Assembly (NCBI GenBank): GCA_001938485.1
Contig: MQRK01217301.1
Span: 55,462-105,709 of the forward strand
Length of the DNA stretch: 50,248 nt
DNA from: Girardia tigrina
Lineage: Eukaryota
Reading direction: 5' to 3'
Shown: piece by piece, positions 1 through 50,248 of the stretch
Layout: every line of letters starts with the position of its first letter
Position numbering within the stretch: position 1 is the first letter of the stretch
Notes under the pieces: generated by a model
Database searches by the model: none
What the model saw: only the letters and a program-made list of their open reading frames with translations
What the model was told of the DNA's origin: nothing
Program-made: the position numbers and the translations under genes

Positions 1-36
<36 letters not shown>
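1..36. repeat. (AT)n microsatellite (others at 788-822, ~11695-11720, 43661-43701, ~44474-44499, 45511-45549)
   Basis: Perfect AT dinucleotide runs read directly. Confidence 0.95.
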
Positions 37-39
<3 letters not shown>

Positions 40-169
40 CTAATTATAGAACTAAAAATTTTATTAATTAATTTTATTATTCATATGAATTTATATTTAC
101 AAGGAGAGTCGTTCACGAAACCTGTTACACAAAGAATAGGTTAAAGATATTAATTCATTATAATTAATA

Positions 170-720
170 AAGCATAAGAGTGCTTATATCAAATTGTCAC
201 AAATATCTGTTCAAAATATCCATCAATAAGTCAATCAATAAAGTATCGATTATTGAAGGTAAATTATATTTGTGCATTCGTTTTTTTTATTGAGAGATAT
301 TTATTGTATTCTCTACGCATTTTCTGGGAGAAAGCGAATGAAATATCGAGCGACACAGTCGAAATAAAACACAATAATTGTTTAAGCTCTTTTTGGCGTC
401 TTTATTTGCATATTTAAGCTCTAGAGAAAGCTGTGAATTGTGTACATTCGAAGGGTTTTGTTCCAATGACGGAAAAACACTTTCACATTTCTCGGTTGAC
501 CATTCCTGATGGAGCCATTATTCCACTATAACTCGCTAATCAAATATGGATTAAAAAATCAACTAGACTCAGAAAAAATTTATTTCCATGCTTTATGCGG
601 CAGAACTCTAGTTGCCAACAGAATTTGTTTTGTTATCTTTTGTAGAAGAGATAATTACTTTTACATTTTTTAATATATTTATGATGCTATTAGATTTTAT
701 TTCATATAAACTCATGACTT
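170..720 (-). mobile_element. Highly decayed Gypsy-like RT/RNase H remnant
   Basis: Minus-strand peptides SYSGIMAP and FAFSQKMRREYNKYLSIKK resemble the RT-RNase H region. A short DNA match (tctacgcattttc) is shared with the Gypsy remnant at ~11815. Boundaries approximate. Confidence 0.35.
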
Positions 721-786
721 AAAAAATTGAGTTTTCATGAATTATTAAATTTAAAATATTTTTCGAATGCTGTATATTAGTTTGCG

Positions 787-827
<41 letters not shown>

Positions 828-939
828 GTTGGTCCTCTTTATATGCGATTTTAAAGTTATGCGGATATTTTTTCAAAAATTTATCTATTTGTTTGCGTAC
901 ATGTTATCCCTCAAGCGTGCCCTAAGAATACTTAAACCA

Positions 940-1700
940 TGATTTGCGATTTCATGATTGGAAGATAAACTCCAAACTCTGTGTAAAAAGACAACAGATA
1001 CAGTTATCTACAAAACACAACAGGGATTTTATGAGGAAAAATATAGAGTGAGTGTGATAAAGGACTTAGTTCAAAGAGTTTGGAGTTTATCTTCCAATTT
1101 TAAAATCCCAAATCACGGTTTAAATCTCTTATCGGACACTTGATCGATAACATATACACAAACAAAAAGATACATCAAAACGCTAAGGTTACATTGGACA
1201 AATTATGTACAAAAACACAGGCTAAGAAAGGATTAAATAAAGAAAACATTGAAGAGTACAAAAAATAATCCAAATATCATATTATGAAGGATTTAAAGCA
1301 CTTAAGAAAAGTATTTGCACGAATATAAGTAGTGTCAAAGTAGTTTCAATTACATCGAAAATTCAAAGCTTCCTCTCGAATAAATCGAAAACGATGTGGG
1401 GATTGCAAGCTAACCTGGTTTATAAATTTAATTGTCCCAGGTATAAAAATTCGTACGATGTAGAGACCAATCGTCATCTCAAAACCTGGATTAGTGAGCA
1501 TTCAAAATTAAGTCGATTGAATAAGGTTCTTGATCATTGGTTACACTTTAGAAATATAATCCCTCATGTTTGAAAGAATGAGTTTTCTATTTTACAGAAG
1601 AGCTTTGATTCAACTATGAGCGGCAGTTTTGTGAATCATTATTAGTAAGGCACTAAAACCCATTAATAAATTTTAAAAAGGGACAAAGTAAATCTGTTTC
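940..1700 (+). mobile_element. Penelope-like retroelement remnant (RT C-terminus plus GIY-YIG endonuclease), pseudogenised
   Basis: YRVSVIKDLVQRVWSLSSNF resembles the PLE RT thumb. ANLVYKFNCPRYKNSYDVETNRHLKTWISEH (~1409-1501) is a degenerate GIY-YIG motif (VYKFxCxxCxxxYIGETxRHLKTRIxEH), and RQFCESLL (~1621) resembles the final Glu motif. Confidence 0.8.
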
Positions 1701-1919
1701 AAGTGTCGATCAAAATCCGAAACGAGAACGACTTTTGTGTCGGCGATAAAATGACATTTATTTCCAAAAGAAATAACGAACATATTTGTTTATTAACATT
1801 TATTATTTATAATTTTACACTTATTTTTTGTGACCTTGTTTGTAACGTTTAAACAAGTATCTTTATTCAAAATTTTTTAAAGGTTTTTTTGTTTGTCTTT
1901 CAATTATTGGAGCACCACA

Positions 1920-2062
1920 ATGAGGAATATTTTAAATTTTATGAATGTATTTTATGAAACTTTTCGCGTGTTACTGTATGAATGTGTGAATGTTGTGTAT
2001 TGATTTGATTATGTTCAACTTAGAAGTGAGATTCACTGACCCAGATGGAAAGTGGTATTTTT
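1920..2062. repeat. Dispersed ~100-140 bp repeat family, copy A (others 4808-4918 inverted, 9183-9277 inverted, 27387-27447, 48049-48141)
   Basis: Shared ends tgaggaatRtttt ... tgtatgttga ... gtNtctcNcacMcagatggaaRattgatattt aligned by eye across five loci. Confidence 0.7.
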
Positions 2063-2262
2063 GTATTTACAGTGATTGATCATTCGAATATAATTAAAAT
2101 AATAATAAAGAAATGATAATAATTTGATAAGTTAAAATTTTTAAAATTAACAATTAAAATCAAGTTTAATATTTAAAAAAAATTAAATAGATTTGAATAA
2201 AAAAAATTAAATTCATTTTTCACAATTTTATAACATTTTTACTATTCTGAGTTCTTATAAAG

Positions 2263-4053
2263 CAGGGGTCGGCAACCTGCTCTCCATGGGCCGGATTCGG
2301 TCCGCGAAAGAATTTCGGCAAAAATAAATTTAAATAACAGATTATTATAAATTTAATAATCAAAATTTTTTTTATTATTCATTAAAATTCAATATTTAAA
2401 TTAACCCATGAATTCTAAGATCAGGAAAGTAGATGGCGAGTGTCGAATTTTTCAAGATACTTGGACATTTGATTATTTTTTTATCGAGCAAATGGAAAGC
2501 CAATATGTCTTATTTGCCTTGAAAAGGTAGTTGTGAATAAATATCAGACACCAAAACATAACCCACGATTTTGAAAATTTAAAAACAAATACTGGATAAT
2601 CAAGGAGAGATGAAGTTAAGCAGCTTAAATCAAAGTTTGAAAAGCAGAAATCATTTTTTACGAATAAAAAAAGTGAATGTGAAGCTAATACCCGTGCTAG
2701 CTATGAAATCTCAAGACTTATAGCTAAAAAGATGAGACCGTTTACGGATAGTGAATTTGTTAAACAATGTTTAATGGCAATAGTGGATATTTTTTGATCA
2801 GAAAAAAAGTCATTATTTTCTTCCATAAGGCTGTCTGCTTGGACTGTCACAAGAAGCATTGAAGATGTGTCATTAGACGTTAAAAGTTTTTTAATGAACA
2901 CCTGTAGCGAAATTACAATATTTTTAAATTGCAATTGATGGCAGTACAGACTTAAATGCTCAGCTTACAGTATTCGTGAGTGGTATGACTTCGAGTTTCC
3001 ATGTTTTTGAAGAATTTATTTAGTTAATTCATTTGAAGGAAACAGTTAATAGATCAGGCATCTTTGAAGTAGTGATTAATATGATATCCAAAATGAACTT
3101 AGATTTTTGAAAATTAATACGCATCACAATTGATGCTACACCAGCAGAGGAGGAAAAAAGACTTTGTTGAACTATTACAGATACACATGGAAAATCTTGG
3201 ACTTCCACAGAAGATGGTGAAAATTAATTGTATTATTCATCAAGAAGCCTTATGTTCCAAATCTTTGAAACTGAAAAACTTAATAGACATTGTTATGAAG
3301 TTTTTAATCTAATCATATCTTGTTGATTAAGACAATTTTCGGTGGATACAGAGGCTGAATATGGAGACCTAGTCTATTTTTCCAATGTTCGCTGGATAAA
3401 ATTCAATGATCAAAGGACTATTAAAATTACATAATGAAATTGTAAATTTCCTTCAAAGCAAATCAGTGGATCTATCACATTTTCACGATCCTGATTGGCT
3501 TGCATCTTTTGCATTTCTTGTGGACATTACGAGTCATTTAAATAACTTGAATTTATTTTTGCAAGATAAAGCTCAGCTTATAAATAAAATGTTTGACCAT
3601 ATTCTTGCACTCTAAAGAAAACTACACCTGTGGGAATAAGAACTTCAACATGAAAATTATGACATTTTCCATCCCTTCAAGAATACAAACCAAAAAATCC
3701 AGAAATATTTGTGAATATGATCAAGGATCTGAAGAATGAGTTCTCATCTCGTTTCACTGACTTTCGCTTGCACGAAGATGAATTGAAGCTTTTTGCAAAT
3801 TCTTTTGACATGTGCGTGTGTACTGTATCAGAATGCTTTCAAGTGGAGTGGATTGAAATATAACGTGACGACTGATTGAAATTAAAATTTCACGCTGACG
3901 ATGTTCCTTTGCTTGATTTTTATACAAAATACATTTATTCTAATAGGAAGTATCCGAACTTAGTGAAGCACGCAAAAAAAGATGACATCATTGTGAGAAA
4001 TTATTTTCAAAATTGAAATGTACTAAAAACAATTTTAGAACAAGATTAACCGA
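2263..4053 (+). mobile_element. hAT (Buster/SPIN/GTF2IRD2-like) DNA transposon, transposase pseudogene, 3' truncated
   Basis: Left TIR CAGGGGTCGGCAACCTG at 2263, preceded by nnnTAnnn-type 8-mer ttataaag. Broken ORF from ATG 2408: MNSKIRKVDGECRIFQDTW..., KINCIIHQEALCSK, WLASFAFLVDITSHLNNLNLFLQ, CEKLFSKLKCTKNNFRTRLTD. Many stops and frameshifts; no right TIR seen. Confidence 0.9.
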
Positions 4054-4059
4054 CTGTTT

Positions 4060-4700
4060 CCGAATTGTCCGAAAGAAGGGAGCATCTGGGTCCATAGAGA
4101 TGCCTTCGGACTCCAGGATACAGAAAACGCATTCGATTTCTGATTTAAAATATCGACTTTGTTTTCTTTCACACAACACAGTGAGACCGTATCGTTCAAA
4201 ACCATTAAAAACGACTCTTTCTCATTTGGATGCCACCGCAAACCGACGAACTGGCTCTCGGTATTCGGTTTATATTCACAAAATTTCGATTCTCCTCTCT
4301 CCAGCAGCGATCTCTCGACATGTAACAACTCGACAGTCGCCAATCAACCATCATCGGTCACCAAGGCGACCAGCAGAATCGATCCACCGCAACTGAACTC
4401 GATCCAGGTAACACTCAAAAGGAATTTGATCGAGAAAATCGGATCAACACTCACGAGCCCGTCCCTCAAGTCGACCGATTCAACACTCGCTCTCTCGTAC
4501 GATGAGACACTGCAGAAATCCACATCGTTGCCGGCGATCGACGCCACTAATCCCGCCCGGCAATCGATTGCATTATATCGGATGCTTTTCGTGCATTTAG
4601 TCGATGACGGTTTAAATTGATGAAGCGTTTGAAAAATAACGTTTATCGAATTCGATTTGTCGTTAAATCTTTCGAATCTTTCACAGAATACTTTAACCAT
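4060..4700 (-). pseudogene. NUP214/Nup159-like N-terminal beta-propeller fragment with an in-frame TGA
   Basis: ORFs 4344..4850 and 4035..4343 share a frame and are separated by a single TGA (4344-4346). From ATG 4700: AIDCRAGLV...WIEFSCGGSILLVA...GLRWHPNEKESFLMVLNDTVSLCCVKENKVDILNQKSNAFSVSWSPK. This is colinear with NUP214 motifs as recalled (AVSNKYGLV, LALSCD, MKWNP, SVCWSPKGKQ). Confidence 0.65.
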
Positions 4701-5048
4701 TTTTGTATCGATTTTCGAATTGATTTTCGATTTAAAGTTTTTTAAATATCTTATGTTGTACTTTAAATTGCAAATTATACTCGAATAATTATTTATCATG
4801 AACATCCAAAATATCAATTTTCCACCTTGGTGGGAGAAACACATTTCCAAATACTAACTCAACATACAAAATTCAACAAACCAATTTCAACATACCAAAT
4901 TTAAAATATTCCTCACAAAAATAAATATTGAAAAATTCATTTAATTAATAATTTAAAAAAAATATTGAAAATATCTTTTGAAAAATTTTAGAAGTAAAAA
5001 AAATTTGTTTAACATTTACTTAAATTACATATTTAGTAGATCAATCAA

Positions 5049-7415
5049 ATGGACATAAAGCGCACCAAACCAACATGGGTCATTCCAATTAACGATACAC
5101 AGATCCCCGACATCAAGTTGTACAACAGCCTCACCAATCGCAAGGAAATATTCAAGCCGGTAGTTGGAAACCACATCGAGTGGTACAGCTGCGGCCCGAC
5201 CGTCTACGACTCGTCTCACATAGGACACGCCCGCACATACATCTCCATCGACATCATTCGGCGTGTCTTAAAAAACTACTTCAAATTTGATGTGCATTTC
5301 GTGATGAATATCACGGACATCGACGACAAGATCATCAAGCAAGCCCGACAGAAACTCCTCTTCGATCAATATCTTTATAAGCACAATACCTCCTTGACTT
5401 CCGATAGGGCGACACTGACAGCCGATGTCAATCTCTCTAGACAATTCATTAAAACAAAACTTGATCGAGAAAAGAATAATGACAAAAGAGCGATGTATAT
5501 AAGTCAGATGAAACGGATCGATGGGTTTTTGGAAGCCGAGAAAAATGGGGGAAAGATCATGGATAGACTGGATGAGATCCGGGATCCGTTGTCGGACTGG
5601 CTCGATTGGGAGAGAGGAAAGGACGTGACGGACAACTCGATATTTGAGGATTTGCCGAGAATGTACGAGCGAGAGTTTCTCGAGGACATGAAGAACTTGA
5701 ATGTGCTCCCGGCTGATCGATTGATGCGTGTTAGCGAGAATATGAAACAGATTATCGATTTTATAGAGAAAATCATCAAAAATGGATACGCGTACGAAGC
5801 GGATGGATCGGTCTATTTCGATACCGATAAGTTTGATAAGAGTGATAAATTCTTTTACGCGAAATTGTGTCCGATGGCGTTTGCAGGAGAAAGTTTCATG
5901 GCGTTGTTGAAAGAAGGCGAGGGCGTTTTGACAGATCAAGAGACTGAAGAAGGTCAGCCTGTTGACTCTGATAAGAGGAGCGAGGCGGACTTTGCGTTGT
6001 GGAAGAAGTCGAAGGCCGGGGAACCGAGTTGGGATAGTCCGTGGGGCAAGGGTCGACCCGGGTGGCACATCGAGTGCTCGGCGATGGCTGCCGACACTTG
6101 TGGAGATCGATTGGATATTCACACCGGTGGTGTTGACTTGAAGTTTCCGCATCATGATAACGAGATCGCGCAATCGGAGGCGGCATTAGATACACATCAA
6201 TGGGTAAACTATTTCTTGCACACGGGCCATCTCACCATTTACGGTGTCAAGTTGAATAAAAGTCTCAGGAATTTTATTTCTATCCGGGATACTTTGGAAA
6301 ATTATTCAGCACGTCAATTGCGTCTTTTGTTTCTGTTGCAATCTTGGAAAGATACACTCGATTATAGTGATGAAACCATGACTGAGGCTCTTGGATATGA
6401 GAAGTTGGTAATTGACTTCTTTTACACTATTTCCCACACGGTCCAGTATCACAGTCTTAACGATAACCGAGCATCGGTAGAAGATATCGTTTTGAAGAAT
6501 TTCTTTGAGAGTTCTCGTGACCAGGTCCATCAGGCACTTTCTGACTCAATAGATACACGAGAGGTCATGTTCGCTCTGAAGAATCTAATCATTGCAACTA
6601 TCAATTATCGCAAAGAAATCGGCATTAAAAAATCAAACCCAAATCAGTTAAAATCAATCATGAATTACGTTTACGACATATTACTCATGTTCGGCGTAGC
6701 AGATGATTGTACAAATCAATGCGGATTGATCGCATACTCTTATCAAGAGCTTGGTGCTATAATAACTGGAGCAATCAAAGCATCGAAAGAATTTATTGAG
6801 AGTATTGAAAACTTAAATGAAAGTGGTGAAAAGTTCATCCCTGAAATAATCAATAATTTCCTCAAACAGTGTCGTCTAGAATTTAATATCGACGTAAGAT
6901 CATCACCTGTATTTCAGCTGTGCTCTCGGGGGACAATCGATAAATTTTTGATGAATCTTGCTAATCTTCGACAATCGATAAGAGCCGAGAGCCTCAAAAA
7001 CAAGTGGATTGTGTTCCTAAAAGAATGTGATCGCCTCAAGGACGTACAGCTATCAGAGATTGGTGTGAGACTACAGGACTCAGAAGAGAACATACCGATT
7101 GTAGGACTATTACCGATATTGACTCAAGATAAGAAAATAAAAGATAAAAAAAAGAAAGGAAATACGGTACCAGAGAATAAAGAGACTTCAGAACCTGTGA
7201 AGAAATTAAATCATCATGTCGATCCAAAGGAAATGTTCAAGGTTGGACCATACCAGGGACTCTTCTCAACCTTTGATGAGACTGGGTTGCCAGTTCTCGA
7301 CGTTGCCGGAGCGGAGATACCAAAAAATAAACTGAACCAAATGAAGAAGCACCAGCTACAACAACAGCAATCTTTTGACATTTACTTCAAAGATCTGAAT
7401 GAATATTTAATTTAA
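5049..7415 (+). CDS. CARS1: Cysteinyl-tRNA synthetase, eukaryotic cytoplasmic type; intronless divergent paralog (788 aa)
   Basis: Intact ORF with [71 protein letters not shown] (in place of KMSKS), anticodon domain CDRLKD..GVRLQD and eukaryotic C-terminal FDETGLP. AATAAA at 7452-7457. Confidence 0.97.
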
Positions 7416-7514
7416 CTTTTATGCTAATTTGCAATTTTATTTATTTTTTTGAATAAAATATGTGTTTATTTTATTTTTTGCCTAATTTCTGTTAACGATA
7501 TTCTTATATTATTA

Positions 7515-10050
7515 TCCATACAAGTCTTTTATGGTATTGAGACCAAATTGATTGTGAAATTGTTCAAAATCGCGTGCAGTTATATTAAAAGGATGACGAA
7601 CGAGGTGAACTGGGATGGACAAATCTCTGACAATTTCGTGTCCATGATCGTACAAAAGCGAATTCTTATGGAAGGTAATCCAGTGGGGGTGTATGGAAGG
7701 CTCCATCAAATGGAGTCGCAAAGGTATTGTGTAATGCAAGTGGTATTGCCAGTGGTGTTTGTTTAGAAGTGGACGGTCGTATCGTATAACATGGGTCATG
7801 GTTAAGGAAGGTCAACGACAGGGCTCATATCAAACTGGCCGAATTGGATGCAGTGATTCATGGAATAAATTTGGCGATTTCGTAGAAGTTGAAGACCATA
7901 GAAGTGTTAACAGACTCTTCAACGGTGTACAGTCATTAATTTCAGGGGATAAACCTATCCATATCAATGACTTTGATGAAGTACTGGCAAGGCGCAGGTT
8001 GGCAATGATCGAAGATGTGATGATGGAAAATGACTTGGTGGTAACCGTTGATCAGGTAAAGTCTGGGGAAAACAAAGCAGACGCACTGACTCGAGTGCCA
8101 CGGTCATGGTTAGTTAAGGCTGTTGCGTTGGTCGCCATAGATGAACGGAGAATTTTCACTATTTTGGAATAGACAAAACGTTGTATCTTGCACGTCGTAT
8201 TATCCTGACATGGTGGTTCATCAAGACGTCGTAAGGAAGATGGTGGAGTCGAGCAATAGATGCTGGTCTATCGATCCTGCTCTAATGTAATGGAATAAAG
8301 GAGAATTGGAAGTCGCAGAAAATTGGGATTGTGTCGCGTGTTACGTAACATACTATAGTGATGGAAAGTATCTTACTTTAGAAAACTGGGGACCGAGTCG
8401 TTTCGCGCTGTGGAGAAGAATACCGCCTGAAACTGATGACAGTATCGCGGAACAACATGATAAGATATTTCGAGAGCATGAACCGCCCAGACCATTGTTG
8501 TTAGACAATGGTGCATTTTTCAGAAAACAATTGATCGAAAAATTATATGTATCAAAGTAGAAGGTGGAGCTGATTATAGACCAGCCGGGAACGGCATAGT
8601 CGAGAGGAACCACAGGACGATCAATCGGATGGCTGCAGGGAGCGGCCGAGGCGTATTGGATATGGTATATTGGTACAACCTGGCGCCAATGAGTGGAAAG
8701 AACTCCGAAGTGACGCCTAGTATTTCAATATTTAAATATAAATGGATGATTCCTGTCTTGCAACCTAAACAAGTTAATTTTAATAATATTGGAAAATTTT
8801 CAGCTGGGGAACAAGTATACGATAAAATTAATATTCATTAAAGATATAAATAATACTTATTAACAACATCAATATGAGGTTTACAACATTTATTATTACC
8901 ACAAGCGCACTCACTATTTGACATCTCTCTTGATTAATATATTTCTGAGTTCAAACTAATTATTTTCAATAAATGAAAATATATTAATAAAAATTATTAA
9001 TTATAAAGAATCTAATTGGTTGAAATTAAATCTAAACATTTTTTTTAAAAAAAAGAACATATTAAATTAATATATTAAAATTTTAAATTACATTAAAAAA
9101 TAAATAATACATTCAATAATTATTTAAAATCTTTTTTACTTTAAAATTAAAATAAATTATTTATAATTAGTAAGAATCAAAGAAAATATCGATCATCCAT
9201 CTGTGTAGGAGAGGCACAATCCGAATCAACATACAACATGCACAATATCAACACACAATTCAAAACATTCCTCACATTACGGATAAAATAATAAGAGATT
9301 TGTGTGAAGAAAGTAAACAGATATAATAAAATTATAAATAAAAAGAATAAAAATCTAAAAAAAAGGTTATAAAAGGAAGAAGATTTTAAAAATCCAGGAA
9401 CACAAAAAATTATTTTATCTTTTAAAGTTCAGAAAGAAGATTTTAAAGGTTAAAGTGCATAATAACCACCTACAAAGATTTTGAAAAATTACATCATACG
9501 TGGTCGTGTATTAACAATACCGAATTCTTGATGACGCATATATTACTCACCAGCAGAGATAATTTATTTCAAGAATTCGATATAAATATTTGCGAGCAAT
9601 ATCATAGATCAGGCAAAATACTGATCACTGGGATCATCGAATGGAGAAAGAGAAAAAGAAAAAAGTTTAAAATTTAATTAAAGGTGCGGGAAATTTATAA
9701 TTATCCCCTAATATATAATTATATATTTTCAGTTAATATATTTTATATATATTTAAAATCACCTAGGAGTAAGCGAATTTCGTTTCTCCTTTTTACCCAA
9801 CTTATAAATTCTAATAAATAAGGTTAAGTCAATTTCAAAATCTGTGTAAATATTTTGATCTTCAATAAATATTTTATTAAAAGAACTTCTTGATTTTTTT
9901 GTTTTAACTTAAATATCACCTCGATACCCAACAAGAAGATCGAAGCGATCGTGCCGTAGACCTGCATGGTAGAGTGACTATTCCATATGATCTAGAGATC
10001 AGGGGGAGATGTGTTAAATTAATGAATATTTATTAATTTATTTAAATTAA
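7515..10050 (+). mobile_element. Decayed Gypsy LTR retrotransposon 3' half (RNase H, integrase, PPT, start of 3' LTR), interrupted ~8830-9900
   Basis: RNase H-like ASGIASGVCLEVDG..SWLRKVNDRAHIKLAELDAVIHGINLA..VLTDSSTV and ENKADALTRVP. Integrase-like GPSRFALWRRI..LLDNGAFFR..RPAGNGIVERNHRTI. Pol tail PTRRSKRSCRRPAW*SDY (~9927-9985), then polypurine tract AGGGGGAGA (10001-10009) and TG at 10010. Confidence 0.85.
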
Positions 10051-10164
10051 TTTGTTTAAATCGTCAGTTGTCCTTGAAATATAAAATTTTGAAATTGCAA
10101 CTTATTCTTTCTGATTTATTTTCCAGAACAGATAATTTGTTTAAAATTTTATAATTGTTTATTG

Positions 10165-10530
10165 AAGTATGTGTTACCTTCATCGATCTATAAAGGCTTT
10201 TGAAGGTGTCCCTAGTGAAGTTTTGCGGACCAGTCTGAAAAGATATGGTTTAATCGACAAACTTCTTTATTATTTTCACAATCCGACGGTAGTTGAATAT
10301 GGTTCCTGGGTAGACTTTGAGATAACCGGAGACCAGGTACCGTGTTGGGTGCTGCTGGCTTGGGGTTTGAGCGGAATAGGTACAGAGAGGCTCTTGGAAA
10401 CGGAATTACTGTCAATGTTGGGTGGTGTTCACATCGGTGTCGGCGGAGCAAATCCAACTTTTGAAGCGAATCGGGTCAATAAGACCGCCGAAAAGCTGGC
10501 CTTGATGATAAAATAAACAAAGCAAATGAC
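10165..10530 (+). mobile_element. Non-LTR (RTE-like) reverse transcriptase fragment
   Basis: VTFIDL / KAFEGVPSEVLRTSLKRYGLIDKL (FIDLxKAFDxV motif split by a frameshift) and NRVNKTAEKLALMIK*TKQM (GLxINxxKTKxM-like). Confidence 0.7.
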
Positions 10531-10589
10531 GAGATCAGTAATAAATCAGTCAGAATAAGGGCCGAAAGTGGTAAAAACTAGGGTACCTT

Positions 10590-10845
10590 CCACGCCGTCA
10601 CGCACAGTAGATCAAGATTTTACAGTCGAGTTTGACGGGACATCTTGGTCAAATACCAGGTACCACCGGTACACAATAGCTTGGCAGAATTCACATCAAT
10701 ATTTTAAGCTGATGTAAATGTAGAGCTACAGGATTGGAAGATGATGGGGTTCCTATGCCCACAGCTGTCGACACTATCACTCAAGAAGCTAAAGAAAACA
10801 TCTTACCTATTCTCGACTACAAGGAAATCAACGATTCGATTTATA
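10590..10845 (+). mobile_element. Gypsy RT N-terminal fragment, probably the same family as the 7515-10050 element
   Basis: DQDFTVEFDGTSW ... ELQDWKMMGFL ... ILPILDYKEIN (RPVLDYRELN-like). Confidence 0.6.
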
Positions 10846-10849
10846 GCCC

Positions 10850-13800
10850 CTCCGCGGGAGTCTAGTGTGCGCGGAGAAACGGAGAATTCATAGCCGCGTT
10901 TGAAGTAAGTTGCCAATCGTGAATGTGAGGCGTGTATAACTACAAACCAGAGTCAATTGGTATTTGTGGCCGCATCAGGTGGTGTAGCTTTAAGACTGGT
11001 CAGGGTATTTAACGCAGCTTTGATTTGGCTTGAGTCTCAAATTTTAGGCGTTCAGAAAATTCGAAATTCAAAACTCTCGAATCGGCTTCCTCTGCCGCTA
11101 TGTACTTCTTCAGATGGTCCAAAAAGTGTAAATTGCGTTTTCAAACACCGGATAGTTTCAGTCGTCGTAACCATTCTCAGCAATAAATGTATAGGGGAAT
11201 CGAGACCACGCATCCAGTACCATAAAGATGCATTTGTGTCCATTCAAATCAACTTTTGGGCCCATGAAATCGATTGACCGGAATTTCTATAATCTCCGCA
11301 AGGGAATATTGTGGCCGTTCTTCAGCATCTCAAACCTTGGCTTCATTTTCTTGCATAACGAATAGTTAAAGCTGCATTGTCTGAAGCCTCCTTTGACATC
11401 TGAAATATCTAAATTTCTTGTTTTGATGAACATTTTGATGTGCATCAATCCTTGGTGGCTCATACTTTCATAGATGGTTTAAATGAGATTTTTTGGTCTT
11501 CAGTAATAATGAACACTCTACTAAGAGCATTGGTAACATCATTAGATTTTCCCGGAGGGTATTTTAGTTAGAAATTATATTAAGACAGATCAATTCACCA
11601 GAACAATATAAGCTTGTCCTAAACGTTTCCGGTCAATAATGAAAATACAATTTTTTTCAAATTTTTTGGCATTATTTATTTGATATTGATATTGATATAT
11701 ATATATATATATATATATATCGATTTATTTATAGCATTATATGGACTACGAGATTACAAAGCTTTAAATCAGTGTGTTGCTGCGTCACTATTCGAAAAAT
11801 ATCTTTGCGTTCTACGCATTTTCCTGGATTTTCTGTCTAAAATGAAAGCTACTCCTTTGTTCCATAATTCATAGCATTTCCAAGAAAAATTGGCGAAACG
11901 GGTTCACATCTGAAATAATTTCGAATGCCTCTAACTCTCCTCAAGTCTATTTCTTTTCAACGTCATGTAGTCTGTACAAAAGAAATAGGGTGTTCAGTTT
12001 GCAATAAACTTTCTCCGATACATGCAGACGAGGTATCTATCTCGAGGATCAGTGGGAAATCGTTATCCAACGGTACCACTAAGGAAGTATTTTTAATTGA
12101 TCTCTTCAGTGATGAGATAGCTACAACACATTCCTCGGTGAGTAAAACTTTTCGATTCGTTTTAGCAACATAAAGAAACCAATGATAATGACAAAGTCTT
12201 TGGTCCATTTTAAATAGTAAATACAGAGATCATTAAAGCTTTCAAGCTCTTAGCTTGTTTTTGGGATAGGAACATTCATTAAAGGAGATAATCATGAATC
12301 ATCGGGTTCCATTTTTCATTCTTGAAAGTGTGGCATGGGAGCAATAATTTTGTCTTAGAAAAGCAACATTTTTCATTGTTGAATGTCAGGTTTAATACCT
12401 GAGCTCTTTTGAAAAATGCTTCCAATATGCACTGTTCTTCCTTATTCTTTCAAAAACTACTATTTTATCAAAGTAGTGAACCATCCCATTCAAACCACAA
12501 AGAACATGATTAATGAAGTGACAGAAGGCTGACGCACCGTTTGTAATCATAATAGGTAGGCGGGTGGATTGCCAGAGATCTATAAGTGTTTGCTTTTTGT
12601 CAATGAGAGGCACTTAGAAGTAAGCAGACTTCAGATCGAATGTGCTGAATATTTTATTTTCATAAAATTATTCCAGAGTCCCCAGAATTAACGGAATAAT
12701 GTTTTCGTCTAACTCAGTGAAATGGTTAATTCTGAAAGCATAATTCCCAACCATGTGCAGTTTACCACCTGGATTTTTCATTACCACCACTTCAACTTGA
12801 ATTTCTCGATAATATCTTCTAGCGACAATTTTTTCAAGTCATCAGTAATAAATTGCCTTTCCAATTTCGTCCTGTACCGTGACGATGCCTGAATCGCCTT
12901 AGCCGTTTCTCGAATTTTATTGCTGTAAATAAGTTGAATATTCAGCAAATAAGCTTTACTTTATTTAAATTGGGATGGAGTTGTTGTAGAAGACACGGTC
13001 AAGATTGGTAGTTTTCCAGGGAATCACAAGTGAATCTTTTAAAATTTAGAAAGGCGGACATGCTCAGAATCGCCTTTTTGCACAGCTGGTCAACGTCATA
13101 AATCGGCGAATTTATAGCAGCCCCGTTCAAGAACTGAATATACATCGTAGTTCCTCGTACAGCATTCAAATTGCTTTCAATAGCGACTCAGATGTCAGCA
13201 GGGTTCTGTCAACCGTATTCTAAATTTAGCTGCAATTTCCTTCGATAGCGAAAACAAATCACTACCTATATCGATAAGCCATTTTAGCAGGCGTCCCTTT
13301 GTAGTGACCTCCATGTGTTTTTGTCTAGATTCTTGTCCATCTCTCCGCCAAATCGTTCCCACAACCAAAGTATTACATGTTTTCCATTGTTGCTAAAGTG
13401 TCCGACTTTGTGATAGTTAAAATGTTGCTGACCATTAGCGGGGCAATCCACTCTTTGGTGATTTTGCGTCGATCTATACCAGTCACACTTCCTTTGTCGT
13501 CCTTTTTCATTGGTCCTTGCTCTCAATAGGTGCCATGTTTAATGAGTTTGTGGGTTGATTGTACAGTTGAAGTTTGAATGTTATTTGTGTAGCTTCTTCC
13601 TAATCCAAGGTGAGGCAATTTTCTTGCCTGTATTGCTTGGCGAATTCCAGGCACACAGCCTTTCTAACTTCATCCTCTTTGAGACTCAAAAAGAAAGCAT
13701 CACGAAGAGCTTCATCTGCATAATCGATATGGAATTCATAATATTGGCAAGTTTTCCGTAATTGGCTAACAAAGCTATTGATGGATTGATCTGTTTCTTA

Positions 13801-13990
13801 CTTGCTAGTATGTAGAGTCAATTGTTCTCGTAATATATATTTGATCCTTCTATTTTGCGTCGCAAGAGGGCGATTGCGCTAGAGTCTTCTGTCATTCAAG
13901 CATTTTTATCCTCAGCTGATATTTTTAGCTAAGTGATTTCGTCATAAAATGATGCTAAATAGGAGCCAAATGCAGAGCAATAATAAATCC
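10850..13990 (-). mobile_element. Decayed Gypsy LTR retrotransposon (gag knuckle, protease, RT, RNase H, integrase)
   Basis: Minus-strand order: CDWYRSTQNHQRVDCPANGQQHFNYHKVGHF (gag knuckle, ~13400-13490), LIDIGSD (protease, ~13260-13280), FSTFDLKSAYF and ITNGASAF..HYFDKIVVF (RT, ~12450-12650), LEIDTSSACIG..HPISF (RNase H, ~11980-12045), VLDAWSRFP (integrase, ~11200). Confidence 0.88.
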
Positions 13991-14289
13991 AGAATGTGAT
14001 TTTCTTTGGTCTTTGAAATGCGCATGAATCTGTCAAACTGTTTAACAAATAGGCAAAGCCGTCTCGAGTAACTGCCATTAACGTTAATGTAGTAATTTTG
14101 ACCTTACGATCCTAGAAACATGTTTTAATTCGAGAAACAGTCAATCATATTTAATGCTCGGATCTACAAATACACATTCACAGTAAAAATAACATTGTAA
14201 CAAATTAGCAATAATTATAACAGTAGCAAAATCAGCAAAGTCAACATGGCATCGACCTCACAACCACCCCAACTAATGATACAAGGAAA

Positions 14290-14407
14290 CAAACAACAAT
14301 CAAATTCTAACATACAACAAATGAAAAACTATCAACGTGGTGCTCATGGATATTTTAACAAAAATATTTTGTTTTTGTTAAGTGGATCTAATTAAAATAA
14401 TATACAT
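14290..14407. repeat. 118-bp segment whose exact inverted copy is at 15581-15698
   Basis: Base-by-base reverse-complement identity by eye. Confidence 0.95.
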
Positions 14408-15133
14408 GAACACAATTTTGAATTTAATTAAAAAATACATTTGTTTTCTCGACCATGTGCGTTTTTTGATTTTAAATAATTAAACATCATGTGTCATTTC
14501 GGAGATCTCTGCGCTCCTACCTGCGCGTCATTGACTAACAAGCCGGTCGGACCGAATCCGGTGATGTTATGTGCGACCCGATGGCGCATTGCCAGTCGTC
14601 AGGAATTGGCCCGTCGAACCGACCGACGTCGGGTAAGCAGAGCAATTGTACGGCCCACCGTTGCGGATTTCCCTGATCAACGGAGAACCAAGGCACATCA
14701 ACCGCAAATTTCGGAGAGTATAATCAGACATCTAATAATGCACATCAAATAAAGTTGAAAGATATAAAAAATATTTCACTAAATACAAATGCTTACTATG
14801 GCTTGGTGTTTTTTATTATCCAGCATTCCAGGGGAATCTGCCAGTGTAATCAAATCACCCACTCAGAGTGTACCCCAAACGTCTGTCTCTTAACTGCTTT
14901 ACTTCCTGTAGGCCGTGAGCGACAGATTTGGCAAGATGCTTCACCTTACTTCACTTCTCGTGTAAATGATGACAGAATTCGTCAAGTATCCCAATCGACT
15001 TTTAAAGAATTGACATCTCGAGCATATCTTATACTGCATTATTGTTTATATAGAAAGATGACCATTCCGTCACAGTGTGATACGTCAAAATACTCTAATT
15101 GACATAACACACTGTGACGTAATGGTTATCTTT

Positions 15134-15384
15134 CTACACCATTTCAACTAGTACTTCAAAGAATAACAAGTGAATTTCAAATTTTAAAATTGTATTTCAA
15201 ATAATAACAATTGTATTTTAAATTCGTAAATTGTATTTCAAAAATTAACAATTGTATTTCAAAAATTAAAAATTGTATTCCAAAGAATAACAAAAATATT
15301 TCATAATTCTTTAATTTTAATTTAATTTTTACATTTTAAATTTTTCAGGTACTTTTTTATATTATTTTCAGTTTAATTTTAATC
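15134..15384. mobile_element. Truncated copy of the CTACACCATTTC-ended foldback/MITE family
   Basis: Same terminus, ttgtatttcaaa subrepeats and ~100 bp near-identical internal block as 17129-17340. Confidence 0.75.
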
Positions 15385-15398
15385 ATAATGGTGTATAT

Positions 15399-16324
15399 CA
15401 GGCATGTCAAACTCGCGGCCCGCAATGGATTTAAAATTTTAACAAATTTTTAAAATTTTCTAAAAAAATCTATTTTAAAAATCAAATTTATTGAAAAAAT
15501 AAAAACAAATCTTGGTGAAAATTTGATGTATATTATTTAATTTTGATTTGATTATTTGATTTTGATTATTTGATTTGAAAATGTATATTATTTTAATTAG
15601 ATCCACTTAACAAAAACAAAATATTTTTGTTAAAATATCCATGAGCACCACGTTGATAGTTTTTCATTTGTTGTATGTTAGAATTTGATTGTTGTTTGAA
15701 CCTTTGAAACTTTGAAAAGAGGTTTTCGGATTTTCAAAGTAGGAGTCTCATTTAAATATTTTTTGCTCTCCGATGTCTGTTGACATTGAAAATATTGATG
15801 AAAATTTGCAAATCGAGTTTATAGAACTACGATGCGACACTTTATTGAACCAAAAATATAAGAAAATTGGTATTCCAGAATTTTACGGATACTTCCGCAG
15901 GTCGTTTTCCAAGAATTTTACATTTTGTTATTCGCATATTATCCATGTTTGGTAGCACATATATTTGTGAACAGCTTTTTTTCACAAATGAAGATGAATA
16001 AAACTGCACAGCGAACTAGATTGACTGAAGAACATTTAGCATTAATTTTAAAAATTACATCAAGCCAATATTTTATACCAAATTTTGATGATTTGAAAAA
16101 TGAGAAGCGGTGCATTATATCCAGCAAAAAATAAATCATATTCTTTTTTATTAATAAATGTTTCTATAAAAAATTTTTTTGTTTTCTTTATGGTAAATTT
16201 ATATTCAATTAACACTCAAAGTTTGAATTTTTAATAAACCTTAGTAGATGTGGCCCGAAAAAAGATTTTGAAGACAATTTTCGATGAATTTGGCCCGTAT
16301 ACCGAAATGAGTTTGACAAGCCTG
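15399..16324 (+). mobile_element. Non-autonomous hAT (Buster-type) deletion derivative, 926 bp
   Basis: 16-bp TIRs CAGGCATGTCAAACTC / GAGTTTGACAAGCCTG (1 mismatch) and 8-bp TSD gtgtatat / gtgtacat. Retains the transposase C-terminal region (LQIEFIELRCD..., FSQMKMNKTAQRTRLTEEHL). Confidence 0.95.
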
Positions 16325-16358
16325 GTGTACATAAACAATAACTTTCTTATTAAATACA

Positions 16359-16396
16359 GAACTGATGAGGCCACAAAAGTGACGAAACATGTTTTC
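16359..16396 (+). ncRNA. Minimal type I hammerhead ribozyme motif (Penelope-type), degenerate
   Basis: gaa-CTGATGA-g-GCCAC-aaaa-GTGAC-GAAACATGT-t-ttc, followed by AATAAA. Palindromic stem III (ACATGT), one stem II mismatch, GUU at the cleavage triplet. Confidence 0.6.
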
Positions 16397-17128
16397 GAAT
16401 AAAAATTTAAAATTAAAATTATGTTTAATTACTAAATTACCATTTGATTTAAAGAAATTAAATTTATATAAAGTATTTATGTATTTTATTTACCTTTTTA
16501 CTTAAATCTAAATATTTTGCTTTTTATTTTATTCAACTGCTACTGCTTATATTCATGTCTGAAATTCATTTCTTACGTTAAAACATAAAGACAAAGAATA
16601 TTAAGAATATTTATTATTACACTAGAAAAATAAAACTAATAAACATTCCAAAATATATTTTAACTGGCATATCGTTCTCCAGTTAGCGATCTCGTCATAT
16701 TCCCCAGTATACGTATAATATATTATAATTACTGTAATCTCCCTCAGTAACCTCACTAATTATTAGATTTCCTAGAGTTCTTTCAACATCAAAATCAAAA
16801 CAAAGCAAATTTCTTACACATGGTTTAATCTCTGAAAAACATTTTCTATTTCATGAAGCATGCAGAGATAGGGGTATATAAGTCCATTATAACCCAGAAA
16901 TTACTCTCTCAAGATCACTTCACTTATAGATTCTTGCATCGTCAATAAGGTTCATTGATCCTTGTGTTCTTTCGAATTCGAAATATATTGATGAATTCAG
17001 TTCGAAATACATATTAAAAATATTTACAATGAAGAAAAAATTAATGAAAACAACTAAGTATTTTCAAAAATTGAATTTATATTTAAAATCAGTTCAAAAC
17101 TAAAAAAATCATTTCCAAATGAAAAATT

Positions 17129-17686
17129 CTACATCGTTTCAAGTTGTATTTCAAAAAATAACAATTGAATTTCAAATTTGAAAATAACAAACTACAAATA
17201 ATAGCAATTGTAGTTCAAAAAATAAAAGTTGTATTTCAAATAATAACAAAAATATTTCATAATTCTTTAATTTTAATTTAATTTTTACATTTTAAATTTC
17301 TCGGGTACTTTTTGATATTATTTTCAGTTTAATTTTAATCTTAAGTTTTAGAAAAGAATCTACAAGGTTGTGATATGTGACCCATGCTGTCATCTCTTAA
17401 AAAAGGTCCTATTCACCAATGGAGAAGCAACTTGCCCAAACTGTTGCTCACTGCTTACAGAAAGTGAAGTAATTAAGAGGCAATTTTTGTTTGACTTACC
17501 AAATTTTGTCTTTTTTGTGTTTGTATTATGAAGAGATGACATGATTTTATTTGTCAGCGATTAGAATTGGAGTTGTAGGAAGCTATTTATTTTTATTTTT
17601 TGAAATACAATTTACGAATTTGAAATACAATTTTAAAATTTGAAATTCAATCGTTATTCTTTGAAATATATGCTGAAATGGTGTAG
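17129..17686. mobile_element. Foldback/MITE with long subrepeated TIRs, ~360 bp upstream of the canonical CysRS start
   Basis: Left end CTACATCGTTTCAA..., right end ...TGAAATGGTGTAG. The right arm is a close reverse complement of 15134-15245. Flanks aatt/agtt may be a 4-bp TSD. Confidence 0.75.
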
Positions 17687-18045
17687 AGTTAAAATATTCG
17701 TGCTTACATATTTAAAAATTATTTTAATTATTATAATTTTTAATTAAATAATTATATTAATGGCTTTGAAATGGTATATAAAGCATATTAAATACAATAT
17801 CATTTTTAAAAAAATTAATAAAATCGACAATATTGCTAAATCGATTAATTTTCCGCAAAATATAACTCTAAAAATTAATTTCCTTACGAAAATTAATTGA
17901 AAATTGATTTTGCAAAATATCGATTTAAATATTATCGGTACAAAAAAATATTTTTTGTTTAAATATTGGCGAAATAAAATTTATTTCATCATTTTAGAAC
18001 AACAAATTAATTCGACTGATCCGACGATTTCAAGCAACCTATCAA

Positions 18046-19184
18046 ATGGACAAGAAGCGCACCAAACCGAAATGGGTCATCCCGACCAACGAGGCACAGA
18101 TCCCCAGCATCAAGTTGTACAACAGCCTCACCAACCGCAAGGAGACGTTCAAGCCGGCCGTCGGCAACCACGTCGAGTGGTACAGCTGCGGCCCGACCGT
18201 CTACGACTCGTCTCACATGGGACACGCCCGCACCTACATCTCCATCGACATCCTTCGTCGCGTCTTGAAGGACTACTTCAAATTCGATGTGCACTTCGTC
18301 ATGAATATCACGGACATCGACGACAAGATCATCAAGCGCGCCCGGCAGAGACACCTCTTCGACCAGTATCTCCATGACCACAAGACCTCCTCGACTGCCG
18401 CTCTGACGGCCGATATCAACCACTCGAGACAATTCATTAAAACAAAACACGACCGAGAGACCGACGGCGACAAGAAGGCGATGTACTTGAGAGAGATGAA
18501 ACGGATCGATGAGGTGTTGGCTGTCGGCAAGAATGGGGGCGAGATCATTGGGCGACTGGACGAGATCCGGGATCCGTTGTCGGACTGGCTCGACTGGGAG
18601 AGAGGGAAGCACGTGACGGACAACTCGATATTCGAGGATTTGCCGAGAATGTACGAGCGAGAGTTTCTCGAGGACATGAAGAACTTGAATGTGCTCCCGG
18701 CCGATCGATTGACGCGTGTCAGCGAGTACATCAAACAGATCGTCGATTTTATATTGAAAATCATCAAAAATGGATTCGCGTACGAAGCGGACGGATCGGT
18801 CTATTTCGATACCGACAAGTTCGACAAGAGCGATAAATTCTTTTACGCGAAATTGTGTCCGACGGCGTTTGCGGGGGAAAGTTTCATGGCGTTGTTGAAA
18901 GAAGGCGAGGGCGTCTTGACGCAACAAGAGACGGCTGAAAATCGACCCGGGGACTCGGGGAAGAGGAGCGAGGCGGACTTTGCGTTGTGGAAGAGGTCGA
19001 AGGCCGGGGAACCGAGTTGGGATAGTCCGTGGGGCAAGGGTCGACCCGGGTGGCACATCGAGTGCTCGGCGATGGCTGCTGACACTTGTGGAGATCGATT
19101 GGATATTCACACCGGTGGCGTTGACTTGAAGTTCCCGCATCATGACAACGAGATCGCGCAATCGGAGGCGGCATTAAACACGCA
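18046..19184 (+). CDS. CARS1: Cysteinyl-tRNA synthetase (canonical, 3 exons, 778 aa), exon 1
   Basis: [30 protein letters not shown]. Donor CA|GTAAGT at 19185 (phase 2). Exons of 1139+347+851 = 2337 nt join in frame and are colinear with the intronless copy. Confidence 0.97.
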
Positions 19185-19758
19185 GTAAGTATTGATTAAT
19201 ATTGGTGTAGTTGATTATCAGTCCGCACTGGTTTAAAGGTATAAATCAATGGAAACAATTTAACTGTGACTGCGTTTTGGACATTCGTTATGTATAATAT
19301 CTTAATTTAATCTGTTTTTTTGAGGAATTTGTTTTTAATTTAATTTTTTAAATATTTATTAATTTATTTTTCTAAATTTTTAAAATTGATTTATTATAAA
19401 ACTAATACATTTCAATAAAAAATTGATTGAAAATATAGCTTTCTTGTCTGGAACAAATCTTGCGATTGATTTTTCGACCACTTTCAGTCATCCAATTGAG
19501 CGGAATTTTTTTATACAGGCTTGCTTCCGATGACAATACAATATTTTAAAACATTTACGGCTCTACATAAACCGCATATGCTATAATTTAACTTTATGAA
19601 AAAAATCAATAATATTAATTAATACGTACAAAAAAAATATTTTGAAATAAAATTTGCTTTTATTAAAATAAAACTTTGTTATTTTGGTTTTATTATCATT
19701 TCTGTTATTCGAAATCAATCGAAATATTTTAATTCCTAAATGATAACTAAAAATAGTA

Positions 19759-20104
19759 AAATAATATTATTAATAAAAAATTTTTTTATAAAAACAACCA
19801 CGTTTTTCAAGCATTACCAATGCACTAAAAAGAGGAAAATAATTATTTTTCTAGACATGTGAGAAATTTTATACCTAACCAAAAACGTGGGGCATAGAAA
19901 TGATCGATTGTTACTGAAAAGCAGTAAAGAGGAAATAGTAGTTACTAATAGCAGTAATTAAGAAATCCGCCCCACGTTTTTGGTTAGGTATAAAATTTCA
20001 CACATGTCTAGACAAAAAAATTATTTTCCTCTTTTTAGTGCATTGGTAATGCTTGAAAAACGTGGTTGTTTTTATAAAACAATTTTTTATTAATAATATT
20101 ATTT
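19759..20104. repeat. Long near-perfect inverted repeat (~135-bp arms, 75-bp spacer) in intron 1
   Basis: 19759-19893 is the reverse complement of 19969-20104 with few mismatches. Confidence 0.92.
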
Positions 20105-20214
20105 ACATTGTTATTTATATTAAAATATCATTTAACTAAATAGAATAAAAAACAAAAATATTATCATATATTAATTGAATATTAAAAAAATATTAAAAAT
20201 TAAAATAAAATAAT

Positions 20215-20284
20215 TGGGTATAGTTCCGTACGGCCCCAGTAAAAATAAAATTATTTTTCTGGTGTCCATACGGAACTATACCCA
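20215..20284. repeat. 70-bp hairpin/mini-MITE in intron 1
   Basis: TGGGTATAGTTCCGTA ... TACGGAACTATACCCA with pairing that continues almost to the centre. Confidence 0.88.
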
Positions 20285-20975
20285 TTTAAAATTATTAACA
20301 AAAATAACAGAAACAAATTCATATTTTTTTGACAATCTTATTTGTACAATATCTGAAAAATAATTGAAAATTGAATGAAAAAAATTTTTATAAATCCATT
20401 AAAATATTATTATTTTAAAAATAATGAAGAAATTTATAATAAATCCGAGACATTTAAACAATTTAACTGACAATAATTTAAATTGTTACCATTGATTTTT
20501 ACATTTAAACCCAATGGGGACCCAAAATATTTGAAGTTAATTAAATTCTTTAAATAATAATTGGAATTCTAAATAATTAATTTACTAAGAGACGCAGAAA
20601 ATATACTGATTATAAAGACGAATTAAAATAATTAAAAATAATTTTCCACATTCAAACGTAAATATAGAGAAATATTTGTGCTTTAAAGAATCAATAATTT
20701 TTAATTATGTAAAATTATATAACTCATTTTAGAGTAACAAATTAAGTTGCAATTTTTTGGGGAATTAATTTTTAATTAATAAATTAAATTTATCTTAAAA
20801 TATAAACGGAATTCCAAAAAAATTTAAATGTTATAAAACTAAAAATATACATTTTGGAATAATAATATTAAATTATTATTTATTTTAAATAATAATTGAA
20901 ATTCTATATAATTAAAAAAGTATTAAAATAATAAAAAGTAATTATTATTATCTAAATTGTATTAGTCTTATGTAA

Positions 20976-21320
20976 TTAACAATAATTTTCCGTTTGTTAA
21001 AAGTAAATCAATAATTTTTAAAATATAAAAAAATTATATAAAATCTTTAGAGTCACTTAAAATAAATTTAATAGTATAAGTTATATGATATAATTTTTTT
21101 TCAAAATTTTATTAATAAATTATTTTGAATTTTAATTGAAATTCGTATTTAACAATTATTTTCCGTTTGTTAAAAGTAAATCAATAATTATTAAAATATG
21201 CAATAAAACATTTTTAGAGTCAAATAAATAATTTAATACTATAAAATATATGGTAAAAAAAGTTTTATTTCAAATTTTAATTAATAAAATATTTTTTTAG
21301 TTTTTATTGAAATTCTAAAT
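20976..21320. repeat. Degenerate ~175-bp tandem duplication in intron 1
   Basis: ttaacaaWWattttccgtttgttaaaagtaaatcaataatt...tttagagtca recurs at ~20976 and ~21149. Confidence 0.75.
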
Positions 21321-21444
21321 AATTATTTTTCGAAATTAAAATTATAATCAATGGAAATAATTTATGTACTTAATATTTTTTAACAATGATATTTTTCTTT
21401 TTCAATTTATTACTAAAATCGCACTGAAATGATCATTTTTTTAG

Positions 21445-21791
21445 TCAATGGGTGAACTATTTCTTACATACGGGCCATCTCACCATTTCCGGCTGCAAGA
21501 TGAGTAAGAGTCTCAAGAACTTTATTTCTATTCGCGAAGCACTACAGAATCATTCTGCACGTCAATTGCGTCTTTTGTTCTTGTTACAATCGTGGAAAGA
21601 TACACTCGATTATAGTGATGAAACCATGACTGAAGCTCTTGGATATGAGAAGCTGGTGATCGACTTCTTCTACACTATTTCCCACACGGTCCGGTATCAC
21701 AGCCACAACGATAACCTAAAACTGGTAGAAGATGTCGATTTGAAGAACTCCTTTGACAGTACTCGCGACAAGGTCCACCAGGCTCTTTCCG
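21445..21791 (+). CDS. CARS1: Cysteinyl-tRNA synthetase (canonical), exon 2 containing KMSKS
   Basis: Acceptor ttttttAG|T CAA TGG at 21444; HTGHLTISGCKMSKSLKNF; donor G|GTAATT at 21792 (phase 1). Confidence 0.96.
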
Positions 21792-22024
21792 GTAATTATT
21801 ATTATTTTTTGATCCCATATATCGACCTTACAACCTTTAATGTAAAATTTATATAAATAATTATTTATAACATTTCAATACGAATTATAATAATTTAAAA
21901 TTGTATTAGCTCTAATCGACATTTGCAAACACATAATTATTAAAATTATAACGGATGAAATTATTCAACAGACTTTATTGAGATGGAATGTAAATTGTCA
22001 CAATTGTAACACATTTGGTACGGC

Positions 22025-23085
22025 TGTTATATTACCCGCCACATATTATGTAATCTGCGAAGATTTATTTATTCTTTAAGATTAATTATTTATTTAATTA
22101 CTTTATTTAATAAATTAATAATAATTAATTAAATTTATTTTAATTAATTATTTAATTCATTGAATAAATAAATTTAAATTAAATAAATTTTAATTAATTA
22201 TTTATTTATTTTTATTAATTTAATTTAATAATTAATTTATTCTTTAAGATTAATTATTAATTTAATTTATTTTAATTAATTAAATTCATTGAATAAATAA
22301 ATTAGTGAATCAATAAATGAATAAAAAGTAAATAAAGTAAAGAATAAATTAATTATTGAATGAATAAATTATTTAATTTATTATTTATTTTATTAAAAAA
22401 ATTATTTAACAAATAAATTATTATTTTAATTATTTATTTTTTTATTAATTTAATTTAATTATTCTTTAAGATTAGTTATTTATTTAATTACTTTATTTAA
22501 TAAATTAATAATAATTAATAAAAATTAATTATTTTTAATGTATAAAAACATTTCAAATACATTCCAGAATCGTGCATATTGATAAATTGTTGTCTGTTGA
22601 TTAAAATTTTTCTTTAAAATCAGAACAAAACATTTAAATTGATTCCAAATAGAATTTCATCAACAGCACAATATTCCACATTTGCATGTAGAAGTATGCA
22701 TAATAATGAGAGAAAATAACTAAATCATTTCAAACATTTCCCTCATTAACATACTATCACCTTAAAGAGATACTTTCAATAAAATAATTCAATACTAAAA
22801 GTGGTCTCTCAAAACACTACTAATTTAATTAATTAATTTAATTCATTGAATCAATAAATCAATTATTACACAAATGAATAAAAAGTAAATAAAGTAAAGA
22901 ATAAATTAATTATTGAATGAATTAATTATTTAATTTATTATTTATTTTTTTAAAAAAAATAATTAATTATTTCATTTAATTATTAATTAACAATTTTATT
23001 CATCCATTCCACCAGTTATTCCTCTAATTCGTAACGAAATTATGTAATCTATACAGTTTACATAATATATGGGGGCAGTATAACA
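22025..23085. mobile_element. TIR-bounded element with AT-rich internal repeats in intron 2
   Basis: tgttatattacccgccacatattatgtaatctg versus reverse complement of the right end, tgttatactgcccccatatattatgtaaactg. Confidence 0.65.
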
Positions 23086-23093
23086 TTCTTTCC

Positions 23094-23775
23094 ATTTTCA
23101 TTATTACTACACATTTTTTGAAACTCAACATTTTCAATAACTATATTTTTAGTTAGATTAATGAGTTATATCAATGAAAAAATATCAATTTAATATGAAA
23201 AAAATCATTTTTTATGAAACAATTTTTTTAATTCGACACATTAAAAAATAATTAAAATTAAAAAGTAAAAGTTAAATCGACCATAAGACGACACAAATTT
23301 TTTAATTCGACACAGTAAAAGTTAATTTTTAACATTTTATTCATTGCAAATTAGCTGGCCAACGCAAGTATTTCAGTTTTTTATCATTCGATGCATTCAA
23401 ATTGTATTCTTGCACATCCATTGCAATAGCCTCACTCAATGATACATATTTTTTCTTTAACCTCAGGGCGACCTGACAGAGCATTTTCTTGATTTTTTTC
23501 ATGAAAATTGTTTTATTTCATATTAAATTGATATTTTAATATTAAATACATATTTTTCATATTAAATACATATTTTTTTATTAAAAATTGATTTTTGTCA
23601 TATTAATATGGTATTTTTATATATAATAATATATAAAAATTAGTTCATATTAAATTGATTTTTTTATATTAAAAACATTTTTTTCATATTAAATACATGA
23701 AAACTCATTAGTCTAACTAAAAATCCAGTTATTGAAAATGTCGAGTATCAAAAAATGTGTAGTAATAATGAAAAT
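23094..23775. mobile_element. Mutator-like remnant with 74-bp inverted repeats in intron 2
   Basis: 23094-23167 and 23702-23775 are inverted repeats. Internal minus-strand KYVSLSEAIAMDVQEYNLNASNDKKLKYLRWPANLQ* resembles a MULE transposase C-terminus; a related copy lies at ~42835-42950. Confidence 0.6.
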
Positions 23776-24170
23776 ATTTCATTTTAGCTATTGGTCAAAT
23801 TAAAAAAAAAGTTTTGAATTAAAAAAAACTAATCGAAATTTGAAAATGTCGAAATAATATATTTGTCCCATTAAAAGAATGTGTCGAATTAAAAAAAAAT
23901 TGTCGAATTGTCATGGAACCGCTGAAACTTTACCTATTCAGTATCTAAACTAACAAATTACATTACTTGTCTACCTCAATACATATTAATACTTCAAAAA
24001 TTAACCAAGTGCAACCATTTTATTAATCAAAAAGATACCGAGACTTTGTGCTTGAAGTAGCCTATTTATTCCAATCACCTATTCAATATTCTCCTTTTAA
24101 TCGGGTTACATTGCTGACACTTCGTGTTACTCTTCCCGTTTTAAGTTGTTTTAAAAAATCCAGTTTATTA

Positions 24171-24376
24171 CCGTATTTTTCCGTGTATAGGATCTTATTT
24201 TTGGGTGTGCATTTTTGGAAATAAATTAAACAAAGTTCCTTAGTTCATTCCAAAAAATAAATTGTAATCTTTTGTGTTGGAGAAATGTTTCAAATATTTA
24301 CTAATTTTTATAAATTAGCGTTAAATGTTCTTTAAATTTTGACAAAAAAGGGGGTATTATACACGGAAAAATACGG
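24171..24376. mobile_element. pogo/Tc2-type MITE (206 bp)
   Basis: Perfect 19-bp TIR CCGTATTTTTCCGTGTATA / TATACACGGAAAAATACGG, flanked by TA on both sides. Confidence 0.92.
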
Positions 24377-24599
24377 TATATTTTAATTTTTAAATATTAT
24401 TGTATTATAATAGAAAATGATTTAAGCTATAAATAATAATGAATTAAAATATAAAGACATTTTCAGCATATTTCGATGTGTCTAATTTATAACTAATTAA
24501 AATATCGAAGAAAGTAAATGTTAATTTTTGAGCAGCGCTCTCCAATATCCATTGCAAATGAACCAGCAAATATTTATTCATTTTCTGACATTTATAACT

Positions 24600-25050
24600 G
24601 TTAACAGTTTTCAGTCTTCAGACGGGTGTTTAACGAGCAAATATCTGGAGTGTTTGCATTTGCTGTATTTACATATACATTAAGGTAAAAGCAAATATTC
24701 TTAGATTCTATAAGTCGCCTCATTAACATCCTGCTTGTCTGATATATTCTTTTATGTATATTCTAATTGAAAATATAATGATTGAAATACTCTCTTCTGT
24801 TCTTGATGTACATTGATACACTTCCGGTGTTTCGTTTTGCCGATTCCGTCCTTAGTTGATCATAGTGATTACAAATAATTAATGAAAGCATTTCACTTAT
24901 CAATACCGAATGTTGCTGAAGCGCATTCCGAGAGTTTTGTTGATTCGTGTTGGGGCTGGTTAGGTAAAGATGCGATGCAATTTTTCTGTTTACAAGGAAC
25001 AATAGTCCGCCTGCATTTTCAGACTATTTACGTTTGCGAATTACTGCGGA
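24600..25050 (-). mobile_element. Penelope-like GIY-YIG C-terminal remnant in intron 2
   Basis: NHYIFN*NIHKRIYQTSRMLMRRLIESKNI resembles H.FDW....IL.......RLI.ES..I; a hammerhead-like motif lies nearby on the same strand. Confidence 0.45.
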
Positions 25051-25265
25051 TTGCTTTTCCTACATGTTTTATAAATGATAACATGATGATAAAAAGCGCA
25101 CAGTAAATGTAAATAAATGTCGTATACATAGTTTTATTTATAAAAAACAATCAAATGCGAAATGAAACATTATACCAAAAAGATATAATATTGTAATTAT
25201 TCATATAAATATTTGAAAAATGACGACAGAGAATTTTTAAAAAACAAAATTTTCGTCAGAATATT

Positions 25266-25305
25266 TTTATTAATTTCGACGGATCAACCATCATCATCAG
25301 ACTGA
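25266..25305 (-). ncRNA. Minimal hammerhead ribozyme core, degenerate (stem I lost)
   Basis: Minus strand: CTGATGA-t-GATGG-ttgat-CCGTC-GAAATTAAT-A. Stem II has 5 bp, stem III is the palindrome ATTAAT, and AATAAA overlaps the end. Confidence 0.5.
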
Positions 25306-25520
25306 ATTAACGACTAAATATATTCGCGTTTATATATCAAAGCAATGTTTATGAAATCATTATGTAATTTAAATCATGAAAATATTTTCAATAAAGTTAC
25401 AGAGTATGGTTTTTGCACATTGATTTTATTAATTAAATAATATGTTATTCTAATCTATTTTATAACAGTTTTTAATAAAAATAAATAGATTCATCCATTA
25501 ATGATTATCCAAAATTCTAG

Positions 25521-26371
25521 ACTCCATCGACACCCGAGAGTCTATGTTTGCCTTGAGGAATCTGATTAGTGTAACCATCAATTATCATAAAAAATTCGGC
25601 ATTAAAAAATCAAACCCAAATCAGTTGAAATCAATCGCCAATTACGTTTACGATATGTTACACATGTTTGGGGCAGCGGATGATTGTGCAGATAAATGTG
25701 GATTGATCGCGTATACAGATCAAGAGCTTGGTTCTATACAAACTGGAGCAATCAAAGCGGCGAAAGCATTTATTGAAAGCATTGAAAAGATCAATGAAAG
25801 TGGAGCAGAGGTCATCCAAGGAATAATTAATAAGTTCATAGAAGATTGTCGACTAGGTTTTAATATCGATGTAAGAGCATCGCCTGTAATTAAGTCGTGC
25901 TCCCAGTCGACCCTTGATAAATTACTGGTAAATATTGCAAATCTGCGCCAATCCATAAGAGCCCATAGCATAAAAAACAAGTGGATTGGATTTCTTAAGG
26001 AATGTGATCGCCTCAGAGACTCACAGTTATCGGAGATCGGAGTGAGACTGCAAGACGCAGAAGAGGATGTGCCCATTGTCGGATTAATTCCACTCTGGGC
26101 CCAAGACAAAAAAGAAAAGAAGAAAGAGAATCCGGCTCCACAAAAGAAAGAAAATACGGTCTCACTTAAGAAGAAAATAGAACCAAGCGTTGACCCGAAA
26201 ATAATGTTCAAAGTGGGACCGTATCAGGGACTCTTCTCGGGTTTTGATGAGAATGGACTGCCGATTACTGATGCTGCTGGAGTCGAAATATCCAAAAATA
26301 AATTGAAACAATTAAAAAAGATTCAGCTCGAGCAGCAACAGGTATTCGATAAGTTCTCAGCTTCTAAATGA
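25521..26371 (+). CDS. CARS1: Cysteinyl-tRNA synthetase (canonical), exon 3: anticodon-binding domain and C-terminal extension
   Basis: Acceptor ttctAG|AC TCC ATC GAC at 25520; ECDRLRD..GVRLQD, FDENGLP; TGA at 26369-26371. Confidence 0.96.
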
Positions 26372-26639
26372 GCTGATTGATTACTTTCAAAGAACACTTG
26401 CTTGATATGTATTTTGTTTAATTATATTTTGTTGCTGATTTCCACTGTCGTTATTTTTATGATCATTAGTAATTAAAAAAAGATTTTTTGAAGAAATTAA
26501 ATTTTATTGAATTAGTAGTAAATATAAAATTATAATAGATTAAGATATTAATAATTTTATTTGGGATATGAATAAATTTTTACTAAGTGACCATATCCTG
26601 AACCTGAAAAAGAAATATTTTAAAAGTTTTTGTAAAATT

Positions 26640-27447
26640 AAATGTTTGCTTATAATATCGTTACAAGAGGAAACACCATCGGTCAATAATTTTGTTGGCA
26701 CATTTACTTATGTTGTGATGCATCCATTGGACTGCACGACTGGTGAACTTGAGGATCAACACTTGTTGATTTCCGCCCTTCTTAATGTAATAAATCCTCT
26801 TTAGAGACGGTCTCGAATTCGACAATAAATTAAAAAAATGGTTTTCGATTTATTTCTCCCAATTAAACACAGTTTGAAAAAAACAAATAACATCGTTTAA
26901 CCTAAGTATTTGAGTTACCCCTATTTACTACGGATAACCTACATCTCAATTTTTCATCATTCATTGAAAATCAAGTATGAAACCCGCACCTATAAATTTT
27001 TTGAAAACTCGTCTTTTTCCACCGTATTACCCGCGGTATATCTACAGTAAATTATGATAATTCTTCAATAGTTAATGGTGGTATGAATGAAGTGTGTGCA
27101 GAAGTTTGAGTTTTCTTAAAGCAAAATTTTATTTCACCTCTGGGGTTGTTCCCTAGTGTCTCAATCGAATTCCTGATCGCCTGAATTATTTCATATCCAC
27201 TTGATTTGCGATCTCAACTTGATACAATGATTCGATAAATTTGCAATGACTTTCTACCAGTAAAGATTCACTAATCGGTAAATTCAAGGCGCTTTGTTGA
27301 TTTTACTGCGTTGATAAGACTCGAAACTGTTAAGGGCTCTCTGGTTGAACATATTTCAATGGTGTGCCAATTTTTTTAGTCTTTAGGAGGAATGTTTTGT
27401 GTTGATTTGGAATTGTCTCGCCTACACAGACTGCTGATTAATATTTT
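26640..27447 (-). mobile_element. Probable non-LTR 5' end/ORF1 remnant
   Basis: Dispersed-repeat copy (27387-27447) followed on the minus strand by broken coding-like sequence (IEICSTREPLTVSSLINAVK...; VLILKFTSRAV, resembling the ORF1 IIVKF.SR motif). Confidence 0.35.
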
Positions 27448-27569
27448 AATTTTTATTATCTGAAACTAATGTTTAAATTTATTTACAATTTTTACATAAA
27501 TATATAATTAAATGAATATTTTTTAAATAATTAATATTCATTTAGATTTTTAATCAATGAAAATTTGTA

Positions 27570-27780
27570 GTAAATTTGATCGGAATAAGTAATCTCAAAT
27601 TTCTTCAGACATTGGATTAGTCATCAATCAATTAGAAGGATGCAAATTTGTTTGTAAACACCTTTAACAAAGATTGTCCCGAAGGCAATCTAACTTGTAA
27701 TACTTCTTTTTCAATTCTTGAGTGGCGCCGTTGATTATCATCCGTAAATAGCTTCGACTATATTCCCAGGGGCTTGAAAA
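27570..27780 (-). pseudogene. UBX-domain-like fragment with stops
   Basis: EVLQVRLPSGQSLLKVF...RNLRLLIPIKF resembles UBX (IQIRLPDG..L...F ... F.L....P.K.F); three in-frame stops. Confidence 0.35.
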
Positions 27781-27950
27781 TAATGATGTCTGTATTCGTA
27801 TTTTTTCAACAAATAATAACGTATTCTTTTTATATTTTGAAACATGCTTTTTTATTATCTAAACCTTTTTTTACCATTTTTTTTCATTTTTCTTTAATGT
27901 TATCATGATGTTTGGGTTAAAAATGAAACGTAATTATTCGAATAAAAATA

Positions 27951-28189
27951 TTGGGTTGGCCAAAAATTCATTGCGTTTTTAAGTACAAATTTCGTTCGTT
28001 CCTAGACGGCTTTTTTGCTGACAAAGGCAAAGGTTTTTATGAATCAGGAATAATGAAGCTACCGGAAAGGTGGAAGAAAGTGATTGAAAATAATGGTAAA
28101 ATAATCATGTAAAAATATTTGTGTATCCATGTCATTTTTTGATACTAAATATTTTAGTATAGAACGCAAAGACTTTTTGGCAAACCCAA
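27951..28189 (+). mobile_element. mariner deletion derivative/MITE (239 bp)
   Basis: TA-flanked TIRs TTGGGTTGGCCAAAAATTCATTGCGTT / AACGCAAAGACTTTTTGGCAAACCCAA; internal mariner C-terminus FFADKGKGFYESGIMKLPERWKKVIENNG. Confidence 0.95.
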
Positions 28190-28399
28190 TAGAAAACTGA
28201 CATTGAAAATTTTTAGTACCTCGAAATATATTTTAACTGTCATGTTAGTGTTGCTAGTAAAAGAAAAGGAAGTGATATCAAACTGGGGCCTATGTTAAAA
28301 GAGGGTTAAATAAATTTATATTTTAATAAAAATGAAAGAGAACTGGGAGTAACACATGGAATTTACGTTACGACGAGGTTTCCATTTTATAGTGTAAAT

Positions 28400-29220
28400 A
28401 AACATTCATTACATCAGGGATTTTAATTATAATGAAATTCGTTAAAGTGAGGGTTTGTATATACATACACTGTTCAAGATTTCGGCAATGGTTTATGTTA
28501 TCGATGAGACTAGGTTTTTTAATTTAAGGTGTTCGTTAAATCTGGATTGAGAATGTATTTATGGATGAGCATTTATACATCCATAAAGATGGAGTTTAAT
28601 ATATTTTAATAGCTGTAATATCTTTTATTTCTTTAACCACTTACAATATTTACTCTTCGTGTTAATACGATTCTCAAATTAGTACAATTTCACATAGGAA
28701 AATTCAAAATTATAAATATCTCAAAATACTCAACGGTTTATAAAATCCTTCGATTTAAACAGAAAAGGTCTTTAACAGTTTGACTACATTGGGATCAACA
28801 ATGACTGGAATTTCTATTATATAATATATTCACTGAAGTTAGCGTGTTTAACAACTTTCATTCATTAAACAATGCAATATTTTGTATTAACAAGCGTGAC
28901 AATGAATGAACATTTAAATTAATACACACTGTTGCAAACGGCTTAATAAAATAAATTGTGATTAAGCTCAAATCACTCGCTCCAAGACTCATGTATTATC
29001 ACAGGAGGGAGGTTAATTGTCATCGATCATAGCCCATTGATGCACTGTAGATGTAGCAAACATCGGGAATTCGCTTCTTCAGCGATCGCATTAGCTCAAT
29101 TTCAGCACTAACCCCAACTATTTACTCTGTACTTTCCTTGAACTAATCTCTGAACTTAATCAGAGAACTTAACAGTTTTATATTCTTGAGATATATTTTT
29201 CAGAAGATTGTCACGTAGCT
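28400..29220 (-). mobile_element. Possible very decayed hAT transposase remnant
   Basis: Weak motifs AIAEE, ILHCLMNE (HCxxH-like) and LNRRI in the expected order. Confidence 0.25.
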
Positions 29221-29799
29221 TATTATAAAACCATGCATTTTCAAAGATTTAAGATAATAATGTTTTTTATATTTGTAAAAAAAAGTGAATTGTTGATTAT
29301 GTTTGCAAGAATACATCAAAATACTGACAAAACGTATTTGTGTTCAAAATCATATTTTCAGACACAGTGAAGTTCAAAAGACTAAAACCTATTCATTCAA
29401 ATAGGTTTAGGGTCTCGGAAATCTTTAGGGTTAGGATTGCTTCAATAATGTATTTAAAGAACAAGATTGTTTTCGGTTACTAGAATGTGTTTTATAATAT
29501 TCTAAATACATTTTTTCTTATTTTATTTTAAAATTTTATTTCTTGAAATTCAAGGATTTAAGTTTTCCTTAATTTGCTACTACAAAAGGAATTTCTTTAA
29601 TTGATAAAATCAATATTTATTATTGAAAAAATCCAAAAAAGAATTTGATAACTTGTATAATTATTATATAAATCAAGTCTTTTTAAAGAACGGCATTTAT
29701 AAGACTGTTACAAACCTGGGGCGTAATACAGTTTCTACTGAATCAGATATCGCTGTTCGTCGGTTTATTCTCTTTCTTCATTCTAGTTTCCGAAAAATA

Positions 29800-32261
29800 A
29801 CTATAATTATAATACCATCGGGTTCATTTCGAAAAAAGCCCCCATCTTCTCATCACAGTTGTGCGTGTCACTCACGTTTAAACCGAGTTCCAATGGACTT
29901 TCTGAACTCGATTTTCACCATTTTAGAACATTTAACAAGAGTGAAGTATGTAAATCATTGAAATAAAGAGGATTGAATTTTTCGGTATCGACCTAAACCG
30001 GGATCGGCAATGTTCTGAATATAGAATTTTTCAGAAATTTCAATGACGAAAAAGAATTGAACAATAGATAGCAGCGACAGAACCATTCTTCTATATTCGA
30101 CAGGTTAATGTTCACCCGATTCCTAATCGGTGTTCTAGCCATAACTGAAAAATATTCGAAAATACAAAATTGATGAGTATTTCACTAAAATCATTAAGTA
30201 GTATATAAATGACTGCTGCATAACTTGTCATATTGAATGAACTTTTTGAAAAATTTCAACTTGCTATGGCATAAAACAGTACTCGAAAATTCGATTGCGA
30301 GATCTGTAAAAAAGTGTAAAAGATAATACATAGATTATGTATAATGGTTGTGAAAATATAATCATACTTCTGGGTGGTAGAAAAATGAAAATGTTTTACA
30401 TTTGAAAAATAATTTTACGTCTCAAACAAATAAATCAATGCTGATTTTTTTAACAATCCGAAATACACTTTTGTCTCTCTTTTAGAAACTCTTACGGAAT
30501 TGTAGATCTTTAAGACTTTGAAAGTTTTATTTAGATATCTGATACAAATGTTGGGACCAGTGAGTCTTTCAACTTAGCCTCGGGCCTATTCATTGCACTG
30601 GCACTGAGGCGAGCAAAGAAAAAACTCCCAGTATCTAAAAATGAAAGATTATAATTATAATTGATAATATTAATTTATTAAAAAGATAAACTTTTAATTG
30701 ATTTTGACCCTTGGATCCTGTTGATTTGAATATTTAGGATTTGAAGATTTAGAATGATTTTTTTTATATAGGATTACCCCAAAATAGTGTCATACGTCTT
30801 CTTCACATTGATTTACTAACCTCTCAATGTCACACTCCCCACCTAATTTAAACTCGCAATTTCTCTCATCTAGAAACTCAGTAATTGGGGTTTGGTTATC
30901 CATCCATTCATCCATCCCGGTATAGGTTTCATCCAAAACCTGTCATGTATGGCAAGAACTGTGCAGCCATCTTAGTCTTTCGTTTTCTCCATTTTCTCGA
31001 TGTTTTTAATGAGTCTTATTTGCTGTCGCTACTAGTGTCAATGGACTTTTCTGTATTTTGCCACTCTTATAATAATTTTTGGATGGGGTCTTGAACCTAA
31101 TCTACAACTGGTATGATTGCCATTTCTAGAAAATGATTTCTGTTTCTAGTGAGAATGTTTTCCCCAGCTTGCTTTTCAATTCTATAACTGTTTGTGTCAG
31201 AAGTTCACTCGAATGGGTATTATAAGTTATGACATCAGAAGTGATACTACATTCATAACATCAAACAATGGTAATGGTACTGTCACCGAATTTGAGGTAG
31301 ATTCTAGGGACAAGGTGGGGTACTAAATGCAGAGAATGGAATATTCGCCCTTCCGCTAAAATATTTATTGCAATTTTTAAAAGTTAAAATGCTTTAAAGA
31401 ATATTCTTTCTTTATAAAAAAATATCTAAGTTTTTATTTCAAAACATTGCCTACATTTTTAAAAAGCATGAAAAAATGTTTAATTTGACAAACATATTTA
31501 ACAATCAAGATTCTTTATTTAATTAAGTACAATTTTCATTCAAATATTTTGACAACTAGTTATGAAGAATCGAGAACATTCAGATTGTTGGGTCTCCATA
31601 GAAGTATATTAAACTTTCGGAAACTAAACAACAATTATTTTTATTTCTCTGGTTCGCCTTTATAGATGGTGTTCCTAAAACGGGGTAAGGTCTTTAGATT
31701 TAAGATATTGCTTTGAAGTTAAAACGAAAACTTGATCGTAAGAATTTAATTACTTGGCAAAAATTTTATTATGAAATAATATTTAAATAATTAAAAAGTC
31801 AACAGATTTGTTTTTAATAAGATTTATTTATTTATTACACTATTCACAATAGTAAAAATATTAATAAATAAGAATGAGAGATTGCCTATAAGGATTGATT
31901 CTTCACTAATCAGATATCTCCAATTAGTAAAATCAGGTTGAAAATGAATTTAAAATTATAAATACAAGAATTGATTTTAATCAAAATTTAATTAAGGAAA
32001 TTAAATGTTTAAATTTATTTTATATAATTATGATAACCCGCTTAGATAATCCAAATTAATTTCTCCAATCGATTTGTCTCAAAATATTTTTCGATACACC
32101 TTTGATATTTTCTTCTTTTAGAATAAATTTAACCGCTTATTCCCAATAAAATTGATTTCCAATTTGCACCTCGATTAAAATATATCTTTCCTTTTCAAAA
32201 TTTTCTCCTTGACTCCAAAATAAATTTAACTAATAAAATTCAAAACGAATCGAATTCTCGT
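29800..32261 (-). pseudogene. NEDD4-family (C2-WW-HECT) E3 ligase pseudogene retaining intron structure
   Basis: Colinear fragments on the minus strand. C2: DENSIRF..GEN/LKRKDIF (~32180-32261), KTL (~31690), GRANIPF (~31340). WW-like: SWGKTF, KWRKRKTK/DG..FWMKP, TGSFFF..VPTF (~30530-31170). HECT: SRNRIFEYCF (~30273-30302), LWLEH (30130-30144), EEWF (30080-30091), PLYFNDL..LKW*..LELGLNVS..FEMN/PDG (~29815-29990). Several fragments follow tttag/tttcag acceptors. Many stops and shifts. Confidence 0.6.
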
Positions 32262-34449
32262 CTAAATATGAAATTAATTTATTCGACGTGGTTCTAAAAA
32301 ATTAACTTAACCCTTTTTGCTAACGTATTTATATTATTTTGTTAGCCACGGACTTTAAGTCGGAAAGTCCGACTTCTGATCTTTGACTCCTGACGAGTCA
32401 TCTTATTTTTACCTTTTGGCCTACATGCCTGAACTTTTAAACTAATTATTTTGTTCTTTTAAAAATATGAACTTTTAAATTAAGAATTTCGTTTTTTAAG
32501 AATATAAATAATTATATAAATAAATACTATTTTATTTAAATTTTTCAAAGAAAAATAATAATAATCTACTATTATTTATATTTTATTACATTTATTCAAC
32601 AGGATCATTGAATCATAAAAATTAAATTAGATCAACACATGAAAACCTGGTGACAAATTCCTAGAGAAAAATATATTAAATTAGTGGGCAGTACAATCCG
32701 GAAATATTTGTCCAAAATTTTCCGTATTATTTGAATTTATAATAAGAGTTTTCCACATCAAACCCCAATGACCTCATCAATTACTTTTTTCAGCAATTTT
32801 TAAAAATTATTTGCTGATAAATTAGATTTTTCAGAAATGATTGTACCATTAGAACTCCCAATATATTAATTCAAAATAAATCGTTCTCAAACTTATTTTA
32901 TCAAATATATTAGTAAATACTAACGCAAATATACTAATTTAAAATGATAAAAGTGTAATGCGTCTTATTGAAGTAAATTATTTATCTCTAGTCATAATTA
33001 TTTTTTTCAAATTCTGAGTATTCATTGATAAAGATTTTGTAGCTAATAATTTAATATCAAATAATAAATGTATTGAACTTAATAAAGTAAGCATAAAATG
33101 TCATGTTTATTATAATTAATTAATAAATTATTTATTTAATATTTCAAAATCATTTTATTCGATAACATTTTGGAAGTTATCATTAAAAATCGATTACAAA
33201 ATATTTCAATAGTAAAACTAATATTTTTTTCGTTTGTTTAACTAGATTAAATATTTAATAATGGTGGGTGAAATATTTGATATTATTGAATGCACGTGGC
33301 CTCGATTATTGTAAGTGTTTTATTATTGAATTTGTCAAATTTGCGGGGTGTTTATACTTTTACAGTTGTTTGTAGTTATTAAGAATAATCTTTGAAAGTC
33401 CTCCCCCAGCAAAATTTTAGGAAATATGGAATTATTACCTTTTTCAAATTATTTTTTATATGGAAGCATATTTTTATTTCGCTTTGTTTCTGAAGTACAG
33501 CCAAAAACATAAATAGGAGATAGTTCTATATAAAAAAAATATAAAAAAATTATAATCATATCTGGAAAATTATTTTAAAAATTTCATAAAATTTTTTAAG
33601 TAACCTAATCCAAAGTCAAAAAATATATTTAATGATTATGTAATTACTAACTTCAATGACTGATTTTATGTCAATTATTAAATTAAATTTCTTTCGTCTC
33701 ATTTTGTAAAACTTATTTTTGTCTTATTTTTGCACAGAAAAAATAAACTGAAAATAATTTATAAATTAGAAAAATAATTCTCAAAAAAATATTCAATTAA
33801 TAATATAAAGACTTAAATATATAAAATTATTTTGAGCATAATTCGAAAAATATGTAATAATTTTTAAGCATTTATTTCAATTTGAAATAGTGATACGAAT
33901 ATTTTGTAAAATAAGTAAGTCACTACACAATGAAAAAATATTTTTGCTGTGGCACGTTAAAACATCGAAAAAAACGTCTATAAAGATTTAATAATAATTA
34001 CAACCAGGCAATTCTAAAATATATATTTATGGATTTCTATTGGCTCGGTCTATTTAAAAAGTGATTAATTTTTCGTAAAAAACACATTTTTTCTTTTTAT
34101 TAAGAACATGGAGACAAGTCTCATTTGAATTTTTATTACTAACACATTTAGAGTCATTACAACTCTCAGAAGGTCTTTCATCGTTCTAATTGGTTCTCTT
34201 ATTTCTGTTTTTAATCATGATTATTCGAACAATTTTTCTAAATCTTTTTAAAATATTTAATTTCTAATTTTTGGTACGTTACAATGTTAATTAAAAAGGT
34301 AATTTTGATCAAATGAAAATATAAAATAAAATGGAAATTAAATAAAATATGAAAATTTGTATCATAAATATGCGGAATTCTGAACCCTAACCCAATAATA
34401 AGTCAGTTACTCTGCTATATTTGAATTGCTTCCTAAGATTTATACTGTC

Positions 34450-34792
34450 AATTAATTAATAATAATCAAAAATTAATTAATAAATAATCACAAATTAATT
34501 CATAAATAATCACAAATTAATTAATAAATAATCACAAATTAATTAATTAATAATCACTAATTAGTTAATAAATAATCACAAATTAATTAATTAATAATCA
34601 CAAATTAATTAATTAATAATCACAAATTAATTAATTAATAATCACTAATTAGTTAATAAATAATCACAAATTAATTAATAAATAATCACAAATTAATTAA
34701 TAAATAATCAAAAATTAATTAATAAATAATCACAAATTAATTCATAAATAATCACAAATTAATTCATAAATAATCGCAAATTAATTAATTAA
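34450..34792. repeat. Minisatellite, ~20-21 bp unit (aataatcacaaattaattaat[a]), about 16 copies
   Basis: Tandem units read directly. Confidence 0.93.
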
Positions 34793-35011
34793 CCCTTTCA
34801 ACACGATTTTTTTTATTTCAATAATCCATGTAAAATAATCCAGCCCAAAATATGTCCTGAGACAATATGTTCTAGTTATTTTTTTTCAATAATCTTTTTT
34901 ATTCAATCTAGTCAAAATAAATTAGAAAAAAATATTTTGGCTATAATACTACATGAATTACTGAAGAAAAAAATCGTGTTTCAAGGGTATGTCCCAACAG
35001 TGTTGAAAGGG
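34793..35011. mobile_element. piggyBac-like MITE (219 bp)
   Basis: TTAA|CCCTTTCAACAC ... GTGTTGAAAGGG|TTAA; an additional subterminal inverted copy at ~34967-34988. Confidence 0.9.
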
Positions 35012-36499
35012 TTAATAATCAATTAATTAATTGTAATTTAAAAATTATCAAAAATTAAAAGTAGTGTCGTCCCACGGTACCTTGAACCGCTTGATGTCCC
35101 CCACGACCCTTACTTACGTGTTCACCTGGAACTTTGGCCCTCCGGCTGTCTCCATGGCGCCCATATGCAAACAATCCTATACACATCAATCAATCACCAT
35201 TGAGATTTTTGAATGGTGTTATAGATTGCGATATTGATTTCAATTTATAAACTATTACAAAATAATCAATTAAAAATTAATAATAAACATTTATAAATTA
35301 TCAAAAAATATTTAAAAATTAGGGGGTTGTTCTGAACTCGCACACCAATAGGTACTGGATGTCGCTTGCGCGGAAGATAATTATATATCAGTAGTTTTAT
35401 TATGACCAGTTTATATATTATCTGTTTTTTAAGGCAAATATATATCTTAGCAGTTTTTATAGCATTCTATTTGCTTGACCTACGCTTTATTACGGAAACG
35501 AGCTAATGAGTCAAAGATCGTCACTAACTCGTCTACGCAATTTCGTAATTAGCACAGTAAATAAAATAAAGAAAATATAAATGATCGAATAAAAAACTAT
35601 AATTGTATACAACAATCGAACGGAAAGAAAGGCGGATATAGTACAAGAGTTGTTGAATCACAAAGGGATGCGAGAGATAAGACAAAATAAATAAATATCG
35701 CAATGTTATATACCGTAAAAATTGATGATTGTCACTTTGGATTCGACCACGAAATGATCTCCTAGTAGTGATGGGGGAAATGTTACTGACCAGATTAGAC
35801 GATGGATTGTTTCTTCGACGATTTTGTGTTTTATTTCGCCGTTTAATCTGAAGGATTATGTCCAGGACTCGAATGTCTCCGTATCCGATATTGGTCGAGA
35901 TGAATTAATCAATTCACTGACCCTAATTAGGCACGGAAAATTTGTTTTATCAATCAACAATCGTTGAAAGAATCCGAGAAGTAATAGCCGTCGATTTCAA
36001 TATAATTGAAATTTTAAATTGAAAAATGCTTTTAACTGTGATCAATTTTATTGATCAGTTATTAATTTTTTATATTCAAATTTGATAAATATTGCTAATA
36101 GCAATATTTATGATTAATTATTATAGTCAGTTTCCTGGCTATAACAAAAAAAAAAAAAATTTACAATGTAATAAAAAAAAATAAAACTAAAACCGTCTAC
36201 AAAAAAAAATCAACACCGACATATAACTGTTTTTTCCCTTGCCGATGCACACGCTCTCTTTCCTCTGGCACGCTAGTAAAAAAAACAAAAAAAACTTTCA
36301 AGCTCCACTTGGTACGCGAATAAACATACAAAAAAAACACATACGAAACAAAATAACGGGACCGCAAATGCAGGCGAAAATATTGTTACAGACTCAGCAG
36401 AACAAACACACACGCACAAATCCATCATCCAGACGTCACAGAGGGTCAGGCAAAACCAAGGTCCGCAACACACTTGCCACCTTTTTGCTTGGATGGTTC

Positions 36500-37150
36500 A
36501 AATGGATTTAGATTCTCGAGGGGCATAGTTACACAATTTACCGAAAGATATTGTTGAATAACCCGATATTCTTTAATATATATTTTTAATATATTTAATA
36601 ATATATTAATATATTTTAATAAACATGTAATATCTCTTAAGCATTTTTTTGCGTTTCTCATTTGGGTGGGAGATTTTCTGTTTCTTTCTTTGTTTGTGAC
36701 TTATTCTTGACGCTTGGTATTTGTTTTTTTCCAAACTTTTTGCCATTTGTTTAATTGTTTCATCTCTATTGCTTATTGTGTTAATTGATGATTTAAAATG
36801 TTTTTTAGATTATCGATTTTCTTTTCTAAATTTACCTTTTTTGATAAAACTTTCAATATCTCCTCTGCTTTTCATTTCAATTTTTTTCATACTTTTTTAT
36901 GTCATTGTTAATAAAACTGTTTGCTCAAAGTAAATCTTTGTTTTCTTTATCACTTCATGTTAGTTTGCTTTTTATATCTTCAATTTCTTGTTCTTTATCA
37001 TTTTCATATTTTGAATAATTTCTGATTTTCATCAACCCCTGCAACTATTGTATTCAAGTTGGGTAACGATTCTTCTTCCTCTAATCTTCTTTTCTTTTTC
37101 TCACTCATTCTATCTTCCATATTCTCTTTTCTTAATGCTGCGGTAAAAAA
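36500..37150 (-). mobile_element. Probable decayed non-LTR ORF1/gag-like sequence
   Basis: Broken Lys/Glu-rich frame (MEDRMSEKKKRRLEEEE...IYIKEYRVIQQ); no firm family assignment. Confidence 0.25.
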
Positions 37151-37642
37151 GCAAATTGCCGAAAACGAAAGACGCGATATATTACTATTTCAATGAATTG
37201 CGACAAATTGTATCCACATTTAATTAAAGCGAGTACAGTGACTATTTCTCCATGGACAATTCGAAAAGTATCAGTAACCATTCGTATAATGGTCAAGTGT
37301 TTGACATAATCAACAGACTAAGGGAGGTGCACTAGCTCGAGTAAAAGTCGCAGTTCCAGAAATTAAATCTCCTTCAATCGGAACAAGCGAAGAATAGCGC
37401 AGTAATAAATCACAATCAGAGAAAAGAATTGACTCGGATTCAGAGTGTCTTTTGTGATAAATTTTAATTTTAAATAATTTAATAAAAAAATAAAATTAAA
37501 AATTAACAAAAAAGTTTTGATTAAATAATCGCTGAAGGTCAAACAGAATATTTTGTGGGAATAACAATTTGAAATTGATCTCATTATCAATTTGTGTTGC
37601 AAATCTAAATCGATTAGTTTTAAATCAATTTATCGGTGAATC

Positions 37643-39747
37643 ATGATCGCCGGTTATTATTTTGACCAAAAACCGATCGTCGTTAAGAAAGTTCCTAATT
37701 TTTATTTGCCGAACAAAGAGATCTTTCAGTCGAGTGTTGGATTGGATTTCGAAAACAGATTGTAATAACAAATCGATAAATGACGAAATACTGATATTCG
37801 CTCATTTCTGTGAGATCGTCGGACCGGTGCCGCTGGTCGTTTATCCAAAGAAATACAATCTCTCGGTCGAAATAATTGATATGATTGTGCTGAAGGCGAA
37901 TTCTGTGGATTATCAGTCGTGTGAAAGGGGTGAAACCGTGTCTGACGCCACCACGCATTCTCTTATGCTCGATACCATTTTTTGTTGTTTACTTCACTCT
38001 CTGGGACATTTATGCTCGTGGATTCGTGCGACCATGCTGCATTATCGTTTGCTGTAGGGACGAAATAAGAGCAAGGGAACTGTTTGTGACCAAAGTCTTG
38101 GAGATTAGTCAAAAATTAAAACCGCTATTGAACGAAAATATAAAATATTTTTATCAGGAGTTAGAATCGAATTTTTAAAAAAATGTGTGTGTATATGTCG
38201 AATGACTGTGGAATTGCGTGGCCGTTTCTGATTGGCCGACATGTCAAAGAAACAAAGGCTCGAATCGAATTTTTATTATGGCTGTAAATCGATCGAATGA
38301 ACTATATATTTTTTTGGTTGTTTTAACGAGTCAATTTAATTCAATAAAAGTTTTTTGGCACGAAAATTCGTTTTAATTTATTTGCAAAAATTCGCCATTT
38401 TTGAATAAATGCTCTTTAATTAAATGTGTTTGATTGCATATTTCAACTGTTGATTCTATTTTACAAAATCGATGTCTAAATTAGTCAATTTCGATAAATC
38501 CAAGTTCAATATCGATTGTGGATTATTGATTTGAAATAAATAAGGACAAAACATAATTTCGCTTAAATAATTAAATTGATGTCGCTTAAATATTTAGTCT
38601 AATAATAATCATTGGATTAAGTCTATGTTAATTAGCAAAATACAACTCTGTTAATGATTGACAATTAGGTCTCATCTGACATTAAGAATTTAATCAGAAT
38701 TTATTGATAGTTTGAATAATGATCTTGATTAAGTGTAGTTGAACTTTTATTATGCTTGAAATATTTTTTGTTAAAAATCGATTTAACTCTTGTATTATTT
38801 GTATGATTCGATTTTGAACACTGAACAAAAATATCTCAACGTGTAAATAAAAGGTGTTTGTGTGTATGAATTGCGTGTGTGTGTCTAATTGGGAATTTGT
38901 AAAAAGAAAATTGAATTATAATGGTGCATGTGTGTTTTGATATGTGAGATGTAATTGTGTGTGTGTATTGTTGATTTTTTATCACAATAACAAAAACAAT
39001 AAAAAATTACATAATAAAATTGTTTAAATAGATTATTTGATAATAATCTATATATTATTATTATATATATATTATATAAGATTATTTGATAATAATAAAT
39101 AAAGTTTGGCGAACTTTTCAATTTTTAATTTAATGAATGTTCAAATGGTTTATAATAAAAAGAATAACAGATCAACTTATATTACTGAATAAAAATTATC
39201 TAAAGCATTTACATTTGATTTGGGAATCAATTTCAAAATCGGAGTTAAATTTCCAAATTCTTTTTTGTAATGAAATTTCAAATTCCTAAGGAACAAAGGA
39301 AATCCGAGCTCAATGAAACGTGATAGAAAAAAAACATCATTTATGAAAGTAAAACATGAATTATTATTTGTCGATTGTGAGAGCGTACCAGTGATCGAAT
39401 ATTTGCCGATTCTCAATAGGATAAAATACAATTTACGAATTATTTTCAAAAAATGTCTCAATGAATCTACCAATAAAATTATTCAAAGATTAATGAATAA
39501 CAAATTTGACGAATTGCAAAATGATTGTGATTCTTCTATAATAAATACTCCAAATAAAAAATTAAAGCTTTGTAAATCGATCTTGAACAAATATCTACGA
39601 ACTGCTCACCCAGTCATTGATAAATTGTTTGGAGTATTGAATTCTTATAAATCTTCGTCGACCATCGATGTTTTTAGTAATTATACTCAAAACAATTCGG
39701 CTGTTACAAAACAATATTCTACTAATGAAAAAAACTACTTCCTCTGA
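37643..39747 (+). pseudogene. SMCR8: SMCR8-like (FLCN/SMCR8 longin/uDENN) gene, frameshifted in this assembly; probable exons ~37643-38283 and 39291-~39740
   Basis: ILIFAHFCEIVGPVPL, LKANSVDYQS, FTLWDIYARGFVRPCCI and NIKYFYQELE match SMCR8 motifs as recalled (ILISEFSEQVGPQPL, RIMSVDYQ, LTLYDLEARGFVRPFC, NRKAFAGELE). The downstream ORF has NKKLK (DKKLK-like) after acceptor cctaAG 39290. One unavoidable +1 frameshift at ~37950-37985. Confidence 0.8.
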
Positions 39748-39749
39748 GA

Positions 39750-39910
39750 ATAAACAGATGGATCACAAAATTGAGTACATGCTTTAGAATTCTATCTAAA
39801 ATGTGGTGCTGACATCCAATGTATTGTGACTCTGGATAGTCTTTGCTGACCATTTCAGTTTTAAATTTCTTGGCTGTTTCTTTGATCAGTATTGACAACA
39901 GTTGTATCAC
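39750..39910 (-). mobile_element. hATm-like transposase fragment
   Basis: QYIGCQHHILDRILKHVL (CxHH motif). Confidence 0.55.
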
Positions 39911-41039
39911 AAACTGTTAAAAATAGATTCACTAATAAACCGCAATCTAGATTATCAATGAAACTATTTCTAACTATGCGCTTATAAGTAAAACAAATGA
40001 ATAAGTTCACGAAAATAATAATAATATATAATTCTAAATAATTAATTGAAAGAAACAAAAGAAAATAACGTGATATCACTAATAACAAGAAGGGAGTTAA
40101 TGGAGGAATAGTTAAATAATAAAATACTTTAAAGATTATCGTTGGTTTCGTCAATAATCAATATTTTCGTATTATGATGGCGTCATATAATTGCTCGAAA
40201 AAAAAGATGACATTGGTATATGTGGATTGTCGGATTCTTTGTAAAACATGTACTGTAATATTCGAATGATATTGATCAAGTTTTCTTGTAGAACTGGTTG
40301 TAATGAATTGTCTTTGATTTTTTCTTTTTATCGAAATCTGTTTGTAATTGAAAGGTTCGGTGGAATTAAACACTATTTGAGTGTAAAAACCGTTTTAGTT
40401 GATTAATTGATAACTATGACTTTGAACAGATGGATAACATCTCAATCTAAAAAGAAAGATAGTTAATTCAGCTTGAATGAATAATTAAAATATTTCAGGT
40501 TTAAAATCTGCAAATTCTGATCGATAATTAGATCAGTTAATTATTTTTTAAATTTTGAATTATCATTTATTAACAACCTTAAGTCGTTCATAGTAAATAA
40601 TTAAAATAGAAGAAAAAAATAATTTAATAAAACAATAATTAAATTAATAATTTAATAAGGTTAAATAATAATTTATAATAAATAATGATAACATAATGAT
40701 TACCTTGACAATTTATATAATTGATAATTTAATATAGTTAACTTGATAATAATATAAATAGGTTTTAAATGTATATAATAATGATAGCGAACTTAAAATT
40801 AATAATAAATAAATGTACTCCACTAATAAGGGTAATGAATTAGTATATTATTCTAATATAAATAGGTTATGTATATAAAAATGGAATAATTTAGTATAAT
40901 AATAATAGTAGTATAATAACGATAAAAAGTGTTTATATAACCTTAAGAAGATGTGTTGTCTTTAACTTGAAGTGACTTCTTAGTGCTGTGTTTTGTTTCA
41001 CTTGATTAATAGTGTTTGGTGTTTCATAGGTATTATATC

Positions 41040-41810
41040 ATACGAGTTTGACGTTTCTTAAATTGTATGTTTTTTATGTCGGTTGTTATGTGATTCTTAC
41101 ATGTTTTGTTGATATCGAAAGGTCCTTCAAATTTTTCTTCAAATCCAGACGTGTTTTAAATCTTGATAAAGACGTTTCTTTTATGTGCAGAATCTGAAGT
41201 GACGTTAATGGAAAGATGATTGTTGTGTTCGAAGTTGGTGAATAGTTCTAGATTGAATTTTGTTCCGTTTACATTTTCAAAAGATGATGATTTGTCAAAT
41301 TCGCAAGGTTTGAGTCTGAGTGCTAAAATTGTGTCATTTAGTTTTTCGAGCCAACTATGGTTGTTACATTTTGTTCGTAATGTTTGTTTGAGGTAGCTAT
41401 TAAAAATTTCGATCTTCCCGATGGATTGGGGATTGTAATGTGTCGCTTTGATTTTTTTTAATGTTGAGACTTGAACAGAGGTTAATAAATTCAACGGCTT
41501 GATATTGTTTTCCCTGATCGGGAACAGTGCAGTTTGGTGGTACGTATCTCGCTTTCCTATGTTTTTCAAATTTTCTGCAAATGGTGTTGGTTGTTATTCC
41601 TTTAATTGGGATTGATTCGAACCAGTTAGTTTTGCGGTCGATAATGTATAAGATATATTTGTGGTTTTTTTAATTGGAAGTGGTTGGATTAAATCTAAGT
41701 GCAGAAATTACAGTTTATTTAGTTCTTCCTATTTGATATTTGATAATTTAAGTTTTTAGTAATTTTATTTTTGTTGCAGGTCAAGCAATTGTGTGTGAAT
41801 GTCTTAATTT
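41040..41810 (-). mobile_element. Gypsy integrase remnant
   Basis: LHLDLIQPLP..YIIDRKTNWFESIPIK..ATHYNPQSIGKIEIFNSYLKQTLR..WLEKL..ILALR. Confidence 0.82.
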
Positions 41811-43656
41811 TGTAATTTATACAGATAGAAAATCATTGGGTCCAGTATAACTTTTCTAATTCCAAAACTTCAGCACTGCATCAACCGGCTGCTTACCGCC
41901 CGCTTCTCAGGGAAACTTGGGGATCGGGCGGAACCCATGCACTAACGATGAAAAATCTACATAACTACTCAGAAAAACATGCTTCATTTCATAATTTCAT
42001 AGAATATCGTTGGAGATTTTTTTATTAAGCATCATTATAAGCGAGATTGAATTTTCACAACTAATCAATGAAGAGGACTTCACTAACAAACAAGAGACAG
42101 TTATAACAGAAGCAAAACAAACATAATCATTAATAGTAAAAAAAAATCAAGGAATATGGTACGACAGTGGTATGCAATATTGGAAATTTTTCATTAAGAA
42201 ATGGAATGATTTCAGAGCAATTTTTTTTCATCATTGAATGTGCAAAAAATAAAAAACGGTATGAAAAAATTCGAACGACTTCAAGGTACCTCCGCTAGTA
42301 AATAAATAAAACAGAATCATAACAAACTTTTAAAAGATAAAAAACACTAAATATTAATAATACTAATTTATATTTAATCTCAGCAGTACAAAATTTTATT
42401 TCAGTATCTTGGAATTCAGGATTATAATTGAAAGATTTGTTAAGTCATGTCAATAAATTTATTTTCCTTGAATGGTAGTTTTGCTTACCCTAATATCATC
42501 TTCGTTTTTCAATTGAGCCAATGCTTCGAACAAAACGAAGTCTTTTGTATCATCCATATTAATAATTTCTCGAGCTCAACAACATAATTAAAAATGTCAG
42601 CCTATAAATGAGAAAATACGTTAGGAAAATTAAAGAAATTTTGAAAATATTGATTTTATTGTTTTTTACCAAAAAATATATAGAAATAGAAAGCTCGAGT
42701 TGTGTGCTTAGACATGAAAAATACGGTAAACAGAAATTTCAACACAAGAATGAATGAATTATTAATAATTACACGAGACAAATATAAAACAAGAATTAGG
42801 TATTAACATTTTATTAATATTAATCATTAACGTTTTCTTCATTGTAAATTAGCTAGTATACACAGGTATTTCAGTTTATCAACATCTAATGCATTCAAAT
42901 TGTACCCTTACACATCCATTGCAACCGCATCATGCAATGATGCATATTTTATTATTAGGGTGACACTAGTAATGCAACCTAAAATTTCTAAATATGCTCC
43001 AAAGTTTTAACCTTTATTTTTATTACATATATGTGGCATCTTATCTGCAAAAATTTGTTTTAATTGAGTTTTACTGGTGGCACAAGCTCATCAAAGATAT
43101 TGTACATACAGTATATTGAGAAATCTTTTGGTGTTACAACTCATCTGTTAATTTAATTCACATTTAATTCACTTATAGTGTAACTCGAAATTGACAGATA
43201 TTTCAGATTATAATAATAGTGGATATGTTTTTACAGTTATATAATCTAAAATTTTAAATTAATTTTCTTTCCAATATTTCCTCCCCAAATCACCTCAATC
43301 CGCGTAATGAGGAGTCAAATTACCGAGGTTGACGGTAAAGTCTTGAAACGTTGTACTTTTGTCCGAATCCTCGAGGTCGTTGGTCTGGAGATAGTAACTC
43401 GCTTTCTTCGAATTTGTTAGAATCAACGTCCGTTATCCGTATGATATTCGTATCGTGGAAAATTCGTATTTGAAAATTGAAAGAATTTAAGTAAGAATAT
43501 TATACGTACATACAGAATGTAAAAAAACTTACATATAAATTAAAACATGTAAAATAAAACCTACCATCACACACAAAATTCTAAAAGAAAATATAAATAA
43601 ATTATAAGTTATTTGATATAATTATAATATTACAATACATATAAATATATAAATAA

Positions 43657-43704
<48 letters not shown>

Positions 43705-44256
43705 AATCACAACTTTGTTCGTCAGGATATTTCTGGGGATCTTCTGATTCTGCTGCACGCTATGTAATTAGCATTTGTCTTTGATCCAAATTGCTAATAA
43801 CTCTTCGTTAGATTCCACGCTCATCACTATCGATTAATTCTTGCACACTCTTCCTCCACTTCTAAATCCGGTTCCCTTCGTCATTTCTGTTATTCCAATA
43901 CAATGTACTCAACTGCATTAACTAATCTCAAAATATGTTCTAAGAAATTTCGATGATCTATATCGAGAAGCAGCGCCAAAGGATGAAGCATTAAGCGAGT
44001 CAGGCCTGCTTTAATAAATAACAAAATATATCATTAAAATCGCTGTGTATGGTCGATAGTTCATAAATCATTCGTATATATTCGCCTTATTCTGTCAGTG
44101 TTTCTGTGATCTTGTGTGGGATTGTGGCGACAGAAAGTGCTCTCATGCAAATACAAAAGCGATTAAATGAAAGAATTGATAAAAGTGCATTCTATTAAAA
44201 GGAGTCGTGCTAATTAATAAACCAAAGAATTAAATCGCTTTTTAAAAAATAAATAA

Positions 44257-45447
44257 TTATAATTAGTGTTAAATCAATCGAATAATCAATAAAATCCACA
44301 AGTAAAACACATTAATCTAAGTGAATGGCATCATTTGATAAATCGTTATTTATTTTCAATATGAAAAGAAACGTATGGATCTTGATTTTTTACTGATTGC
44401 CAATATGGCGAAACTAGTATTGAAAAATAGCTATTTTTTGTTTTATTAACCCGATTGCCATTGGTATTAATTGATATATATATATATATATATATATATT
44501 GTTCCGCCCGACACTCAGGTTTCCCGAGAATCAGACGGAGGCAATAGTGTTGCGCATGGAAACTCTCTCTATCAAGTGCTGGGCCCATATTGAATTGATA
44601 TGCTTTTCAGGAAAAAGTCTTGTAGTACCATTAATGTATTGGCCAGGAACTTCAAGCCAATCTTTATTGGATTCACTTGACTTCGGAAGCATTTCTCGGA
44701 TATTATATTTCGATAGTTCATAAGAAAAATAGTCAAGGTTTTTGATTTTACTAATTTTTGATTTTCATTTTAATTTTTTATCAAAGATTTTATAAATTTT
44801 CGAAAATTGGAACTTGGATAAATAATGAATGTTCGAATAGTCGCTTTGAAAATTATCAATAAGAAAAGAACGAAATTGATTAGAAAAGTCCTCTTGAAAT
44901 TTCGATATAGAAGAAACAAATCTATTTGTTGATTTGGACAACCGATCACTCTCAAAGACAGTTGAATATATCATTTGATACTTTATAATTAGTGTTAAAT
45001 CAATCGAATAATCAATAAAATCCACAAGTAAAACACATTAATCTAAGCGAATGGCATCATTTACAATTAAATTTTTCTCAAACACAATTTTTTTATACAA
45101 AAATAACCCAAAAACGATGATCATTTGACGATCCCTTTCTTCTATTTCAAATTCATTGTTGATTTGATCGACCACATTTCAAATAAAAAGGTAAATTCAG
45201 AAAAAAAGATCTCATATTTCAAAATCGTTTATTTTTAAATTGTTTACAATCAAATTCTGATTATTTAAACAAAAATTGAATTTTATACGATTCTAATTAT
45301 TTTCGATAATAATAATTTTACAATTTCAACTTTTTTTCTCGATAATAATAATTTCCAAATCAAATTTACTTTTTTTCCAATTCAACAAATTTACAATTAA
45401 ATTTTTCTCAAACACAATTTTTTTATACAAAAATAACCCAAAAACGA
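44257..45447. repeat. Local patchwork duplication (44257-44336 = 44983-45062; 45059-45117 = 45389-45447)
   Basis: Two direct repeats (80 bp with 1 mismatch; 59 bp exact) fused through ATTT overlap. Confidence 0.9.
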
Positions 45448-45507
45448 ATTAAAATATCACAGTTTTTTTGCAAGGCAAATGACTAAAAAGAGAGCACGGA
45501 ATCCATT

Positions 45508-45554
<47 letters not shown>

Positions 45555-45559
45555 TGATA

Positions 45560-46420
45560 TTGATAACAATATAATAACAATAATTGAATCCCGAACATCT
45601 TCCCCCCTTTGAACTCATCTAGGTCAACACAATCTAATTTTATAAAACCATCATTATTGAAATTCAAATTCATCTCTGAGATTCGTTCTTTCATTTCTTA
45701 AAATTATCATCTTTCGAAAACGAGTAATTTATCACATATTCTCTCATAAATTCCAAACAAGAAATGCTCAGTCAAACAAATAATCATTCGTAAATAATCA
45801 ACTATATAAACAAAGAAGAATTGCTTCATCAAACTGTAACCATCTGAGCATGCCCATATTATTTTCTTGTCGGCAATCTTTCCATCAAATATCTTTTTCC
45901 TAAATTTCCATCGTGGAGTAATTTGATTCTTTCTAGTTCTGTTATTTAGACCTTTTTTCATTTCTGTGTGATATCTTATCATTACATGAATTTGAATATT
46001 CACCTTTATCTCTACCTCGATTTTTTTCTCTTTACTAGTGAATATTTTGTCTCTCAGGAATTTTCTATTCATGACCAACTCTTTACAACTCTATTCAAAG
46101 TAGTCGATTCTCTTGAGCTCATATTACTTCTCGATTCCAATATTTTCATCTCAGTGAAAATCAAGACTTCATTAATCTTTGCTTCCATATTCTCGAGCAA
46201 ATCTTTCCTATCAAAGAAATCATTCAGGTCTTCTGAAAGCGTGTCAATATCAAAATTATATTTTTTATTCAAAACTTATGTATCAAAATAACTCTTCATG
46301 CTTTCCAAAGACATGTCAATTTCGCCAATTTCATCTTTTTTCATCATTTTTTCATTCGCTCGGTCAACATTGTCTGATTTTCGTTATCTTTCTCGTTAAC
46401 ACAAATTAATGGTATCAGTT
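45560..46420 (-). mobile_element. Probable LTR retrotransposon remnant with PPT/LTR junction
   Basis: Minus strand AAAGGGGGGAAGA (45598-45610) followed by TGTTCGGG; upstream broken gag-like frames. Confidence 0.45.
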
Positions 46421-46429
46421 CCTTATCAT

Positions 46430-47910
46430 TTGTAATTATCCTTATGAATTCCTTGAACTCGACGGGCAGCTACTTCATAGTTGAACTGGTGGTGATATTT
46501 AACTAGTTTTACTGAGAGGAATTGCGTTGATGGCATGACATTGTTGAGTATTTTGTGGGATTAGTGATCAACAAAATCAGGGAGCGTTAGTACAATATTC
46601 TCAACATCCACACAACGTTGATTATTTAGGGCAGCAATCATTTCGATTTTTGTTGATACTGTTATATTTGGATCAAACAACGCAAATAAGACCAATTCAC
46701 TGCCGATATACGACAGATGTCTGGAGAATGCTGCAGTTGCTATCTTGGAAATACCAAAGTCTTTATACGATAAAAGTTTTTTTCATGAATGATAAGTCAT
46801 TTGTAGGTTCAAAAATGAATACTGAAAACAAAACAAACCGTCGCAGGCCAATTAACTCTGATTTCGTTATCTGAAATCGTTCACGGAACAGATAGATTTT
46901 AAGCACGTAGATAATTTTTGCAAGCCACCTTGCTCGGTGAACATCTCCTGGTGTCATGAAGTGAAAACTCCGGTCCGGAACATCCATAAGTAATATAAGG
47001 GATAGTTCAATTAATTCCTTGTAATCATCTCTAGAGTAATATAGTTATAATTGAAACTTGTAAAAAGCAACTTTTGTTGCATAGTCCGGATCAGAACAAT
47101 CTTCCGTTGATAGTGGCTGGAACTTTTCGGTTACTATATTGTGCCACTGAGTTTTAAAACGCTTGAATTGTGGAAAATCTGGACTACTTGATGTGACACA
47201 GTCACTCGGTATGTGTTTTGTCTGCAAAAATCTCAAAGACATGATGACGCATGTAAATGAAATTTAGTTGCGGTGAAGTTTTTTTCTGCAGTAATACACT
47301 GTAACCAATTGACTTTGATTTGTAACCAATTGATTTTTGAAAATATAATTAATAAATTTTTCAATACCTCTTCACTTTTATTGTTAATAATATGATTATT
47401 GTTAAATAGGCAAATCAAAGTCTAGATTTATTCTCTTTGATTTCATTAGGTAATTTTCAGCCAATCAAAAAATAGAATAGCAATTGATTAGGCAGGCCAT
47501 TACATGTAGTTAACCAATTTCATCTTAGTCTGGATCTGTCTGTCTTTATCAGCCACATTTGCGAAGGATATTTACCTTTTGAGCCTGCGTTCCTCTACAC
47601 CGGCCAGAAAAAAGTTTTGGAGTTCACAGACAAAAATCTTTTCCTTTTCGATTTGACGTTTCGATCGTCGGGGTTTTCCTTTCAGAAGCATACGTTATGC
47701 GATGAACAAACTTTTAATTTCTGTAATCATATGCTGTTTTACTTATTTTGTAATTCGAGCTTTCATGTACGAAATTTGTATTTCGTTATAAACTGTTATT
47801 GAAGCTTCATTTTTATCTTTATTCTCCACACGATACAGAAAGAAAAATTGCGAATAATATCCCCAATTGAATGAAGCTTATTTCCAGTTATAAGTGGAAT
47901 ATGAAGAACC
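46430..47910 (-). mobile_element. hATm-like DNA transposase pseudogene
   Basis: ITGNKLHSIGDIIRNF (N-terminus), SSPDFPQFKRFKTQW, RDDYKELIEL, TPGDVHRARWLAKIIYVLKIYLF. Family name recalled from memory, not verified. Confidence 0.75.
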
Positions 47911-49901
47911 ACATTCTACAATAAGTAATGAATAAAAGTGCTGTGGTATGGATGTGATATTAATAAATTTACGTTAATGAGAAATCAAAACGTAGATTAT
48001 TTCTTTAAATAAATATATATTCTTTATGTACAAATTGTACAAGTTGATTGTGAAGATTATTTTTGAATGGTGTTTATTTTGTGTTGTTTGGTATGTTGTT
48101 TTAGGATTGTGTTTCTCTCACCCAGATGGAAGATTGATATCTTAAATATTTCAAAATGTCAAGTTGTTTAATCAATTATTAAAAGTTAAATAATCACTTA
48201 AAAATTAAACTAATATTTCATAAATAATATTTTAATAATAATTTCTTAAAATAAATAAAAATTATTTTAAATTTCAATTATAAATAATTTTTGTAATAAT
48301 TAAATTATAATTTAAAGTATAAATTATTTTGGTAATGATTAAATTGTATTTTAAATTTGTGTGAATAATAAGACGTTAAAGAATATTATTAAAGATTATC
48401 AATCGAGAACGATGACGAGCTACGCAAGTTTTACGGAGAATTGTTCTAGTGACAATTCAAATTGTGATAATAATAAATGTAAAGGAAACTCAATTAATGT
48501 TCTTAATATTGATATTATAATAAAAATTGTAATTTAAATTCTGATGATTTTGGGTAGACATGGGACACTTAGTATCCTTGCGAATGATTTTAGATATAAA
48601 AATATGTCAATTTAAATATTTTTAAATTTATATGTCAACGCACTTGAAATCGACCGAATTATAAGAGTTGGTCGAAATAGACAAATATGAGAATCGATGG
48701 TTCGATTTGTCAAGATTGAACCGCTTTTATACGTAATTAATGCGAATGATCTTTCAAAGATCAACTCGTGTTCTGACCAAAGTGCAGTTACTAATTATAA
48801 AGTCGCTAAGTCCAAGTTCGAAATTAATTAATAAACTTTATAATTTTTTTCTTTTTGACTCTCTTCTTACTTTTTAAATAAAAATTTCGTGAGTCTTTCA
48901 TCGAAATCTTTTCCTTTTTATACTTGTCTCTAATTTTTAATTATCTTTTGTTTATAATTTTAAAAACTATTTATTTTTCTGATATAAATTTCTTTTGATA
49001 TTACTCTATTTATTTACATTTTTATTTGTATTTATTTTACTTATGTATATATTATATTTATTATTGCAATTGAGTAAATAAATTTTATTTTACTCATTGA
49101 AATTTTTATTTTTATTATATATACTAAACCAAAGGATTTATATTATAATAAGATGCGCTTTTTAGTATTTTTGCTCAATATATAGTTCTGATTCAGTTAA
49201 AAATATAAAATACCTCTTGTATTGCCCCACTTCTAAAATTTAGGGTGGGGAAGTTGATTGGACTTCAAGTATCCAAAACATAATTGATAGCTCGTTCCAT
49301 TGTCGAATATTAATTCCTCGTATATGTGTTAAGTTAAATTGAAAGTAAAGGATAATATTTCGTAGTTTGAACTTTTTTCTAAAGTATTTATCGCTTTTGG
49401 GTGAATTGGTCTTCCTCGGCATCTGCAAATCTTTTCTGTGTCCTTTTTTGACATTGGTGGCATATGGTCTTCCTGAATTTACATAGGGAGCAAAAGTCAC
49501 GTGTTTGACTGACAGTCTATTTTTGATCGTAGTCTTTGAATGATCTGCTGCTTTCCTATTCCCTCAGATTCTAGATTTAGAATATTCCATTTCCGATTTC
49601 TTTTTTGTCGTATTTATTCATGTGCAGAATTTGAATACAATATACTTATAAATGTAAGTGGTCGATTCACATTCGGGGGGATTCCCTTACTCCAATAATA
49701 ACAGCAACTCCAACAATAACGCTCTGTCGTCGCTTGGATATTCCGATGTCAATATGAGATCTCTCCCGGGACAACCAGTCGTTATTCTCGATACCTCTTT
49801 TCAGCAATCAACAAACTTGAATCATTCTCATTTCTCTTATGTCATCAATTCAAATGATCAAGCATTTTCCAGCGACTGACGAACAAAATTGTTCTGCCCA
49901 G

Positions 49902-49950
49902 NNNNNNNNNNNNNNNNNNNNNNNNNNNNNNNNNNNNNNNNNNNNNNNNN
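49902..49950. other. Assembly gap (49 N)
   Basis: N run. Confidence 1.
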
Positions 49951-50248
49951 GAAAATATCAGTACGATCTCTTCCTGAAATCAAACCCGTCATTCAATAAC
50001 CCTATTCAGTATAAATTTCAACCAGTGAAAGGAGATAAAATAAATTTGCTCATTCCTTTGAATTCTAAAGAAAATACACTTGCCAATGTTACAAAAAAAC
50101 TCGTGAAACGACTTATTGTACGTGAGCATAAATAATGGGTTATGAAAAAGAAGTGAAATCTTTTGAAACTGGTCGAGCTACTCCTCCTCAAAGTGCTAGT
50201 CTAAGTCCCAATATTGAAAGTGAAATTGAAATGGACGATTTAATATCT

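Follow-up and report, generated by a model that had tools for sequence, protein, structure and literature searches.

How does an intronless gene come to stand next to an intron-containing copy of itself? The question is raised by the window, a stretch of 50,248 nt from Girardia tigrina, which contains two same-strand genes for cysteinyl-tRNA synthetase (CysRS) of the cytosolic type, copy A upstream and copy B downstream. Our answer, to which we give slightly better than an even chance, is that A is a tandem duplicate of B whose introns were removed in place via reverse-transcribed spliced mRNA.

Two CysRS genes on one contig

Copy A (5049–7415, + strand) is an intact, intronless gene of the cytosolic type (CARS1) that encodes 788 aa; it matches PF01406 (E 1e-112) and RNA-like contigs with 0–2 differences. 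Copy B (18046–26371, + strand) has two GT–AG introns and three exons, which together encode 778 aa. Exon 1 (18046–19184) was placed by the A/B alignment, and exons 2 (21445–21791) and 3 (25521–26371) by the alignment and transcript contigs. The stop codon of A and the ATG of B are separated by 10,631 nt on a single contig. Self-BLAST of the window gave three colinear same-strand matches: 5044–6196 with 18041–19184 (87.5% identity), 6197–6541 with 21445–21789 (85.2%) and 6539–7357 with 25515–26328 (75.3%). The two proteins have 616 of 790 aligned columns in common. With dN 0.117 and dS 0.64 (dN/dS 0.18), and with branch values of 0.22 for A and 0.18 for B, the pair is under purifying selection.

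The adjacency of A and B rests on one contig of an assembly that consists of 255,254 contigs for a 1.43-Gb genome. The sole run of N in the window lies at 49902–49950; the region from 4 to 27 kb, including the whole A–B interval, is free of gaps.

Copy A occupies a 2.85-kb island between repeats. This placement is what would be expected of an insertion, and forms a counterpoint to in-place loss. About 320 nt upstream lies a high-copy repeat (4054–4725, − strand) with a broken WD40-like gene fragment, the WD40 assignment being a lead only. We considered the WD40-like frame, head-to-head with A, as an ancestral neighbour (synteny) but rejected it, as it belongs to a repeat that has 40 copies or more. 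Downstream of A lies a decayed retroelement remnant (7571–8857, + strand), whose motifs we take to be RNase H- and integrase-like; a Pfam search of the remnant gave no match. By its read depth, the remnant served as a silent control for the transcript contigs.

Both genes contain the PF01406 catalytic domain, the eukaryote-type insertion and the C-terminal extension, which identifies them as eukaryotic cytosolic CysRS (CARS1). In a quick tree, A, B and the protein P0001 grouped with Macrostomum (SH-aLRT 98, long branch), with branch lengths of 0.21 for A versus 0.059 for B. A HIGH-type motif and the motifs CGPT, HIECS and HHDNE are present in both; the latter three presumably supply the zinc ligands. 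With the exception of M58I, the HIGH-type motif and the zinc-ligand sites are not among the deviations of A and B at conserved columns. The motif of A (5217–5228, + strand) reads HIGH, and that of B and of 118 of 118 near homologs reads HMGH. HIGH is found in more distant eukaryotes, where HLGH and HVGH are common as well, and a damaging effect of HIGH in A was rejected on these grounds.

Both genes are transcribed

Contigs from four sequencing runs were compared with positions 5030–8900 of the window. The labelling of run X1 as RNA is a guess, none of the listed runs carrying an RNA annotation, and its RNA character was judged from the depth of the retroelement remnant beside A. This depth was 0–1.5 in X1 versus thousands in the DNA-like run X7, and X1 thus behaves as RNA. 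X1 contained A-type contigs with 0–2 differences from A. Other X1 contigs cover both junctions and differ from A at 33, 45 and 91 positions, which are exactly the counts of spliced B; the same stretches would give 30, 56 and 82 for hybrid C and 34, 53 and 78 for dispersed copy D (see below). A and spliced B are both transcribed in this RNA-like run.

Runs X12 and X15, from two other organisms, yielded A-type pieces that differ from A by 2.6–5.7%, together with B-type pieces whose loose ends are B-like on the 5′ and the 3′ side. It follows that the duplication is older than those lineages. B-type 3′ ends were present in X1, X12 and X15; we rejected on this basis the idea that A and B are assembly chimeras or reciprocal recombinants, so that the dispersed family described below is the recombinant. 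Contig depth of A-type was below that of B-type in X12 and X15 and similar to it in X1; we do not take this as a ranking of expression.

Precise absence of both introns from copy A

Intron 1 of B (19185–21444, + strand; 2260 nt, GTAAGT...TTTTAG) interrupts H383 in phase 2, and intron 2 (21792–25520, + strand; 3729 nt, GTAATT...TTCTAG) interrupts D499 in phase 1. An earlier reading of the sequence alone had both introns missing from A with exact junctions, and the A/B alignment bears this out: at the sites of intron 1 (6192–6203, junction 6196|6197, + strand) and intron 2 (6540–6548, junction 6543|6544, + strand), not a single residue was gained or lost.

The sequence-only reading had also placed the end of 5′ similarity five bases before the ATG. 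Strong similarity does end there, at ATCAAATG. Beyond it, a weak match was found between about 4905–5012 of A (+ strand) and about 17847–17962 of B. The upstream DNA of A gave local scores of 51–52 against that of B and of the hybrid described below, and none of 300 shuffles scored as high. Among AT-rich genomic windows, scores as high as that of the A upstream match were reached by 26 of 762 (against A), 7 of 758 and 1 of 755 (p 0.001–0.034). The weak, AT-rich similarity sits beyond the 5′ end of the RNA contigs of B. The 3′ flanks of A and B showed no likeness (20 of 300 shuffles scored as high).

As had been noted before, no poly(A) tail or target-site duplication (TSD) is visible at A, the best direct repeats across its flanks being four scattered 8-mers. 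Their absence says little, because a dS of about 0.64 would erase both, and likeness of the flanks as well, under either origin.

Loss or gain of the introns

We examined 120 of 289 short homologs of B exon 2, which are largely read-throughs of genomic exons. An exon boundary separating codons 377 and 378 is where 66 of the 120 matches began, and 82 ended at 454–456; the introns implied at these two positions are in neither A nor B. Eight of the 120 reached position 498. In five of these the match breaks off there with a Gly, after which the residues are unrelated; another two continue across the position, and the remaining one turns to junk earlier. The Gly-then-unrelated pattern is that of a G|GT read-through of a phase-1 GT donor within D499, and B shows the same. 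Five further cluster members repeat the Gly break at 498, and D499 is invariant in 118 of 118 full-length proteins. In all, the position and phase of intron 2 were matched in five clusters. Four of them have 70–83% identity to proteins of bee, fly and beetle type, and the fifth has 59% to a crustacean protein. These protein fragments suggest that intron 2 is ancient. Its position is common to insect-like CARS1, which argues that A lost it rather than that B gained it.

The position of intron 1 was seen in none of the 120 short homologs, and no breaks at 383 or 499 were found in 80 metagenome loci, which are mostly intron-poor or mRNA-derived. The site lies 17 nt downstream of the widely common 377|378 intron. 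Intron 1 thus looks like a gain or shift particular to the lineage, and one that could have come late, in B. A comparison with CARS1 of other animals had been proposed as the means of telling loss from gain. It points to loss for intron 2, and for intron 1 it found the position in none of the sequences compared.

It had been suggested that both introns are full of TIR elements and might have been gained through them. Repeats do fill both introns, with young ones at about 19438–20104 in intron 1 and about 22017–23890 in intron 2. No scored repeat match begins less than 226 nt into an intron, and the best are 93–99% identical to genome-wide copies; among the best 40 scored candidates per intron search no element end coincides with a splice site, as would be seen with introner-type elements. 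We found no direct repeat at the splice sites of B. The repeats being young and internal, gain driven by transposable elements was rejected.

A dispersed family of intronless hybrids

Searches of the animal's own genome gave 18, 75 and 67 matches, many of which are intronless fragments. Nine copies were aligned; eight extend past CDS position 1850 and one covers the 5′ part only. In all seven copies that extend well to either side, B-like sequence gives way to A-like sequence at one common breakpoint, A CDS 1845–1852 (6893–6900 of the window, + strand; chi2 49–111), and the eighth agrees. Both segment trees unite the hybrid copies in a single clade (support 85). The longest of them, C123352-4, is represented by three contigs of identical sequence; it has an open frame of 699 aa and a 5′ branch dN/dS of 0.13–0.21, which indicates that the hybrid was once under selection. 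Others carry stops. P0001 has the same B5′/A3′ make-up.

The hybrid copies lack both introns, with precise junctions in all copies recovered (four at junction 1 and eight at junction 2), and none of the fetched copies retains just one intron. At the 5′ side they keep upstream DNA of B to −240 (17805–18045, + strand). At the 3′ side, the downstream flank of A (9780–11061, + strand) is joined directly to A CDS 2194 (position 7242), and this join, 7242|9780, brings up to 1.3 kb of the flank. Of 40 scored matches, those with the repeat-to-repeat composite of this flank all lie next to CysRS copies. We rejected 7242|9780 as a splice product, since eight of eight other repeat copies have no AG there; it is thus a DNA rearrangement. 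The −240 region might belong to unprocessed RNA that was copied by reverse transcription.

The hybrid apparently represents a second precise loss of both introns within the same gene pair. On the simplest reading, it arose either by unequal crossover in the A–B tandem followed by cDNA-mediated intron removal, or from a duplicate of A that was converted by B cDNA. Either route implies that cDNA recombined with a genomic copy, and lends indirect support to the linkage of A and B. In-place loss and retroposition are usually hard to separate, and an intronless hybrid that keeps its flanks is an unusually direct trace of recombination between cDNA and genome, repeated in one gene. A stretch of 33 identical silent codons in a row (CDS 925–1039, p 0.027) hints at conversion between A and B.

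Origin of copy A

We propose that a CysRS gene would have been duplicated in tandem at the DNA level, and that A would then have recombined with reverse-transcribed spliced mRNA, by which both introns were removed in place. A single recombination between A and B at about CDS 1850 would have created the B5′/A3′ hybrid, which also ended without introns and would later have been copied around the genome and decayed. A possible reason why both genes persist is that B would work in cytosol and mitochondria alike by means of an upstream presequence frame, whose AUG probably comes from the spliced leader, and that A would serve the cytosol only, with a retuned ATP-binding loop. Parental genomic flanks show as weak similarity at A and are clearly retained in the hybrid family; of the two introns, intron 2 only appears older than the duplication. 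According to the part of PMC3652778 that treats the reverse-transcriptase model, adjacent introns are predicted to be lost jointly, and genes that give rise to processed copies to lose introns more often.

The most serious alternative, which we regard as unlikely though worth weighing closely, is that a cDNA from the ancestor of B integrated about 10 kb upstream of the parent gene and lived on as a retrogene. Such local retroposition would explain why strong similarity runs from 5 nt before the ATG to near the stop, why repeats flank A on both sides and why A and B have unlike 3′ flanks. However, the cDNA would have had to land next to its parent in a 1.43-Gb genome, at a site 10,631 nt from B rather than at an unlinked one, although the precise absence of introns is that of a retrocopy. 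The weak upstream homology also speaks against it, as does, less forcefully given the age of the copy, the lack of a TSD or tail. What tips the balance for us is the hybrid family, where introns were removed and genomic flanks kept; this favours tandem duplication with cDNA recombination, one of the three routes raised by the sequence-only reading, over local retroposition.

We consider it quite improbable that the pair is an assembly artefact in which unlinked paralogs or haplotypes were joined. The assembly is fragmented and there are many repeats between the copies, but the interval contains no N, each gene matches its own transcripts exactly and both types are present in other organisms. 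The hybrid, moreover, joins the upstream DNA of B to the downstream flank of A, as unequal crossover in an A–B tandem would.

It is very improbable that B descends from an intronless ancestor and acquired its two introns later, for instance from transposons. Two gains would be formally parsimonious, given that neither intron is present in A or in any hybrid copy, and intron 1 occupies a position seen nowhere else. Against this stand the match of intron 2, in position and phase, to five clusters (bee, fly, beetle and, weakly, crustacean), and the young, internal repeats and splice sites without a direct repeat. Least credible of all are separate, RNA-free exact deletions of both introns from a tandem duplicate by end-joining repair: models of genomic deletion and break repair exist (outlined in part of PMC3652778), but four scarless events would be needed, two for each of A and the hybrid.

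Tandem duplication with cDNA-mediated loss resembles what PMC3652778, in its relevant part, describes for reverse-transcriptase-mediated intron loss: a precise, joint loss of adjacent introns from a housekeeping gene that yields many intronless copies. It differs from that account in that one member of a tandem was affected, with an apparent recurrence in the hybrid, and in that loss in place is deduced. Like functional retrogenes, A is intronless, intact, transcribed and under purifying selection; unlike them, it adjoins its parent, has no tail or TSD and retains a weak trace of upstream parental DNA. The pair warns that an intronless paralog is not the same thing as a retrocopy. If both introns were indeed lost twice, the gene pair is a natural replicate of reverse-transcriptase-mediated intron loss.

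A predicted presequence in copy B

Upstream of the ATG of B, and in frame with it, lies an open frame of 16 codons (48 nt; 17998–18045, + strand), a predicted mitochondrial presequence judging by frame, composition and contigs. It starts right after ATCATTTTAG, an acceptor-like TTTTAG that resembles the acceptor of intron 1. The extension has a net charge of +4, no acidic residues and a hydrophobic moment of 0.94; by criteria set after the fact, 4 of 29,124 open background 48-mers do as well. Its observed part is kept in X12 and X15, with substitutions and no indel or stop. A genomic AUG is absent from the extension because the TAG of the acceptor is in frame. It counts against the presequence reading that all seven other copies of the acceptor site read TTG, not TAG. 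In A, in-frame stops lie 10–15 nt before the ATG and the extension is absent.

Contigs of B in X1 and X15 run 68 nt past the aligned start, 43 nt to the acceptor and 25 more; the 25 letters may be leader or unspliced DNA. No candidate leader at the acceptor was found in 11 matches to the 5′ region of B. Flatworm spliced leaders end in an AUG that is able to initiate translation (PMC12582326, PMC3510090 and PMC7346339, in the portions concerned). A spliced leader could thus supply the AUG for the predicted presequence; a near-cognate start is also possible.

The known mitochondrial enzyme of animals is relevant here: as stated in sections of PMC4558845 and PMC5660078, animals ancestrally and normally have a separate mitochondrial CysRS. 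In this fragmented assembly, none was found among 44 of 44 and 34 of 34 scored candidates in searches with PF01406 and TIGR00435. From their motifs, we take the weak matches to be LeuRS- or ArgRS-like. As a control, mitochondrial PheRS was found exon by exon in the same genome.

Echinococcus TGR reportedly forms variants through trans-splicing (Agorio 2003). Dual targeting is described, in parts of the respective sources, for the IleRS of Trypanosoma brucei through alternative trans-splicing (PMC3273800) and for yeast CysRS (PMC7600831). By analogy with these three, B would yield a mitochondrial and a cytosolic enzyme via an optional N-terminal extension tied to 5′ processing. It differs from these systems in that the genome supplies no AUG for the extension, which would depend on the 3′ AUG of a leader or on a near-cognate start.

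An altered KMSKS loop in copy A

The KMSKS loop of A (6240–6269, + strand) is altered relative to SGCKMSKSLK in B; it keeps both motif lysines and is matched by an X1 contig with 0 differences. The motif reads KLNKS in A and KMSKS in B, and KLNKS was found in none of 267 homologs (two unparsed). In A, the changed residues number 5 of 16 around the motif and 25 of 384 elsewhere in the core (Fisher p 0.004, with the window chosen after the fact). At 244 highly conserved columns, we counted 45 deviations in A and 31 in B. The changes in A are located in the KMSKS loop and beside KIIK, and A keeps the zinc ligands and the KIIK and KMSK lysines. These lysines bind PLP for persulfide synthesis, as reported in part of PMC5660078. 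The pattern is consistent with a retuned ATP-binding loop in an enzyme predicted to be cytosol-only; alternatively, the faster rate of A reflects relaxed selection only. If this functional reading is right, the animal has a KMSKS variant shaped by natural selection, in which charging could be compared with persulfide synthase activity.

Taken together, these features suggest a more speculative scheme, rather unlikely as a whole. CARS2 would have been lost and replaced by a form of B whose presequence starts at a leader AUG; A, stripped of its introns in place, would be cytosol-only, with a rebuilt KMSKS loop that shifts the balance between charging and persulfide synthesis, and both introns would have been lost twice in the gene pair. 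If true, this would be an animal whose mitochondrial CysRS was replaced by a leader-initiated isoform of the cytosolic gene. In the openly accessible literature that we searched, nothing on this gene pair, or on a loss of CARS2 in flatworms, came to light. The ingredients are individually familiar; what is new is the apparent recurrence of intron loss in a single tandem pair and, possibly, the replacement of CARS2.

A duplicated animal aminoacyl-tRNA synthetase is described in part of PMC9437257, namely ThrRS-L. Going by that part, A resembles it as a second cytosolic-type synthetase that was kept after duplication and has divergent features. A differs in that its changes lie in the KMSKS loop and beside KIIK, with no N-terminal extension gained.

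Junction word and CysRS fragments

Near the 3' end of A, the intronless cytosolic-type CysRS gene (window 5049-7415, +), a single 9-bp word at 7234-7242 forms the end of the 5' pieces (L038-L040) of the hybrid family, the dispersed intronless CysRS copies that are B-like at the 5' end and A-like at the 3' end. The same word is the start of other copies of the A 3' end (L032, L033 and L037). Such a pattern would be expected if an old insertion had left a target-site duplication here.

Short CysRS 3' fragments lie in tandem arrays at L037 (contig G000:C253549) and L045 (G000:C249683), and both arrays adjoin a piece of the DNA upstream of B, the two-intron CysRS gene (18046-26371, +). A decayed, multi-copy CysRS 5' fragment with 68% DNA identity was found at L148-L150 (G000:C109577, C138605 and C138607); it is much older.

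In a genome of 30% GC, GC3 declines from 5' to 3' in B (0.76, 0.53, 0.41) as well as in A (0.59, 0.44, 0.38).

Repeats and other genes

Upstream of A, own-genome matches revealed a high-copy repeat (4054-4725, -; at least 40 copies, ≈ 91% identity). The gene fragment inside it, tentatively WD40-like, contains an in-frame stop, and the repeat looks as if a mobile element had picked up part of a gene. Self-comparison of the window identified an element between A and B (14290-15698) that is probably a recent insertion, since its 118-bp terminal inverted repeats are perfect. It also detected a tandem repeat (34450-34792, period ≈ 66 bp) related to the AT-rich repeats inside B intron 2 (21792-25520).

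Open frames at 37647-39747 (+) gave NPR2-, folliculin- and C9orf72-like Atlas matches, all scoring below 0.9; they mark a probable longin/DENN-type gene, which we treat as a lead only. LeuRS-like and ArgRS-like genes (L153-L156 and L161), labeled by their motifs, appeared as weak matches in the mitochondrial CysRS search; each is present on at least two contigs, with long open frames.

Follow-up and report, generated by a model that had tools for sequence, protein, structure and literature searches.

A processed cysteinyl-tRNA synthetase copy under purifying selection beside its spliced parent gene in the flatworm Girardia tigrina

The window analysed in this study, a 50,248-nucleotide stretch of a Girardia tigrina contig, contains two genes for cysteinyl-tRNA synthetase (CysRS), which lie 10.6 kb apart on the same strand. 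One is an intronless (processed) copy at 5049-7415 (+), an unbroken frame of 788 codons with no stop codon inside, and the other is its parent, an intact three-exon gene. In the parent, exon 1 (18046-19184, +), exon 2 (21445-21791, +) and exon 3 (25521-26371, +) are separated by two GT-AG introns at 19185-21444 and 21792-25520, the second of which is in phase 1. The two ATP-site signatures of class I synthetases read HMGH (18214-18225) and KMSKS (21497-21511) in the parent, and HIGH (5217-5228) and KLNKS (6249-6263) in the copy. The frame and all four motif positions are as given in a first-pass annotation of this DNA, which missed the RNA-mediated origin of the copy and the gene conversion described below. 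GC3 declines steeply along the parent (18046-26371), starting at 0.80 in early exon 1 and reaching 0.36 in exon 3, and the first intron of this gene contains a palindromic, MITE-like element (19743-20118), another of which is located at 879-1175.

The copy was assigned to the CysRS family by profile searches, with scores of 376.9 against PF01406 (cut-off 27) and 444.8 bits against TIGR00435 cysS (curated cut-off 340). An alignment-based model of the protein gave a pLDDT of 91, and its best fold match was Plasmodium CysRS, with a TM-score of 0.93 over the target; the pLDDT of 66 at residues 401-410 is uninformative, as this loop is inherently mobile. A census of homologues bore out the earlier claim that the zinc- and cysteine-binding residues are kept, namely C48 (5190-5192), W339, C343, H368 and E372 (the last three within 6075-6164, +), as are the lysines of KIIK (K94 and K97) and KxxK (K401 and K404), all four of which are also present in the parent. 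With its full domain layout, Zn/Cys ligands, HXGH motif, and both lysines and the last serine of KMSKS, the copy resembles a eukaryotic cytosolic CysRS of the CARS1 type; it departs from this type in KLNKS, K407R, R98Q, T226M and R664K, each of which is absent or nearly so among about 270-450 homologues. In a quick protein tree, parent and copy fall inside Platyhelminthes (SH-aLRT 99) as sister to P0002, P0239 and P0248. No transcript or protein matching the copy was found among the matches listed in sequence searches, and literature searches returned no paper on this gene and nothing relevant on retrogenes of CysRS or on its duplication in flatworms.

Parent and copy were compared exon by exon, with only codon counts being pooled. 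The copy crosses both exon junctions with no bases gained or lost: exons 1 and 2 are fused at 6196-6197 (+), where intron 1 of the parent is precisely missing, and exons 2 and 3 are fused at 6543-6544 (+), where the phase-1 intron is precisely missing. None of the three distant animals compared has an intron at the position of intron 1. The position and phase of intron 2 are common to the parent, Priapulus, Branchiostoma and L086, a distant relative of the host; this intron is therefore ancestral and was lost from the copy, and intron gain in the parent is ruled out for it as the cause of the intronless structure. Given the precise loss of both introns, of which intron 2 is ancestral, the copy is taken to be RNA-derived. 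The two genes are similar from 5 nt before the ATG to where the coding region ends, and no further; neither a poly(A) remnant nor a target-site duplication is visible around the copy. Such marks are expected to have decayed, since dS exceeds 1 in the unconverted 3' part, and the copy is therefore classed as RNA-derived rather than as inserted by retroposition. It may have been retroposed near its parent or, possibly, have arisen as a tandem duplicate that was stripped of its introns by recombination with cDNA. Like functional retrogenes of housekeeping genes that evolve under relaxed constraint, the copy shows precise intron loss, an intact frame and a dN/dS well below 1, and it changes faster than its parent at conserved sites; unlike them, it lies close to its parent on the same strand, exchanges sequence with it, and carries neither a poly(A) tail nor a target-site duplication.

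Several other features are located around these genes. A GC-rich frame at 4035-4700 (-) is arranged head-to-head with the copy, with about 350 bp between the two starts; it contains an in-frame TGA (4346-4344) and is apparently truncated near 4090. This frame has a WD40/beta-propeller appearance, has no Pfam match and finds THOC3 as its best PDB match (E 0.37); neither search confirmed a suspected Nup214 identity. It could have given the copy a promoter. Downstream, the 3' flank of the copy (7416-7567, +) contains AATAAA at 7452-7457, and a degraded element resembling an LTR retrotransposon by eye, without Pfam matches, begins about 150 bp past the copy stop (7568-8840) and is missing from the related contig L085. 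A further retroelement remnant between copy and parent, at 11966-12208 (-), encodes a reverse transcriptase RNase H-like domain (PF17919, E 8e-7). The window also contains a perfect 118-bp inverted pair (14290-14407 and 15581-15698), a 22-bp tandem array of 15.5 copies with 93% matches (34450-34789) and a run of 49 N (49902-49950). At 37662-38180 (+), a folliculin/SMCR8-like gene (PF11704, E 9e-4) is frameshifted at a T6 run (37978-37983), in which the extra T may be a homopolymer assembly error. The other host genes in the window had been described as broken; this does not apply to the parent CysRS, which is intact and spliced, and in the folliculin/SMCR8-like gene the break may be of technical origin.

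Both ATP-site signatures had been described as remodelled, a description that is not supported. The HIGH motif of the copy (M58I) is an ordinary class I form, as it is present in E. coli CysRS (1li5) and Coxiella CysRS (3tqo); I58 occurs in 5/264 eukaryotic CysRS homologues, in which M, L, V and I are all found at this position. Position 2 of HXGH accepts any hydrophobic residue (PMC10485003). KLNKS is unusual by comparison. As had been noted, codons 398-407 (6240-6269, +) carry five replacements (S398Y, C400V, M402L, S403N and K407R), together with three synonymous changes relative to the parent. Within the motif, K401, K404 and S405 are retained and M402 and S403 are changed. In the homologue census, from which primate protein rows were omitted, M402 was invariant in 453/453 CysRS homologues and N was present at position 403 in none. 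KLNKS is thus unique among about 450 eukaryotic CysRS, and a search for other carriers or close orthologues yielded, within set length windows and among the matches listed, only P0001/L001 and P0278/L085, both from the sister locus described below. In a scan of 185,579 prokaryotic genomes, KMNKS was found in seven ValRS-like frames, three of which score above the valS cut-off and which include full-length bacterial ValRS, indicating that N is tolerated there in at least one class Ia enzyme. These frames (L099:2332-2361, L087, L103, L106, L111, L120 and L127) come mostly from Bacillota MAGs, with one from Campylobacterota.

In the complex of LeuRS with ATP and leucinol, the residues that hold ATP are both histidines, both lysines and the final serine, together with the methionine through its backbone, and no side-chain contact with ATP is listed for the two KMSKS positions that are changed in the copy (PMC9424281). 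If these contacts can be transferred from LeuRS to CysRS, all ATP-contacting side chains would be kept in the copy. Changes are enriched in the ATP loops (3/16 versus 6/167, p = 0.03) and at signature positions (3/9 changed, p = 0.02), and a cluster at the loop has p = 0.05; all of these comparisons are post hoc, and the enrichment, at p = 0.02-0.05, is real but weak. The identical block of 45 residues next to the loop (aa 421-465, with nine codons differing) is present as claimed, but is not special, since a longer identical run of 60 residues occurs at aa 321-380. The suggestion of an oxidation-resistant ATP site is rejected, as the number of methionines rises from 15 in the parent to 19 in the copy, which speaks against avoidance of oxidation.

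Changes at conserved positions are also found outside the ATP site. R98Q (5340-5342, +) directly follows KIIK, at a position occupied by R or K in 267/278 homologues, and T226M and Y231N are further changes. R664K (7038-7040, +) lies in the anticodon domain and replaces an arginine that is present in 354/354 homologues and also in the sister locus described below; it aligns to E. coli R439, which is among the residues mutated as anticodon contacts (PMC4536326). Of the equivalents of E. coli R423, R427, D436, R439 and D451, four are retained in the copy (R641, R645, D661 and D677), and that of R439 is K. Overall, 3/63 positions that are at least 99% invariant are changed, as are 17/237 (~7%) of conserved sites.

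Parent and copy differ by a dN of 0.12 and a dS of 0.60. In a branch model over codons 48-615, with the sister sequence as third taxon, dN/dS on the copy branch (stem included) is 0.27, and neutrality is rejected with p = 8e-14. The copy is therefore under purifying selection, as the first-pass annotation had supposed in calling it a selected, specialised isoenzyme; the specialisation fared less well, as the changes in the ATP site are part of a protein-wide erosion that includes R98Q and R664K. This erosion is asymmetric: 15 derived changes at sites that are at least 95% conserved have occurred in the copy, from aa 58 to aa 765, and one in the parent (p = 5e-4). The dN/dS of the parent branch is 0.14; copy and parent do not differ significantly overall (p = 0.10), and a Tajima test over all sites gives p = 0.11, likewise not significant; at conserved sites, dN/dS is 0.14 in the copy and 0.02 in the parent (p = 0.07). 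The changes in the copy at conserved sites are more conservative than neutral mutation predicts (p = 0.002). With indels allowed, the survival of a neutral frame of 788 codons has a probability of 0.03 at 0.02 substitutions per site and of about zero at 0.05, and the divergence since the copy and the sister locus split is about 0.09. The mildness of the changes and the improbable survival of a neutral frame indicate that the copy protein has been maintained under loosened constraint. Since the split, the 3' block has accumulated three nonsynonymous and eight synonymous changes in the copy, compared with six and four in the sister. This recent and otherwise strongly constrained block contains just three replacements, of which R664K is one; together with the changes at 3/63 invariant positions, this may point to a changed function rather than to drift. 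Synonymous changes in the copy comprise 43 from GC to AT and 11 from AT to GC, an AT-ward drift that is also seen in the sister locus.

The sister locus is represented by two sequences from independent samples, L001 (JGI 3300013315) and L085 (an SRA assembly, SRR32618891), which are the same apart from 1 mismatch in 606 nt. The locus lacks introns at both junctions and is mosaic. Up to codon ~617 it is parent-like (178 versus 43 informative sites) and thereafter copy-like (16 versus 118; Fisher p = 5e-39), the switch corresponding to 6894-6899 (+) in the copy. About 150 nt of the 3' flank of the copy is shared by the sister locus with 92% identity. The dS between sister and parent in the 5' part (0.19) is approximately equal to that between sister and copy in the 3' part (0.17). 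An assembly chimera is ruled out for L001, since the switch and a 22-nt duplication both recur in L085, which stems from a different sample, and a compositional artefact is ruled out by the similar GC3 of all three sequences at the switch. The sister locus carries canonical HMGH and KMSKS, and its 22-nt duplication, which lies in an A-rich stretch, causes a frameshift ahead of the last ~80 codons. The duplication (L001:1950-1990 and L085:345-385) is identical in the two samples and is thus probably real. Disrupted orthologues in sister species had been named in advance as evidence against a specialised isoenzyme; the frameshift is of this kind, with the caveat that the only sister locus found is also canonical in its motifs.

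The synonymous divergence between parent and copy is 0.10 in late exon 1 and climbs to 0.53 by the 3' end (p = 5e-7); it does not peak at the KMSKS loop but shows a step where intron 1 interrupts the parent. This pattern is read as that of an old duplication with patchy homogenisation of its 5' part. On the simplest reading, the sister would be the orthologous (or a segmentally duplicated) locus in a close relative, with its 5' part overwritten by the parent of that species. Owing to this overwriting, the sister sequence does not date KLNKS. If L001 was sequenced from RNA, it could be the transcript of a chimera formed by unequal crossover, and a KLNKS copy might persist in that species.

The explanation that we favour, with moderate confidence, is that the copy is a redundant and less efficient CysRS, perhaps limited to certain tissues, in which second-shell residues erode between conversion events and the parent remains the essential gene. 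On this view it is an old RNA-derived duplicate of the flatworm cytosolic CysRS. The spliced parent would perform the bulk of tRNA-Cys charging, and the copy, presumably expressed, would encode a folded CysRS, most likely able to activate cysteine with ATP and to charge tRNA-Cys, though less efficiently, serving as a low-level or tissue-limited spare. Because the copy would be redundant, selection would preserve the fold and those side chains that take a direct part in catalysis, and would tolerate mild changes at invariant second-shell sites, both in the ATP loops (M402L, S403N and K407R) and on tRNA-binding surfaces (R98Q and R664K), while conversion from parent to copy would occasionally reset the 5' part. 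Counted against such a spare are the non-significant differences in dN/dS, at p = 0.10 overall and p = 0.07 at conserved sites, the mild enrichment at the ATP loops (p = 0.03 and p = 0.02), the changes at 3/63 invariant positions and the position of R664K in a constrained block.

A different and unlikely possibility is that a CysRS-like fold has been selected for tRNA-independent cysteine activation, persulfide synthesis, or a scaffold or signalling role, so that residues of the ATP loop and those that read the tRNA would have been freed jointly. Invariant residues have been lost at the ATP loop and in the anticodon domain while the remainder is constrained (3 versus 8 in the recent 3' block, R664K included), the lysines of KIIK and KMSK are retained, and the synthesis of persulfide can be separated from aminoacylation (PMC5660078). 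TARSL2, the vertebrate duplicate of threonyl-tRNA synthetase, is not required for charging but does influence development (PMC10200997). However, the Zn ligands, the HXGH histidines, R641, R645, D661 and D677 are all retained and the changes are conservative; the retention of the lysines carries little weight when only ~7% of conserved sites (17/237) are changed and the second KIIK lysine is variable (157/280 homologues); and the sister locus is canonical and frameshifted. A retrogene freed from tRNA charging and kept for such a job, which would make it an early animal counterpart of MshC erased by conversion in the sister lineage, is likewise an unlikely account.

That the copy is a recently dead processed pseudogene which has yet to acquire a stop is judged improbable. 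The frameshift of the sister locus, the transposon-like remnant ~150 bp after the copy stop, the in-frame stop of the upstream head-to-head frame and the AT-ward drift of synonymous changes would fit such a fate, whereas the survival of a neutral frame (0.03 at 0.02 and about zero at 0.05 substitutions per site, against ~0.09 since the split) and the filtering of conserved-site changes for mild chemistry, which implies that most arose under selection, would allow only a very recent death. An isoenzyme with an ATP site positively selected for resistance to an inhibitor or to oxidation appears quite improbable, in spite of the uniqueness of KLNKS among about 450 homologues and a weak concentration of changes in the ATP loops (p = 0.02-0.05). 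Its HIGH motif is canonical, methionines have increased from 15 to 19, most derived changes at conserved sites lie outside the ATP site, divergence steps at the intron 1 boundary instead of peaking at the loop, and KLNKS is missing from the sister locus; moreover, we know of no natural CysRS inhibitor that acts on flatworms. An artefact of assembly or consensus is highly improbable: a homopolymer error probably exists elsewhere in the window (37978-37983), but 2.4 kb without indels, differences enriched at synonymous sites, precise exon fusion, and independent contigs sharing the 3' end and flank of the copy all argue against it.

Among known duplicates, MshC of mycothiol synthesis is the precedent for a CysRS duplicate with a tRNA-independent role. 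MshC lacks the anticodon domain. The copy keeps this domain, and its score against TIGR03447 (MshC), 214.7, does not reach the cut-off of 485.1. IleRS2, too, is a duplicated class I synthetase that differs in a signature motif, and the first-pass annotation had drawn a parallel to its mupirocin resistance. The parallel does not hold: hyper-resistance in IleRS2 stems from GXHH, a swap of positions 1 and 3 (PMC10485003), whereas the CysRS copy has no G/AXHH swap and changes only the free position 2, and to the consensus residue. In animals, the closest precedent for keeping a second synthetase is TARSL2 (TARS3), which also stands beside an essential cytosolic parent and is the only second cytosolic synthetase copy in vertebrates, such copies being rare in animals (PMC10200997). 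TARSL2 occurs throughout the vertebrates and has gained an N-terminal extension; in contrast, the CysRS copy has no new domain, is lineage-restricted and has a frameshifted sister. As far as its sequence tells, the copy is a protein of the CysRS family and an RNA-derived duplicate under purifying selection, of neither the IleRS2 type nor the MshC type.

On present evidence, the copy is a somewhat unusual duplicate and not a new enzyme class. Parent, copy and recombinant sister record conversion across a spliced junction, which, provided that the sister contig is genomic, points to cDNA as the template. The copy furthermore offers a natural experiment on which 'invariant' CysRS residues a protein can lose while it remains under selection, as M402 and R664 are otherwise 100% conserved. 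If the protein were unable to charge tRNA and yet needed, the finding would matter much more.
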